A stretch of DNA of 64,000 bases, taken from the NCBI GenBank assembly GCA_051531975.1, contig JAOPTT010000003.1:192001-256000 (forward strand), in the 5' to 3' direction. How positions within the stretch are numbered: the stretch's first letter is position 1; the number at the start of each line of letters is the position of its first letter. Under the pieces are notes generated by a model. It worked only from the letters and a program-made list of their open reading frames with translations. It was not told where the DNA came from and did not search any database. This DNA is from Spirochaetaceae bacterium (lineage in GTDB: Bacteria; Spirochaetota; Spirochaetia; DSM-2461). Shown piece by piece: positions 1-64,000 of this stretch. The position numbers were made by a program, and so were the translations under genes.

Positions 1-156
1 AATAAAACAATTAAAATTCCTGCCAATTAAGTATAATCAATGCTTGTGAATTGACCATTTTCCCTATAATATATAACCAGTAATATAAACTTATTACACA
101 ATAAATCCGCTGTATCCCCCCATACAGTGGGTTTAGTTTTATAAGGAGTATCGAAA

Positions 157-2772
157 ATGATAATAAGTAACAGTGATTTAAATCCTAGTGGCTGCGCTGA
201 TTTTGATAACATACGCCAATCTGTTAAGGAAAATCCTACAACAGGAAAAGATGCTTCTTATAGAACTTTAAACCTCTATATGTGGTTAGGGGCTCTTCAG
301 CAACAAGGCGCTGATCTGAGGGAATTCTTTGATATGGATAATGAGTATTATTCCTTAGAAACGCTGGTAAACAGAGGTGACTTAGATTCAATAAAACAGA
401 TGAATACCTGGGTTGATAATGCCTACTCTATGATGGAAGATATTCAAACAAAACTTACTAAAAATGGTCCGCTTCATACCCCTTATGAGGCTAATATTCT
501 CCCAGATGAAAAAAACTCAACTACAACTCCTGGGGATAGGAAAAACTGGCCCAGCTTTCAGGGAAATATATCCAATACGGGAAGCATTAATGCTCCAGGA
601 GCACAAATAGGGAGAAATGCCTGGAAATTCCCCGCCTCTCTAGGTTGGTATTGCCGACCCCTTATTGAAGATAATAAAATTTATGTTACCTCTCCTGGTA
701 TGAGGACAACATGTTTCTGTCTGGATGGTGATTCTGGTGAAGTTCTCTGGAAATCAGGACAGACTCATCCCCTATTTGGTATCTATAAATATCCGGCCAT
801 GATGTCCACACCACTAAGTATTGGTAATCAGATAGTGCTGAAAGAGGTTAATAGCCATGGAGGTAATGATGGGCAGGCAAGAAACCTTGTCTTTTTAGAT
901 AAAGAATCAGGGAAGGTAAACTCCAAAAGCTTTGCGGGACACATAGACTATAGGACCCAATATGCTCCTGTGGCGACTAATGGAGATTATATCGTTTATC
1001 CCTTTGGAATCCATGATATCTATTCGTCCCCTGCTGTCTGTCAAAATCTAAACAGACTAGTTTGTACCGATGCTGAGAACAGAGAGAAAAAATGGGATTT
1101 CAACGTTGGAGATATGGATATCCTTGCCGAACCGGTTCTTAATAAGACCACTGTCTTTCAGGGGACTACTGATAACTACATGTATGCCATGGATCTGGAA
1201 ACAGGGGACATGGTTTGGAAATTTCAAGCCAAAGCCCCTATTAATACTCAGGTGGTAAATGAAAAAGGTATTGTCTATTTTACCGCCAATGACGGAATAT
1301 GTTACGCCTTGAATGAAAAAGACGGTTCCCTAATTTGGCAGATTCAACTTGAAGAACCAACACAGAATAGCCGTAAACAATTCAGCACCCTGGTTATTTT
1401 TAATGACTCTGCTTATACAGGATCATCAAAATCAATATTGTACTGTTTAAACCTCCAGGATGGTAACATCCTGTGGCAATCAGAAACACCTGATTGGGTT
1501 CGTTCCAGACCAGTGATATTGAAAGATCGGGTAATTGCCGCTTGCTTAGACGGCACTGTTATCAGTTTCGATTTACAAGGCAGATTATTATACAAAAAGA
1601 AAATCTCTACCCATCCCATATTAGCAGATTTATCTAAATACAGAGATAATATTCTTGTGACTGATGGAAATCTGGGACTTTACAAAATAGATCCCCAGGG
1701 AAATATTCTCTGGGAAAGAACGATACTTGAATCATTTAATGATAATGATGGTAATAAAATATTCAGCGATACTCTTTCTGGAGGAACCTATTATCAATCC
1801 AAACCAACAGCTGCTAATGGAATAGTCTATTTTGGTACCCATGCTGGCCTATTGTATGGGGTTGATTCCGGCACGGGACAAGCATTATGGAAATTTGAAA
1901 TGGGAGGAGCTATCTCTGTAGGTGCTGCCTATTATGAAGGTAAACTTTATGTTGGCCAACAGGGAGGTGAACGCTTCTTTTACTGTTTAGATGCAAAAGA
2001 TGGAAGCCTTATCTGGAAAAAGGCCCTTCCAGGAGGATGGGTTTGGGGTTCTGCCTGTGTTGATGACGGTATGGTTTATATTCCCACTGTGGATGGTCAT
2101 GCGGTTTGTATGGAAGCAAATACTGGACATATTGTATGGATGTATCCCACGGCTAAGTCAGTACCTTCTGAGCCAGCTATAGATGGGGATCTTGTCTATT
2201 TTGGTTCATGGAGTCAAACTCTCTATGCTTTTCATAAAAAAACAGGGGATATCGTTTGGAAACAGAATGGCATACGCCTGGATTCGGGAACACTTATTGC
2301 ATTTCAGGGAAAGGTTTATGTGCCCCATCATAAAAATATTTTTATGGCCATGGATGCCAAAACCGGAAATATTATCTGTTCAGGGAATCATAATAAACAG
2401 GAAAAAGGGAACTACTCTGATTTTAATGCCACTCCCTGTTTCAGAGATAACAAGGCATATTTTTCAGCCCGTGTAGGCCTAGGTCTTCATGGCGTCCCCT
2501 TATATACAAAACTCTTTTGCGTGGATCCCGACAATGCCGATATTTTATGGAATTACCCAGATGGTGGAGGTATCTCTGCCCCCGCTTTATCTAATAATCA
2601 CCTCTACATAGCATCTGGATCAATGCCTTACCTACACGCCCTAGATCCTGAAACAGGAGAACCAAAATGGATATACAAAATGGGTCATAGAATGGAGGAG
2701 TCAACTCTATGTATTTATGGAAATTCCCTATACGCCCTGTCCAGTGATGGTTTTGTTCATGCCATAATATGA
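157..2772 (+). CDS. PQQ-binding-like (BamB-type) multi-beta-propeller repeat protein
   Basis: 871 aa with many 'YAxDxxTGxxxW' PQQ-type repeats (YAMDLETGDMVWKF, YGVDSGTGQALWKF, HALDPETGEPKWIY) and a WPSFQGN motif. RBS AAGGAG upstream; no obvious signal peptide. Confidence 0.85.
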   Translation: MIISNSDLNPSGCADFDNIRQSVKENPTTGKDASYRTLNLYMWLGALQQQGADLREFFDMDNEYYSLETLVNRGDLDSIKQMNTWVDNAYSMMEDIQTKLTKNGPLHTPYEANILPDEKNSTTTPGDRKNWPSFQGNISNTGSINAPGAQIGRNAWKFPASLGWYCRPLIEDNKIYVTSPGMRTTCFCLDGDSGEVLWKSGQTHPLFGIYKYPAMMSTPLSIGNQIVLKEVNSHGGNDGQARNLVFLDKESGKVNSKSFAGHIDYRTQYAPVATNGDYIVYPFGIHDIYSSPAVCQNLNRLVCTDAENREKKWDFNVGDMDILAEPVLNKTTVFQGTTDNYMYAMDLETGDMVWKFQAKAPINTQVVNEKGIVYFTANDGICYALNEKDGSLIWQIQLEEPTQNSRKQFSTLVIFNDSAYTGSSKSILYCLNLQDGNILWQSETPDWVRSRPVILKDRVIAACLDGTVISFDLQGRLLYKKKISTHPILADLSKYRDNILVTDGNLGLYKIDPQGNILWERTILESFNDNDGNKIFSDTLSGGTYYQSKPTAANGIVYFGTHAGLLYGVDSGTGQALWKFEMGGAISVGAAYYEGKLYVGQQGGERFFYCLDAKDGSLIWKKALPGGWVWGSACVDDGMVYIPTVDGHAVCMEANTGHIVWMYPTAKSVPSEPAIDGDLVYFGSWSQTLYAFHKKTGDIVWKQNGIRLDSGTLIAFQGKVYVPHHKNIFMAMDAKTGNIICSGNHNKQEKGNYSDFNATPCFRDNKAYFSARVGLGLHGVPLYTKLFCVDPDNADILWNYPDGGGISAPALSNNHLYIASGSMPYLHALDPETGEPKWIYKMGHRMEESTLCIYGNSLYALSSDGFVHAII

Positions 2773-2778
2773 TATTTT

Positions 2779-3285
2779 TTAAAGCGCAGATTTAATTGTA
2801 TCTATAGAGATCACAAGTGTTAATGGATTATCTTCCAATGCTATAAAGCCATATCTTAGATAAAAATCTTTAGCTTTCTCATTCAATGCATCTACAATAA
2901 TAAATTTTATATCAACATCTATAGAAATTCTAATAGCTCTAATAAATGAATCCCTTAATAAATAAGCACCAATATTTTTCCCATGGTATTTCTCATCCAC
3001 AGCCAATTTTCCAATTCTCATGGCTGGAACCGGATACTTAGGTAAACCTTTTTTCATTTCATCTGGTAATTCTTTAAAATATACTTGAGCCATACTTACT
3101 GTATAATAACCTACCAAAATATCAATATTATCTTTTAGAATAGCAACAAAAGTTTTACCAATATTCTTTTTATCATTTGGGATAGAGAACTGACTGAGGT
3201 ATTTATTTAATTCATTGATACCACAATTAAAATCTTTAAGCTTAAGTTTTTTTGATACAGGTACAATTTCTATATTTAGTGCCAT
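2779..3285 (-). CDS. GNAT acetyltransferase toxin (AtaT/TacT-like) of a type II TA pair
   Basis: Motifs FNCG..LNKYL, GYYT, IGKLAVD..HGKNIG, VDALNEKAKDFY..YGF; lies immediately downstream of a DUF1778 gene. Confidence 0.9.
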   Translation of the reverse strand: MALNIEIVPVSKKLKLKDFNCGINELNKYLSQFSIPNDKKNIGKTFVAILKDNIDILVGYYTVSMAQVYFKELPDEMKKGLPKYPVPAMRIGKLAVDEKYHGKNIGAYLLRDSFIRAIRISIDVDIKFIIVDALNEKAKDFYLRYGFIALEDNPLTLVISIDTIKSAL

Positions 3286-3287
3286 TA

Positions 3288-3545
3288 TTACAGTTCTAGC
3301 TTAAATAATTTTTTAAGATTTTCATTTGGAGCAGGAGGATTAGTTATTAAAGAATAAAAGACATCTCTATCTTTATCAGCTAAATGAAGAGATTCAATTT
3401 CTTCAATATCTTTCTTAGCAGAATCAAGTGTTTTATTCAAAATATATGATGATAATGTTTGACCAGTTATCATTGCAGCTTTTTCAATTAATTGTTTATT
3501 ATTAATATCTGTCCTGAATTCTATTCTTGTAGTTTTAGTAGTCAT
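3288..3545 (-). CDS. DUF1778 (RHH) antitoxin, AtaR/TacA-like
   Basis: 85 aa with RIEFR...KQLIEKAA..GQTLSSYI and C-terminal NPPAPNENL; 2 bp before the toxin start. Confidence 0.9.
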   Translation of the reverse strand: MTTKTTRIEFRTDINNKQLIEKAAMITGQTLSSYILNKTLDSAKKDIEEIESLHLADKDRDVFYSLITNPPAPNENLKKLFKLEL

Positions 3546-3574
3546 AATAACCTCTTAATTATATTATATGACCA

Positions 3575-3591
3575 TGTACGGCATTTGTACA
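3575..3591. promoter_or_regulatory. Putative autoregulatory operator of the GNAT/DUF1778 TA operon
   Basis: Inverted repeat TGTAC-N7-GTACA about 30 bp upstream of the antitoxin start; RHH antitoxins typically autorepress. Confidence 0.45.
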
Positions 3592-3627
3592 CACATCAAA
3601 CAGTGTTTTGAATAAAACTAATATATT

Positions 3628-3655
3628 TAATACTGACAGGTTTATGTCAGTATTA
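3628..3655. promoter_or_regulatory. Putative WYL (YafY-family) regulator binding site
   Basis: Perfect inverted repeat TAATACTGACA-ggttta-TGTCAGTATTA, 18 bp upstream of the hydrolase-WYL operon. Confidence 0.7.
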
Positions 3656-3673
3656 GCTCTATAAGATACGCTT

Positions 3674-4615
3674 ATGAGTTATATAGAATTTAGAAAAGTA
3701 GACAAGAAAGTAGATGAGTTGGTTGATAGTGGTATGTATAAAGAGGCTATAGCATTATTAGAAATTGGGTTTGAAAAATGTCCTGAATATAAAATTGATA
3801 TATATAATTTTATTGCCGACTGCTATGATTTATTAGGAGATAATGAAAAGTTATATTCAATGCTTTTAGAAGGTACAGAGAGAGGTTATTATTTACCACT
3901 GCAATCTTCTATTTGGGATAAGGCAAAAAAGTTTGAGGGGTTTTCTGAAATTGAAAAGAAAAACGAAGTAATAAAAAAGAGATATATAAAAGAGTGTAAA
4001 TTAAAATATGAGATTTTAACTCCAAAAGGTTATTCAACAGAAAAAGAGTATCCACTGTTTATAGCACTACACGGTGATGGTTTTTTGTGTAATATTGATA
4101 CCTTTAAACAGCAATGGGAACCAGAACATATGCTTAATGAAGGTTTTATAGTTATGTATATTCAATCTTCTATCCCCTATTGTTATAATGGTTTCTGTTG
4201 GAATAAAGATATAAAACAATCTACAAAAGAGATAATGGAATGTTATAGGGTTGTCACAACTGAGTATTCGGTAAATATAAACTCGGTTTTATTAGGTGGT
4301 TTCTCAGGTGGTGCTATGGCTTCACTTCGTTATTTGATGAATGATATATTTCCAATAAAAGGTATAATAGGACTTTCTCCATCAAGAATTCCTGAAACAA
4401 CAGAAGAGAATATTAAAAATATATCATCTAAAGATGTAAAGATAGTAATCATGGAAGGGGAGTTATCTGGGAAGCAGGAATATCAAGAAGAGTTAATATC
4501 TGTCTTCAATAAATATAATATTAAAAACAGATATATAAAAATACCTGGTGTATCACATCAGATTCCTGATGATTTTCCTGAACTAAATGATATGATAAAA
4601 TACATTATGAGTTAA
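3674..4615 (+). CDS. Alpha/beta hydrolase (esterase-like) with an N-terminal TPR-like helical domain
   Basis: YPLFIALHG, nucleophile elbow GFSGG and C-terminal GVSH; helical N-terminus. Confidence 0.75.
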   Translation: MSYIEFRKVDKKVDELVDSGMYKEAIALLEIGFEKCPEYKIDIYNFIADCYDLLGDNEKLYSMLLEGTERGYYLPLQSSIWDKAKKFEGFSEIEKKNEVIKKRYIKECKLKYEILTPKGYSTEKEYPLFIALHGDGFLCNIDTFKQQWEPEHMLNEGFIVMYIQSSIPYCYNGFCWNKDIKQSTKEIMECYRVVTTEYSVNINSVLLGGFSGGAMASLRYLMNDIFPIKGIIGLSPSRIPETTEENIKNISSKDVKIVIMEGELSGKQEYQEELISVFNKYNIKNRYIKIPGVSHQIPDDFPELNDMIKYIMS

Positions 4616-4628
4616 TTATAGGAAAACA

Positions 4629-5600
4629 ATGAAAAAAATTGAAAGGTTATTAACCATAGTTTTAGCTTTAAAGAATTATGGGAAAATGACTGCAAAAGAT
4701 CTATCAAACTTAATTGAAGTTAATATAAGAACTATCTACAGGGACATGGATGCTATTTCACAAATGGACATACCACTAATAGCATCACCTGGTAGTGCTG
4801 GAGGATATGAAATAATGGAAAGTTATTTCATACCTTCAATCTCCCTAACTAAAGATGAAATATTAGCCCTTCTAATTTCAAAAAAGCTAATTGATACTGT
4901 AGAAATCCCAGGTTTCGGTTCATCAATTACATCATCGTTCTTAAAGATTCAAAATCTTGTTAATAACGATGATATGAAAGATCATAAAAAAATATTAGAG
5001 AGAATTGATTTTAATATTATTGAGCAGAAACCTAAAAAAACTGACTTTTTCCACCTTATAAAAGAGAGCTTTTTACTGAAAAAAACATTATTAATAAATT
5101 ATTATTCACCTAAAAAAATGATTAGTGAAACAAGGGAGATAATACCCTATGTTCTTCATTTTGATGATGGATGTTGGTACCTTATTTCAAAGTGTAAAAA
5201 CAGAGATTCAGAAAGGACTTTTAGACTTGATAGAATTCTAAATATTGAATTAACAGATAATGACTATGTTATCCCAGAAGATTTTGATATCAATAAATTT
5301 AACTATGTTGATTCATTTAAGAAGGATGCTGATAGTCCTGATGGGGTGGATATTATATTAAAGTTAACAAAACCAAGGTATGAAATAGATAAAAACAAGC
5401 TTTTATTTCAGTACCGTAAGGTAGTAGAAAAAGATGATCACTATCTTATATACACCAAATCAACCTACCCTAACGATTACCTTTTTTATGCCCTTAAGAA
5501 TTACAGGAATTCTGAGATAATTAGTCCTGATAATTTAAGGGACAAATTGAAAGAGAAATTAACTGAAAGGTTTAATGTTACCATGGAGAAATACTCATAA
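4629..5600 (+). CDS. YafY-family HTH-WYL transcriptional regulator
   Basis: N-terminal wHTH (VNIRTIYRDMDAI...GGY) and WYL domain (REIIPY...WYL...RTFRLDRI). Confidence 0.92.
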   Translation: MKKIERLLTIVLALKNYGKMTAKDLSNLIEVNIRTIYRDMDAISQMDIPLIASPGSAGGYEIMESYFIPSISLTKDEILALLISKKLIDTVEIPGFGSSITSSFLKIQNLVNNDDMKDHKKILERIDFNIIEQKPKKTDFFHLIKESFLLKKTLLINYYSPKKMISETREIIPYVLHFDDGCWYLISKCKNRDSERTFRLDRILNIELTDNDYVIPEDFDINKFNYVDSFKKDADSPDGVDIILKLTKPRYEIDKNKLLFQYRKVVEKDDHYLIYTKSTYPNDYLFYALKNYRNSEIISPDNLRDKLKEKLTERFNVTMEKYS

Positions 5601-5630
5601 TAAGTGACCTTCGACTTTTTTGTAATAATA

Positions 5631-5716
5631 TTTACCCCGAAGGGTTGGCGGAGTCTTTGCATTTTATATGTATAGATTGTGACAATAACTTTTCTTTTCC
5701 AATTTCTTAGTTATCT
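5631..5716 (-). repeat. Truncated attC-like palindrome (copy C)
   Basis: 5631-5702 matches 12929-13000 at 65/72 nt. It keeps the gene-proximal box (GTTATCT at 5710-5716 on +) but lacks the distal arm; 24 bp downstream of the brnA stop. Confidence 0.7.
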
Positions 5717-5740
5717 GAGAATCAGATTGTTTTATTCTTT

Positions 5741-5989
5741 TTAGGCATGATGTGCTTCAACATAGCTTCTTAATATATTATTTATTTTAGATTGATAACC
5801 TCGACCATCTGATTTGAAATAGTCAATTATATCCTGATCTAATCTTATGCTTATTGCTTTTTTTTGCTTAGGGTATACAGGCTTTACATTATCCCAAAAG
5901 GTTTTATCTAATTCAGGTATATCTGAATAATCAATATCATCATTTTTTATTGCTTTTATTTCTTGTATTCTTTTTTTATCGATATTCAT
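5741..5989 (-). CDS. brnA: BrnA antitoxin
   Basis: IDYSDIPEL...ISIRLDQDIIDYFK..GRGYQSKINNILR. Start set to MNIDKK (5989), downstream of a GAGGAG RBS. Confidence 0.9.
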   Translation of the reverse strand: MNIDKKRIQEIKAIKNDDIDYSDIPELDKTFWDNVKPVYPKQKKAISIRLDQDIIDYFKSDGRGYQSKINNILRSYVEAHHA

Positions 5990-6248
5990 AATATTTACTC
6001 CTCTCTCGATCATTAGCTTTTCTTGCAGATATAATCCTTATATTGCCAAATCTGTCGGTATGAACAAGAACTAAAACAATATCTTTGCTAATTTCTCCAA
6101 TTGTTATTTCTCTGGTTTCTCCATAATTTTTTCTTTCATCTACCCAAGTCAAACAATCACTTCGAAAAACTTCTACAGCTTCCTCAAAATAAATACCATG
6201 TTTCTCATAATTAGATTGGTTTTTATTTTCATCCCATTCAAACTTCAT
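5976..6248 (-). CDS. brnT: BrnT ribonuclease toxin
   Basis: MKFEWDENKNQSNYEKHGIYFEEA...YGETR...RIISARKA, the canonical BrnT signature; overlaps the brnA start. Confidence 0.93.
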   Translation of the reverse strand: MKFEWDENKNQSNYEKHGIYFEEAVEVFRSDCLTWVDERKNYGETREITIGEISKDIVLVLVHTDRFGNIRIISARKANDRERSKYYEYR

Positions 6249-6255
6249 ACTTAAT

Positions 6256-6274
6256 TATATACATTTTGTATATA
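6256..6274. promoter_or_regulatory. Putative BrnA operator
   Basis: Inverted repeat TATATACA-ttt-TGTATATA 7 bp upstream of the brnT start. Confidence 0.5.
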
Positions 6275-6545
6275 CAATTCAATCTTGAAAAACTCCATTC
6301 CACATTTTTAATAAGAATCTGAATATTAAAAGGGCACATTTGTATTGGTTTACCGTAGGTTTAATACTTTTTAGGAATAATTTAGAGTGCTTCCATATCA
6401 TTAAAAAGAAAAGTCTTGATTTAAGGATCACTTTACAAGTTACTACATCTAAACTATATTTTAGAATGGATAATCTTTTAATTCGGTAAAACTACCAGAG
6501 TTAATACTACGCTGGGTAGTTAACTGATAAATTATAGGATAGATA

Positions 6546-7847
6546 ATGCAACGAAAACTTAATAGTGAAACTCTAAACTCATATCTATACCTAATTAAGT
6601 GGGTTGCAATCTCTCTAATATCTGGAATTGTAGGAGTTGCAACGCTTCAAACATTCACAATACTTTCAAATATAATTACAACAAATATTTCTAATGTTAA
6701 TATACACATAATAGTATGGCCCATATCCGGAGCAATAATTACAGGACTATTAATATACAGATTTGAAATTGGCGCTGCTGGAGAAGGGGTTCCATCCTAT
6801 ATTAAAGGTGTAAAAGATGATGGAGGATATCTCTCTTTCCGTGTCTCATTTTTTAAATTCTTCGCAGCACTATTCACACTTTCAACATATGGAAATGGTG
6901 GAATTGTAGGGCCTTTAGGGCGAGTTTCAGCAGGTATTTCTAATCAAATATTGGGATTAATAAAACCACTTACAAAGAGAATAAATCAAGATGACATTAG
7001 GATTGCTGCAGTTTGTGGGATGTCTGCAATTATGGGTGCAATTTTTCATTCATCAATTGGAGCAGGAGTTTTTGCTGTTGAGATTATACAGAGAAAAAGT
7101 ATTAATTATCGTGATCTATTCCCTTCGATACTTGCAAGTTCAACGGCTGTTTATATCTCAAAGCTACTCGGTTTTGAAAGTTTTTACGGTATAGAAACTG
7201 TCAATACTTTTATGGAATTTGATAAAACAGGGTGGCTTATTATTTTTATAATCGTTGTCGGCTTTATGGGTGGACTGTACAATCAGATATACGGGAAAAT
7301 AACTCATATAATCAGACGTGGGGAAGGAAATATTTTACCAAAACTGATCCTGGGATCACTTGTCGCATTTATAATTTCTTATGCAGTTAACCCTAATCTA
7401 ATTGGTACAAGTAAGCCAATTTTCACAGCATTATACACAGGAGATATTACTGTCATTACAGGCAGACTCACGTCTTTGGACAATGTAGGCTTTTCAATTT
7501 TAATAATTATTATCGCAAAAATCTTAAGTAACTGTATCACCGTTGGAAGTGGTATGAGTGCTGGTTTTACTGGTCCTTCAGCATTAACAGGAATGCTTCT
7601 TGGTGTAGCAGCTACAACATTTTTAGATATTGAAATTGGATCTGCAACCTACTTCGCTTTTATGGCAGCTGGTTTTTCAGGAATGCTTTCAAGTAGTATG
7701 AATGTTCCTCTTGCAGCGGCTATTTTATCTATTGAGATATTTGGTTTACAGTACTCATTTCCAGCTGCAGTATCTGCGATTATTGGTTTTCAGATAATGC
7801 GAGGAAGTACTATTTACGACTTTGCTCTTGGTACTGCAAAAAAGTAA
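6546..7847 (+). CDS. CLC-family anion channel/transporter with atypical filter motifs
   Basis: Polytopic membrane protein with CLC-like motifs GEGVP, GIVGP, FAVEI, SAGFTGP, NVPLAAAILSIE and C-terminal TIY. Confidence 0.85.
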   Translation: MQRKLNSETLNSYLYLIKWVAISLISGIVGVATLQTFTILSNIITTNISNVNIHIIVWPISGAIITGLLIYRFEIGAAGEGVPSYIKGVKDDGGYLSFRVSFFKFFAALFTLSTYGNGGIVGPLGRVSAGISNQILGLIKPLTKRINQDDIRIAAVCGMSAIMGAIFHSSIGAGVFAVEIIQRKSINYRDLFPSILASSTAVYISKLLGFESFYGIETVNTFMEFDKTGWLIIFIIVVGFMGGLYNQIYGKITHIIRRGEGNILPKLILGSLVAFIISYAVNPNLIGTSKPIFTALYTGDITVITGRLTSLDNVGFSILIIIIAKILSNCITVGSGMSAGFTGPSALTGMLLGVAATTFLDIEIGSATYFAFMAAGFSGMLSSSMNVPLAAAILSIEIFGLQYSFPAAVSAIIGFQIMRGSTIYDFALGTAKK

Positions 7848-7901
7848 ATGAGTTATACTTTAACTAAACCGATATAATATATCGTAATAAGGAGTGTTTT
7901 T

Positions 7902-8525
7902 ATGAAAATAATAGTTTTTGGTGCAACAGGTAAAACTGGAATGGATGTAGTCACACAAGCTCTTGAGCAAAATCATTTAGTTACTGCTTTTATACGAAAT
8001 CCAGATAGAATGAGTATTAAACATGATAATTTAACTTTAATAACTGGAGATGCTTTAAATCTTGAAAACGTATCCCAAGGGGTTATAGGTCAAGATGCAG
8101 TTATCTGTACATTAGGATCTGGTAAAAATTTAAAACAAACAAAAATCAGATCTAAGGGTACTGCAAATATCATAGATGCTATGAAACAACATAAATTAAA
8201 GCGTTTAATAGTCATGACAGCTATGGGTGTTGGTGAAAGCTGGAATGATCTTTCACTGATTAATAAGTTCTTTTTTGCAGTTTTGATGAAAAGTATACGA
8301 CAGGATCACGAATTACAGGAAACTTATGTAAAAGAGAGCAAATTAGATTGGACAATTATTAGACCTAGTGGATTAACCGATTCAGTACCTACTGGAATGT
8401 ATAAAGTTGGTGAAAGAATAAAGGCAAAAACTTCTCAAATTTCTAGAGCTGATGTTGCTGGTTTGATTCTAAATGAGATAAATAAGAATGATAACTTACA
8501 TAAGGCAATTACAATAACCAACTAA
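7902..8525 (+). CDS. NAD(P)H-binding atypical SDR (flavin reductase / biliverdin reductase B-like)
   Basis: FGATGKTG Rossmann motif, LDWTIIRP, ISRADVA. Confidence 0.85.
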   Translation: MKIIVFGATGKTGMDVVTQALEQNHLVTAFIRNPDRMSIKHDNLTLITGDALNLENVSQGVIGQDAVICTLGSGKNLKQTKIRSKGTANIIDAMKQHKLKRLIVMTAMGVGESWNDLSLINKFFFAVLMKSIRQDHELQETYVKESKLDWTIIRPSGLTDSVPTGMYKVGERIKAKTSQISRADVAGLILNEINKNDNLHKAITITN

Positions 8526-8613
8526 TAAGATAGTTATTGATCTATCATTAGAGTGGATAAGTAATATTCCAAAAGCTCGTCTACCACTGGGGTTTATTTC
8601 TTATTATATTCTT

Positions 8614-9186
8614 TTAGATCACTTTATATCTCTTTTCATTCCATATTTTTTGTAATGTTTCATTATCCCATACCTGTGCTTCTATATAGAATTCATAATT
8701 TAAGACTTTCTTTTGAATAATTAATTCTTCAAGCTCATTATATAAATATACTTTTGGGTTATTAGTTCTTCTTCCACCAATAATATGACCTTCTTCATCA
8801 TATTCTAATTCATACATACTATCTGGATAAGTAAATGAAATCGTTGATATATCTATTTCATTAATTTCTATACGATATTCAATTCCATTTTTTTGTATAT
8901 CGATCCTTATATCTGTCTCACCTTCTTTGGGTTCTCCTAATATCATGTACACAGGAACAGTACTTTGTGGTGTCCCACCTTTATCTTTCAGGCTTTTATA
9001 TATCCAATGTTCTATTTCCCTTCTATGCAATAAATATTCATCGTCAGCATAAAAGTCTCCAATATTATTTCTCTTACAATGTTTTTTTTTAATACTATTT
9101 GCTTCTTCAATTGATATCTCATTGAGAGAAACAAATGGATATTCACCTATTGGAGCAATTCTAGTTAAATAATTCGGTATAATCAT
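8614..9186 (-). CDS. Hypothetical protein
   Basis: 190-aa ORF starting 2 bp after the serine hydrolase stop; motifs PVYMILG, SFTYPDSM, YIEAQVW. Confidence 0.7.
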   Translation of the reverse strand: MIIPNYLTRIAPIGEYPFVSLNEISIEEANSIKKKHCKRNNIGDFYADDEYLLHRREIEHWIYKSLKDKGGTPQSTVPVYMILGEPKEGETDIRIDIQKNGIEYRIEINEIDISTISFTYPDSMYELEYDEEGHIIGGRRTNNPKVYLYNELEELIIQKKVLNYEFYIEAQVWDNETLQKIWNEKRYKVI

Positions 9187-9188
9187 TT

Positions 9189-10205
9189 CTAATAATTTCC
9201 TAATAATATTTCACCAATTTCATAGACTACTCGTTTCATACCAGAGAAATTCGATAAAGATATAATGGTAATATCTTTTTGTGGGAATCGGAGCATCTCT
9301 GATCGATATCCTGCGGCAGCACCATCATGGTTTATGGTCTTAAATCCAGAGAAATCATCAACGAACAACCCATAACCATAATTTATTTTATCACCATTAT
9401 TAAGGTTGCTCTTTTTCTGTAGTTCCCCGTGGAGTTTACAGTTTATTAGCGTACTATTCGATTGAAAAAAGCAATTATCCCATTTAGCTAAATCATGAAC
9501 GTTTGTCAAAAGACCTGTATCACCTACAATATTGAAAATGTAAGGAAAATTCTCATGTTTACCATCTTTAATAGTACTATAACTGAGTGCACGATTTGGT
9601 ATTATTTGTTTATGATCATTATAAAATGTAGTATTATTCATTCCTAATGGATTAAAAATTTTAGTATTCATATATTCTGGAAAAGATACTTTTGCCACAA
9701 TCTCAATTATTTGAGCTAATAAGAAATAGTTTGAATTTGAATATGTGAACTTTTCTCCAGGTTCGTCTTCTAGTTTACTTAAGACAATTAGTTTCATAAT
9801 ATCTGCATCCTGATACATATTTGATTCAGACATACTTTCAGACTCCATCAAATCCATATAATCCTGAATTCCTGAGGTATGGTTTAATAAGTTTTTTAAT
9901 TTATTTTGCCGAGTTAATTGAGGGAAATCTGGGAAATATTTATGTAGACTATCATCTAGTTCTAATAATCCATCATTTTGTAATAGTAAAATACCATAAG
10001 CTACAAATTGCTTGGAAATAGATGCGATATCAAAAATAGTATCACAAGTAATTTTTGTACCACGTTCTAAATCTGCTAATCCATAAGCATATTCGAAAAT
10101 TAAATTCCCCTTGTGGATAATACCAATCTGAGATCCAGGATGATTCTTTATATTGAACTCAGAAAATAATTCTTTTATCTTATGAGAAACTTCTAATAGT
10201 TCCAA
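9189..10205 (-). CDS. Serine hydrolase, beta-lactamase class C / D-aminopeptidase-like
   Basis: SxxK (ASISKQF), LLNHTSG, YSNSNY and HDG motifs. Confidence 0.88.
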   Translation of the reverse strand: MELLEVSHKIKELFSEFNIKNHPGSQIGIIHKGNLIFEYAYGLADLERGTKITCDTIFDIASISKQFVAYGILLLQNDGLLELDDSLHKYFPDFPQLTRQNKLKNLLNHTSGIQDYMDLMESESMSESNMYQDADIMKLIVLSKLEDEPGEKFTYSNSNYFLLAQIIEIVAKVSFPEYMNTKIFNPLGMNNTTFYNDHKQIIPNRALSYSTIKDGKHENFPYIFNIVGDTGLLTNVHDLAKWDNCFFQSNSTLINCKLHGELQKKSNLNNGDKINYGYGLFVDDFSGFKTINHDGAAAGYRSEMLRFPQKDITIISLSNFSGMKRVVYEIGEILLGNY

Positions 10206-10626
10206 TTGTAACTCCTTTAAATTTCAATTAAATAAATTTTGATATTTTTTAGAATTTACTCGTACTTTGCTTTTAGATATCACTAGTATAATATATTTCT
10301 AAATATTATTTTTATATACTACTCAAGTAGTATATATTCAAAATGCAAGAGTGATATAATTCTCCTGATAATCGTAGATTAATTTTTTATGACTAGCTTA
10401 TTATTTAATACTTATGAATTTTATTAAAATTATTAATTATACTTGAATGTGCTTCTGTTGTTTATTTTATTACTATTTCTTTTCTGGTCAGACAAATACT
10501 AATTAATTGTAATATTTGTCAATTAAACCATTAATCCTCATTGTTTTATACTAACCCCTATTTTACCCATTTATGATTATACGAAACACATAGTATAGAA
10601 AATAATCAACTGATACCCTAAAGTGG

Positions 10627-10748
10627 ATTTAACACCTGTATGAGCTGCCGGCTTGTGCCTGAAACGAAGTGGAAGGATTGGCGCATATCTTGTATTTTTC
10701 ATGCACGATATGTACCCCAAAACGGTCTGATCCATACTTGGGTTAAAT
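10627..10748 (-). repeat. attC-like imperfect palindrome (copy B, 122 bp)
   Basis: Bounded by ATTTAAC and GTTAAAT (extends to GGATTTAAC/GTTAAATCC), with inner GTATG/CATAC boxes and a TTGGCG-plus-hairpin core shared with copy A; 48 bp downstream of the C39-like gene stop. Confidence 0.7.
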
Positions 10749-10796
10749 CCCAATCATTGACGTTTAACCTCAAATTTCACAACGATTATTATCTTT

Positions 10797-11429
10797 TTAC
10801 CTTGGATTAATTAATATCCCTCTTCCTGCAAAATATTTTTCAAATAGATTGAAATCAACTTTAAAGTTCTTCTGACTAGAAACTGAATTTCCTGAGGGAT
10901 TATTTATATAAAAACATTTTTCAGATGTATCTACTCCTGTGATAACAACAAGATGTCCACCTTTTTTTCCTGAATATAATATATTAGGTTTTCTAATTAA
11001 ATAATGTACTGAAACTATAAAAATATTTCCTTTTAAAGTTTCAGTTGAGATTTCATTTATAGATAATGGAGAGACAGATAGAGATTCTAATTCAAATCTT
11101 TCTTTTAAGTATTTTGTAAAAGGAACATAAAATAACCCATCTACATCATCATACTGAATTTTATATCCTCCATACAAAGTACATTCTTTTGCTAACTCTA
11201 TTAATGGAGGTGATTTAATTTTACAATAATCTAAAATCATTTTTAAACAAGCCATACCACAAATATTTTTTGCCCAAAAATCATATTCATCTGGTGTTAT
11301 TGCCCCTGAAGATTTCCATAATGGATCATCAACTGCTTTTATATTTCCATTAATTATATCACCGACTAAGTTACTTGAAATCCATTGAGAATAATATGGG
11401 AATTCTTGATATAATTTTCTTTGTTTCAA
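10797..11429 (-). CDS. C39-like (papain-fold) cysteine peptidase
   Basis: PYYSQ, CGMACLKM, GGHLVVITG and YINNP motifs; TTG start. Confidence 0.75.
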   Translation of the reverse strand: MKQRKLYQEFPYYSQWISSNLVGDIINGNIKAVDDPLWKSSGAITPDEYDFWAKNICGMACLKMILDYCKIKSPPLIELAKECTLYGGYKIQYDDVDGLFYVPFTKYLKERFELESLSVSPLSINEISTETLKGNIFIVSVHYLIRKPNILYSGKKGGHLVVITGVDTSEKCFYINNPSGNSVSSQKNFKVDFNLFEKYFAGRGILINPR

Positions 11430-11590
11430 TTTTATTCCTTACTTTAAGATCATTTTTAAGGTACTATTTTTACCTAATAATTAAATGATTTTGAACGAGA
11501 CATCAATATTTCCTAAATCTTATAGCATATAAAAGTTTAGGTCACGTATAAAAATCTGGTATAGATTAGACTTCCGCACCTTTGATGAAC

Positions 11591-12896
11591 TGTATGATAC
11601 ATCGCGGACACTTTTCTAACAGCATCGCTTACAGTTTTAACTCATTATTATACTTCATTATATCATATACTTTGAGGTCTTTCATATCTGCATATCCTAG
11701 GAAGAATTGCCTAAAATAGATCTCATATATTCTATTTCCAAGCTCGTTAAAACCCAATTCTTTGCCAGCTAGAGCTGATGTGATAAACATCCATTCTGCC
11801 TTTCCTATTCTAATGGCACCATTATTAGTTACCCTCCTTACAGTATATTCTTTTGGATACATCCATGGTTCTATTTTTCCAGGATATTTTTTATCTGATC
11901 TAATATTAACAGCAGTCGGAGTTCTCATTCCAAGAGCTTCATGTGGTCTCAAGTCATTATATTCTCTAATAAAATGATTAAGTTTTACTTGTTGTGCCTG
12001 AAGGTTTTTACCAGGAGGTCTAGTTGCTTCACCCTTCAAATCTCGGTGCATTCTTTCGTGCCTCCCATTTTGCTGTGGACTTGCAGGATCTGAGAATACA
12101 GGTTTAATTCCTAGCTCCATAAACCAAACTCCTAATTTAGATAATCGACCTAAAGATCTTACGTGTGCAAAGGGAGATCCATTGTCTGTATGAATCTGTT
12201 CGGGTAATCCATAATGTCTAAAAACTTTGATAAATTCAGCCTTAGAGCCCTTTGTATTAGGGTTTAGCATACCTTTAGCACTAAAGACATAACGACTGTA
12301 GGAGTCTACGATAGTGAGCGGGTGACAGTATATTTTGTTACCCATTCTAAACTTACCTTTGAAATCAGCACTCCAAACCTCATTACATTTCTTGGGATCA
12401 AATATTGGTTTCTTAGGTTCTGTCCTAGTTCTAATTTTTCTAGATTTAACCAATCCATTTCTTTTTAATATAAGGCTAACTGTAGATTCTTTTGGGAGTG
12501 TGCAATTTGGAAATTCAGCTTCTAATAGAACTAATAACTTTCGTGGTCCCCAGCTTTTATGTTTCCCTCTTAATTCAATTATTTTCTTTACAAAGAGTTC
12601 TGGTGTTTTATTTGGCATATGTATTGGAGTCTTATCTTTTTCTTTTAATCCTGGGAAACCAAACTCTTTATACCTATCAATAAACTTGTATGCGGTGGAT
12701 CTACTAATATCAAACATTTTAGTTAAATTAGTGACTGTATATTTCCCAGATTTCCATAGTAAAATAAATTCTTCTTTTTGTTCCATGACTGACATCTCCT
12801 TCCAAGACACGGCTAACTCCTTTTAAGGGTATTTCCATGTCTTAAACTGTAAGCGATGTCCTTAGAAAAGTGTCCGTGATGTTGTTAGGCCGTACC
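11591..12896 (-). mobile_element. IS481-family insertion sequence (ends approximate)
   Basis: About 39-bp imperfect inverted repeats (11599-11637 and 12844-12882) flank the transposase; possible imperfect target duplication TGAAC/TGAAT. Confidence 0.8.
11629..12810 (-). CDS. IS481-family DDE transposase
   Basis: MSWKE start, HTH, WGPRKL, WSADFKG, TDNGSPF, PQQNGRHERMHR, YNDLRPHEALGM. Confidence 0.93.
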   Translation of the reverse strand: MSWKEMSVMEQKEEFILLWKSGKYTVTNLTKMFDISRSTAYKFIDRYKEFGFPGLKEKDKTPIHMPNKTPELFVKKIIELRGKHKSWGPRKLLVLLEAEFPNCTLPKESTVSLILKRNGLVKSRKIRTRTEPKKPIFDPKKCNEVWSADFKGKFRMGNKIYCHPLTIVDSYSRYVFSAKGMLNPNTKGSKAEFIKVFRHYGLPEQIHTDNGSPFAHVRSLGRLSKLGVWFMELGIKPVFSDPASPQQNGRHERMHRDLKGEATRPPGKNLQAQQVKLNHFIREYNDLRPHEALGMRTPTAVNIRSDKKYPGKIEPWMYPKEYTVRRVTNNGAIRIGKAEWMFITSALAGKELGFNELGNRIYEIYFRQFFLGYADMKDLKVYDIMKYNNELKL

Positions 12897-12903
12897 TGAA
12901 TCC

Positions 12904-13013
12904 ATATAACGTCCTGTTGAGAAGAAAGTTTGTCCCGTAGGGTTGGCGGAGTCTTTGCATTTTTTATGCATAGACTGTGACAATAACTTTGCTTTTCCAA
13001 CAGTTTGTTAAAT
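12904..13013 (-). repeat. attC-like imperfect palindrome (copy A, 110 bp)
   Basis: On the minus strand it reads ATTTAAC-N5-GTTGGAAA...TTCTCAAC-N5-GTTATAT, with paired arms CTGTTG/CAACAG, AAAGTT/AACTTT and TGTC/GACA; 28 bp downstream of the 13042 stop. Confidence 0.75.
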
Positions 13014-13041
13014 AGTGAATAAGTTAAAAGGCATAATAATT

Positions 13042-13905
13042 TTATCGTTGTTTAATAGGCACATTAATATCACCTACTAATACTAATGAATTATAATCTT
13101 CAGAATTAGGAAAATTTAATTGAATATTATAGATTCCATATTCAGGTTCATCATCTACTATAACTACTTTAATATAAGCATTAAATTCTTTATTAGGTTT
13201 TGAAATAGTTGTTATTTTTATAGGAATATAAAAATCAAATCCTTTTATTCCACTTTTGATATCAATATATACAAGAAAACTATTATCTAGGATTTCCATT
13301 TCTTTAGCTAAACTAAAATTCATGGTTGTTTTCAATTTTGTATCTTCAATATCAATATCATCTAATGCGTTTGGAGAATATAAATCGATTAAATCTTCGA
13401 AATATCTATTATCAATTATATCTTTTATTTTTTTTATTAATTCATTTTTTTCTTTATCTTTAAATTTCGATGAAATAAGTTCATTTTTTACTGAGACATT
13501 ATTTAATTCTTCTTTATTGAAAGCGAATCTACTTCCTGAAACAGTATTGTTAATTGGATCATCTATATGCATCAAAACAATACCAATCAGTGAATCATAA
13601 ATGTGAAACTGATTACTGTAATTATTATATTTTAATGCATTACTCAAATATCCATTTTTAATTGCATATTTTGCGACTTCCATAGCAAAATCTTTACTTT
13701 TTCCTTCCATTGTAGGTTTTGACTCTACAATGAGTTGAATGGTATATAAAGCATTTCCAGTAATTACAGTTTTCAAAATTTGATAATTTTGATTATTTAT
13801 CTTCCAATTTTCTTGTGGCGTTATTTGAATTTCTGAATATTCTGAAACTTGTCCATATAAACTAAATGTTAAAGTAAATAAAATAATTATTATTTTTTCT
13901 TTCAT
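13042..13905 (-). CDS. Hypothetical exported protein
   Basis: 287-aa AT-rich ORF with a signal-peptide-like N-terminus (MKEKIIIILFTLTFSLYG). Confidence 0.7.
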   Translation of the reverse strand: MKEKIIIILFTLTFSLYGQVSEYSEIQITPQENWKINNQNYQILKTVITGNALYTIQLIVESKPTMEGKSKDFAMEVAKYAIKNGYLSNALKYNNYSNQFHIYDSLIGIVLMHIDDPINNTVSGSRFAFNKEELNNVSVKNELISSKFKDKEKNELIKKIKDIIDNRYFEDLIDLYSPNALDDIDIEDTKLKTTMNFSLAKEMEILDNSFLVYIDIKSGIKGFDFYIPIKITTISKPNKEFNAYIKVVIVDDEPEYGIYNIQLNFPNSEDYNSLVLVGDINVPIKQR

Positions 13906-14342
13906 ATATTTTCCTTGTTCATAGACATTTTATAGCCTAATGAACTTACAGTATACTAATAAATTTTTATCTATTTAACATATTACATCACTTGTTTTCT
14001 CTATATTTCACATCCTAAACAGCATAGTTTATCGATATACGTATTATTTATCTAGTTATATGTACTGCTCTAATTAGTTTTACAATCTATGTTAGATTTA
14101 TATCCATTTACATCGTTTCCATATAAACAGAAATAAGGGATATACAATGAATAATGGAACGTTATTATATTAGTTATCCTTTAAATGTTTATACGAAGTA
14201 GTCCTACTAATACCAACAGTACTAGCAAGAACACTTTTCTAATCACCTAATGATAACAGAGCATTTATTTGTGTACTTTACTGTGTTCATGCCTATCCCC
14301 ACGTTGTTCCCATGTGGAATGAGTTCTTTATCAATATTAAAC

Positions 14343-15551
14343 TTAAGGCCGTCCCATACTACCGTCAGCTCTTCTTGCAAGGGTCCATTTTGTTGGCTTT
14401 ACTTCTGCTGGGTATTTATTTGCTAGTTTTTCATTGAAGTTTATTCCCCAGCCTGGTTTATTATTGGGAATAACCATATTTCCATTTATTTCAGGTATTC
14501 CTTCAAATATCTCATGTTCTAGTTCTGATCTAAAAGCCCATTCCTGGATACCGAAGTTGTTTTTATTTATATCCATGTGAACAGATGCTGTTAGTCCTAT
14601 TGGTGTTAGATCACCAGGGCCGTGCCAGGCTGTTCTTATTCCCTTATCTGCACATATATCTGCAAGTTTTAGACATGGAGTTACTCCTCCTATATCTGAT
14701 GGATGTATACGGAGGAAGTCAAATAAGCGTTCGTCTATCATGGATTTTATTGTATTGGGATGGCTGAATAGTTCTCCCATAGCTAGGGGTATAGCACTTT
14801 GTTCTCTAACTCTTCTAAACCACTCCCAGTCTTCGGGGGCAAAAAGATCTTCTAGAAAAAAGAGTCTGTAGGGTTCTAAAGCTTTTGCAAGCCAGACACC
14901 GTCTGTTGGCATTAGTCTTTCATGGACATCGTAGAGGAATTCTACTGATGGCCCAACTTTTGATCGTAGGTATTCGAACATTTCAGGAATTAGATAGAGT
15001 TTTTCCTTTTCATCGAAATAGGCTGCTTCTCCAAATAATTTTTTACCGGGGATTTTATTTTCATCGAGTAGTCCCTGATAACCTCCTAATTGGCATCGGA
15101 TATGGGTAAAGCCTCGCTCTCTGAACTCTTCTACTCTGTCTAGAAGTTCCTCTTTACATTTACCGTCTGCATGAACGTAGATAGTAGCACCAACTCTGCT
15201 TTTACCACCCCATAAATCGTAACAGGGCATGTTGGCTACTTTACCCTTAATATCCCAGAGAGCCATATCAATACCACTCATGGCGTTATTCATAACTGGC
15301 CCGTTTCTCCAGTAGGCATTAACATTAATACTGTTCCAGATATCAGTGATATTTGATGGATCCTTTCCTATAACAAATGGTTTAAGGTAGTCCTCAAGTA
15401 TAGTAATGACAGCTGTATACCGCCATGAAAAAGTAGCACAGCCGATACCAAATATTTCTGGATCATTTGTTAATATTTTTACAACAACTAAAGGAGTTCC
15501 TGCTGGAGATGTTGCCCAAACTTTCACATCTGTTATAGTTAAATTATTCAT
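14343..15551 (-). CDS. Enolase-superfamily acid-sugar dehydratase, ManD/RspA subgroup
   Basis: YWRNGP, SGIDMALWDIKGK, DVHER, FFLED, AMGE, WHGPGD, FGIQEW. Confidence 0.88.
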   Translation of the reverse strand: MNNLTITDVKVWATSPAGTPLVVVKILTNDPEIFGIGCATFSWRYTAVITILEDYLKPFVIGKDPSNITDIWNSINVNAYWRNGPVMNNAMSGIDMALWDIKGKVANMPCYDLWGGKSRVGATIYVHADGKCKEELLDRVEEFRERGFTHIRCQLGGYQGLLDENKIPGKKLFGEAAYFDEKEKLYLIPEMFEYLRSKVGPSVEFLYDVHERLMPTDGVWLAKALEPYRLFFLEDLFAPEDWEWFRRVREQSAIPLAMGELFSHPNTIKSMIDERLFDFLRIHPSDIGGVTPCLKLADICADKGIRTAWHGPGDLTPIGLTASVHMDINKNNFGIQEWAFRSELEHEIFEGIPEINGNMVIPNNKPGWGINFNEKLANKYPAEVKPTKWTLARRADGSMGRP

Positions 15552-15584
15552 TTTTATATCCTTTTATATTTTTTTATAATTTTA

Positions 15585-16361
15585 TTAGATAAATATTCCA
15601 GGAGGGGTTAATTGAGTTGTTAATCCACCGTCTGCAAATATTGTTTGACCTGTTATATAAGAAGCTGAATCAGATGCTAGAAAGGCAACACATCTACCCA
15701 TCTCTTCTGTTGTTCCCATTCTTCCAAGAGGAATTCCATCTTGAGTTTTCAACCGGTTATCCTTTGCATCCGTACTTCCTATGGCTCCCGGTGCTAGAGA
15801 ATTAACACGGATACCATAAGGGGCTAGATCGAGACTGAGACCCCTTGTAAAAGCGTCCATTGCACCTTTACTCATATCATAAGCTAACATGTTTCTATGT
15901 GGTCTTAAGGTACCTACAGATGAAATATTAACTATGTTTCCCTTTTTTACTTGGATCATTTTACTATAAACCAGATAAGATAGGTGATGGAATATCCTAA
16001 GATTTCCAACCAAACACTCGTCAAAAACTTCCTCGGTAAAGGACATAGTTTTATATCTTTTATCTACTGGTAAAATTGCATTATTAACTAGAAGGTAAGG
16101 GATGTCAAAGTTATCTTCTGCTGCCTGAAGTACTTTTTTTGCATCTGACATCTTCTGAAGATCAGCAGAAACCCAGATAGCTTCAATACCTTTATCTCTT
16201 AATTCTTTTACAAATTCCTGTCCTGTTTGTTCTGATCTTGATGTTAATACCAACTTCATACCCATTTCGCCTAAAACCTGGGAGATTCCTCTACCTAGAC
16301 CCTTCTGAGCACCTGTTATTATAGCTGTTTTACCCTTTAATTCGGGATAATTTTGTATCAT
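15585..16361 (-). CDS. SDR-family oxidoreductase
   Basis: TGAQKGLG, NNA, YDMSK, IRVNSLAPG, YITGQTIFADGG. Confidence 0.9.
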   Translation of the reverse strand: MIQNYPELKGKTAIITGAQKGLGRGISQVLGEMGMKLVLTSRSEQTGQEFVKELRDKGIEAIWVSADLQKMSDAKKVLQAAEDNFDIPYLLVNNAILPVDKRYKTMSFTEEVFDECLVGNLRIFHHLSYLVYSKMIQVKKGNIVNISSVGTLRPHRNMLAYDMSKGAMDAFTRGLSLDLAPYGIRVNSLAPGAIGSTDAKDNRLKTQDGIPLGRMGTTEEMGRCVAFLASDSASYITGQTIFADGGLTTQLTPPGIFI

Positions 16362-16362
16362 G

Positions 16363-17607
16363 TTAAACCTCTTTTTTATTACTATTTTTATCGACCCATT
16401 CCTGTAACATCTGGATGGCCTTCCCTAGAACACCTGCTGATCCTCTAAAAGTTCCTGAACCCATTGCTTTGTTATCAACAGTATACCACTCATAAAAACC
16501 ATCATTCTTTATAACCCGGTCAACCATAGGAATCAGCTCAGTATAAGCTTCTCCTATAAATCCGTTTCTGATTAGTTCCTGTATCATACGGCCACCAAAC
16601 CAGGTCCAGTCTCCACCATTTTGATAGCTATATTGTTTTGCCATCATAGGGTTTTTAAAAGAATTTTCTGGATAGGGAGGATAGATAGTCAAACCGATGG
16701 AACCTGCCCCGGATTTTATAACATTTTCTACCATTCTTCTGTTTGCAAAAATGATTTCATTTTGGCTTAATAATCCAGCCTGTATTGCAACAGCTGTACC
16801 ACCATGATAATAAATTTCATCTTCATCTAGATCCTCTGGAAAAGGTGATCCTTCAAGGTAAATATGTGGGATAAATTTTCTTCTCTTTTTATCCCATAAA
16901 AACTCGTGAACATTATTTTTTAATTTTTTGAGAATGGCTTCCCACTTCTTCCTGGATTTTTCATCGGGTTTTATAATGTCCAAATATCCATTTAAGGCAA
17001 CAATGAATAGAGCATTATTATAAATGCTAATAGCCCTATGACTTGATTCATCAAGAACTACACCCCATTCATGTTCAGGTTGCACATCACCCCAATCAGC
17101 TGTAGTCCCGCCCCATAACAGTCCATATTTCTCTGCATAACGATCTGCCATTAAGTATTCCATAGCCATCTCTATTCTGCGGGAAACGGTTTCTCCGTTA
17201 ACTATTTCAGTTAAAATACTTCGATCTCCAGTTTTTTCTATATAGAGGCAAACTGAATGTATCAAAGAACTTTCCTGATCAGTTTCAACAGTGTTTTTAT
17301 GACCTACATATTCTGTGGTTCCTGGGACATGAATGTACTCATAATCGATATTTGCCATCTCTTTTGGAGTGTATCCATCAATAATATTTCCATCTTCTCT
17401 CTGAAAAATAAAAAACAGAAGTAATGACTGCCTAATCTCTTCCTTGGCATAAACCTCACAGGATAGTTCAATAAATGTGGCCAGATCCCGGATCCAGACC
17501 TCTCCGTACCCGTCTCCAGCATTAAAACCTGTGGACAGTATTTTTTTGCTTCGATTTAAAACATCATCTAAGCGGTTATCTGATTTTATCTTTTCTACTA
17601 AATTCAT
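16363..17607 (-). CDS. Putative (alpha/alpha)6-barrel glycoside hydrolase
   Basis: YGEVWIRD, ETDQE, YQNGGDW and FYEWY motifs typical of six-hairpin glycosidases; located in the sugar operon. Confidence 0.65.
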   Translation of the reverse strand: MNLVEKIKSDNRLDDVLNRSKKILSTGFNAGDGYGEVWIRDLATFIELSCEVYAKEEIRQSLLLFFIFQREDGNIIDGYTPKEMANIDYEYIHVPGTTEYVGHKNTVETDQESSLIHSVCLYIEKTGDRSILTEIVNGETVSRRIEMAMEYLMADRYAEKYGLLWGGTTADWGDVQPEHEWGVVLDESSHRAISIYNNALFIVALNGYLDIIKPDEKSRKKWEAILKKLKNNVHEFLWDKKRRKFIPHIYLEGSPFPEDLDEDEIYYHGGTAVAIQAGLLSQNEIIFANRRMVENVIKSGAGSIGLTIYPPYPENSFKNPMMAKQYSYQNGGDWTWFGGRMIQELIRNGFIGEAYTELIPMVDRVIKNDGFYEWYTVDNKAMGSGTFRGSAGVLGKAIQMLQEWVDKNSNKKEV

Positions 17608-17628
17608 ATAGTCCCATACCTCTAATTA

Positions 17629-18582
17629 TTATTTAAGAATAGAGTTTATTATCTGTAATTCATCATTTGAAAATTCCAGGTTTTCTAAAGCTTTTACATT
17701 TTCTTCAACCTGACTTATTCTACTTGCTCCAATAAGTGCAGATGTAACTTTCCCATCTCTTAGTACCCAGGCTAAAGCCATTTGCGCTAAAGTTTGACCT
17801 CTCTCAATTGCTAAGTCTTTTAGTAGCAGAGATTTTTTTATCACTTCTTCACTAACCTGATCTTTTTTAAGAAATCCAGAATCTTTTGCCGCCCTTGAAT
17901 CTGCAGGAATACCCTTTAAATATTTATCGGTTAATAGACCCTGCTGAAGTGGCATAAATGGTATACATCCCACCCCTTCATCAACAAGTAGATCTAGTAA
18001 ATCATCTTCTACCCATCTGTCATACATGGAATAATTTGGCTGATGTATCAAACATGGTGTTCCCAGTTTTCTTAGTTCATCAATAGCCTTTTTTGCTTGA
18101 TCAGCTCTGTACATTGAAATTCCAACATACAACGCTTTCCCCTGTTTAACTATGTCATTAAGTGCTCCCATAGTTTCCTCTATAGGAGTATCAGGGTCTG
18201 GTCTGTGATGATAATAAAGATCAACATAATCCAAACCTAATCGGGATAAACTTTGATCCAGACTAGAGATAAGATGTTTCCTTGATCCCCAATCTCCAAA
18301 TGGACCATCCCAGGCCTTATGACCGGCTTTTGTTGAGATAAACAGTTCATCCCTATGGTCTTTAAGTTCGTTTTTTAATACTTTACCTAATGTATTTTCT
18401 GCTGCACCAAGGGGCGGTCCATAATTATTGGCAAGATCAAAATGGTTGATACCAAGATCAAAAGATCCTGTTAATAATTCTTTGGAATTCTGGTATGAGT
18501 TTAACTCTCCGAAGTTATGCCATAAGCCTAGGGATATTGCTGGAAGTTTGATACCACTTCGCCCACATCTGTTGTATTTCAT
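17629..18582 (-). CDS. gpr: Aldo/keto reductase, L-glyceraldehyde 3-phosphate reductase (YghZ/Gpr-like)
   Basis: SLGLWHNFG, FDLANNYGPP, STKAG, GSRKHLISSLDQSL, HRPDPDTPIEETM. Confidence 0.88.
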   Translation of the reverse strand: MKYNRCGRSGIKLPAISLGLWHNFGELNSYQNSKELLTGSFDLGINHFDLANNYGPPLGAAENTLGKVLKNELKDHRDELFISTKAGHKAWDGPFGDWGSRKHLISSLDQSLSRLGLDYVDLYYHHRPDPDTPIEETMGALNDIVKQGKALYVGISMYRADQAKKAIDELRKLGTPCLIHQPNYSMYDRWVEDDLLDLLVDEGVGCIPFMPLQQGLLTDKYLKGIPADSRAAKDSGFLKKDQVSEEVIKKSLLLKDLAIERGQTLAQMALAWVLRDGKVTSALIGASRISQVEENVKALENLEFSNDELQIINSILK

Positions 18583-18618
18583 TTAATTCTCCTGTGTAGA
18601 TTTATTTTTACTTTCATA

Positions 18619-21600
18619 TTATTCAATACCTTCAATTTTTATCTTTAGAGTTTTAATCTCATATGGTCTAAAACTTAATTGGATAATTTTATCAAAATGT
18701 TCATCGGCAATCGGTATCTCTTTCATATCTACTTCCTGCCAGCTAGTTATAGTGAAAGGACTTGTTATTTCTGCTTTACCACTACCACCAATTGATTCAT
18801 GAAGCCTAATAATTATAGATGAAGAGTCTTCAGCTTTTTTTATGGAATCTATAAGTATTCCAGAGCCCTGCAGATCAATAACCTGACCTGATTTTTTAGA
18901 AAAACTCCCGGTCATTACTGTTAATGGATCATTTAGTTGCCATGCTGCTTTTATTGTTCCACCAGTATCCCAGTCCCCTTTATGAGGAAGTAGAGAATAA
19001 GTAAATTTTTGAATACCCTTATCCCCTTCCGTATCAGGAAAAATTGGTGATTTTAAAAGTGATAGTCTCATAATATTATCGTGTATATCATATCCATATT
19101 TACTATCGTTAAGCAGACTTACTCCATAATCTCTCTGGGACAAATCTGCCCACTGATGAGCACAAACTTCGAAGCGACTTAAATCCCAACTTGTATTCCA
19201 ATGGGTAGGTCTCTTAATATTTCCAAACTGCATATCATAGGTAGCATCTAGAGCTCGAATATCAACTGGAAATGCAACTTTAAGTAATTTTCTTGTTTCC
19301 TGCCAATCCACTTGTGTTTCAAAATCAATACGTTTTGAATCCCTGTAAAAATGAATATTCTGCTCTATTATTGAAAGGTTGTATTTCCACTTAAAGCTAA
19401 CAGTGCATCTAAGTGAACCATCAACAGAGAAAGTTGAACTAATTAGTTCATCTACAATGTTATGTTTTCCCTGATAGTAGAGTTCAAGACCCCATGCATC
19501 TTTACCGTGCATTGGTCTATCATCAAAAACTTGAAGCTCATTTCCATAAGAATCTTTAGTAAGAACCTCTCTCTTGTTCTCTTTATCGTATATTTTTTCT
19601 ATCTGCCCTGTTTTATTCCAAGTAATTAGATAAAAAGGAGTGTTTAAACTGCTATTTCCATAGTTAAAAACAGTGGGAATGGGGTTTGTTTTACCCATAT
19701 TATTTGACGTTGGAGATATTGTAATCCAACCCATAGAAGGTATGTTTTCTATAAATATTAACCAGTTTGATCCAGTTTTAACAGCCTGTAGTGGTCTATT
19801 CATCTGATCCTGCCATGCCTCTATATTATCTTTAGAGGAGATAGAAATGATTTCACTAGATTCTGAAGATCCTGAATTGAATACTGTATAGGTATCAGAA
19901 TTGGCCTTTAACATTGGTAAAGAGATATCCTGAATTTCTGATAATCCTCTGAAAACAGATTCATATTCAAGTTGGCTATCGTCATAAACTTCTTTAATTG
20001 ATGTACCTGGAATAATATCATGGAACTGATTTCTTAATACTATTTTCCAGAGTTCATTTATTTTTTCCTGTTTATAAAGTTTCCAATCATTTTGTAACAG
20101 TACCGATGTTACACTGAGGATCTCAGTCCGTCGTAATCCAAGTTCAGTTTTTCGGTTATTTAGTTTAGTTTTTGCTTGGCTGGTATAAGTACCTCTATGT
20201 TTTTCCAGGTATAATTCTCCATCCCAAACCGGAACCTTCTGATCGCTCTCTTCTATTGTCTTTTGTAGTTTTGAAAAATAATTTTTAGAGCTTTCGAATT
20301 TTACTTTAGGTAGACCTGGCATTTTATCTGCCCGTTTAATTCTCTCTATCATTTCCCTAGTTGGTCCACCACCACCATCACCATATCCAAAACAAACCAG
20401 AAGATTCTGATTTAGTCTTTTCTGGCGATATGCGTTCCATACACCAATTAGGCTTGCTGGATCTGTATCAGCATTATATGTATAGATGTTGTTATTTGAC
20501 ATTGGTGTTGTAATCATATGAGCCAGAACTTCTGATCCATCAAATCCTCTCCAATTAAACGTATCATTTGGGAAGCGATTATATTGATTCCAACTGATTT
20601 TTGTTGTCATGAATGTATCTATTCCAAACTGTTTCATTATTTGAGGTAACGCTCCAGTAAACCCAAAAACATCAGGTAGCCATAGAGATGAGCAGTTTAT
20701 TCCAAATTCATGTTGAAAGAACCGAGTACCAAAGAGCATTTGTCTAACAAGAGACTCTCCACTAACAAGGTTACAGTCAGATTCCAGCCACATAACACCA
20801 TCGGGCTCCCACTGCCCCTGTTTTACTCGGTCTTTTATCTGACCATATATCTCTGGATTATCCTCTTTAAGATATTCGTATAACTGGGGTTGGGTCTGCA
20901 AAAAAACATATTCAGGATATCGATCCATCAACCTGAGGGCAGTTGAAAATGTTCTAACTGATTTTTCTCTAGTATGACGTAATCTCCATAACCAGGCCAC
21001 GTCAATATGGGCATGGCCAATACATGAAATAGTTGGGGCATTAGTTTTATCGGTGTTTTCGATTCCTTTTTTGAAAAGATTTCCCGCTTTTATTACCGAG
21101 TCATAAAACGAAGATGAACCAGGTTCTGACCAGTCTAAAAGAAGAAATGAGCGCTCTAATAAATTCAGAATAAAATTGTATTCTGTTTGGTTTTCATTAA
21201 GGGCTTCAATTGTTTCAATTGCTGTTAAATACCAATAATAAAGATCATCTGTATCTGGATCTAACCATGCCAGGGACGCCTCATTTATTTTATGTTCCTG
21301 AGAGATATGTGGTCCGCCACCTTCTAATCCTGACCAAAGAAGAAATAGAAACTCTCTGTTTTCACCGGGATTAACAACATCTGATAAAAAAACCTCTTTA
21401 TGATTCTGATCTACACCCTGAAATGATCTGTTATCAATCATTAATAGTGATTCAAAACCAGAATTAGAACCATCACCGGTATTTCCAAAATCAAAAATAC
21501 CGAGAGTATCTTTGTTCTCCCATCCTTTGGGAATTTTTATGTTCATTTTTAGCCAGGCATAAACATCCCGGCCTTCCCATTTAAATCCTGTAGTTATTTC

Positions 21601-21756
21601 ATTCCATCTGTTATCAGAGGCTGGGCTAGGTTCTTTCGTTCCTGCTAACTGGAATGAAATATTATCTATTTGAAACCGATCCCTATATCGCCATAATGCC
21701 AACTCTTCTAATCTTAACTTTATCTGTTCTATAGTAAAATATTCATCGTATATCAT
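18619..21756 (-). CDS. GH38 alpha-mannosidase
   Basis: GHAHIDVAWLW, WLPDVFG, GYGDGGGGP, ELYLEKHRGTYT, NQFHDIIPG. Start set to MIYDEY (ATGA overlap with the upstream SDR stop). Confidence 0.93.
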   Translation of the reverse strand: MIYDEYFTIEQIKLRLEELALWRYRDRFQIDNISFQLAGTKEPSPASDNRWNEITTGFKWEGRDVYAWLKMNIKIPKGWENKDTLGIFDFGNTGDGSNSGFESLLMIDNRSFQGVDQNHKEVFLSDVVNPGENREFLFLLWSGLEGGGPHISQEHKINEASLAWLDPDTDDLYYWYLTAIETIEALNENQTEYNFILNLLERSFLLLDWSEPGSSSFYDSVIKAGNLFKKGIENTDKTNAPTISCIGHAHIDVAWLWRLRHTREKSVRTFSTALRLMDRYPEYVFLQTQPQLYEYLKEDNPEIYGQIKDRVKQGQWEPDGVMWLESDCNLVSGESLVRQMLFGTRFFQHEFGINCSSLWLPDVFGFTGALPQIMKQFGIDTFMTTKISWNQYNRFPNDTFNWRGFDGSEVLAHMITTPMSNNNIYTYNADTDPASLIGVWNAYRQKRLNQNLLVCFGYGDGGGGPTREMIERIKRADKMPGLPKVKFESSKNYFSKLQKTIEESDQKVPVWDGELYLEKHRGTYTSQAKTKLNNRKTELGLRRTEILSVTSVLLQNDWKLYKQEKINELWKIVLRNQFHDIIPGTSIKEVYDDSQLEYESVFRGLSEIQDISLPMLKANSDTYTVFNSGSSESSEIISISSKDNIEAWQDQMNRPLQAVKTGSNWLIFIENIPSMGWITISPTSNNMGKTNPIPTVFNYGNSSLNTPFYLITWNKTGQIEKIYDKENKREVLTKDSYGNELQVFDDRPMHGKDAWGLELYYQGKHNIVDELISSTFSVDGSLRCTVSFKWKYNLSIIEQNIHFYRDSKRIDFETQVDWQETRKLLKVAFPVDIRALDATYDMQFGNIKRPTHWNTSWDLSRFEVCAHQWADLSQRDYGVSLLNDSKYGYDIHDNIMRLSLLKSPIFPDTEGDKGIQKFTYSLLPHKGDWDTGGTIKAAWQLNDPLTVMTGSFSKKSGQVIDLQGSGILIDSIKKAEDSSSIIIRLHESIGGSGKAEITSPFTITSWQEVDMKEIPIADEHFDKIIQLSFRPYEIKTLKIKIEGIE

Positions 21757-22514
21757 AGACCAGGCATCACATTCCCACCACACACCGGCAGATAAACCCC
21801 TGTAATAAATGAAGCCATATCAGAAGCGAGAAAACAGATAGCATTTGCGATCTCTTGATCTTCTCCCCTATGGCCAAGTGGTACATTTTTAATATAATGG
21901 GCGTCGTCGGCTGGTTTTTCACGATACTGATCACTTATCATCCATCCAGGAGCAACCTGGTTTACAGTTATTCCATGTTCACCAATTTCCTTAGCCAAAA
22001 CCCGTAAAAGTCGATCCTGTCCACCTTTTCCGGAAATATACGCTGATTGATTAGGCTGACACTGCATTGTACATTCAGTATTTGTAGCTATAACCCTACC
22101 GTATTTCTTTTTGATCATATCCGGTACAAATGCCTTGGTCATAAATAGATTATGCAATACGCTTGTCTTGAATTGACTTTCATAATCTGCTGGATCCTGT
22201 TCCAATACATGTTTCCAATCATATTGTTGTACTGCATTGTTGATTATTATATCTGCTGGACCAAATTCTGCTGTAACTTTATCACGCATTGCAAAAACAG
22301 AATCTTTATCACTGACATCTGCCTGAACAACTATAGCCCGACCACCAGCTGCGATTATTTCATCTGCTATAATCTGGGCTTTATCTTTACTTTTATAATA
22401 ATGAAGGGCAACTGATGCACCTGCGTCTGCGAGGGTTCGGCTAATTACCCGGCCTAGTTCTCCACTTGCACCGGTTACAACTGCAATCTTCCCTGTTAAA
22501 TCTAATTTAATCAT
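21753..22514 (-). CDS. SDR-family oxidoreductase
   Basis: TGASGELG, NNA, YISGK, VNQVAPG. Confidence 0.88.
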   Translation of the reverse strand: MIKLDLTGKIAVVTGASGELGRVISRTLADAGASVALHYYKSKDKAQIIADEIIAAGGRAIVVQADVSDKDSVFAMRDKVTAEFGPADIIINNAVQQYDWKHVLEQDPADYESQFKTSVLHNLFMTKAFVPDMIKKKYGRVIATNTECTMQCQPNQSAYISGKGGQDRLLRVLAKEIGEHGITVNQVAPGWMISDQYREKPADDAHYIKNVPLGHRGEDQEIANAICFLASDMASFITGVYLPVCGGNVMPGL

Positions 22515-23953
22515 TTATTGTTTGTCCTTTCAAATATGTTTTTATAATATTCAATAGTGGATTCTCTTCTATCCTTATCAGCTGTATCAATTGTCTCATT
22601 TAAATAGGCTATCTGGTTTCCATGAAAATCCTTACCCTGCCAGGAATGAAGGGCATTTATATGTTCTTTGATAATTCCTTGTAGGTCTTTATTATTAGAA
22701 AGATCATGGATCTCGTTGTCATCGTTTTTCAGATCAAAAAACAGCGGGATTTTATTGTCGTTATTCCACAGAAGTTTATAATTTTCACTTCTAACCATTG
22801 TCATTTTTCCATTATTAGAATGTGCAAAAACGTATTGGTTTTTGTGATTTAGAGATTTATTGAAACTTTTATGGCGAATATTACATTCTTTTAAAATTTC
22901 TGATGCAATAATATCATTACTGCTTAGTATCGAATTCTTTAACGGTTTCTTCTGGTTTACAGATTTAATGCACAGGGGAATTCTCATTAAAGGGTCATAC
23001 ATATGATTAGATTTTAGAAGAAGATGATGATACCCTACATAACTTCCGTGATCCGAGGTTAAAATAATCGTAGTATTATCATATATCTCTTTCTTTTTTA
23101 GTATCTGCACAAACTTTCCAATATAGGAATCAATTTCTGATATACAACCATAATAAGCGGCCTGAACAGTCTTTAGAGCTTCTTTATTAAGTGATCTGTT
23201 ATCAAAATATCCCTTGTCATAATCTAAATCTCTAGGCAGACAACTTTCTGTCCAACCGTCTAGAATCTCCATATCTGAGGGATTATACATTGTGCTCCAG
23301 GGTGCAGGAGGATCAAAAGGATGGTGGGGTTTTACAAATCCAACCATCAGACATTCTGAATGGACATTCCAGTTTTCTAATTTCTCTATAGCCTTTTGGG
23401 CAATCCAACCCGAGGATGCCAATTCTGCTTCCAGATTATTCTCTTTTGTTCCAAATGTAGACCAATAGGAATCATCTGCCTTTTCACGGTATTCAGACCT
23501 TTGATCCATAATATCCAATAGATCAATTTTTCCTTTGGACATCAGGTCTTTGTGATAATCATCATCCCATCTGCCCTGCCCATCCTGTTCACATAAAATC
23601 ATCTCGTCAAATCCTACATCGAGATATGTTGGTGTAAAATGCATCTTGCCTACAGCAGTTGTACGGTAAGCATTCTGCCTTAATAGTTTTGGCCAGGTTT
23701 GGATATCATCCTTAAGAGTACAACGATTATCCCATCCTTTATGGTCCTGGACATCAAGCCCGGACAAAAGAGAATAACGGGATGGAGTACAGACAGGATA
23801 TGAACAAAAGTGATTATCATAAACTGTGGAGTGCCTAGATAAGAGATCAATATTTGGTGTTTTTATCTGTCTGTTTCCATATATAGAAAGGCAGTCCCAT
23901 CTTAACTGATCAAGATGGATTAATAGAACATTAGGATTATTATTCATCCTCAA
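22511..23953 (-). CDS. Cys-type S1 sulfatase
   Basis: PNVLLIHLDQLR, CTPSR formylglycine motif, VGKMH, PHHPF, SDHG. Confidence 0.9.
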   Translation of the reverse strand: MRMNNNPNVLLIHLDQLRWDCLSIYGNRQIKTPNIDLLSRHSTVYDNHFCSYPVCTPSRYSLLSGLDVQDHKGWDNRCTLKDDIQTWPKLLRQNAYRTTAVGKMHFTPTYLDVGFDEMILCEQDGQGRWDDDYHKDLMSKGKIDLLDIMDQRSEYREKADDSYWSTFGTKENNLEAELASSGWIAQKAIEKLENWNVHSECLMVGFVKPHHPFDPPAPWSTMYNPSDMEILDGWTESCLPRDLDYDKGYFDNRSLNKEALKTVQAAYYGCISEIDSYIGKFVQILKKKEIYDNTTIILTSDHGSYVGYHHLLLKSNHMYDPLMRIPLCIKSVNQKKPLKNSILSSNDIIASEILKECNIRHKSFNKSLNHKNQYVFAHSNNGKMTMVRSENYKLLWNNDNKIPLFFDLKNDDNEIHDLSNNKDLQGIIKEHINALHSWQGKDFHGNQIAYLNETIDTADKDRRESTIEYYKNIFERTNNK

Positions 23954-25049
23954 TCTTCCTTGTTGAACTTCTTATTATCAATTCTGTAGGTAGTACAACT
24001 TTTTTTTCATTATGTTCTCCGGCAATATTTTCAATAAGTAGTTCAGCAGCTATTCGTCCCATACTATTAAAATCCTGAGCTACTGTAGTTAAAGGTATCT
24101 GCAGATGACTGGCAAGTTCAATATCATCATATCCAACGATTGATATTTGCCCTGGGATACTGAATCCCGCATTGATTGCAGCTCGCATAGATAAAGAAGC
24201 AACATAATCATTTATGCATACAACAGCTGTTACGTCCTGATTCATAAGTTCTTGGATAATCTCACCGTAACGGGCTGTAGTATCTTCTTTAGATATATCT
24301 TTAAGGAATCCCAGTTTTACAAAACTTTCGTCTATAACAATATCATTATCCTTAAGTGCTCTGCAGTATCCAAAATAACGGTGTCTAATGGAATGGGCAC
24401 TTTCGATTGTTTCATCACTAATAAAAGCTATCTTTTTATGCCCTAAATCAATAAGATGTTTAGTTGCGATACAGGAACTTTTCATATTGTCAGAGACAAC
24501 TGAGCTTATTGGTATACACTCAAAATATTTATCAATGGTTACTATAGGGAAATTGTTCATATATAATTTATTTATCATTTCAAAATTACGAAAGTCCGAT
24601 TGGGGATAATATATGATTCCTCTGGTTCCATCCTCATAGAGCTGGTTTAAAATTTTCTTTTCAGAATCAAGATCGCTCTGAATACTATGTATCGTAAGTG
24701 TACAGTTATTCTTATTTAAAACTTCAGAGGCACCTTTAATAATATTTATAGCCCCACCCTGAGACTCTTCAAATGGTAAAACTATTGCTATCCGATTGGT
24801 TTCACTATTAGTAGATGAATCATTTTTTGTATCAGAACCGATATTTGCAACAAAACTACCACTTCCCTGGATACGATAGATAAAACCCTGTAACCTCAGC
24901 TCTTCTAAGGCTCTTTTGGAAGTTATACGGCTTACATTAAATTTTTCAGCTAGGTCTACTTCTGTAGGAAGTTTATCATCCTCTTTGAGTTCCCCTTTTT
25001 TTATCGAGTCTTTTATCTGATTTACAATTTTTTCATATAATTTAGCCAT
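23940..25049 (-). CDS. GntR-HTH / LacI-type sugar-binding hybrid repressor (AraR-like)
   Basis: KLPTE..LAEKFNVSRIT..GSGSFV at the N-terminus; LacI-type C-terminal domain (ATKHLIDLGHKKIAF, CINDYVA, ISIVGYDD, PLTTV). Confidence 0.9.
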   Translation of the reverse strand: MAKLYEKIVNQIKDSIKKGELKEDDKLPTEVDLAEKFNVSRITSKRALEELRLQGFIYRIQGSGSFVANIGSDTKNDSSTNSETNRIAIVLPFEESQGGAINIIKGASEVLNKNNCTLTIHSIQSDLDSEKKILNQLYEDGTRGIIYYPQSDFRNFEMINKLYMNNFPIVTIDKYFECIPISSVVSDNMKSSCIATKHLIDLGHKKIAFISDETIESAHSIRHRYFGYCRALKDNDIVIDESFVKLGFLKDISKEDTTARYGEIIQELMNQDVTAVVCINDYVASLSMRAAINAGFSIPGQISIVGYDDIELASHLQIPLTTVAQDFNSMGRIAAELLIENIAGEHNEKKVVLPTELIIRSSTRKIEDE

Positions 25050-25115
25050 TACAATTTTTCTCCAATTAAATTAAGCATATAAATTGATGTCATGCTTAAG
25101 TACCACCTTATATTT

Positions 25116-27839
25116 TTATCTTATTGCCAGGGTAAAAATTTCCTTACCCATAATTTGAATCTGTTCTGATTCCCTGTTATTAAAACCAATTGATCCTATC
25201 TCTTTTTCATCGAGACTAACTTCTTTGAGTTCTGAAATGTTCTTAAAATAACTTATTGAAAATCTGTTTATCTCATCTGATGTATTATACAATCTGACTA
25301 TTAAACAGTTATCGACCTCAGCCCTTTTAATAGCGGAGATTACAACTTTTTTGCCGTTTATATTTAGAAAATTCTCTTCTCTATCCAACTGAATTTTTGG
25401 ATATTTATCTTCCCGATAAAAAACTTCAGCTATGCTGGAATCTTGAACGGCAACCCTACCACCTGAAAACTTCTTTAAATCAACGGGCAAAAAACTAGAC
25501 AATAAAGGTGTCTGATATTCTTTATAAATTTTTGTTATTTCCGATGATGTACAGTTCCCCTGATAAGGCATAATTGCCATGGAGGTGTTTATTGTTCTTA
25601 AACATTGATTCCCAGGGACTTTCCACTGCTCTCCCAAAGCTCCAATACTTATTTTACCGTTAGCTCTTAATAGTGTTAAAGCGATAAAACCATCGTTTTC
25701 TGTTAAATGTTCATATTCATATAGACCTTTATTAAACAGAGCAATTCCCTCTTTTTCATTATCAATACAGACAAATCCTGAATTGGGCTGAGTCCCATTT
25801 TTGATACCATTAAAAACATCTCTTCTATCCCGTCTAATAATGTCAAAAGGTGTTGACGCACTGGTAAAATCTGTTTTTATACCTGTATTTATAAGGGCTC
25901 TTAGTCTGTGATTTTCCGACCTATTATCGATAGAGAAATCTATAAATAACATAGGCTGTTCACTATCGATAGAAAATTTAATGTCCACTCTGTTTAGTAC
26001 AAAATCTTCACTTCTTTTATGAGAAATATGGTTATATCCCTCAGGTAGGCATAAATTATACCTCAATGTAAAACTTGAATAAAATTGATTATTTATCCGC
26101 TCTATAATTTTAGGTTTCAAATCCATGGAAGAGTATGTTCTTGAATTTTTTGACTTTAAATAAACATATGAATCACCACAATCTTCAGTATCTTCAAGGC
26201 TTATTATATCTTTATATATTTTACCTGTTTCTTTAAAAACTAGATCTGTTTTCCCGTCAGAATTTATAGTGATTTTAATATAGCTGTTTTCCATTTCAAA
26301 AGGTAATTGATTATTTTCTATATTATTAGTTATATTTCCGGCTGTTTTTTTGGTCTTTTTGGTTTTTTTGACAATATAAGTGCTGAAACCTGCTGGTGGA
26401 ATATCTTGAACCTTCATTAATACTTCATAAAAATCAACTTCTTTTGTACCTGGCAGATTAATAGGGGTAAACATATTCATATGTTTTTTCCCTTTATCTA
26501 AAATAGAGTATGGTATAACTATATTCTCTGAATTTAAGATTTCAAAATTTGATACATTCTCTTCTACAGGAAATATAAGATCAACTTTAATAATACCGGA
26601 TCTAAAACTCTCCACTGTATTAAAAATAGAGATCAGGTAATCTTTATTAGCAAGATTTTCTCTGTTTATTTTAGTCATGAGAAACTGTTTCGCCCTGTTT
26701 CCCAAATCCTCTGCTTGTAGAAAAAACCTTTTATATCGATCTTCCATAGCCTCATGAACTTCATCAATACTACACCCACAAATACTATCATGGGGATGAT
26801 TTTTTATTAAACTTTTCCATAGATGTCTAATGAAATCCATAGGGTATTCTTTATGTGCTCCGGCAATCCATATCATGGAATATAGAGGCTCTAGAATATT
26901 TTCCATAAAATTTTGAGCTCTGGAATTCAAAACCTTCAAATAGACTCTAGAAGACAGGGTTCCCTGAAGAATCCTTTTATCTTTCCCGTGTCTCAGCTCT
27001 CCTGTATATGTTTCTAGAACTATATTATCTTCTACAATGAAATTTCGAACATTATTCAAATACTCATCCATTGCAATTTGTTTTATCATTTTTTGAGATG
27101 GAAGATTACTGTTTACTTCATCTAATATAGGAAGAAGGTCTTCTTGTGCTTCTAGGTGATCTACTCCATTCATTAACAAAAGGTAGGGGGTTGTAGCAAT
27201 ATCTTGGAAACTCTTCTCAATCACTTCAGCTAATTTTAAGGATTTAAAAGGATCCCCTGAAAACCTCTGTGCATTATTATACCAATGAGGAATGTGAATT
27301 GCCAGGATTTCTGAACCATCTGGTCCTGACCACTTAAATTCGGAATTTCGATAAATGAAATCCAGGTTCCCTGTTTCCTCTTCAAAAAAATCATAACCTC
27401 GCCCAAAGATGCAATCCTCAATTCCAAATCCTTTAAAGATCTGTGGAAGTTGAGAAATTAAACCAAATTGATCCGGCATATACCCTGTATATGTACACTT
27501 TCCTGCTTCTTTTGCTTGAGAAATACCAAGTAATAGGTTTCTAATAGTTGATTCACCACTGGTAAGATAAAAATCATTCTGAACATACCAGGGACCTAAG
27601 AGGATTCTTCCCTGTTTAATATGTGCATAAAGCTTTTCCTTGTTATACGGTTTTATTTCAAGATAATCTTCCAGGACTATTGTCTGGGCATCTAAATGAA
27701 AAATATACAGGGGATCTTCATCTAATATTTCTAGAAGATTATCAATTAGTTGTACCAATTTAATCTGAAAGTTTTCAAAACTCAGATACCACTCTCTATC
27801 CCAATGTGTATGTGATATTACACAAAATGATTTTTCCAT
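25116..27839 (-). CDS. GH38 alpha-mannosidase (MngB-like subtype)
   Basis: SHTHWDREWY, GPWYVQND, PDQFG, MNGVDH, HPHDSICGCS. Confidence 0.92.
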   Translation of the reverse strand: MEKSFCVISHTHWDREWYLSFENFQIKLVQLIDNLLEILDEDPLYIFHLDAQTIVLEDYLEIKPYNKEKLYAHIKQGRILLGPWYVQNDFYLTSGESTIRNLLLGISQAKEAGKCTYTGYMPDQFGLISQLPQIFKGFGIEDCIFGRGYDFFEEETGNLDFIYRNSEFKWSGPDGSEILAIHIPHWYNNAQRFSGDPFKSLKLAEVIEKSFQDIATTPYLLLMNGVDHLEAQEDLLPILDEVNSNLPSQKMIKQIAMDEYLNNVRNFIVEDNIVLETYTGELRHGKDKRILQGTLSSRVYLKVLNSRAQNFMENILEPLYSMIWIAGAHKEYPMDFIRHLWKSLIKNHPHDSICGCSIDEVHEAMEDRYKRFFLQAEDLGNRAKQFLMTKINRENLANKDYLISIFNTVESFRSGIIKVDLIFPVEENVSNFEILNSENIVIPYSILDKGKKHMNMFTPINLPGTKEVDFYEVLMKVQDIPPAGFSTYIVKKTKKTKKTAGNITNNIENNQLPFEMENSYIKITINSDGKTDLVFKETGKIYKDIISLEDTEDCGDSYVYLKSKNSRTYSSMDLKPKIIERINNQFYSSFTLRYNLCLPEGYNHISHKRSEDFVLNRVDIKFSIDSEQPMLFIDFSIDNRSENHRLRALINTGIKTDFTSASTPFDIIRRDRRDVFNGIKNGTQPNSGFVCIDNEKEGIALFNKGLYEYEHLTENDGFIALTLLRANGKISIGALGEQWKVPGNQCLRTINTSMAIMPYQGNCTSSEITKIYKEYQTPLLSSFLPVDLKKFSGGRVAVQDSSIAEVFYREDKYPKIQLDREENFLNINGKKVVISAIKRAEVDNCLIVRLYNTSDEINRFSISYFKNISELKEVSLDEKEIGSIGFNNRESEQIQIMGKEIFTLAIR

Positions 27840-27872
27840 TTGAAGATTCCCTATTTCCTGTTTTTTTATAAA

Positions 27873-27909
27873 ATGAGGCCGGTATATTACTGGAATAAAC
27901 CGGCCTCAT
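27873..27909 (-). terminator. Intrinsic terminator/attenuator hairpin downstream of the SBP gene
   Basis: 11-bp stem ATGAGGCCGGT/ACCGGCCTCAT followed by a short T-tract on the minus strand; a second hairpin lies at about 27937-27989. Confidence 0.6.
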
Positions 27910-28007
27910 ATTGTAAAGTTCTATTATTATTTTTTTGTTTTCCCTAGATCCCCACCCTACCTAACTATTGTAGGGATTTTGGGGAAAACTTTAACCTAAT
28001 AAGGTTA

Positions 28008-29513
28008 TTATTTACTTGCATACCATGCAGCAAGTTGTCTGTTAGTCTCATCAAGTACTGTCTGAAGACCAGCATTATTTAACTGCTTTCTATACTCTTC
28101 AATATCAGTAACTGGATTAAGACCTAGAGCTAATCCACCAAACTCTGAAGCAACTGCATTCATCTGTGCAATTTCAGATTTAATAGGCTCTTGATCCCAT
28201 GGGAAACCAATACTTGGATTTGCTAAAGAATTAGAGTTTACATTCGCCCAATTTAGGTAATCTTCTGCATCAGGAGTTGCGCTCATATCCTGTCTTAAGT
28301 GATTTCTGTTAAAGATGTACCACCATAACATTTCGTAGTTTTTCTTTTCAGGAGTAATTTTCGCTATAGCACCATTCTTAATATCATAATGAGTACCTTC
28401 GATTCCATATGCCCATAACTCGTAATTTGCCTGTGAAGACATGATCCAGTTAACAAACTTAGCTGCAACTACAGGAGTTTTACTCTGAGTACTAATACAG
28501 AACCAGTTTCCACTTGCTCTCATTAAAACACCTTGTTCTTTCTTATCTAAACGAACCCAGTCAACTCCAAAAGTATCTTTAACCTGAGGATAGATAGACA
28601 TTGCGTAGTCATCTTTATCAGCACCTATAAATGCCATTCGACCAGAAACAAAGCTTGCACGTTTATCAGAAACTTCTTCAAACGTAACCAAGTTCATATC
28701 TTGAAGTTTTATAGCTGCTTTAACATCGTTTTCAAACTCTTTTGTAAACACTGCACTAAAAACTTCCGGTGCACCAGATTTATTAGGATCTAAATAAAGA
28801 CTAAGACCTGTATTAAGTTCACCCCATGTAGCTGTCGCTGTTCCTTCTTGACCAAACAGTACTGCAGGAGATAAAGGTAAAGATCCTTCTCTCTCAGCAT
28901 TAAGAACTAATACTTGTGGTTCATTTGCTTTTACAGTTTTACAGAACTCAAGAAATTCAGGACCTGTAGTTATGCCGTTTGGAGCATATTTTTCCATAAG
29001 ATCTGCACGAACTGCTAATGATCCTCTATCTGCACGCTTAACATAGTTATTTTCAAGTGCAGGTAGACCATAAATATCTGCTCCAACACTAACAGCACCC
29101 CAAATTGTATCGTTGATATTAGCTGGATCGCCAAAGAAAGACAGTTCAGGAATTATATCATTTAGAGGTATAAAAGCACCCTGAGCCTGCATTTCATAAA
29201 AGTTCAACCATGCTGGATCAAATACAAGATCCATATGTTCTTTGGCAGCAACCTTAAGAGCGATTTTAGTTTTGTAGTCGGAAAATGGAATAAACTCAAC
29301 AGTTAAATCCACAGGTCCAATTTCACCGGCAACTTCCGCTTCAATTTTTTCAATTACTAGATCAATATCTTTTGGCCTGTCTCCAGGTACGATTATATTA
29401 ATCGGTGTAACTTTCACAGCAGGTTCTGATGTTGCCTCTTCCTTATTTCCAGAAGCAAAAAGGACCGATGCTCCAACAGTCAGAACGACCAACAACGCTA
29501 AAAATTTTTTCAT
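28008..29513 (-). CDS. Carbohydrate ABC transporter substrate-binding protein
   Basis: Signal peptide MKKFLALL...FASGNKE, VRADLMEKY, YGIEGTHY, C-terminal DUF3502-like end. Start set after an AAGGAG RBS. Confidence 0.88.
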   Translation of the reverse strand: MKKFLALLVVLTVGASVLFASGNKEEATSEPAVKVTPINIIVPGDRPKDIDLVIEKIEAEVAGEIGPVDLTVEFIPFSDYKTKIALKVAAKEHMDLVFDPAWLNFYEMQAQGAFIPLNDIIPELSFFGDPANINDTIWGAVSVGADIYGLPALENNYVKRADRGSLAVRADLMEKYAPNGITTGPEFLEFCKTVKANEPQVLVLNAEREGSLPLSPAVLFGQEGTATATWGELNTGLSLYLDPNKSGAPEVFSAVFTKEFENDVKAAIKLQDMNLVTFEEVSDKRASFVSGRMAFIGADKDDYAMSIYPQVKDTFGVDWVRLDKKEQGVLMRASGNWFCISTQSKTPVVAAKFVNWIMSSQANYELWAYGIEGTHYDIKNGAIAKITPEKKNYEMLWWYIFNRNHLRQDMSATPDAEDYLNWANVNSNSLANPSIGFPWDQEPIKSEIAQMNAVASEFGGLALGLNPVTDIEEYRKQLNNAGLQTVLDETNRQLAAWYASK

Positions 29514-29586
29514 TTTAATCTCCTTGTGTAATAACACTTTCTATATATTAGCGAGTTTAAAACCCGCAATTATATGCTTAAATAAT

Positions 29587-30486
29587 TTATCCCTTTACAG
29601 CACCTAAAGAGATACCTTTGCTGAAAAACTTTTGAATAAAAGGATATACAATAATAAGGGGCCCAATGGCCATCATTGTTGCTGCAAGCTTTAAAGTCTC
29701 TGAAGGAAGAGTATTACTTCCCAAACTGGTTATCTGACTTGCATTTTGTGTAAGAAATTGTGCATTTGTAACCATTACCCGGAGCATGTACTGTACAGGA
29801 TACAGTTGTGGTTTATTATCAAGATACAACAGTGCCAACCACCAGTCATTCCAGTAACCCATTGCATAAAACAGACCGACAGTAGCAATAGCAGGGATAG
29901 ACATAGGCACAACTATTTTAACAAGAATATGTACCTCACTAGCACCGTCTATTCTTGCTGCATCAAACAGTTCATTGGGAATCTGACTTAGAAAATTCCT
30001 TAGAAGCATAATATTAAAACCATTTGCAGCCATAGGAAGTATTAGTGCCCAGATGGTACCTTTTATATGAAGCACTTGAACACAAACCATATACCATGGA
30101 ACCAATCCGGCGTTAAACAATAAGGTAAATACAACAAAAAAGTTGAAATATTTTCTCAGCTTAAACTCATGTCGGCTAAGGGAATATGCAGCTAATGTAC
30201 TTGCAAAAAGAGCTATGGCTGTTCCTCCAAGAGTAACCACTAATGAAACCATATAAGCGTCTAACATTGAGTTATTACCAGATAAAACAAATAGGTAACC
30301 ATCAATGGAAAATTTTTCTGGGATGATTTTATACCCTTCCCTTAATAACGTCATTTCATCGGTAAAAGATCCACCTAAAATAACAAGAAGAGGATATACA
30401 CAGGCTGCAGCAAACAAAACCATAATAACTGAACAGAATGCTACAAATATTTTTTCGTCCATGGGACGTTTCATAATTTTATCCAT
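29587..30486 (-). CDS. Carbohydrate ABC permease (MalG/LplC-like)
   Basis: DAARIDGASE loop, YWNDW, YPFIQKFFSKGISLGAVKG. Confidence 0.92.
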   Translation of the reverse strand: MDKIMKRPMDEKIFVAFCSVIMVLFAAACVYPLLVILGGSFTDEMTLLREGYKIIPEKFSIDGYLFVLSGNNSMLDAYMVSLVVTLGGTAIALFASTLAAYSLSRHEFKLRKYFNFFVVFTLLFNAGLVPWYMVCVQVLHIKGTIWALILPMAANGFNIMLLRNFLSQIPNELFDAARIDGASEVHILVKIVVPMSIPAIATVGLFYAMGYWNDWWLALLYLDNKPQLYPVQYMLRVMVTNAQFLTQNASQITSLGSNTLPSETLKLAATMMAIGPLIIVYPFIQKFFSKGISLGAVKG

Positions 30487-31421
30487 TAAAATAAAGCTCC
30501 ATCACTTTGATATTTTCTTGCGGCTTTGTTTGCAAACAATACAAGAACAAAACCGACTATAGACTGATACAGACCGATAGCTGTAGGCATACCAACATCA
30601 AAGGTCTTAACAAGACTTCGGTAGACAAAGAAGTCAAGAACATCAGTTGTTGGAAAAAGCTGTGATCTGTTATTTATCAGAGCCACCATCATCTGCTGGT
30701 CACCCCGAAAGATATTACCTACAGCAAGAATCATTAATATAATAATTGTAGGCATCAGATGCGGAAGGGTTACATGTCGCACTCTAGCCCAGAAACCTGC
30801 ACCATCAATTTTGGCAGCTTCGTGATACTCTGGACTTATAGCCAATAAAGATGCGGAATAGATAATCAATTGAACCCCTGCCTGCTTCCAGACAACTATT
30901 GCAGTTAAAATTCCAGGCCACAGTTCAGGCCTTCTATACCAGGATACCGCTTCAAATCCCGTAGAAACTAAAACTTTATTAAAAATACCGGTTGATTGAG
31001 ATAAAAAAACCGTAGAGACAATTCCAAGAACAACCCAGGATAAAAAAGAAGGGAAATAAGTTATAGTCGTAATGGTTTTACGAAACATTTTGGATCGGAC
31101 CTCATATAATCCAATGGCGCAAAAAACTGCAAACAGATGGGTGGATAGTATAAAAAGTAAATTTAAGAATACCGTATTTTTAGTTGCTCTCAAAGCATAT
31201 GGGCTATTAAACAGGAATTTGAAATTTTCAAAACCGCTCCATGGACTACCCCAGATCCCCAACGATGCGTCAAAACTCTTAAATGCTAACTGCAAACCAT
31301 ACATTGGCAGATAAATAAAAGCACCTAACAAGAGAACTGAGGGAATCATAAATATGATAAACCAACCCTGTTTCACCGACTGATACTTTCTTTTTTGACT
31401 TAAAGATTTTCTTATCTTCAC
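30486..31421 (-). CDS. Carbohydrate ABC permease (LplB/MalF-like)
   Basis: YLPMYG, GIWGSPWSGFENF, EAAKIDGA; GTG start after a GGAG RBS. Confidence 0.92.
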   Translation of the reverse strand: MKIRKSLSQKRKYQSVKQGWFIIFMIPSVLLLGAFIYLPMYGLQLAFKSFDASLGIWGSPWSGFENFKFLFNSPYALRATKNTVFLNLLFILSTHLFAVFCAIGLYEVRSKMFRKTITTITYFPSFLSWVVLGIVSTVFLSQSTGIFNKVLVSTGFEAVSWYRRPELWPGILTAIVVWKQAGVQLIIYSASLLAISPEYHEAAKIDGAGFWARVRHVTLPHLMPTIIILMILAVGNIFRGDQQMMVALINNRSQLFPTTDVLDFFVYRSLVKTFDVGMPTAIGLYQSIVGFVLVLFANKAARKYQSDGALF

Positions 31422-31456
31422 TACAACTCCTTAATCTATGCTTAATAACTATATTC

Positions 31457-31485
31457 ATAATAAATGACATCTTTACAGCTGTCAA
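31457..31485 (-). promoter_or_regulatory. Sigma70-type promoter of the ABC/GH38 operon
   Basis: TTGACA (31485-31480), 17 bp, then TATTAT (31462-31457) on the minus strand. Confidence 0.65.
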
Positions 31486-31487
31486 CA

Positions 31488-31544
31488 ATTAAATATACTT
31501 AATTTGCAAAATGACTATCTTCACGCATATTGAGTATGCTCTAT
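31488..31544. promoter_or_regulatory. Pair of 16-bp palindromic operators
   Basis: ATTAAATATACTTAAT (31488-31503) and ATTGAGTATGCTCTAT (31529-31544), 41 bp apart. Confidence 0.65.
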
Positions 31545-31654
31545 ATCATGTTAAATTTTTAGATTGACAAATTAAACTTAGTTTAGCAAATAATTTGATA
31601 TATTCATCTTGATATTCATTGATATACTATTCATTCTATTTAAAGAGGATTTAT

Positions 31655-33388
31655 ATGAAATTAAACAGAGACTTTACATCTCTCCTAAAGCAAAATTTAC
31701 ATTATTACATTCAATCTTTCGTGTTTTTTATTATCAAACATGCTAGTTCGTGGATATTACCTATTATAATTGCTGAAGTCATTAACACTTTAATTAAGGG
31801 TGGCATTTATGACCTATGGAACCTACGGTGGATTGGTTTAGGATATCTGTTTTTACTTTTTTTAAACGTTCCATTTCATATATTACATGTTAAGGCACTT
31901 TCAAAAGCCAACAGAAATATAGAATCGAAACTGCGAAGCTGGTTAATTCGCAAGTTACAGCAGTTGACTATCTCATTTCATTCAGATTATCAATCTGGAA
32001 AATTACATGCGAAGTTTATACGTGATGTTGAGGCTGTGGAAATGATGCTTACCCAGAGTGCAAAATCACTTCTTCCCGCAATTATGACATTTATTTATAT
32101 AATAGCCTTAACTTCCTACAAACAGATACTTATCACTCTCTTTTTCCTGCTTATTATTCCAATAGTTGCAATCATAAGAAAAATATTTGGGAAAAGTATT
32201 GATAAACAAAATAGGAAATACAGGGTTTCCATGGAGAATCTTTCAGCGAGACTTAGTGAATCAATCGAAATGCTCCCGGTAGCAAGGGCACATGCTGTGG
32301 AAAACCATGAAATATCTGAAATGGAAAAATTTTTTTGGAACATAAAAATGCAGGGAATTTCTGTAGATACAATAAACGGTAAGTTTTCTTCAATTTCCTG
32401 GGTAATTCTTCAGTTTTTTAGTCTGGGATGTTTAATCTACTCAGGGATTCTTGCTTCAAAGGGATTAATCAAGATTGGTGACATTGTCATGTATCAAACT
32501 TTTTTTACTATGTTAACAGGTTCCCTGGGAACGGTTCTGGCATCATACCCTATTATCGCAAAGGGAGTAGATTCTATTCGATCCATATCTGAAATATTGA
32601 ACTCTCCCGACCTTGAAAATAATATAGGGAAAAAAGTATTCCCATCCATTAAAGGTTTGGTTGAGTTTAGAAATGTTAATTATTTATACCCTGGTACTCA
32701 AAACAAAATTCCTGCAATAAACAGTCTGAGTTTTAAGGTTGAGGCTGGTAAAACTATTGCCATTGTTGGTGGTTCTGGCTCAGGAAAAACAACCCTTATT
32801 AATTTAGTCATCGGTTTTTTAAGGCCGGACAATGGTCAGATTTTGATAGATGGTCATGATAATATAGATTATGACATGAGGAGCCTTAGAAAGAACCTTG
32901 CTGTTGTCAGCCAGAATCCTGTACTGTTTCACGGAAGCATTAAAGATAATTTAACCTACGGTCTTAAGGAAGTAAGGGAAGAGGAAATATTTAATGCCCT
33001 TGAAAATGCGAATGCACTAGAGTTTATTGGAAAACTGCCAGATTCAATTCATACGGTGATAGGTGAGCATGGAGCGTCCCTTTCTGGAGGACAGAGGCAG
33101 AGAATTGTTATTGCCAGAGCGATTTTAAGGAATCCAGCTATTTTGATTTTTGATGAAGCGACCAGCGCCCTGGATGCGGAATCAGAGGCATTAGTACAGC
33201 AAGCTATAAATAAAATTATTCAAAAGAGAACTACCTTCATTGTCGCTCACAGATTTTCCACAATAAAAAATGCAGATATTGTTCTATTTATGGAAGAAGG
33301 TAAGATTATAGAACAGGGAACCATTAAAGAACTAATGGATAAAAATGGGAAGTTTGCTGAAATGGCTAAACTACAGGGGATAGATTGA
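31655..33388 (+). CDS. ABC transporter fused permease/ATPase (MsbA/exporter fold)
   Basis: TM domain plus GGSGSGKT, LSGGQRQR, DEATSALD and VAHR. Start set to MKLNRD after a GAGG RBS. Confidence 0.9.
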   Translation: MKLNRDFTSLLKQNLHYYIQSFVFFIIKHASSWILPIIIAEVINTLIKGGIYDLWNLRWIGLGYLFLLFLNVPFHILHVKALSKANRNIESKLRSWLIRKLQQLTISFHSDYQSGKLHAKFIRDVEAVEMMLTQSAKSLLPAIMTFIYIIALTSYKQILITLFFLLIIPIVAIIRKIFGKSIDKQNRKYRVSMENLSARLSESIEMLPVARAHAVENHEISEMEKFFWNIKMQGISVDTINGKFSSISWVILQFFSLGCLIYSGILASKGLIKIGDIVMYQTFFTMLTGSLGTVLASYPIIAKGVDSIRSISEILNSPDLENNIGKKVFPSIKGLVEFRNVNYLYPGTQNKIPAINSLSFKVEAGKTIAIVGGSGSGKTTLINLVIGFLRPDNGQILIDGHDNIDYDMRSLRKNLAVVSQNPVLFHGSIKDNLTYGLKEVREEEIFNALENANALEFIGKLPDSIHTVIGEHGASLSGGQRQRIVIARAILRNPAILIFDEATSALDAESEALVQQAINKIIQKRTTFIVAHRFSTIKNADIVLFMEEGKIIEQGTIKELMDKNGKFAEMAKLQGID

Positions 33389-33417
33389 TTTAAGAGTAGC
33401 TTTTTATATCTCTTTTT

Positions 33418-34914
33418 CTATCTTTTTTCAGCCTTTATATATTGTTTAAAAGAGTTGGCGAATCCATCACCGTTTTCCTTTAAACATTGGTATAGTTTAT
33501 CCTGCATGTTTTTTCTAGTTAATTTAAACTGTGAATCTTCATGCAGATTATTTATCTCATGAGGATCACTACTAAGATTATATAGTTCCCCCTTATCTCC
33601 TGCATTAAAAATGTATTTATATTCTCCAAAACGTATCATCCTCTGGGAACAGGTAGCATAGCCCAAACCTGTAAACTCAGTTACAACACAATCGGGCCAA
33701 TCAGGAACCGCTTCTTTGTCCATCAGACTAAGAAGTGACCGTCCGTCACGTTCATGTTCCTCTTTAATAACACCTGAAATATCCAGGATTGTGGAATAAA
33801 GATCTGTAGTGTTTACAAACTCGTTAACTTTCTTCCTATGTTTTGTTCCTTTAGGAGGTTTAATAATTAATGGAATATGTGTGGTTTCTTCATACATATG
33901 GAATCCCTTATCACCTAAACCAGCATGACAGCCTAGAGAATCCCCATGATCACAGGAAAAAATGATATATGATGAGTCATAAAGGTCTTCCTGCTTCAGA
34001 TAAGTAAGCAGTCTTCCTATTTCATCATCGATAAACTCTCCGTAGGCATAGACATGTTTTATAGTTTTATTAAATTCTTCCCAAGTTGCTGTGTTTCTGG
34101 CCATATTGTGAATAGAAGGTTTATCTTTTTGATCTTCATCAAATGAAACCCATGGATCTAGTTTCATATCTCTATAACGGTCATAAAATGTCGATGGAAC
34201 ATAAGCTGGCTGATGAGGTCCCCAATAATTCAATTCGAAATAAAATGGACTCCTTCTGTGGTGGAATTTGTCTATAAAATGAATAGATCGCTCAGTTAGA
34301 AAATAATCTATCGTCGATTCTTTAGAAGATAATACCTCTGTTGTGCTGCTATTTTCATCTTTTAACCGATGCTCAAGGTTATTCTCCTCAAGATAATCCT
34401 GATACTGTTTATAATTATGACCTCCCCCTCCATGTCCTGGAAAATCATCTGCCTCATATCCAAGATCTGTAGGCAGAGAACTTCCAGCCCTATAAAAACT
34501 AGGATACTCTACGGTATTAAGGGATCCTTCCACATTATGAGTTTTATACCAGGGATCATTATGGGAGGCACTGCCGAAACCCAGATGCCACTTTCCAGTA
34601 TGACCTGCTGAATAGTGTTGTTTTTGCAGTTGTCGACTTAATAGCAGTGGAGAGTCGGTTAGTTCATGAACGACACAACCCGGTTGGTACATATTGTTCT
34701 GCATACCGTGATTACAGGGGTAAAGACCAGTTTGCAGAGAAGCCCGAGCCGGTGTACATACCGGATAGACTGTATAATTATTCTCAAACAAAACACCATC
34801 AGCTGCCAGAGAGTCTATATTTGGAGATCTAGCTATTTTACTACCGTAACATCCAAGAGAATCTAGCCGTTGCTGATCAGTATATATAAGAATTATATTA
34901 GGTTTATTGGTCAT
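33418..34914 (-). CDS. Cys-type S1 sulfatase
   Basis: PNIILIYTDQQR, CTPAR, GKWHLG, GPHQP, CDHG. Confidence 0.9.
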   Translation of the reverse strand: MTNKPNIILIYTDQQRLDSLGCYGSKIARSPNIDSLAADGVLFENNYTVYPVCTPARASLQTGLYPCNHGMQNNMYQPGCVVHELTDSPLLLSRQLQKQHYSAGHTGKWHLGFGSASHNDPWYKTHNVEGSLNTVEYPSFYRAGSSLPTDLGYEADDFPGHGGGGHNYKQYQDYLEENNLEHRLKDENSSTTEVLSSKESTIDYFLTERSIHFIDKFHHRRSPFYFELNYWGPHQPAYVPSTFYDRYRDMKLDPWVSFDEDQKDKPSIHNMARNTATWEEFNKTIKHVYAYGEFIDDEIGRLLTYLKQEDLYDSSYIIFSCDHGDSLGCHAGLGDKGFHMYEETTHIPLIIKPPKGTKHRKKVNEFVNTTDLYSTILDISGVIKEEHERDGRSLLSLMDKEAVPDWPDCVVTEFTGLGYATCSQRMIRFGEYKYIFNAGDKGELYNLSSDPHEINNLHEDSQFKLTRKNMQDKLYQCLKENGDGFANSFKQYIKAEKR

Positions 34915-36427
34915 TTAAATTCTCCTTTGTAACATGTCCGTGATATAAATAGAGGGCGCCGTAGGTCCAACCAGGCAAATCCGGATAATTAACACGATCC
35001 ATTGTAAGGGCGATATAAGGGGCTGGGTAGCCATCGGGTAGAGGAATCACATTAGGCCAGCAACGGGTATTTATAGTATCATCCCATGGAGGTCTAAGCA
35101 TATCAAGAGTTCCAATCTTATTAAGTTCTGGGTATGAATAGACATAGAATTCCCTATCTGAACTGCCAAATAGAGCATAATATTTTGAACCAAACTTCTG
35201 CAAAAGACAGCCTGTACTATTAACGTCTACCGGTCCATAAATCCTCTTGTATGGGCCGTCCCAATTTTTTGATTCATAAAGACATGCAGGGAAACCCTTT
35301 TCATCAGAGCAAACCAGAACACGCCATTTTCTAGCAACCCTATCATAAATAATATGGGGATCTTCACCTGAACCCGGCATCTCTAACTTCTTAGCTTTCA
35401 TAATAGAGAATCCAAATCTTGGATCTTTTTTAGAGCAGACAGCCCACAATTGCTTTGGTACTGTTTTATCGGGATCTCCAATAGCGGAAAATCCAACAGT
35501 TAGTCCATGCCACTCATCTAATTCCTTATCATAAAAAATATGAGAAGCTATCTCATTGCGCAGTAGTCCATCCCCTCGATCAAAGACAATTATCCCTTCG
35601 AGCTTTATATCAAAAACAGAAGGGTTTATGCTAAAGACACCCTGTGTTGTATGATCCACATTACGTCCTCGTATGGTCATTGTAAACCAAAGTCTGCCCT
35701 GTTCGAGAAGAGGTGAGCCGTCTTTGTTTGTTATGGCACACATATCGGCTTGACCGGCACCGGTTGTAAGGTAAATACCCGCTTCATAAATAGTGACAGA
35801 TTCATTTGATCCTAGCCTTGTTATAATATGAGATTCGAAAGTTCGAATGAATTCTTTCCGGCGTAAATCTATAATATTTGAAAAATCACAGGTATATAAA
35901 ACAGTATTAACACCATTCTGCTCTGCATAGACATTAAGTCCACTACCTACCATCTGCACCCTGAAGGTGAATGGACCACAGATCGGTTGCTTCAGGGAAT
36001 TGTTTTCACTGAATTTTTCTTTTCCACTAATTATTATTTGACACCTAACAGTGCTACATAAATTGTTTTGCAAACCTGCTAATAAAACTAAGCGATGAGT
36101 TTTGTCATAAGAACAAAACTCAACTCCTACTTCAACAGTTGCACCACGACTCTCATAGATTGATATATCGTAGGTAGCAAAAGCATTAAAACCCCCTAAC
36201 CAAAGCAGTGATTCTGACTGTTTCTCCCCAGAAATCCTGAGTTGACCGCTTTTCAGACTATATTCACATTCCCTACCATTTAGAGTTTGCATTGGGTGTT
36301 CTAATGGGAGATTTACAATCTCAGCTGGTTTTAACACAGATAAAGGAATTGCTGATTTTTTATCAAATACTAATCGACGGACAGCCTGTCTAGTAAATTG
36401 AATATCAATAGGTGACATATTAGTCAT
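34904..36427 (-). CDS. Hypothetical protein, possible beta-propeller glycoside hydrolase
   Basis: Beta-rich, with EDPHIIYD and WDGPY motifs; lies between the OYE and sulfatase genes. Start set to MTNMS, right after the OYE stop. Confidence 0.55.
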   Translation of the reverse strand: MTNMSPIDIQFTRQAVRRLVFDKKSAIPLSVLKPAEIVNLPLEHPMQTLNGRECEYSLKSGQLRISGEKQSESLLWLGGFNAFATYDISIYESRGATVEVGVEFCSYDKTHRLVLLAGLQNNLCSTVRCQIIISGKEKFSENNSLKQPICGPFTFRVQMVGSGLNVYAEQNGVNTVLYTCDFSNIIDLRRKEFIRTFESHIITRLGSNESVTIYEAGIYLTTGAGQADMCAITNKDGSPLLEQGRLWFTMTIRGRNVDHTTQGVFSINPSVFDIKLEGIIVFDRGDGLLRNEIASHIFYDKELDEWHGLTVGFSAIGDPDKTVPKQLWAVCSKKDPRFGFSIMKAKKLEMPGSGEDPHIIYDRVARKWRVLVCSDEKGFPACLYESKNWDGPYKRIYGPVDVNSTGCLLQKFGSKYYALFGSSDREFYVYSYPELNKIGTLDMLRPPWDDTINTRCWPNVIPLPDGYPAPYIALTMDRVNYPDLPGWTYGALYLYHGHVTKENLNDQ

Positions 36428-36428
36428 A

Positions 36429-37439
36429 TTATGGATAAACCTTTTGGGATTCTTCACTATATTCTATTATATCTTCATTCTTATGTTCCCTAACCTTCTT
36501 AGGCCATTCAGCTTCGGAGATTAAAGGCCGGCCTACTGCAACCATATCGAACTCGTGATTATTATATCGTCGAATGAGTTCGGTTTGGCTCTCCTGTCCT
36601 GAGCCAAAGTATTCCGAAGTTGATAGACCCACATTTCCTACTGTAATAGTTGCACTCTGGGTAATTTTCTTTGTCCAACCGGCTAGACCTAAATCCGAGC
36701 CTTCAAACTCAGGTTGCCAAAACCGACGGGTACTAGCATGAAAGATATCGATTCCAGCTTCCTTTAGTGGTAATAAAACGGCTTCTAGTTCTGCTGGTGT
36801 TTTAAACTGTTGTTCATCATATGTTGTCTTAACTCGCCATTGGGAGAAACGTAGGCAGAAGGTAAAGTCATCTCCAACTAACCTACGGGCTTCACGGACT
36901 ATGTCGCATACAAAGTCAACTTGACCTGCCCGTATGAAACTATCTAATAAGTATCCATGAGCTGCATGGAACTCGACACCGTCAAAACCGATATCCTGAG
37001 CCCTAACTGTAGCTTTAACAAATGCGTCGAAGACCTTTTTACGATCACTATCATCTATCAGTTGTATATCTGTTTTTTCTGCATCTTCTTTTAAAGCACT
37101 AATACCAGGCCTAGTAATAGGTCCCTGATGCCAGAGTTGCACAATAATTGAAGACTTTTCATTATGGACTTGATCAACAACATTTCTCCATGCTTCTTCC
37201 GTGTCTTGGGCGATTCTTGGAATATCTTTCTCGTTTGTGGCAAGATCATGTTCAATAACTGTACCTTCTGTAATAATTAGTCCAACTTCACCGGCAGCTC
37301 GCCGACGATAGTACTCTGCAACATCCGCTGTAGGAATACCTCCAGGGGACTTTATACGGGTCATTGGTGCCATTACAAAACGGTTGGTTAAATTTATTTT
37401 TTTTGTATTATAACTTGAGAAAAGTGGATTTTCTAACAC
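36429..37439 (-). CDS. NADH:flavin oxidoreductase (Old Yellow Enzyme family)
   Basis: NRFVMAPMTR, GLIITEG, QLWHQG, GFDGVEFHAAHGYLL, VAVGR; GTG start after AGGAGG. Confidence 0.9.
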   Translation of the reverse strand: MLENPLFSSYNTKKINLTNRFVMAPMTRIKSPGGIPTADVAEYYRRRAAGEVGLIITEGTVIEHDLATNEKDIPRIAQDTEEAWRNVVDQVHNEKSSIIVQLWHQGPITRPGISALKEDAEKTDIQLIDDSDRKKVFDAFVKATVRAQDIGFDGVEFHAAHGYLLDSFIRAGQVDFVCDIVREARRLVGDDFTFCLRFSQWRVKTTYDEQQFKTPAELEAVLLPLKEAGIDIFHASTRRFWQPEFEGSDLGLAGWTKKITQSATITVGNVGLSTSEYFGSGQESQTELIRRYNNHEFDMVAVGRPLISEAEWPKKVREHKNEDIIEYSEESQKVYP

Positions 37440-37486
37440 TTTAATCCTCCTATGATTTGATTGTATATTTAATATCAATTTATCTA

Positions 37487-37515
37487 ATCATATGGTCTAA
37501 ATGTACAGATGTCAA
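37487..37515 (-). promoter_or_regulatory. Sigma70-type promoter of the OYE-hypothetical-sulfatase operon
   Basis: TTGACA (37515-37510), 17 bp, then TATGAT (37492-37487) on the minus strand. Confidence 0.65.
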
Positions 37516-37517
37516 GA

Positions 37518-37574
37518 ATTGAACATGCTCAATGAGGCTCAGAAACAATTATTGATAAATTAAATATACTCATT
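37518..37574. promoter_or_regulatory. Pair of 16-bp palindromic operators
   Basis: ATTGAACATGCTCAAT (37518-37533) and ATTAAATATACTCATT (37559-37574), 41 bp apart. Confidence 0.65.
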
Positions 37575-37686
37575 GTCAAATGAAAAGATATACTGTACAA
37601 TATTGATTATTGGTTATAGTCAGTCTTTTATTATGCAACTGTCGATTACATACTCAATAAAAAAGAAAAGAACAAAGAGGCATTAA

Positions 37687-40600
37687 ATGATTGTAAACAG
37701 AAAAACTATATTAAAACTAAACAGGATTCTATCTATTTATAGCAAAAATATTTTTTCAGCTATTGATGAGTTAGAGTTGGAGTTTACTAAAACATTTGAA
37801 CATTTTAGATCATGCCCAACTAAAGATATAACTTGGCAACCATTAAAAAAGAACTATAAATGGGGAGAAGCATGGCAAACTATGTGGCTTAAAACTTCTT
37901 TTACTGTCCCAGCAGATATAAATTCAGATAAATTATACATCAAAGTTGATTCCGGTGCTGTGGAAGTATTACTAATTGTAGACAATGAATATAAAGGTAT
38001 TTTTAATATTGAACGGGAAGAAGGTGTAAGAGGAATACATCACACTAGGCTTATGTTAAAAAATCCTAAACCAGGAGAAAGTCATAATATAGCTTTAGAA
38101 TGTTATGCTGGACACCCATGTGTTGGAACAATGCCAGACGACGCGAGAGAAGAGAAAGCATTTGATCCAGAGACTTTTATTAGAACTTTTAACAATGTAA
38201 CAGTATGTACTAAAAATCAGAATATAATGGGATTTGTAACAGAACTTAGAATATTATTGCAAATTGCTGAACAAACAGGAAAAGATAGCTTTAGAGGAGC
38301 GTCTATATACAAGGTTCTAGAAGGTGTTTTTAAAACAGTACCAATGCAACCAACTGATTATTCAAAAATTGAGATTGAAGGTTTTATAAATATTGCTCGA
38401 ACTATGATGAAACCACTATTAGAGATGAAAAACGCCGATTCTGCACCATATGTGGGAATGATGGGACATTCTCATATGGATACTGCATGGTTATGGACAG
38501 TAGATGAAACCAAAAGAAAGTGTGCAAGAACATTTTCAAATACATTAAATATGATGGATGAATATCCTGACTATATGTTTCTACAAAGTGCTCCATTACA
38601 CTTGGAGATGATGGAGAAAGAGTATCCTTCTATTTTTGAAGGGATTAAAAAGCGTATAGAAGAAGGACGGTGGGAGCCAAATGGTGGTTCATGGATTGAA
38701 CCAGACTGTAATATTCCCTCTGGAGAATCATTCACAAGACATTTTTTATATGGGCAAAGATATCTTAAAGAGAAGTTTGACTATAGAGCAGATACTTTTT
38801 GGCAACCAGATGTTTTTGGATATTCAGCATCTATCCCTCAGATCCTAAAGCAGTGTGGAATTAAAAACTTTTTAACAACAAAACTGAGTTGGAACGAAGA
38901 TAATAAGTTCCCGTATGATACCTTTAACTGGTCTGGAATAGACGGTACCTCAGTATTTACACACTTTAATACAACACATAACTGGACTGATCCAGAATCT
39001 TTAATATCTCAAACAGAAGTGATACAACATAAAGATCTTCAAGATGGCCGGTTTTGTGCTTTTGGGTACGGAGATGGTGGTGGTGGGCCACAATTTGAGA
39101 TGTTAGAAATAGCACCATATATGAAAAATATTGATTCTGTTCCTAAAACGGATTATATGACTGTTAGCTCATTTATGGATAAATTAAACAATAATGGTAA
39201 TGAATTCCCTACATGGAATGGAGAGTTATATCTAGAATTACATAGAGGAACTTTAACATCCTTCCACAAAATTAAAAGGTTAAATAGACAGGCTGAAACT
39301 CTATTAAGAGAGACAGAGTTTTTGTATTCATCTATGTCTGTCTCTAATATAGAGATCAAATATCCAGCAAAAAGAATAGAAGAATTATGGAAGATTGTGC
39401 TTCTTAACCAGTTCCACGATATTTTACCTGGAACATCAATACCAGAAGTGAACATAAAAGCGCAACAAGAGTTAGAAGATTGTATAAAAGACATAAAAGA
39501 GCTAATGGGAGAATTAGAACAACAATCTGGTTCAGGTGATATAGAGAATTATCACGTATGGAATAGTTGGAACTGGGATAGAGAGAATAACTTACAATTA
39601 AGTAACATCCCCACCGATCTCTCTCCTACTGACGATACATTAGAATGGCAAAAAACTAAAACTATAGAGGGGAAAAACAAAATACTTATAAATGGTTTTA
39701 AACTTCCCTCTTTAAGTTCTAAAAGTATCTCTTTCAAAAAAGATGAAAACAAAAACAGTAACAAGCGGTCATTTTATACATATAAAAACAATACCTTAGA
39801 AACTAATCTTTACACATTAAAGTTTAGTCAATTTGGAGCTATAGAGTCCTTAATAGACATTGAAGCAGATAGAGAGTTAGTAGCACCTGGTGGTCTGTTT
39901 AACAACATAATGTTTGGTGAAGATATACCTGCATTATGGGATAACTGGGATATTGATGTTGACCAACATATGAAAATGTCAGCTCTACAACCGGATCAAA
40001 GTTGGGAAATAATAGAAGAAGGACCACTTCAGATTAAGTTAGCGAATAAATTTAAAGCTGGATTAACATCATATATAGATCAGCATATTATTATTTATAG
40101 AGATTCAAAACAAATTGACTTTGAAACAGTTGTAGATTGGAAAGAAGATCACAAACTATTAAAAACAGAATTTGATCTTGATATTCAAGTTGATAAAGCA
40201 AAATACGAAATTCAGTATGGACATCTAGAAAGATTCACTCATACAAACTCGCCACAAGATAGATCTCAGTTTGAGGTATGTAATCACCAATGGAGTGATT
40301 TATCAGAACCAAACTACGGTGTAGCACTTTTAAACGACTGTAAATATGGAGTATCTAATGTTGGTTCTAAGATTGGATTAAGTCTTCTAAAAAGTGGGAC
40401 ACATCCTGATCCATCAGCTGATAGAGGTATACATGTTTTTACTTATAGCTTATTACCACATAACTGTAGTTTCTCCACAAAGAGTGTTATTAGACCAGCT
40501 AGAGAATTAAATACTCCACTAACTGTTTTCAAATCAGAGAGTACTCAGGAAACATTTAATTCACTGTTTGAAATTGATAAAGAAAATATACTACTTGAGG

Positions 40601-40821
40601 CAATTAAACAGTCTGAAGATGGTACTGGTTCAATAATTAGACTATTTGAAACAGAGAAAAGCAAAACAACTTGTACTATTAAGTTTAGTAATAAGCCTGT
40701 TAAAGTATATCTATGTAATATGTTAGAAGAGATAGAAGAAGAGATAGAAGTTGATAATAACAGTGTTATAGCTTTAAACTTTCATGGGTTTGGAATTAGA
40801 TCTTTAAAAGTTATATGGTAA
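37687..40821 (+). CDS. GH38 alpha-mannosidase
   Basis: GHSHMDTAWLW, WQPDVFGY, GYGDGGGGP, ELYLELHRGT, NQFHDILPG. Confidence 0.93.
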   Translation: MIVNRKTILKLNRILSIYSKNIFSAIDELELEFTKTFEHFRSCPTKDITWQPLKKNYKWGEAWQTMWLKTSFTVPADINSDKLYIKVDSGAVEVLLIVDNEYKGIFNIEREEGVRGIHHTRLMLKNPKPGESHNIALECYAGHPCVGTMPDDAREEKAFDPETFIRTFNNVTVCTKNQNIMGFVTELRILLQIAEQTGKDSFRGASIYKVLEGVFKTVPMQPTDYSKIEIEGFINIARTMMKPLLEMKNADSAPYVGMMGHSHMDTAWLWTVDETKRKCARTFSNTLNMMDEYPDYMFLQSAPLHLEMMEKEYPSIFEGIKKRIEEGRWEPNGGSWIEPDCNIPSGESFTRHFLYGQRYLKEKFDYRADTFWQPDVFGYSASIPQILKQCGIKNFLTTKLSWNEDNKFPYDTFNWSGIDGTSVFTHFNTTHNWTDPESLISQTEVIQHKDLQDGRFCAFGYGDGGGGPQFEMLEIAPYMKNIDSVPKTDYMTVSSFMDKLNNNGNEFPTWNGELYLELHRGTLTSFHKIKRLNRQAETLLRETEFLYSSMSVSNIEIKYPAKRIEELWKIVLLNQFHDILPGTSIPEVNIKAQQELEDCIKDIKELMGELEQQSGSGDIENYHVWNSWNWDRENNLQLSNIPTDLSPTDDTLEWQKTKTIEGKNKILINGFKLPSLSSKSISFKKDENKNSNKRSFYTYKNNTLETNLYTLKFSQFGAIESLIDIEADRELVAPGGLFNNIMFGEDIPALWDNWDIDVDQHMKMSALQPDQSWEIIEEGPLQIKLANKFKAGLTSYIDQHIIIYRDSKQIDFETVVDWKEDHKLLKTEFDLDIQVDKAKYEIQYGHLERFTHTNSPQDRSQFEVCNHQWSDLSEPNYGVALLNDCKYGVSNVGSKIGLSLLKSGTHPDPSADRGIHVFTYSLLPHNCSFSTKSVIRPARELNTPLTVFKSESTQETFNSLFEIDKENILLEAIKQSEDGTGSIIRLFETEKSKTTCTIKFSNKPVKVYLCNMLEEIEEEIEVDNNSVIALNFHGFGIRSLKVIW

Positions 40822-40865
40822 CCTTGATAGATTAAAATTTTTACAGATGTGACATTAATTAAAAA

Positions 40866-40896
40866 AAGGGTCTACACCATTGTACACCCTTGTTTT
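40866..40896 (+). terminator. Intrinsic terminator
   Basis: AAGGGTCTACA-ccat-TGTACACCCTT stem followed by GTTTT. Confidence 0.55.
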
Positions 40897-41099
40897 GCTT
40901 GCTTACTTTTTTACTTTTATACTTACATCTTTATTAAATAAATATTTTTTTATATTTACTTTTTGATATGATCTAAATATAACATCAGATTATAAATCCG
41001 TACATGAGCTAGGTTCTTCATTTTGAATAGGGAAAACTCACTATTTATATGAGTAATTTTCTCTTTTACCCATGAAAAATATGTGCAATAATTATTTAT

Positions 41100-42302
41100 A
41101 TGATAAATATAACCCCAAAAGAGTTAAGAACTTTCCTAGTTACATATCAAGGTTTAAATACCAGAACTTTTGCCAATAAGCAAGGTATATTAGAATTTGT
41201 ACAACGAGTTGGATGTTTACAGTACGACCCATTAAATGTTGTAGGCAGAAACATGGACTTAGTATTACAAAGTAGGATTAAAAATTACAAACCCACTATG
41301 TTAACAGACCTTTTATATAATGATAGAGCTCTCATAGATGGTTGGGATAAAATGATGGCTGTTTATTCAGTTTCTGACTGGAGTAATTTTTATAGGGTGC
41401 GAGCTGTAAAAAAAATAGAAGTTGAAGGGACTTTAGCTTATCGAAACTCTACAAAAGCATTAGATCATGTAGATAAAGTAACCAGGTATGTAAAATTAAA
41501 CGGTTCATCTAGACCTAGTAATATAGACCTAGGAAGTACAAATCGTGGAAGTTGGGGTCATGGTAAAATAGCCAGTGCCACAATGGATTATATGTTTAAC
41601 ATAGGTACTCTAGGTATATATAACAAAAACAATACACAAAAAATATATGACTTAATAGAAAATCTACTACCCCAAAAAATATTAAATGCAGAAGATCCTT
41701 TTAAAACAGACAAAGAGTTTTACAAATGGTATATAAAAAGGCGAATTGGCAGTATTGGTATCTATTGGAATAAAAGTGGAGGTGGTTGGCTAGGTCATTT
41801 TATTTCCAAAAGTAATTTACGTATAGAACTAATTAATGAGCTTGTAGAAGATGGGGAACTTACTGAAATAATAGTTACTGGATTTACCGAGAACTTTTAC
41901 ATAAGATCAGAAGACATACATTTATTAGAAAACCTTAAACCTATAAAAAATCCTAAAGCTAAATTCTTAGCACCACTTGATAACCTATTGTGGGATAGAA
42001 AACTAATTAAGGATCTTTTTAATTTTGATTATAAATGGGAAGTCTACAAACCAGTTAAGTTAAGAGAATATGGGTACTACGTTCTTCCTGTTCTTTATGG
42101 GAATAAGTTAGTAGCCCGTTTTGAACCAGAACTTCAGCGGGGATCAAAACATTTAGAACTAAAAAATTGGTGGTGGGAAAAAAACTTTAAACCAACAGAG
42201 AAAGTCATAGATGCAGTATTAAAAGAATTTACACAGTTCTGTAAATATTTAAGTTCTCCAGGTTTATCAAAGTTATCTATAGAATTAATTAAAAGAAATT
42301 AG
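41100..42302 (+). CDS. ycaQ: HTH_42 / YcaQ-family interstrand-crosslink DNA glycosylase
   Basis: LQYDPLNVVGRN (QxD), LAPLDNLLWDR, FDYKWEVYKP..REYGYYVLPVL. Confidence 0.85.
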   Translation: MINITPKELRTFLVTYQGLNTRTFANKQGILEFVQRVGCLQYDPLNVVGRNMDLVLQSRIKNYKPTMLTDLLYNDRALIDGWDKMMAVYSVSDWSNFYRVRAVKKIEVEGTLAYRNSTKALDHVDKVTRYVKLNGSSRPSNIDLGSTNRGSWGHGKIASATMDYMFNIGTLGIYNKNNTQKIYDLIENLLPQKILNAEDPFKTDKEFYKWYIKRRIGSIGIYWNKSGGGWLGHFISKSNLRIELINELVEDGELTEIIVTGFTENFYIRSEDIHLLENLKPIKNPKAKFLAPLDNLLWDRKLIKDLFNFDYKWEVYKPVKLREYGYYVLPVLYGNKLVARFEPELQRGSKHLELKNWWWEKNFKPTEKVIDAVLKEFTQFCKYLSSPGLSKLSIELIKRN

Positions 42303-42399
42303 TAAAGGTTGTGGTGTATTTTTTTCGCAATCTAAAAAGCTTCTGAAATTATAGAATATTACTTTGCAAAACATTCTCTTAGCAATTAGAGTTTATACT

Positions 42400-43665
42400 A
42401 TGACAAGTATAAGTATTATAGATGATGATCATGTACAAATAGTATTAGTTAAGACAATATTAAGTAAATTTGGATACGATGTTAAAACATATTACGACCC
42501 CAAGATTATGTTAAGTGAATATAGTATAGGTAGTACAGATTTAATATTATCAGATATTCATATGCCTGGTTTTAGTGGTCTGGATTTACTAAATGGGATT
42601 AGAACTATCGATAAAAATGTTCCTTTTATTATGTTTACTTCATCTTCTGATATAAAATCAATTATATCTCACTTTAAAAAAGGTATTTCAGATTATTTAT
42701 TAAAACCTGTAAATCCAGATGATTTAGTCCATAGAATTGAACGAGTCCTAGAAGAAAAAAAAGTAAAAAAAGAACTCGAAAAAATAGAGCATGAAAGAGA
42801 ACTTATAGAGCTAGAGAGGCGTAAATTAGTTAACTGGCGAACTTTATATGCAAATAAAGAGACCAGACAAACAGAACAGATGATGTCATTTTTTACAAGA
42901 TCAATTAATTCTGGTTGTGGTTATGTTTGGCTTGATATATTAAACGATTTACCTAAAGAGGAAGATGGCAGTGTAATATTAGATAAGGATCTATTTCAGT
43001 TAGTTTCAGATTCTGCAGGAAGTCAAAGAAAAGCCTTCGATTATCTATCTTTTATAACTAATCTACCGGAAGTTAATAATGAAGTTGTATCTATGAAAAA
43101 TTTCGCAGAAAGTTTATCAAACCTTTATGATGTAAAACTAAAAGAGGTATACGATAAAGATAATAAAGATCTATCATTTAACATAAGCTTAGAAAATGTT
43201 GAAGGTAATCTAAATATTGCGTCAGAATGGCTTTTAAAAGTTATAGCAGAGTTATGTATAAATGCAAGTAAATTTTCTCCTGAAAACAGTCGGGTAATAG
43301 CAGAAGTTTTTAAAGTAAGTAGTCAGCAAATACATGGTACAAATAATGGTCCCAAAAGATGGATTCTTTTTCAGATAAGAAACGAACTACTTAAGTCAAA
43401 TGAGAAAGATGAATATGGGGAGGATATAATAGGTATACCCTACGATTATATAGAATTAGTATACGACCTATTTTACACAATAGAGTCATTCCCCACTGAA
43501 CACCCCAGCGAGGAGTGGTCTAATGGAACTGGATTATATATTGCAAGATATTTAATAAAAAAAATGAATGGCTCTTTAACATGTAAAAATATGATTGATT
43601 ACACAAATGGGGAAGCAAAGCCATATGTACAGTTTCAACTAGCATTACCTATAACTGATAAGTAA
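42400..43665 (+). CDS. Response regulator with a C-terminal degenerate histidine-kinase-like ATPase domain
   Basis: REC domain (IDDD, SDIHMP, KP), coiled coil, N-box ELCINASKFS and G2-box GTGLYIAR. Confidence 0.75.
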   Translation: MTSISIIDDDHVQIVLVKTILSKFGYDVKTYYDPKIMLSEYSIGSTDLILSDIHMPGFSGLDLLNGIRTIDKNVPFIMFTSSSDIKSIISHFKKGISDYLLKPVNPDDLVHRIERVLEEKKVKKELEKIEHERELIELERRKLVNWRTLYANKETRQTEQMMSFFTRSINSGCGYVWLDILNDLPKEEDGSVILDKDLFQLVSDSAGSQRKAFDYLSFITNLPEVNNEVVSMKNFAESLSNLYDVKLKEVYDKDNKDLSFNISLENVEGNLNIASEWLLKVIAELCINASKFSPENSRVIAEVFKVSSQQIHGTNNGPKRWILFQIRNELLKSNEKDEYGEDIIGIPYDYIELVYDLFYTIESFPTEHPSEEWSNGTGLYIARYLIKKMNGSLTCKNMIDYTNGEAKPYVQFQLALPITDK

Positions 43666-46600
43666 TTAAATCTTAGAACTTATACTCTCCAGGACTTCTA
43701 TAGCTTCTTTCATCTTATATTTTGATAAAAGCTTTTTACAACTGTTAAAATCAAAAATAAAGTTCTGGTCTAACTGGAACTCTTCTAGCTGCTCTAATAT
43801 AGAAATTGCAGGTTTAGGTTTCCTACTTTTTAATGAATCAACAGCCTCTTTAAGTTTGATTTTCAGATCTTCGTCTGTAATTTGTTTATCTCTAATGATT
43901 GAATTATCCTGGTCTAATTCCAAGGACTTAAGTTCTTTGATAAGATCTAATAAAGTATTCCCAAACTCTTCTAAAACTTTTTTATCATCTATTTCTTCTT
44001 TTATAGTACTTTCTACTACTTCTGCCTTTTTTTGTAATTCTGAAGCACCAATATTACCGGCTACACCTTTTACTGTATGGGCTAATCTAACTGCAAGTTC
44101 AAAGTTTTCTACTTTCACTGCATCTTCTATCTCAGATAATATATTAGAATATTCCTCTCTAAACTTTTTAATAATATTTAAGTATAACTTTTTATTGCCA
44201 TTAACATTTTTTAAACCAAGATTTGTATTAATACCTTTTATAGTAGGAATATTCAGTTCAGATTCTACAGAGTTATTATCTTGTATAAATGATTCTGGAA
44301 GTTCTCTATCTCCAGGTTTGATCCATGTTGTTAAAGCCTGCCACAAGTCGTGGGGTATTATTGGTTTAGTGACATAATCATTCATCCCTACAGCACTAAC
44401 CTGATTTCGTACACCTGTCATAGCATCTGCAGTCATAGCGATTATAGGAAGACTATCGATGTCTTTGTTCTCTCTTAGCTTTTTTGTTGCCTCGTATCCA
44501 TCCATGATAGGCATCTGAAGGTCCATTAAAACTAAATCATATGAATGATTATTATCGATTAAATCTACTGCTATCTTCCCGTTTTCTGCAATTTCAATAT
44601 AAAACCCCTCATGTTCAAGAATCTCTTTTGCAACTTGCTGATTTATTTCGTTATCTTCAACTAAAAGTAGTTTAGCACCACGTACTTTATCAAATCCTTG
44701 AGGTTTAACATCTTTATTAATAGCTATTTTCTTAACTGCGATACTTTTGCCAAAGACTTCCATTATCGTATCATATAACATAGATGGACTTACGGGTTTA
44801 ATTAAAAAACCCTGTAGCCCTACATCTGTGGCCTGTCTCATAATCTCTTCTCGGCCATAACCAGTAATCATAATAATTTTTGGAACTTCAATATTTTCTA
44901 ATTCTGATCTAATCTTTCTAGATGTTTCAATACCATTCATTCCAGGCATCTGATAATCCATTAAAACAAGGTCGTAATCCCTATTTTTAGAAGCTTTAGA
45001 CTGAACTATATTTCTGATAGCCATATCCCCGGAGGCTACAGATGTAACATTAAAAGAGAAGTCTTCTAAATATGAAGTAAGTACATCTCTTGCACTTTCG
45101 TTGTCATCAACAATTAAGATATTCAGACCTAAAAGATCTTCCGGAGTTATAATTTTTTCTCTGATTTCACCTTTAGCAATTTTAAATGGGATTGTAAAAT
45201 AGAAGTTTGATCCCTCACCATATGTACTCTCGACACCTACTTCTCCACCCATTAATTCAGCGAGTTTTTTACTTATTGAGAGTCCTAGACCAGTACCTCC
45301 GTATTTTCTTGTAGTAGATGTATCTGCTTGGGCAAAGGACTGAAACAGTTTATTAATCTGTTCCTGGGTTAACCCAATACCTGTATCTTTAACTTCAAAC
45401 TTTAGAGTAACAGATTTATCGTTTCTTTCAACAACATTAGTAACAACAACAATCTCACCTTTTTCTGTAAATTTTACAGCATTATTAGTTAAGTTTAATA
45501 AAATCTGTCCTAACCGAAGTGGATCACCAATTAAATTATTGGGAATATTTATATCCTGATCAAAAACTAATTCTAAGTTCTTATCTCTAACCTTATCCCC
45601 TATCATTCCAGATAAGGTACCAAGAACCTCGTTAAATACAAATTGAGTATTTTCTATTTCTAATTTCCCAGCTTCAATCTTAGAGAAATCTAATATATCG
45701 TTTATAATACCTAATAAGTTTTTAGCTGAACTGCCAATTTTGTCTACATAATCCAACTGCTTATGGTTTAAATCTGTTTTTCCTAACAAACTATCTAACC
45801 CTATTATAGCATTCATCGGTGTTCTAATCTCATGGGACATATTTGCTAAAAAGTCACTTTTTGCTTTATTAGCATCATCAGCTATATCCTTAGCACTGGT
45901 TAATTCATTTTGAATCTTTTTTAAATCTGTAATATCTATTACCCAACCTAAAATTGCCTTTTCTTCCATATAATCTATGCTAAAAAATGTTACTAAGACA
46001 TCTAAAATATTTTTATTGACATCATATATCTGTGTTTCAAGGTTTCTAATTACTCCATATTCTTTAATGCTTACAAGCATCTGATTCCTATCTTCAATAT
46101 TTACATAAGTACTAAGAATTGATTCTCCAATATTAATCCCTGTCATTTCAACTATTTTAGGGTTAACATTTTTAACTATGCCATCTACGGCAACAACAAC
46201 TCCAACAGGGCTTGAATCAAAAATAGATTGTAATTGTTCCCTTTGTTTTGATAATGCTTCTTCGTTTACTTTACGTTCAGTTATATCCTGATTGATTCCC
46301 ATAACCATTTTAGGGCTTCCATCATCGTTTCTTTCAACGATCTTACCGGCACCATATAACCATACATATTCATCATCTTTTGGGTGTCGATATCTAAATT
46401 CAGAAACATACATTTCTGTTTTACCCTCTAAATGATCTGTTAATGCTGTAAATGCATTGTTCAAATCCTCTGGGTGTAACCTCGATTTCCAAACTTCAGA
46501 AACATCTTCTTCTTCAGGGTCAAAGCCAAAAAGCTCTAAGTACATCTCGGAGCCTGTAGTTTTATCATCTGCTAAAGTCCAATTCCATGTAGCAATTCTA

Positions 46601-49600
46601 GCACTATCAGTTGCAATTTTTGTTCGCTCTTTTTCACCTTCTAATTGTTTCTGATTTTCTAATAACTCTTTTGTTCTTTTTAATACGGTCTCTTCCAAAG
46701 TTCGATTGGCATTTTCACCTGACTTCAATACTAAAATGATTATGAGACTACTCATTAACATGGTTAGTGAAAATACGATAATAATTGTTAATCTAAGGGA
46801 GTCAAAAACTGAAAATGCATCATTTACTTTTATTTCAGATATAATACCTAAACCTAAATTATCAAGCCAAAATCCAGCACCATAAACTTCTTCACCTATA
46901 GAATTAATATAACTTAACATATTTGTATAAATAGTATCGTCCTTAATATTAATTCCGTTTGTAATTACTCTATCTGCAATTACAGTAAGAGGAGCGTCTA
47001 TACTATTTTCAGTTTTTGAATATAGGTTCATTGCAGATGTCTGCCCAGGTTTTAAATAACCAAGTTCTATAAATTTTTCATCTAGAAAACTTGTGGATAA
47101 AAAGAGTCCATTTTTATCAATTGCGTAGTTACTATTTCTTTTATTATGTATAAAACTTATAGAATCAGAAAATCCCTCTTTTGGATCACACTCCAACATA
47201 ACTAATGCAATTACATTTTCATCTGTATCTGTTAATGGTCCGACAAAAAAGAGCTTTTTATCAGCTTCGAAAAACGATATATTTCCATTCCATGCACTTT
47301 CTATTAAATTTAAATCATCAACTATAAATTTATTACTAAGCCCTATCTCTTTTTCTGAACTTGAAGCTATATTTATATTTTTAGAATCTAAGATATGAAA
47401 TCCAATATTGGGGAATTCTTCCCTATATTTATTGATACTAATTCTAACATTTATTGAACTATTTGAACTTATAAAGCCATGGGTTGATTTTACATATAAT
47501 AACTCTTTGCAGATTTCTACTAGGTCATGATCTGTGCCAATATCTTTTAAATTATTATATCCATTTTGTATCCATATATTCAGATTATGTCCTGTAATAT
47601 CTAAAGAGACATCTAAAGACTGTTCTATAGCCATTAATGTTTCATTTTTATTTTTATCTAATAGCCGTAACCCTACAAATAAAATTATTATTACTACTAT
47701 ACCAAAACTAGAAAGAATAAATATACGAAATTGTTTTGACCCAAAATTTATATTAAAATCTTTTCTATTTATCATTCTAGAAATTATTATAAATAGGGCA
47801 ATAAGAATTACTAAAGTCAATATTATTTTAAGGCCATTTAGAAGTAAATTATTTGTGGTAACCGCAACATCTTCTTCAATAACATTAATTCCAACTCCCC
47901 ACTTTTTTGTAAGGGCATCAAAATCATCTCTAGGAAAGGATCTAATAGCTTTGTTTAATATTGATTGCAGTTCAGGCCAATCATCCCTGACCCCGATAAA
48001 ATACTCATCTGCACCTTCATCTTCTCCAAAGAAAGTATAAGCTCCTATTATTAAATTACTTAAACCTAGGTCACTTAATAAATAATTACCAACACCTGCA
48101 TCAAATGGAGCCGCATCAGCATCTCCAAATGCTACAGCTCTTAACGCTTCAGCTGCATTTTCAGTTTCTAATAGAACTGCTTTAGGGTATTTCTCTTTAA
48201 TATATCCTATGTCTGCAAAACCTGAAGGAATTGCAATAGTGGAGTGGTTTAAATCTTTGTCAGTTTTAAAAGATTTATTATTAATATTTATATATATTGC
48301 TGTTATGTTTTTAAAATATGAATCCGTAAATAGTGTGAATAATTTTCGCTCATCAGTTACAGAAATAGTGTGTAACATATCAACTTTTTTATTTTTAAAG
48401 TCTTCAACTGCTCCCACCCAATCATCCCGGCTTTCCCAATTTATATTTAAACCAACCATATCACTTAAATATTCCACAACATCGATACTAAAACCCTGGG
48501 GTTCATTGTTTTTATAAAAATCGTAGGGTGGATAATTTTTATCATTTATAACAGTAATTACTGGATGTCTAGATATAAACTCCCGTTCTGCATAAGTAAG
48601 CTCTATTAAACTATTTTCTATATCTTTCTCTATTAGGCTTGATATATCAATACTATATCTTCTTAGATTAGGGCTGTAAAATTTTGAATTCTTCCTAAAA
48701 TTAATGTCATTTACATCCATTGATAGAAAAAATGAAAAAAGTCCTATATTATCTTTTGAAATAGCGTTGATTGGCGTATTAAAGGATGTTCCCTCATTTG
48801 CAAAGTCTACACCTTTTAAATAGTCGTGTAGTAGAAGAACTGCCCAACTACCTTCAAGGAAATGCCCTCCAACTGATACGGACTGATTATCATTAACTAT
48901 TTCAGTTATAGAATCTGTATCCCAATTTATTCCTCCAACAAATATTTTATTGGTCAATTTAAGCTCTTTTATAGCTTTAACTACACCCCGGGCCATTAAA
49001 TCAGTAGAACACCATACAATATTTATAGAGGGGTCTTGAATATACATTTCTTTAAATACATTACCAGCAATTTCTTCTTTAAATTTACCACTTTTTATAT
49101 ATAAAGCATTAATATCTTTTGAATATTTAGAATATGATTTTAGAGCTTCTATACGGTCTTTGTTTTTTTGTGCTGTTAAGTTACCAGAGATACTAAGAAC
49201 ATTATATTTGTTTACACCATTTTTGCTGGCACTGGATATTAATTGCTGAAGAAGCAGATTTCCCATATTAATTGAGTCAGGTACCATTTTACCTATCCAA
49301 CTACTATATTTGGTTCTAGGTAAAAGCTCTTTATTTGGTAAGTCACCATCTATAATAAAAACTGGAACACTATATTTATCGGTTATTTCTAATACTTTTT
49401 CCCCATTTTTACCAGATGGAGGTATTATAATTCCATCAATACCATTAATACATTGCTCCTCTACTTTGGCCAGTAAGGCCCCGGTCGTAACCACAATTTC
49501 TAGTTCTGTATCTAGATCAAATGCTGTAGCTTCTGCATATTTTGCTAAATTAAGCCAAAACAGACCGTCACCTGGAATTAGTAGTGCAATTTTAATATCA

Positions 49601-49695
49601 GTAGAGTTTGAATATATTGGGAAAAGCATTATTAAAAAAAATGCTAATATAATTGTTTTACGAGTAGAAACCTTAAGAAAATTATTATTATTCAT
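43666..49695 (-). CDS. Multi-sensor hybrid histidine kinase (PBP type I + PBP type II + Cache-like + 2 PAS + HisKA/HATPase + 2 REC + HPt)
   Basis: [52 protein letters not shown]; the N-terminus carries sugar-PBP-like and YPPYDF..GFSID domains. Confidence 0.92.
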   Translation of the reverse strand: MNNNNFLKVSTRKTIILAFFLIMLFPIYSNSTDIKIALLIPGDGLFWLNLAKYAEATAFDLDTELEIVVTTGALLAKVEEQCINGIDGIIIPPSGKNGEKVLEITDKYSVPVFIIDGDLPNKELLPRTKYSSWIGKMVPDSINMGNLLLQQLISSASKNGVNKYNVLSISGNLTAQKNKDRIEALKSYSKYSKDINALYIKSGKFKEEIAGNVFKEMYIQDPSINIVWCSTDLMARGVVKAIKELKLTNKIFVGGINWDTDSITEIVNDNQSVSVGGHFLEGSWAVLLLHDYLKGVDFANEGTSFNTPINAISKDNIGLFSFFLSMDVNDINFRKNSKFYSPNLRRYSIDISSLIEKDIENSLIELTYAEREFISRHPVITVINDKNYPPYDFYKNNEPQGFSIDVVEYLSDMVGLNINWESRDDWVGAVEDFKNKKVDMLHTISVTDERKLFTLFTDSYFKNITAIYININNKSFKTDKDLNHSTIAIPSGFADIGYIKEKYPKAVLLETENAAEALRAVAFGDADAAPFDAGVGNYLLSDLGLSNLIIGAYTFFGEDEGADEYFIGVRDDWPELQSILNKAIRSFPRDDFDALTKKWGVGINVIEEDVAVTTNNLLLNGLKIILTLVILIALFIIISRMINRKDFNINFGSKQFRIFILSSFGIVVIIILFVGLRLLDKNKNETLMAIEQSLDVSLDITGHNLNIWIQNGYNNLKDIGTDHDLVEICKELLYVKSTHGFISSNSSINVRISINKYREEFPNIGFHILDSKNINIASSSEKEIGLSNKFIVDDLNLIESAWNGNISFFEADKKLFFVGPLTDTDENVIALVMLECDPKEGFSDSISFIHNKRNSNYAIDKNGLFLSTSFLDEKFIELGYLKPGQTSAMNLYSKTENSIDAPLTVIADRVITNGINIKDDTIYTNMLSYINSIGEEVYGAGFWLDNLGLGIISEIKVNDAFSVFDSLRLTIIIVFSLTMLMSSLIIILVLKSGENANRTLEETVLKRTKELLENQKQLEGEKERTKIATDSARIATWNWTLADDKTTGSEMYLELFGFDPEEEDVSEVWKSRLHPEDLNNAFTALTDHLEGKTEMYVSEFRYRHPKDDEYVWLYGAGKIVERNDDGSPKMVMGINQDITERKVNEEALSKQREQLQSIFDSSPVGVVVAVDGIVKNVNPKIVEMTGINIGESILSTYVNIEDRNQMLVSIKEYGVIRNLETQIYDVNKNILDVLVTFFSIDYMEEKAILGWVIDITDLKKIQNELTSAKDIADDANKAKSDFLANMSHEIRTPMNAIIGLDSLLGKTDLNHKQLDYVDKIGSSAKNLLGIINDILDFSKIEAGKLEIENTQFVFNEVLGTLSGMIGDKVRDKNLELVFDQDINIPNNLIGDPLRLGQILLNLTNNAVKFTEKGEIVVVTNVVERNDKSVTLKFEVKDTGIGLTQEQINKLFQSFAQADTSTTRKYGGTGLGLSISKKLAELMGGEVGVESTYGEGSNFYFTIPFKIAKGEIREKIITPEDLLGLNILIVDDNESARDVLTSYLEDFSFNVTSVASGDMAIRNIVQSKASKNRDYDLVLMDYQMPGMNGIETSRKIRSELENIEVPKIIMITGYGREEIMRQATDVGLQGFLIKPVSPSMLYDTIMEVFGKSIAVKKIAINKDVKPQGFDKVRGAKLLLVEDNEINQQVAKEILEHEGFYIEIAENGKIAVDLIDNNHSYDLVLMDLQMPIMDGYEATKKLRENKDIDSLPIIAMTADAMTGVRNQVSAVGMNDYVTKPIIPHDLWQALTTWIKPGDRELPESFIQDNNSVESELNIPTIKGINTNLGLKNVNGNKKLYLNIIKKFREEYSNILSEIEDAVKVENFELAVRLAHTVKGVAGNIGASELQKKAEVVESTIKEEIDDKKVLEEFGNTLLDLIKELKSLELDQDNSIIRDKQITDEDLKIKLKEAVDSLKSRKPKPAISILEQLEEFQLDQNFIFDFNSCKKLLSKYKMKEAIEVLESISSKI

Positions 49696-49782
49696 TTTTA
49701 ATCCTTGTTACAAATTATATATAACAAAGGATCATTATTCAAACAATTAAATTTGTCATTATTGAATTATTACAAGTTAAAA

Positions 49783-49814
49783 TATGTAGCATATAATTCC
49801 TCATATGCTACATA
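49783..49814 (-). terminator. Terminator of the GH3 gene
   Basis: Perfect 12-bp stem TATGTAGCATAT/ATATGCTACATA just after the GH3 stop, followed by TTTT on the minus strand. Confidence 0.7.
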
Positions 49815-49818
49815 ATTT

Positions 49819-52581
49819 TTATTTTCTCTGAAATGATACATAATCTATTTCAAGGCCTGCTTTGGTAATTTCAAGATCTAGTCTATACAGCCCTTTTTTA
49901 AGAAATAGGGGTATATTTTTCTCTTTAACCCAACGTCCAAAAGTTCCATTTAATTGAATATTTGTTACAACTTTACCATTTAATAGAATATTACAAGATG
50001 ATTGAGCCGAAGGATCATGATCGTGCATCATACATGTGATAATGTTATAAACTCCATCGATTTCCACTCTAAAAGCGCTGCTCTTATTTTCTGTTGAATT
50101 AAACTTCAAATCACTATCTACAGGAAATATTTCACCGTTATAATCTAACTTTTCTAATGGCTCAACAGGTCTAGATTCTATAGCTTTTATTGGTCTATCC
50201 ATTGCCTTAGTATTAGTTATAAATCTGCAAATATTTATTGCACATCTCTGTAGTTCAGCAATTGATAACTCTCCATTTTTTATAGCTTCAAACTGGTCAT
50301 CATCTAAACTATTTACTTCTGCACCAAAGTTATTAACCAACATGAAAATATCATTCTGGGAACGAACCATACAGGACAGGCGTCTAATTGTAGCTTCACC
50401 ACCATTTATAGGATCATTCATTTTAGCCCACCAGTCAGTCATGACAATTCCTGTATAACCCCACTCTTTTCTTAAAATTGTTGTATTTAAGTCGTAATTT
50501 GATGCAGCCCATATTCCGTTAATCGGGTTATATGCTGTCATTAAACTTTTTGTATCCCCTTCTTTTACAGCAATCTCAAAACCTTTCAGGTGGATCTCTC
50601 TTAAAGCTCGCTCTGATATAATTGAGTCAACGATACTTCTGTTATGCTCTTGATCATTACAGGCAAAATGTTTAACTGTACCTGTTGCTCCACCTTTTTT
50701 CAGGCCTAATGTAGTAGCTTTAGCCATACATCCTGTTAAAAAAGGATCTTCTGAAAAGTATTCAAAATTACGACCATTTAACGGATGTCTATGTATATTC
50801 ATCCCTGGGCCTAATAGTGTATCGATGTTATTTAAAACAAGTTCTTTACCCTCAAAGGTATATAATTCTAAAACCATTTTAGTATCCCAACTCGAAGCTA
50901 ATAAAGTTCCAATTGGTAATTGTATTGCCTTCTCTCCACTATCCATACGTATTCCAGAAGGACCATCCGCGGCACATGTAGCAGGGATACCATATTTTTG
51001 TAGGTTATCTCCAACACCACCAAATGCTCCTGCAGTTCCCGATGTTACTCTTGGACTACCCATACCTTCGCCACGAACTATAGTTTCTAATTCACTTTGT
51101 GAAAGTTGGGCAACAAAAGATTCCAAGGAATGTTTACCATCTTTTACATCCTGGAGTTTAATACCTAAATCTCCAGTCTGTTTATACTCTTGTGGTAACC
51201 ACTTAGTCATACGTTCTTTTAAAGAACCAACTCTTTTTGGAACATCTTCATAAACTACTTCATATTCACCATTACTTTTTAGATTCCCTGGCTTCATACG
51301 TTTAAAGTCGACCGTTGGGCACATCGATTCATTTAATTCTTCAACAACCAATAGATCTAAAGTTTCTGATTTAATTAATTCTACATTCCTAATACTATTT
51401 CCAAGAAATAACTTATACTCTCCTTCTTCAAGAACATAAGCAGATTTAAAACCTGTTAGTCCAGCATCATCGTAGGATGCCATTCTTGATAATGGGATTT
51501 TTATAGTTAAGATTTGACTCTCACCTGGTTTTAGAAGATCTGTTTTATTAAATCCTCCAAGCTCCATGGCTGGTTTCCCAAGTTTTCCTTGTGGGGCAGA
51601 ATAATAAAGTTGAACAACCTCTCGCCCGGAATATTTATCTCCAATGTTAGTAACATTTACCTCTATTTCAAACAGTGAATTTATGCCATTATCTATTTTT
51701 TTACATACAAAATTATCTAATTTGAAATCGGTATAAGTTAAGCCATAACCAAAAGGAAATCGAACCGCATCTTTATTAAAAGTTTCAAAGTATCTATACC
51801 CTAAATATATATCTTCCTGGTAGATATTTTTTGTTTCGTTTCCAAAGTTTTTATGGCTAGGGTACATTTCTAATTCATAAGCAATAGTATTTGTTAACTT
51901 ACCACTAGGAGTAACATCACCTGATAAGATATCAGCTAATGCATTTCCACCCTCTATTCCACCTTGCCAAGAGTATAAAACCGCTGTGATACTGTTTTTA
52001 AGTTGATCATTATCCAACCAACTCATATCTATAATATTTGATACATTTAAAACTACAGCAATATCACTGAAATGTTTTGCAACATTTAATAACATCTGCA
52101 TTTCTAGGTCGGTTAATAGATAACTACCTTTTCTGTTTTTATTATCGTGTTCTTCTCCAGCAGTTCGACCAATTATAACAACTCCTTTATTAGAGGTAGT
52201 TCTAGCTTTTTTAACAATATCTTCTGTTAAAACCATCTCAGTTTGAAACCAAGGCTCTGCTGCCCAACCTCCACCACCATTTTGAAATGGATTTTCGACT
52301 ACAAAGTTTCTATATACTTCTTCAAGATAACTGTTATGGTTTATTGAATTACTGTTTTTTATACCATCTATGGCATTTACAGCGTATGGTACATTAACGG
52401 AACCACCAGAACCTGTTCCACTTCGGTAATAATCTATCTGACATCTACCAAAAACTGCAAGCTCATCATTTATATTTAAAGGTAACATCTGGGTACTATT
52501 TTTTAATAGAACAATACCATCCGCACCTGCTTTTCTTGTATATTCTGTAAATCCTTTAACTTCTTTTACATCTGATCCCAT
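49819..52581 (-). CDS. GH3 beta-glucosidase/xylosidase (domain-permuted type)
   Basis: C-domain first (GIVLLKN, PSGKL, YRYFETF, FPFGYGLTYT), then the barrel (DGPSG, GRNFEYFSEDP, KHFACN, MTDWW). Confidence 0.92.
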   Translation of the reverse strand: MGSDVKEVKGFTEYTRKAGADGIVLLKNSTQMLPLNINDELAVFGRCQIDYYRSGTGSGGSVNVPYAVNAIDGIKNSNSINHNSYLEEVYRNFVVENPFQNGGGGWAAEPWFQTEMVLTEDIVKKARTTSNKGVVIIGRTAGEEHDNKNRKGSYLLTDLEMQMLLNVAKHFSDIAVVLNVSNIIDMSWLDNDQLKNSITAVLYSWQGGIEGGNALADILSGDVTPSGKLTNTIAYELEMYPSHKNFGNETKNIYQEDIYLGYRYFETFNKDAVRFPFGYGLTYTDFKLDNFVCKKIDNGINSLFEIEVNVTNIGDKYSGREVVQLYYSAPQGKLGKPAMELGGFNKTDLLKPGESQILTIKIPLSRMASYDDAGLTGFKSAYVLEEGEYKLFLGNSIRNVELIKSETLDLLVVEELNESMCPTVDFKRMKPGNLKSNGEYEVVYEDVPKRVGSLKERMTKWLPQEYKQTGDLGIKLQDVKDGKHSLESFVAQLSQSELETIVRGEGMGSPRVTSGTAGAFGGVGDNLQKYGIPATCAADGPSGIRMDSGEKAIQLPIGTLLASSWDTKMVLELYTFEGKELVLNNIDTLLGPGMNIHRHPLNGRNFEYFSEDPFLTGCMAKATTLGLKKGGATGTVKHFACNDQEHNRSIVDSIISERALREIHLKGFEIAVKEGDTKSLMTAYNPINGIWAASNYDLNTTILRKEWGYTGIVMTDWWAKMNDPINGGEATIRRLSCMVRSQNDIFMLVNNFGAEVNSLDDDQFEAIKNGELSIAELQRCAINICRFITNTKAMDRPIKAIESRPVEPLEKLDYNGEIFPVDSDLKFNSTENKSSAFRVEIDGVYNIITCMMHDHDPSAQSSCNILLNGKVVTNIQLNGTFGRWVKEKNIPLFLKKGLYRLDLEITKAGLEIDYVSFQRK

Positions 52582-52681
52582 ACTGGCCTCCAGTTATTTA
52601 GCATATATACAACATAATACAGCATTTACTCAACTATTACCTTGATTCTATTGCTAAATATTAGCACAATATTGCGAAGTT

Positions 52682-53551
52682 ATGATAAAAGAACAATCAC
52701 TGTATGTTTTACCTCCAATACCTGATAAAAGGTTCCCTATCTATGTTGAGGATCAAAAATATAGCAATAGGGATGAAATTTTTAGAGCTCATTGGCATGA
52801 ACACCTAGAACTACTATTTATGAAGAAGGGTGAAATAAACCTAATTTGTAATGGTCAGACATATATTGCAAAGCAGGGGGATCTTTTAATAATCAATCCA
52901 AATGATATTCACCACCTACAAAGTAGAACTTCCTTTGTAAATATGTATTGTCTGATTTTTGATCTTTCACTTGTTAGAAGCTCTTTAACAGATCCAAGTG
53001 ATCTTAACTTTATTATGCCTCTATCTAATAACCAGTTAGTTTTTAATCATCAAAATATTATTGATAATAATATGGACCGGTGTATAAAAAACTTAGTAGA
53101 CATCTACAATAAAAAGTCAGAAACCAGATCTCTTAAAATTAAATCCCATATTTTTGAACTACTAGACCTAATTTTTACGAACTGCTCCTATACTATGTTG
53201 ACTCCTACTAAATTCAAGAAAAGAAATAGTAATGTGAAAATTATACAGGATCTATTAGTTTACCTAAACCAGAACTTTAACAGTGAGATAAATTTAAAGG
53301 AATTAGCATTTAACTTTAATGTTAGTTACCATCATCTATGTCACCTGTTTAAGGATTATACAAATAGTTCTATTATCCAATATGTAACTTCTTTAAGAAT
53401 TGATAAATCAATCTACTATCTAAAACATACAGATAAGACCATGTCTGAGATCGCAATGCTTATTGGATACGATGATAGTAATTATTTTAGTAGAACATTC
53501 AAAAAGCTTATGAATCTCTCTCCAAGGGATTATCTAAAGTCTCTAGAATAA
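52682..53551 (+). CDS. AraC-family regulator (cupin + HTH), divergent from GH3
   Basis: HWHEHLE cupin motif; [20 protein letters not shown]. Confidence 0.92.
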
Positions 53552-56500
53552 GAGTGTATTTAACCAGTGCATCTTTGAAGTTATACTTATTTATTAAAGC
53601 ACCTAATTCTACAATCTCATTGGCTAGACCAGATGGTAAAATATAGTTATTTATTGTCTGTAAAGTTATTTTGAGGTCTTTTGGTTTTCTCTTATCAAGA
53701 TTAGGTTTTAATTCCAATATTAATTTTTTCAACACACCAGATTCTATTTCTAACTTAATGTTCTCTTTAGTTTTTATTAATGAGCTTAAGTTAGCCTTGC
53801 CTATATTAGTAATTAAGGATGATAAAACTATGTCGAAATCTTCAAGGTCAGAACTACTTATTTGCTCTGAATTTAAAATCTCTTCTAAAACTAGAGACTT
53901 TTGCTGTACTAGTTTTGCTCCAAGATTCCCTGCAACACCCTTAATAGTATGGATAATTCTTTTGACTGTTTCAAAGTCACTGTTATTAATTAGTTCTTTA
54001 ATTTCTGTAATAGAATTCAGATATTCAGTTTTAAATTTAAGTAATAGATCTATATACAATAATTTATTACCACCTAAATGTCCTAAACCATCTTGAATAT
54101 CTAGACCTTCTATATCCGGTATGTTTACTGTTTTTTTATCTCTGTTCTCTTTTATATTCTGGGATGTTTTTGGAATCTCTCGTTTTCCTGGTTTTATCCA
54201 TAATACAAGGGTTTCCCATAAGTTCTTTGGTATTATTGGTTTTGTAACATAGTCATTCATTCCAACATCTTTAACCTGATCTCTTACCCCTGTCATAGCA
54301 TCTGCTGTCATAGCAACTATTGGTAGGTCATCAAAATCTGGATTTGTCCTTATCTGTCTCGTAGCATCGTAACCATCTAGAATTGGCATCTGTAAATCCA
54401 TTAAAACAAGATCGTATACTGTTTTACCATTAGTTACTATTTCAACACCTTCTTTTCCATCATTTGCAATATCAACAACAAAACCTTCTTGCTCTAATAA
54501 CTCTTTTGCAACTTGTTGATTTATCTCATTATCCTCAACTAATAAAAGCCGTGCTCCACAAATATTCTTGAAACCATCAGGTCTATCTTCATCGGTAGAT
54601 TTAACTAGCTTAACTTGGTTTGAATTTTTACCAAAAACATCCATTATAGTATCAAACAACATAGAAGGGCTTACGGGTTTTAGGAGGAATCCTTGTAGAT
54701 CAGCCATTTCTGCCTGTTGCATAATCTCCTCTCTTGCAACTCCTGTAACCATAACTATTAGTGGGATATGTACATTCTCAAGCTCTTCCCTAATTCTATT
54801 TGAAGTTTCAATTCCATTAAGACCAGGCATTTTATAATCCATTAAAATCAGATCATAATCTATATCTCTACTTGCTTTAGACTGTACTAACTCTCTAATT
54901 GCTAATTCTCCAGAAGAGACAGCTGTAACTTTGAAAGAAAAGTCTTCTAAGTAAGAAGTTAAAACATCCCGAGCGGTTTTGTTGTCATCTACAACTAAAA
55001 CGTTAAAACCTGAAATATCATCTGGTAATACATTTTCTTCAGCTTTACCTTCTTTCCCTATTTCAAATTTTCCTGTAAAAAAGAATGTACTACCTTTTCC
55101 ATATTCACTACGAACTCCAATGCCGCCACCCATTAATTCTGATAGCCTTTTACTAATTGTTAAACCAAGTCCAGTACCTCCGAACTTTCTAGTTATTGAA
55201 CTATCAGCTTGGGCAAAAGAGTTAAAGAGTTTACCTATCTGCTCTTCTGTTAAACCAATACCTGTATCACGAACTTCAAATTTAAGCACAACTTCGACTT
55301 CGTTAATAGATTCAACTTTAACTGAGACTTCAATCTCTCCTTGAGCAGTAAATTTAATTGCATTATTTGTTAAATTTAGAAGTACCTGCCCAAGTCTTAA
55401 TGGGTCTCCCATTAGGAACCTAGGAATATCCTTAGACTGGTTAAATATTAGCTCTAAGTCATGATCTTTTGCTTTGTGCCCAATTATTTCTGAAAGATCG
55501 GTCATAACATCTTTTAAACTAAATGACCTAGATTCCATATCTAGTTTACCAGCTTCAATTTTAGAAAAATCTAAAATATCGTTAATAATTCCTAAAAGGT
55601 TTTTAGATGAGCTACCTATTTTATCAACATAATCCTGTTGCTTAGATGTTAGATCTGTCCTCGACAGAAGATTATCAAGACCAATTATTGCATTCATAGG
55701 AGTTCGTATTTCATGGGACATATTTGCCAAAAAATCACTCTTAGATTTATTAGCATCTTCTGCTCTTAACGTTGCATCTTTTAACTCTATTACAAATGAA
55801 CGAACAAAAAACAGGACAATTATCCCAATAATTAGGGATAGAAGGGAGATAAAAAGTGTAATACTTACAGCTTTATTTATTGCTTGTTCAGCATGTGGTC
55901 CTAGGATATCTTGCTCATTTTTAATTGTTAGTTTTAATTGCTCTATCTCATGGGCGACACTAGGACCAGTTTTATCTAATTTGTTTTTTATAACATCATT
56001 TCTAGAAGTAATTGCCTCGTAGACTAAATTAAAATTACTTCTGTATTTGTTTATAGTGAATTTTAATGATTTAGCAATTTCTAACCGGTTTGGATCTTCT
56101 ATATATGAAAAAAGTTTAGAATAGTTTTCCGACATAATAGAAAATTCTTTAATAACACGGGTATAAGCAACATCTTCATTAGTTACTAAATATCGTGTTG
56201 CATATATTCTAGCAAGTAACAAATTTCTCAATGTCTCACCTGCCCAGTATGTGACATCTTTATCTGAGTCAAGATAAGCACTTTCCATAATTGTGGTTAA
56301 ATCTCTCTCGATCTGAGGACCAATAACATTTAGTACATCATTAACATAATCATTTCTTAACGTTTGATATATTATTACATCATTAAAGTTACTAATGTAA
56401 CCATTTAATTCAACTCTTAAGTGACCAATGATGTTGCTAAGCTCATCATTGGTTGAGCTAATAGAAGCTACTTCGATCATATCTAGGGTTAGTTGTGCTC

Positions 56501-56756
56501 TTTGATTTACACCATTAATACTCTCGGTGTCTGGGTCAATAATAAAGTTTTTTACAAATAACCTAGTCATTAACATATTTGCTTGGACTCGCCCATATGC
56601 ATTTGTCTGCCTAGCTAGGGTTCTATACTCTTTAAAATTCTTATCTGCTCTTACTAAATTTATAGTCCCAATTCCTGCAATTAAAAAAAGTAAAAGTAAT
56701 ATAATTACAAAACCAAATATGACCTTTTTCCATATATTTACTTTATGATTCTTCAA
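53508..56756 (-). CDS. Hybrid histidine kinase with a helical-bundle (HBM-like) sensor, HisKA/HATPase, 2 REC and HPt
   Basis: Two TM segments flank an all-helical periplasmic domain; [30 protein letters not shown]. Confidence 0.92.
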
Positions 56757-56915
56757 TTATCACACTTCCCAATATAATTTTATATATAACTATACTAAAA
56801 TGATAAGCATTCTCATTAAATTGTCTACTAAATTTGCTGTATTCATATAAAAAACTAAAAAAAGACTCAAGACTATTCCAATAGAGGAATTGTTGTCAAA
56901 ATCCGTTATTACTTA

Positions 56916-58796
56916 TTATCTGCGGTATACCATCTGGAACTCTGTAGTTCCACTTCTTAATATAGGATTAATATTCTTAATCTTAATCCTCCAAAGAGTT
57001 TTAACTCCCCAACTTCCCATTTTATGATCATCTTCAGGAATCTCTTTAGGTTCTACCTCTAGGTTGTAGTTTTTATAATCCCAAGTCATATCAAACTGAC
57101 CTTTACTTGACTCTATGGTTAATAGACCGGGCTTATCATTAGACAGTTTAGGTCTAGCTACAAACATAAAATTCCAACAGATGTTATTATTATCTTTTTC
57201 AAAACCATAAGAATCTATTAATCTAATTGATGAGTTCTCCCTATTTAAAAACAATTGTCTATTCCAAAGGTTTACTCCGGACTTTATAGGATACGCATTT
57301 GATATGCTCATGGAAACACTATCACCTGACTTATGGAAGTTGTCACATTCAAAGCTTTGTCCCACTTCCTGACAGGTTCCGTTAATAGTTGGTAGGTTAT
57401 GCCAACCGGACTGCATGGTCCAGATTGCATAACGTTTATGATTAAATGTATCCTTTGTATAATCTCCAACCCCAGGGTCGATAACCATAGGTTCCCCATC
57501 GGCATAAATTACAAACTGACCTACATCGTTATGGTTATGACACTCGTTATTATGTCCACCTTTACAGGCTAACATTAGTCCTGATTTGGTGTCATTAAAT
57601 ATGGCAATTTGCAGATCTTCAAAGAGGTCCGTTTCCAGTTTACCGGTATTAACATTTTCATCTAAACTGACGCTGGCAAATAGATTTCGAATCAGTCTGA
57701 ATGATGAAAATGCCTCTTCGAAAACATCTTTGTTATCCAGATCCACTGGATTATTCTTTTGTGATTCTAATGCAAACTTTATTAATGATTGGTTGTTTAC
57801 TGCTTTACCTATCCGGGCTATCAAACCATATGGAAGAGAGTCCAACTTACCGGAAGAGTCAGCAAAGTTTATAAAATAGTTTTCTGATATAAACATTCTT
57901 TCCAGATATGATGCAGCTTTTTTAAACCACTTATCCTGGAAAGGTTCTTCAGTACTATCACATGCAAAATTCAGAATATCCAGACAGTCATAAAGTGATC
58001 CGATGGAGTGGTTCCAATAGGCAGGGCCTTCGTTACATCCACCATCAGCACTTAATGTTTCTAGATAATTATTGAGTATAGAAACAGCTCTGACAACACC
58101 TTGTTGTGGACTATATTTACTCTTATTCAAAAGAAATAGAGTATGTAGAAAGTTGGAAGTTATCCAGGGATTCCAATTATTAACCGGTCCAAAACCAGGG
58201 GTTTCAACAAACCCCATCCACCACTGGGAACTGTTCTCCATATATGGTTGTATACACCTCTTATAACATTCCAATGTTACTCTTTCTACTAACCTTGGAA
58301 CCTCTTTCATTAAAGGGTCTTTTAGAAGATGAACTGTCATAACCAAAAGGGAGGATGTATTAGCAGCAAAAAGATCCACTATATTATGATCCAAAGGGGG
58401 TAAATTTTCAGTTTGTGGCCAATTATGGGCTGGAACAACCCAGGTGGACTCTTCGCAGATACTACCCAGGGCATTAATTATTCCATCCAACATTTCAGGG
58501 GAATCCTCCCCAACACAATGTGCCAGTACCATATGAATCAGCTTAATCCGTCTATCAAAATAGAGTTTTTGAAACCTTTTTCTGTTTCCAGTTCTATGAA
58601 AATCCATATAGAGGGTAGTAGGTATGTTACTCCATGGTTCTTGTAGTGCAGTTAAACCGGTTTTTTTAATCTCTTCTATCTTATTGATATCTAAAGATCT
58701 CCACCGGTTTTTAGATTTTGTGCCTGGTAGATAACTCTCTAGGTCGATAGTTTCTTTTAATCTGGCATCAACACTATTCAACCAATTTTGTAACAT
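56916..58796 (-). CDS. Heparinase II/III-family polysaccharide lyase-like protein
   Basis: NNWNPWI, DGGCNEGPAYW, NFADS, KGGHNNECHNHNDVGQF, IDPG. Confidence 0.85.
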   Translation of the reverse strand: MLQNWLNSVDARLKETIDLESYLPGTKSKNRWRSLDINKIEEIKKTGLTALQEPWSNIPTTLYMDFHRTGNRKRFQKLYFDRRIKLIHMVLAHCVGEDSPEMLDGIINALGSICEESTWVVPAHNWPQTENLPPLDHNIVDLFAANTSSLLVMTVHLLKDPLMKEVPRLVERVTLECYKRCIQPYMENSSQWWMGFVETPGFGPVNNWNPWITSNFLHTLFLLNKSKYSPQQGVVRAVSILNNYLETLSADGGCNEGPAYWNHSIGSLYDCLDILNFACDSTEEPFQDKWFKKAASYLERMFISENYFINFADSSGKLDSLPYGLIARIGKAVNNQSLIKFALESQKNNPVDLDNKDVFEEAFSSFRLIRNLFASVSLDENVNTGKLETDLFEDLQIAIFNDTKSGLMLACKGGHNNECHNHNDVGQFVIYADGEPMVIDPGVGDYTKDTFNHKRYAIWTMQSGWHNLPTINGTCQEVGQSFECDNFHKSGDSVSMSISNAYPIKSGVNLWNRQLFLNRENSSIRLIDSYGFEKDNNNICWNFMFVARPKLSNDKPGLLTIESSKGQFDMTWDYKNYNLEVEPKEIPEDDHKMGSWGVKTLWRIKIKNINPILRSGTTEFQMVYRR

Positions 58797-58798
58797 AT

Positions 58799-59617
58799 TT
58801 ACCCCTTAATTCCACTTGATGCGATACCTGTAATAAAATATTTCTGCAGAGCTAAAAATAGTATCATTACAGGTACGATTGATACTAATGCCGCGGCCAT
58901 CTGAGGCCCAAAATAGATCTCATACTCTCCAACAAAATCTGTCATCCCCAATGGTAGAGTCTTCAATTCAGCATCAGCCAGGTAAATCAGAGCAGAGAAG
59001 AATTCATTCCAAAACCACCTAAAAGAGAAAATTAGTACTGTCGCTATTACTGTTTTAGCAAGAGGCATTATAATATGTAAAAATATTGTCCACTCTTTAG
59101 CCCCGTCAATTCTTGCAGACTCTAATAGTGAGTTTGGAATTGTCATAAAAAACTGTTTAATTAAAAAAGTTCCGAATACAGAAAACGAACCAACTAAAAT
59201 AAGAGCTAAGTGGGTATTGTAGAGTCCAAGAGTTTTAATTATTACAAACTGGGGAATTATTATAACCTGTATTGGAATCATCATAGACATTAAATATAGG
59301 ATAAATAGGGAGTCACGTCCCTTCCACTTTAGTTTAGCAAAAGCGTAGGCACTGGTTGTTGCTGTAATTAGCTGAATTGCTGTTGTAAAAAAAGTAACTT
59401 TTACAGAGTTCCAAATATATAGTGGAAACTTTGTTAGTTGTTTGAAATTAAATAGCCCCGAATCTTTTGTAAAAAGAGAGATAGGAGAATCAAAAATATC
59501 AATTTCGGTTTTAAAAGATGCAGTTATAATAACATACAATGGTAACAGTATTAATAGTGTCATTAATATTAAAAAACACCATGATATAGATTTTTTTATA
59601 AGGTTATTAAATGTCAT
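58799..59617 (-). CDS. Carbohydrate ABC permease (MalG-like)
   Basis: ESARIDGA, WNEF, QKYFITGIASSGIKG. Confidence 0.92.
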   Translation of the reverse strand: MTFNNLIKKSISWCFLILMTLLILLPLYVIITASFKTEIDIFDSPISLFTKDSGLFNFKQLTKFPLYIWNSVKVTFFTTAIQLITATTSAYAFAKLKWKGRDSLFILYLMSMMIPIQVIIIPQFVIIKTLGLYNTHLALILVGSFSVFGTFLIKQFFMTIPNSLLESARIDGAKEWTIFLHIIMPLAKTVIATVLIFSFRWFWNEFFSALIYLADAELKTLPLGMTDFVGEYEIYFGPQMAAALVSIVPVMILFLALQKYFITGIASSGIKG

Positions 59618-60506
59618 AAGTCACCCACTTCTTCTGCTGTCTATACTGTAAAAGTGTTACAGTTAAAATGATAATTAAAAGCAATAAAGATTCTGCAGCA
59701 GCATATCCAAATCTATAGTTAATAAACGAGTTAATATAGACATCAAATACCACAACATTTGTTGAACCCGCTGGTCCACCACCTAACTGGCCGCCTGTCA
59801 TCATAAATACCTGGCCAAAAACCTTAAAACTACCAATAATGGACATTGTTAAAGCAAAAAACATAGTAGGACTTAACATTGGAAGAGTAATTTTAAAAAA
59901 TGTTGTAAAACTTCCGGCACCATCAATAGACGCAGCTTCGTACAGGGATGTATTTATCGATTGTAATCCACCTAAAAAAATTATCATGTAGTATCCAAAA
60001 GTCATCCAGACTGTTACAAAAATAATTGTATATAAAGCAGTATCAGGGCTTGTAAGCCAAGATGATGCCTCTAATCCTAAAAAAAGCAGTAGTTTGTTAG
60101 CAGCACCACTATTAGGATGAAAAATTAGGGAAAATGCCAATGAGATACCTACAGTAGACAGCACGTTTGGCATAAAAAAGAGACTTCTAAAGAACTTTTT
60201 ACCACGGATGTTACCATTTAAAATTGAGGCGAATAATAAGCCCAAAACTATCTGGAATATCACAGTAATTATTACAAATTGAATTGTTATAGCTAAAGAT
60301 TGTCTGAAAATTGAACTATCTATTAATTGGGTGAAGTTTCTAAGCCCAACAAATTTCCATTTGGGACCACCTGAATAGTTAGTAAATGCAAAGCCTAATG
60401 TGGTTATCATTGGAATAAAAACAAAAAGTATAAAACCTGAAAACCCAGGTAAAAGAAAAGATAGAACAGTAAACCAGTTGGTTTTTTCTAAAGTCTTTTT
60501 TTTCAT
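59607..60506 (-). CDS. Carbohydrate ABC permease (MalF-like)
   Basis: FVGLRNF, LYEAASIDGA, ITLPMLSP, FGYAAA. Confidence 0.92.
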   Translation of the reverse strand: MKKKTLEKTNWFTVLSFLLPGFSGFILFVFIPMITTLGFAFTNYSGGPKWKFVGLRNFTQLIDSSIFRQSLAITIQFVIITVIFQIVLGLLFASILNGNIRGKKFFRSLFFMPNVLSTVGISLAFSLIFHPNSGAANKLLLFLGLEASSWLTSPDTALYTIIFVTVWMTFGYYMIIFLGGLQSINTSLYEAASIDGAGSFTTFFKITLPMLSPTMFFALTMSIIGSFKVFGQVFMMTGGQLGGGPAGSTNVVVFDVYINSFINYRFGYAAAESLLLLIIILTVTLLQYRQQKKWVTYDI

Positions 60507-60527
60507 GCTGATCTCCTCCAGAGAGAA

Positions 60528-60557
60528 CTATAGCCCACCATTAAGGCAAGGCTATAG
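60528..60557 (-). other. Intercistronic hairpin after the SBP gene
   Basis: CTATAGCC/GGCTATAG stem between the SBP and permease genes, consistent with mRNA stabilisation. Confidence 0.45.
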
Positions 60558-60565
60558 GTTTATTA

Positions 60566-61864
60566 TTAGTCAGTTGTATCAGATACTATCTGAAGCTCTT
60601 TTTCCATTGTTGATAAGTAGTCCACTTCTGCAATTTCACCTAATAAATACATCTCAGTAAACCGGCTTATTGTCTGCTCTACACGGCTTCCGTACTTATT
60701 ATAGAACATAGGAAGAACCGGAACATCTTCAAGGAAATATTCTAGGGATGCTGGATCTGTTACTGATTCAGATATTATTTCTTTAATATCACTGTTTACA
60801 ACAGGGGGTAACAGTCCAAGTTTAGCGGCTGCCAATGCACCCTCTGAACCTGCGTACCATGATAATACCTTAAATGCTGCCTCTTTCTTTTTAGACCGAG
60901 ATGAGATATGGCCAAACGTAGGAGCTCCAACAGTGTTATACATCGGAGAGTCACTAGGCATTCGTGTTATTCTGAAATCTTTCTCTTCCATTGCTACTAC
61001 TTTTCCATCTTTAAAAGCGTTATGCATCATCCCTGCAAACCACTCTCCAATTATTAACATTGGAGCCATACCGCTATACATAACCTGGGAATAATGAGTT
61101 TTAGTAACTAAAAGATCAGTCATTGGTGTCATATCCTGTCCATCTTCTAAAGTTTTCCGAAGTTGAACTGATCTTAAAACACTCTCATCTAAATCTATTG
61201 TTCCATCAGCATTTATAAACTGAACACCTTTTTGTGTTGCAGGAAAAACCTGCTGGCTTCCCCATGTATAGATACAGGAACCATATGTTTTACCATCGTT
61301 TTCTGAAACAGCCTGGGATAGTTCAATAAATTTATCCCAAGTCCACTCTCCTTTTTCTACTAACTGTTGGGGAGTTGGAAGACCTTTATCAGTAAACGCT
61401 TTCTCGTTATAGTATGTATAATATTTCCCAGCTCTAAATGGTAAACCTAATATGTCCTCATCTACTTTTAAAGCAGACTCCCAGGATTTAAGAGTAGAAA
61501 AATCAAATCCCTGACTTTCTATTAAGTTATTAAGTGGTTCGATATATCCATTTGCATTATGGGGAAACATATCTGTCTGCCGTTTCTGAAAATAGATATC
61601 CATCTCCATACCACCAGCTAAAAGTGTAGTTAACTTTGACTCATAATCTGCAGCCGAGATATATTTAGGATTGATAATCACATCTGTAGCCTGTGCATTA
61701 TATGCATCAACCAGTTTGGAATTATCGTCATCACCATTTGACCATACATATAGGTCCACTGAAATGGGTCCCTCAGGTTTAGCTTCAGAACTCTCATTTG
61801 CACCATTTGCAAAGACCACACACATTGGTAGAATTAGTAATAAAACAGCTATAATTTGTTTCAT
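60566..61864 (-). CDS. Carbohydrate ABC substrate-binding protein
   Basis: Signal peptide ending FANGANE; YYNEKAF..GLPTP, WTWDKF, KKEAAFKVL. Confidence 0.9.
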   Translation of the reverse strand: MKQIIAVLLLILPMCVVFANGANESSEAKPEGPISVDLYVWSNGDDDNSKLVDAYNAQATDVIINPKYISAADYESKLTTLLAGGMEMDIYFQKRQTDMFPHNANGYIEPLNNLIESQGFDFSTLKSWESALKVDEDILGLPFRAGKYYTYYNEKAFTDKGLPTPQQLVEKGEWTWDKFIELSQAVSENDGKTYGSCIYTWGSQQVFPATQKGVQFINADGTIDLDESVLRSVQLRKTLEDGQDMTPMTDLLVTKTHYSQVMYSGMAPMLIIGEWFAGMMHNAFKDGKVVAMEEKDFRITRMPSDSPMYNTVGAPTFGHISSRSKKKEAAFKVLSWYAGSEGALAAAKLGLLPPVVNSDIKEIISESVTDPASLEYFLEDVPVLPMFYNKYGSRVEQTISRFTEMYLLGEIAEVDYLSTMEKELQIVSDTTD

Positions 61865-61989
61865 TTTTTTGACTCCTTTTTGTCATTTAATCTAAACTCA
61901 GTATGGAACCGAACATTGAAATCGGCATACTTTCAATTTTAACAAATAGTTGTAGATTTACTTTTTTAAACTCTAGAATTTAACAAAAA

Positions 61990-64000
61990 CTACAGTTTTG
62001 AACTCTTTCGTCTAAATTCCGCAGGAGTTTCACCTTTAATTCTCTTGAAACATGTAAAAAAAGAGTTGTAATTTGTAAACCCTGCTGGCTCATAAATCTC
62101 TTTTACAGAGTCACATGTTTCCAATAATAGACGGCAGGCCTCATCTATTCTTTTTGATACCAGGGAATCAGAGAGGGAGATACCGGTATGGTTTTTATAT
62201 ATTTGCCTTAAGTAGTTTGGAGAAAGGTCTAGTTTATCGGCAATAGATTGAACACAGCAGTTAACGTCTTTATAGTGCCCCTCTACATAGTTATGTATAA
62301 GGTTAAAATGTGTAATGCTTTTCCTGCCTGGTTTCTCCAGTTGTTTGAATACCGATTCTAAAATATCCTGAAATACTATTTTGAAATTATCCAAGGTTTC
62401 AAGAGTTTGAGGGGATGAAGCTATATTTTGTAATAAAGATTGAACCTCTTTTACATCCCTATCCTTTAAGAATCTCAGTATTCTGTAGACAAAGATTCTA
62501 ATAAACTGAATAAAGTCCTGATAAGTACCACCCTTTAATATATTAACCAACTCTTCCAGTTTCTTTATAACACCTGCAATATCCCCTTGTCTCATAAATT
62601 GAAATAGGCGGTCAGAAATATCCCCGGGGTAGATAATTGAACTCTTATCCTGATTCGAGTATGGAACTATAGCTCCAAATCCTGTTGAAAACTTTCCCCC
62701 AACAGCGGACAAAACTTTTGGATACATCTCTTTAAGTCTCAGTACATTCCAATTTTGTCTATGAATCCACGATATACTAACAGAACAGGAGAGATTTTGT
62801 TTTAAAGTGGTCTGTATAACTTCCATTACCTTTAAATACTCTTCCGGTTCCCCTGAAAACAGACAGATAATATTTCTATTATCCATATCCACCAGTGTCT
62901 GAGTAAAATCCCATATGTTTTCCTGAATAATTTCTACAATGGATTTTCTAAAAGATCTAAGAGCTTCCGGCTCCATTTCTTGTGCAATTCTGTAATAGTT
63001 ATCTATCTGAATTAAAAACATGCTTAGAGGATTTCTAATAAGATCCATATCTTCAGTAGATAGTTCTTCTTCCCAACTGTGATACTCCTGTCCATCTATA
63101 ATTGAACGCAATATTTCTAATCTATAATCATCCTGTAGATTTAATAATGTCCCTTCTAAAGATATATTTCTATTTAAAATATTTTTAAATTTATTTGAAA
63201 TAAAACTCATCTCGTGACTATCCCGATTGGTATAAGACGATTCTGTTGTAACATCACCTGCCATAATATGCATTAAGGAGTCTATTGGTTTGTAAACTTT
63301 TCTGGTTGCAAAATAAGATAAAACAACACTTAAAAACAGTATACCAAGCATAATAATAAAAGATGTTCTACTAACTGTAAAAATCTCCTGATTAATATGA
63401 TCCAAGGGTATAACTCCAATAAAATACCAGCCTAAACTATAATTAAACTGATAAGAAACTAACTGATTATTAACGGTTATCAATGTACCACGCTCTTTGC
63501 CATGCTTTTTTAATAGGGGAAATATTGAGTTAAAATCTGTATTGCTACCCCTGTTGCTTTGACAAATCAGCTCACCCTGGCCATTTATTACAAAGATCTC
63601 ATCACTTTGTGACCCATACTTTGTACTTAACAGTTTATCCAGCTCCAAAACATCAATATTTGATATCAAAGCACCATTAAGGCGTCTGTTGTCCTTAGTT
63701 GGTATACCCATAAACAGAGTTAAAACAGGCAATGACCCTATAGCAGTATTTTGGGCGTAATGGACAGCATCCCTAGGCAGATAACTCTCTATCCGGTTAC
63801 TGCCATGTTTATTGACAATATTAAGAACATCTTTATCAAAAAAGTCTTCAGATTTTTGTAAACCATTAGATGTAGAAATAAAATAATCTTTCTGTCCATT
63901 ATAAAGATATAGAGAGTCTATTAGAGGATATGTATATAATAATTGATCAAGAGTTGCTATTCCATCCAGCATTTCCCGCGTGGATATATCCTGCCCGTAC
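61990..64000 (-). CDS. Membrane-anchored AraC-family regulator (YesS-like), 5'-truncated by the window edge
   Basis: Cache-like extracellular region, TM segment, and C-terminal AraC HTH (IADKLDLSPNYL, GFTNYNSFFTCFKR..GETPAEFR); the frame is open to the window end. Confidence 0.85.
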   Translation of the reverse strand, partial: YGQDISTREMLDGIATLDQLLYTYPLIDSLYLYNGQKDYFISTSNGLQKSEDFFDKDVLNIVNKHGSNRIESYLPRDAVHYAQNTAIGSLPVLTLFMGIPTKDNRRLNGALISNIDVLELDKLLSTKYGSQSDEIFVINGQGELICQSNRGSNTDFNSIFPLLKKHGKERGTLITVNNQLVSYQFNYSLGWYFIGVIPLDHINQEIFTVSRTSFIIMLGILFLSVVLSYFATRKVYKPIDSLMHIMAGDVTTESSYTNRDSHEMSFISNKFKNILNRNISLEGTLLNLQDDYRLEILRSIIDGQEYHSWEEELSTEDMDLIRNPLSMFLIQIDNYYRIAQEMEPEALRSFRKSIVEIIQENIWDFTQTLVDMDNRNIICLFSGEPEEYLKVMEVIQTTLKQNLSCSVSISWIHRQNWNVLRLKEMYPKVLSAVGGKFSTGFGAIVPYSNQDKSSIIYPGDISDRLFQFMRQGDIAGVIKKLEELVNILKGGTYQDFIQFIRIFVYRILRFLKDRDVKEVQSLLQNIASSPQTLETLDNFKIVFQDILESVFKQLEKPGRKSITHFNLIHNYVEGHYKDVNCCVQSIADKLDLSPNYLRQIYKNHTGISLSDSLVSKRIDEACRLLLETCDSVKEIYEPAGFTNYNSFFTCFKRIKGETPAEFRRKSSKL

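Follow-up and report, generated by a model that had tools for sequence, protein, structure and literature searches.

The stretch of DNA analysed here (the window, 64 kb) has a GC content of 29.7% in region 2779-14342 compared with 34.2% in 14343-64000, and three related repeats in the former region each follow minus-strand genes. The gene at 13042..13905 (-), hereafter the gene of cassette A, has a GC content of 23%, and its 287-aa product matches neither Pfam nor NCBIfam. The gene of cassette B (10797..11429, -) encodes a 210-aa Peptidase_C39_2-like protein (E 3e-14). The third repeat sits behind brnA (5741-6013, -; PF14384, E 6.5e-16), upstream of which lies brnT (5976-6248, -; PF04365, E 1.5e-26), and the two make up the two-gene toxin–antitoxin content of a cassette (5741..6248, -). 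An IS481-family element (11599..12882, -) is located within the 5′ part of cassette B; it encodes a transposase (11629-12810, -; NF033577, E 1.3e-58) and is bounded by inverted repeats of 39 nt (11599-11637 and 12844-12882, 90% complementary), with no clear target duplication flanking it.

One family is formed by the repeats A (12904-13013), B (10627-10748) and C (5631-5716), which share the + strand of the window and which we class as a structurally intact attC, a weakened attC and a dead attC fragment, respectively. A preliminary description of this DNA had placed three related palindromic elements at exactly these positions, 24-48 bp after minus-strand stop codons, and the measured gaps were indeed 28 nt for A, 48 nt for B and 24 nt for C. 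Its identity of 65/72 between A and C was reproduced, and a second alignment gave 87% across 79 nt. The core GGRTTGGCG-N6-TTGYATTTT has three exact matches in the window, all on the + strand, where 0.16 are expected, and none of 100 shuffles reached three. The word palindrome does not hold throughout, because the whole left arm of C is missing.

The single-stranded bottom strand of an attC forms an imperfect hairpin consisting of an R box, a short unpaired spacer and a stem (Nivina 2016). The R box arises from pairing of R′ (5′-RYYYAAC) with R″ (5′-GTTRRRY), two extrahelical bases project from the stem on the arm opposite AAC, and the central spacer between R and L boxes usually has 5-6 unpaired bases per arm (Nivina 2016). 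R boxes of this kind were found in A and B, and R′ is absent in C. In A, the R″ box GTTAAAT (13007-13013, +) agrees with the consensus, and the R′ box ATATAAC (12904-12910, +) does so at 6/7 positions; 6/7 positions are paired, which leaves an A-A mismatch in the R box, and cleavage is predicted between A12909 and C12910. Both heptamers of B, ATTTAAC (10627-10633, +) and GTTAAAT (10742-10748, +), are consensus sequences within a perfect 9-bp pairing. Thus, the RYYYAAC...GTTRRRY ends that had been described for both sites are correct for B, and the left end of A departs from them at one position.

In site A the extrahelical bases are C at position 16 and G at position 23, counted from the 3′ end, with a 6-bp stem between them. 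Both sit on the arm opposite AAC, which is the canonical attC geometry as in attC_aadA2, although their identities, C and G, are unlike the usual G and T. The unpaired G reported 10 nt after AAC in A and B is real: read on the + strand the base is a C, which makes it a G on the coding strand, as had been claimed. Among the three sites, folding beyond the level of shuffled sequence is confined to A (z = -4.96, 0/200 shuffles being equally good, against -1.5 for B and -1.0 for C). Moreover, A is the sole match in the window to a rule-based attC signature that is independent of the family, for which 30 shuffles gave a mean of 0.067 matches; this signature detected 3/3 cassette attCs in the class 1 integron L116 described below, 9/18 in the repeat array L010 and 0 in the integron cassette locus L117, and so has a low sensitivity. 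Scores of A with family models were 128.8 bits and, in a second scan, 105.6 bits. The + strand of the window is predicted to be the recombinogenic bottom strand for A, and A may still be open to recombination by an IntI acting in trans.

Site B keeps bulges at positions 16 and 23, with 2/6 pairs between them mismatched, and its small hairpin contains a 12-nt insertion that is also present in L010 and L117 copies. B scored 103.1 bits, or 87.5 bits in the second scan, with the family models; it does not match the strict rule-based signature and is probably impaired in recombination. Site C retains the central branched part and the gene-proximal arm, with an R″-like GTTATCT at 5710-5716, and lacks the R′/L′ arm that bears the AAC cleavage site. 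Its family-model score was 78.3 bits with the left arm unmatched, and C is presumably inert.

Elements at such positions might act at the RNA level alone, as structured 3′ UTRs or terminators of the minus-strand genes, and two observations agree with this: the closeness of all three sites to stop codons (24-48 nt) and the folding of the minus strand of A (z = -4.69), by which the coding-strand transcript would also fold. However, Rfam gave no match in the window at the gathering threshold or, over 5400-13300, at E up to 10, a terminator scan returned no terminator-like site at A, B or C, and the bulge asymmetry together with the R boxes is explained by attC function. We therefore consider a purely RNA-level role very improbable, while an additional RNA role alongside attC function may exist.

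Relatives of the sites in other genomes were searched with a covariance model, R1, whose training set was A, B, C and a single Shewanella copy. In L010, a locus of another genome (contig CAXXEM010000001.1), R1 found 18 full copies, one IS-disrupted copy and one cut by the end, all on one strand, with a spacing of 572-1186 bp and one gene per repeat. Co-oriented ORFs stop within -6 to +95 nt of 17 of the 18 full copies. The array genes encode PIN/Phd, VapBC, GNAT, methyltransferase, DUF, IS66 and IS3 proteins, a content typical of chromosomal integrons, and no integrase was found within the 20 kb examined. A pattern scan of genome contigs with 18 specified bases returned at least 115 loci, nearly all of them chance matches; among the 115 matches listed, only L080 and L010 contained full family members according to the covariance model.

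Copies from L010 share 70-72% identity over >90% of their length with sequences of 10-11 resistance plasmids. In the class 1 integron L116 (plasmid NZ_AP019196.1), the aac(6')-Ia + DUF3788 cassette stands between blaOXA-732 and aadA2, downstream of a divergent intI1, and is followed after 14 nt by a family match in the predicted orientation. R1 gave this site 54.8 bits (E 3e-12). Another cassette site of a class 1 integron, in L117, scored 48.2 bits. Neither A nor the Shewanella copy had a plasmid match by BLAST at E up to 1; the link between the window family and plasmid attCs hence depends on the models and the L010 copies.

These relatives also bear on whether A, B and C are palindromic REP- or MITE-like elements with no connection to integrons. 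Their short, imperfect palindromes between genes, the count of just three copies in 64 kb and an IS adjoining one of them would suit such elements. The preliminary description had held that genome-wide copies of no fixed position or orientation relative to stop codons, together with no attC covariance-model hit, would favour a REP/MITE family, but orientation relative to the preceding gene is the same in 3/3 window copies, each 24-48 nt behind a gene on the opposite (top) strand as is usual for attC, and in 18/18 full L010 copies. In addition, a family member serves as cassette attC in an intI1 integron and the extrahelical bases are canonical in geometry, so that little credence is left for REP or MITE elements. 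The proposal that the repeats are attC sites is instead backed by the L010 array, the class 1 integron match, motifs of published type and the bulge geometry of A.

Intact copies of the family, 23 in number, originate from a low-GC genome, a Shewanella, an Oscillospiraceae-labelled MAG and class 1 integrons. In the family alignment, 88.3% of cells are paired against at most 46% with partners slid, and 24/37 pairs show compensatory change, values that 0/500 shuffles reach; these pair counts lean towards structure because the alignment was fitted to the model. The family spacer is 2-4 nt in all 23 intact copies, against the usual 5-6, and since the class 1 member in L116 has an equally short spacer, this seems to be a family trait. 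Extrahelical bases in L010 and L116 copies are G16/T23, as in attC_aadA2 in the same analysis. Stem pairs are replaced in a compensatory manner between copies, whereas the sequence at the junctions is conserved: 23/23 intact copies have TTGGC, and both TGACAA and the CC-GNA-GG motif of the small hairpin are almost invariant.

Fixed junction motifs amid turnover of the stems prompt the idea that the long branched centre has a sequence-specific job besides being an integrase substrate. As a related idea, the clinical aac(6')-Ia-type cassettes might derive from a reservoir to which the source lineage of the window belongs. We regard these ideas as conceivable but improbable. Binding by a dedicated integrase clade or a host factor, formation of new cassettes and an RNA-level 3′-UTR function may be candidate roles of the branched centre.

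The family resembles the Spirochaetes-type attCs, for which a covariance model of 52 attCs and 98 positions is available (Ghaly et al. 2021, PMC8352920). Compared by eye, the consensus of this model and the window family have in common the boxes at the ends, cUAAC ... GUUAG, the GcUUCAACC motif of the arm (as read on the top strand) and the junction motifs UGuCA and GCGCCAA. Moreover, the attC that R1 matches is that of aacA1:gcuG, a cassette assigned to Spirochaetes-type attCs (Ghaly et al. 2021, PMC8352920). The stems of A and B depart from the consensus via compensatory changes, and C rather than G stands at extrahelical position 16. The L116 site behind aac(6')-Ia + DUF3788 is like the window family in its branched architecture, gene orientation and bulges at 16 and 23. 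However, the integron to which it belongs is complete and mobile and carries intI1 and resistance cassettes, whereas the window sites have no nearby integrase and their cassettes no recognised resistance gene, and BLAST similarity between A and the L116 site is below detection.

Treponema integrons offer further comparisons, made here by description rather than by sequence (Wu et al. 2013, PMC3607928). Long attCs occur in T. succinifaciens (132 bp) and T. brennaborense (115 bp), and one attC has the R box GTTAGGT, as do the L010 copies. The same study describes an integrase-less attC and cassette remnant in Treponema phagedenis, which shows that intI can vanish from a chromosomal array of a spirochaete whose attCs and cassettes persist.

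A CALIN is defined as at least two attC sites <4 kb apart on one strand without an integron integrase (Cury et al. 2016, PMC4889954). A and B, both on the + strand, are separated by 2156 bp, within this distance. The separation of B and C is 4911 bp, beyond the 4-kb rule of IntegronFinder, and the 4.4 kb between them contain genes on both strands and no attC in the model scan; the cluster thus consists of A and B alone. Here the 4-kb rule was applied to sites from our own family model. No tyrosine recombinase and no Phage_integrase domain was found by Pfam in the 42 non-overlapping ORFs of ≥70 aa in the window, and tblastn of the window with IntI1 and a Xer/IntI-like recombinase gave a best E of 1.4 and no remnant, in agreement with the earlier statement that the window lacks a tyrosine recombinase. 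Neither intI nor an intI pseudogene lies within 10 kb of A and B. The 437 bp upstream of cassette A hold an R′-like heptamer alone, and not the intI and attI of a complete integron; an enolase-superfamily gene is located at 14343.

Hence, the locus comprises a CALIN of two cassettes together with a dead attC fragment, a kind already known and fairly ordinary. With one strand, 2.2 kb and no intI, A and B are like published CALINs, and the IS association that is frequent in these is seen here in cassette B; site C differs from CALIN members in being 4.9 kb off and truncated (Cury et al. 2016, PMC4889954; Neron et al. 2022, PMC9024848). It is highly probable that A, B and C are attC sites of the long branched Spirochaetes-type family, with A and B in an integrase-less CALIN and C as a fragment. 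Each site closes a cassette with a minus-strand gene, and the genes probably arrived as cassettes. Since cassettes A and B are adjacent, cassette B begins where attC A has its crossover point. The IS481-family element has struck cassette B, and C, behind brnTA, has lost its cleavage-site arm.

True attCs could also have reached this place differently, with cassettes inserted at secondary sites or moved by rearrangement via an integrase encoded elsewhere in the genome, in which case the cluster may have kept its activity. Secondary-site insertion and rearrangement are among the origins of CALINs, and recognisable intI pseudogenes were present near only 15/279 CALINs (Cury et al. 2016, PMC4889954). 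In agreement with such an origin, the window holds no intI remnant, A is structurally intact and the Shewanella copy is a singleton within 20 kb, meaning that single cassettes of the family do occur outside arrays. Against it stand the direct, array-like adjacency of A and B, the truncation of C, the degradation of B and the IS in cassette B. We judge this origin to be possible, though clearly the less likely one, and the reading of A and B as the rest of an integrase-less array is preferred.

Under the preferred reading, the truncated C, the degraded B and the IS in cassette B suggest no recent recombination. The preliminary description had called the array decaying, and decay fits the truncation of C, the mismatches in the stem of B and the IS481-family element in cassette B as our interpretation of them. 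In this respect the locus would illustrate three routes of decay, namely IS insertion, stem erosion and truncation, which are expected biology for a specialist. CALINs are thought to be reservoirs of cassettes for mobile integrons, and an attC family that bears clinically relevant aac(6') cassettes gains three more, for the 287-aa protein, the C39-like peptidase and BrnTA. The locus also indicates that an integrase-less cassette cluster can be recognised correctly by eye from its sequence.

Several neighbouring features were considered as well. Upstream of cassette A, 68 nt upstream of the gene start, ATTTAAC (13973..13979, +) is a tentative candidate for the upstream junction of the cassette. 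GTTAGAT is present at 14091-14097, with no stem between the two. A fourth site at 13973-14097 was rejected: the end heptamers alone pair (-5.8 kcal/mol), no model matches, and chance is a possible origin. In L080, a tyrosine recombinase and an IS91 transposase lie upstream of the family copy. The hairpin was therefore considered as a possible end of IS91, a hypothesis that was dropped given the L010 array and the integron matches. The L080 recombinase scores below the IntI cut-off and is without the IntI insertion. Among the matches listed, L075, a Spirochaetota MAG, has a weak partial match in which an attC-like 5′ half adjoins an IS. The IS481 transposase of L075 is 37% identical to that of the window.

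A and B, two of three related plus-strand elements of the window, form a two-cassette CALIN (a cluster of attC recombination sites without an integron integrase) of Spirochaetes-type attCs, and the third, C, is a truncated attC that follows a BrnTA pair. The CALIN kind and the attC family were already known; the instance in the window is new. The attC reading, proposed in the preliminary description, is borne out by a cassette array in another genome, by class 1 integron sites found with a covariance model, and by bulge geometry.

The elements lie at the positions first assigned to them: A at 12904-13013 (ends ATATAAC ... GTTAAAT), B at 10627-10748 (ends ATTTAAC ... GTTAAAT) and C, which has no left arm, at 5631-5716. 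They follow the stops of minus-strand genes by 28 (A), 48 (B) and 24 nt (C), in line with the 24-48 bp claimed. The gene at A encodes a 287-aa protein without a Pfam match and that at B a Peptidase_C39_2-like protein, while the gene at C is brnA, preceded by brnT. Recomputation returned the claimed 65/72 identity of A and C, which are 87% identical across 79 nt. The core common to all three on the plus strand, GGRTTGGCG-N6-TTGYATTTT, has 3 matches against 0.16 expected, a count reached by 0/100 shuffles. Of the three described palindromes, A alone outperforms its shuffles significantly in folding (z = -4.96); B (z = -1.5) and the one-armed C (z = -1.0) do not. Rfam gave no match in the window at gathering thresholds or in 5400-13300 at E up to 10, and a terminator scan placed no terminator-like site on A, B or C.

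Relatives were taken from a loose-pattern scan of genome contigs, whose at least 115 loci were almost all chance matches. Among the matches listed, the Shewanella phaeophyticola locus (L080) held a full-length homologue of A, with identical ends and junction motifs and with stems differing through compensatory changes. A covariance model (R1), built from A, B, C and this copy with the structure drawn by hand, was searched against the window and the 115 loci among the matches listed. It recovered A (128.8 bits), B (103.1) and C (78.3) and nothing else in the window, and a single copy in L080 (112.9 bits). In L010, the range 184313-204336 of contig CAXXEM010000001.1 from a metagenome-assembled genome (MAG) labelled Oscillospiraceae, it found 18 full-length copies (E 1e-12 to 1e-4) spaced at 572-1186 bp, with one further copy disrupted beside an IS and one cut at the locus end; all lie on one strand. 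A co-oriented ORF (>=60 aa) ends -6 to +95 nt from the site at 17 of the 18. The array genes include PIN/Phd and VapBC pairs, GNAT, methyltransferase, isochorismatase, DUFs and defence-like domains, the usual content of chromosomal integron arrays, and IS66 and IS3 elements break up the series. L010 is thus a cassette array, with a gene-repeat arrangement identical to that of the window. No intI was found in the 20-kb range examined. At least 19 Spirochaetes-type attCs lie within these 20 kb, and the array continues past both locus ends. For the whole of the Firmicutes, the IntegronFinder 2.0 paper (PMC9024848) reports just a single complete integron; L010 is either a rare large array for Firmicutes or part of a mislabelled genome.

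In a model-fitted alignment of 22 copies, where fitting biases the counts toward structure, 88.3% of cells were paired against at most 46% with slid partners, 24 of 37 pairs had compensatory changes, and 0/500 shuffles matched the observed values. As outlined by Nivina et al. (2016), the attC bottom strand has R' = RYYYAAC and R'' = GTTRRRY, extrahelical bases on the arm opposite AAC at about positions 16 and 23/24, separated by a 6-bp stem, and a 5-6 nt spacer; its terminal structure varies and, in chromosomal integrons, frequently branches. When the two arms of every copy were folded together, single-base bulges appeared at 16 and 23, 6 bp apart, on the 3' arm of the plus strand: C16 and G23 in A, C16 and T23 in L080, and G16 and T23 in the copies of L010 and of a plasmid locus (L116), whose attC_aadA2 also gave G16/T23 in the same analysis. 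B retains both positions, with two mismatched pairs within the 6-bp stem. Because the bulges are on this arm, the plus strand is the bottom strand and the genes are on the top strand, as attC requires. In contrast to the attC definition, the spacer is 2-4 nt across the whole A/B/C family. A rule-based signature (R boxes, spacer, bulge-6 bp-bulge on the 3' arm, arm duplex <= -9 kcal/mol) matched only A on both strands of the window, against a mean of 0.067 in 30 dinucleotide shuffles (two shuffles, one match each). It matched 3/3 cassette attCs in L116, 9/18 copies in L010 and none in a second plasmid locus (L117), and is hence specific, not sensitive. A broader model (R2, 24 copies, filters off) picked out no window site besides A, B and C, further matches having E >=0.019. 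Judged by its structure, A may still be recombinogenic.

BLAST of A and of the L080 copy against plasmids gave no match; two L010 copies matched resistance plasmids (11 for one, 10 for the other) with 70-72% identity across >90% of their length. Two plasmid matches were inspected. In L116, on the Aeromonas caviae plasmid NZ_AP019196.1, intI1 is followed in turn by blaOXA-732, aac(6')-Ia + DUF3788, the match, aadA2, qacEdelta1 and sul1; the match lies 14 nt past the DUF3788 gene on the strand opposite to the cassette genes, and intI1 is upstream and divergent, exactly as the window orientation predicts. In L117 (Klebsiella plasmid LC621169.1) it follows a class 1 integron cassette that encodes a hypothetical protein. 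R1, built without plasmid or L010 sequence, scored these sites at 54.8 bits (E 3e-12) and 48.2 bits (E 2e-10), and found no other match in either locus. By nomenclature, aac(6')-Ia + DUF3788 is presumably the aacA1:gcuG cassette. The latter has been assigned to 'Spirochaetes-type' attCs in Table 1 of Ghaly et al. (2021, PMC8352920), whose supplement holds a covariance model of 52 Spirochaetes attCs (98 positions, cut-off 43 bits). Compared by eye, its consensus shares end boxes, arm motif and junction motifs with the A/B/C family and, so judged, corresponds to that family in top-strand orientation. Among spirochaetes, long attCs in some Treponema species, and an attC with a cassette remnant without integrase in T. 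phagedenis, are described in Wu et al. (2013, PMC3607928).

The window contains no tyrosine recombinase, as previously noted: the domain is absent from all 42 ORFs >=70 aa, and in tblastn with IntI1 and the L080 recombinase no match was better than E 1.4. In the 437 bp preceding cassette A only an ATTTAAC heptamer (13973-13979) stands out, either a junction relic of that cassette or a chance match. The cluster may have decayed in place, or may have been formed by secondary insertion or rearrangement through an intI elsewhere in the genome.

Crossover in A is predicted between 12909 and 12910, which makes cassette B begin at 12909 and extend down to 10633. An IS481-family element (inverted repeats 11599-11637 and 12844-12882; transposase NF033577, E 1.3e-58) sits 27 nt from its start, and without it the cassette would measure 993 bp. 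C retains the centre and the gene-proximal arm; with R'/L' gone, it lacks a cleavage site and is unable to fold into the hairpin. The A-B distance (2156 bp) is within the 4-kb clustering rule of IntegronFinder and the B-C distance (4911 bp) beyond it. The 4.4 kb separating C's cassette from B carry CLC channel and NAD-binding protein genes (plus strand) and two minus-strand genes, with no attC detected by R2. GC content is 29.7% in 2779-14342 against 34.2% in 14343-64000, and this low-GC segment looks like a variable island adjoining sugar-utilisation genes.

Toxin-antitoxin pairs, a WYL regulator, an esterase, the CLC channel, the IS and the cassettes occur together in 2779-14342. A second minus-strand toxin-antitoxin pair in this segment (2779-3545), with no attC behind it, comprises a gene resembling GNAT acetyltransferase toxins (2779-3285) and a TacA-like antitoxin (3288-3545). 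A 338-aa protein with a beta-lactamase fold (9189-10205; PF00144, E 9e-56), whose gene precedes a 190-aa gene without a known function, has D-aminopeptidase as its top NCBIfam match, far under cut-off, and is under cut-off for all class C beta-lactamase families; a serine hydrolase or peptidase is more probable than a resistance enzyme. A short hairpin at 6480-6545 (ACTACCAG ... CTGGGTAGT) immediately precedes the CLC channel gene; Rfam detected no fluoride or other riboswitch there. In L080 (7491-10075), the single family attC is ~500 bp downstream of an operon of a tyrosine recombinase and an IS91-family transposase; the recombinase (304 aa) is under the IntI cut-off and has no IntI insertion, and no ORF >=60 aa lies directly upstream of this attC on the cassette strand. 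A Spirochaetota MAG locus (L075), rich in IS (IS256, IS481, IS21, IS1182-like) and with a group II intron reverse transcriptase, carries at 9979-10082 the 5' half of an attC-like site, which contains the CCCGCAGGGTTGGCG motif and ends at an IS start (19.8 bits, E 0.011-0.28). Elsewhere in the window, hybrid histidine-kinase genes at 44289-45906 and 54164-55787 are paralogous over ~1.6 kb at 71-73% identity.
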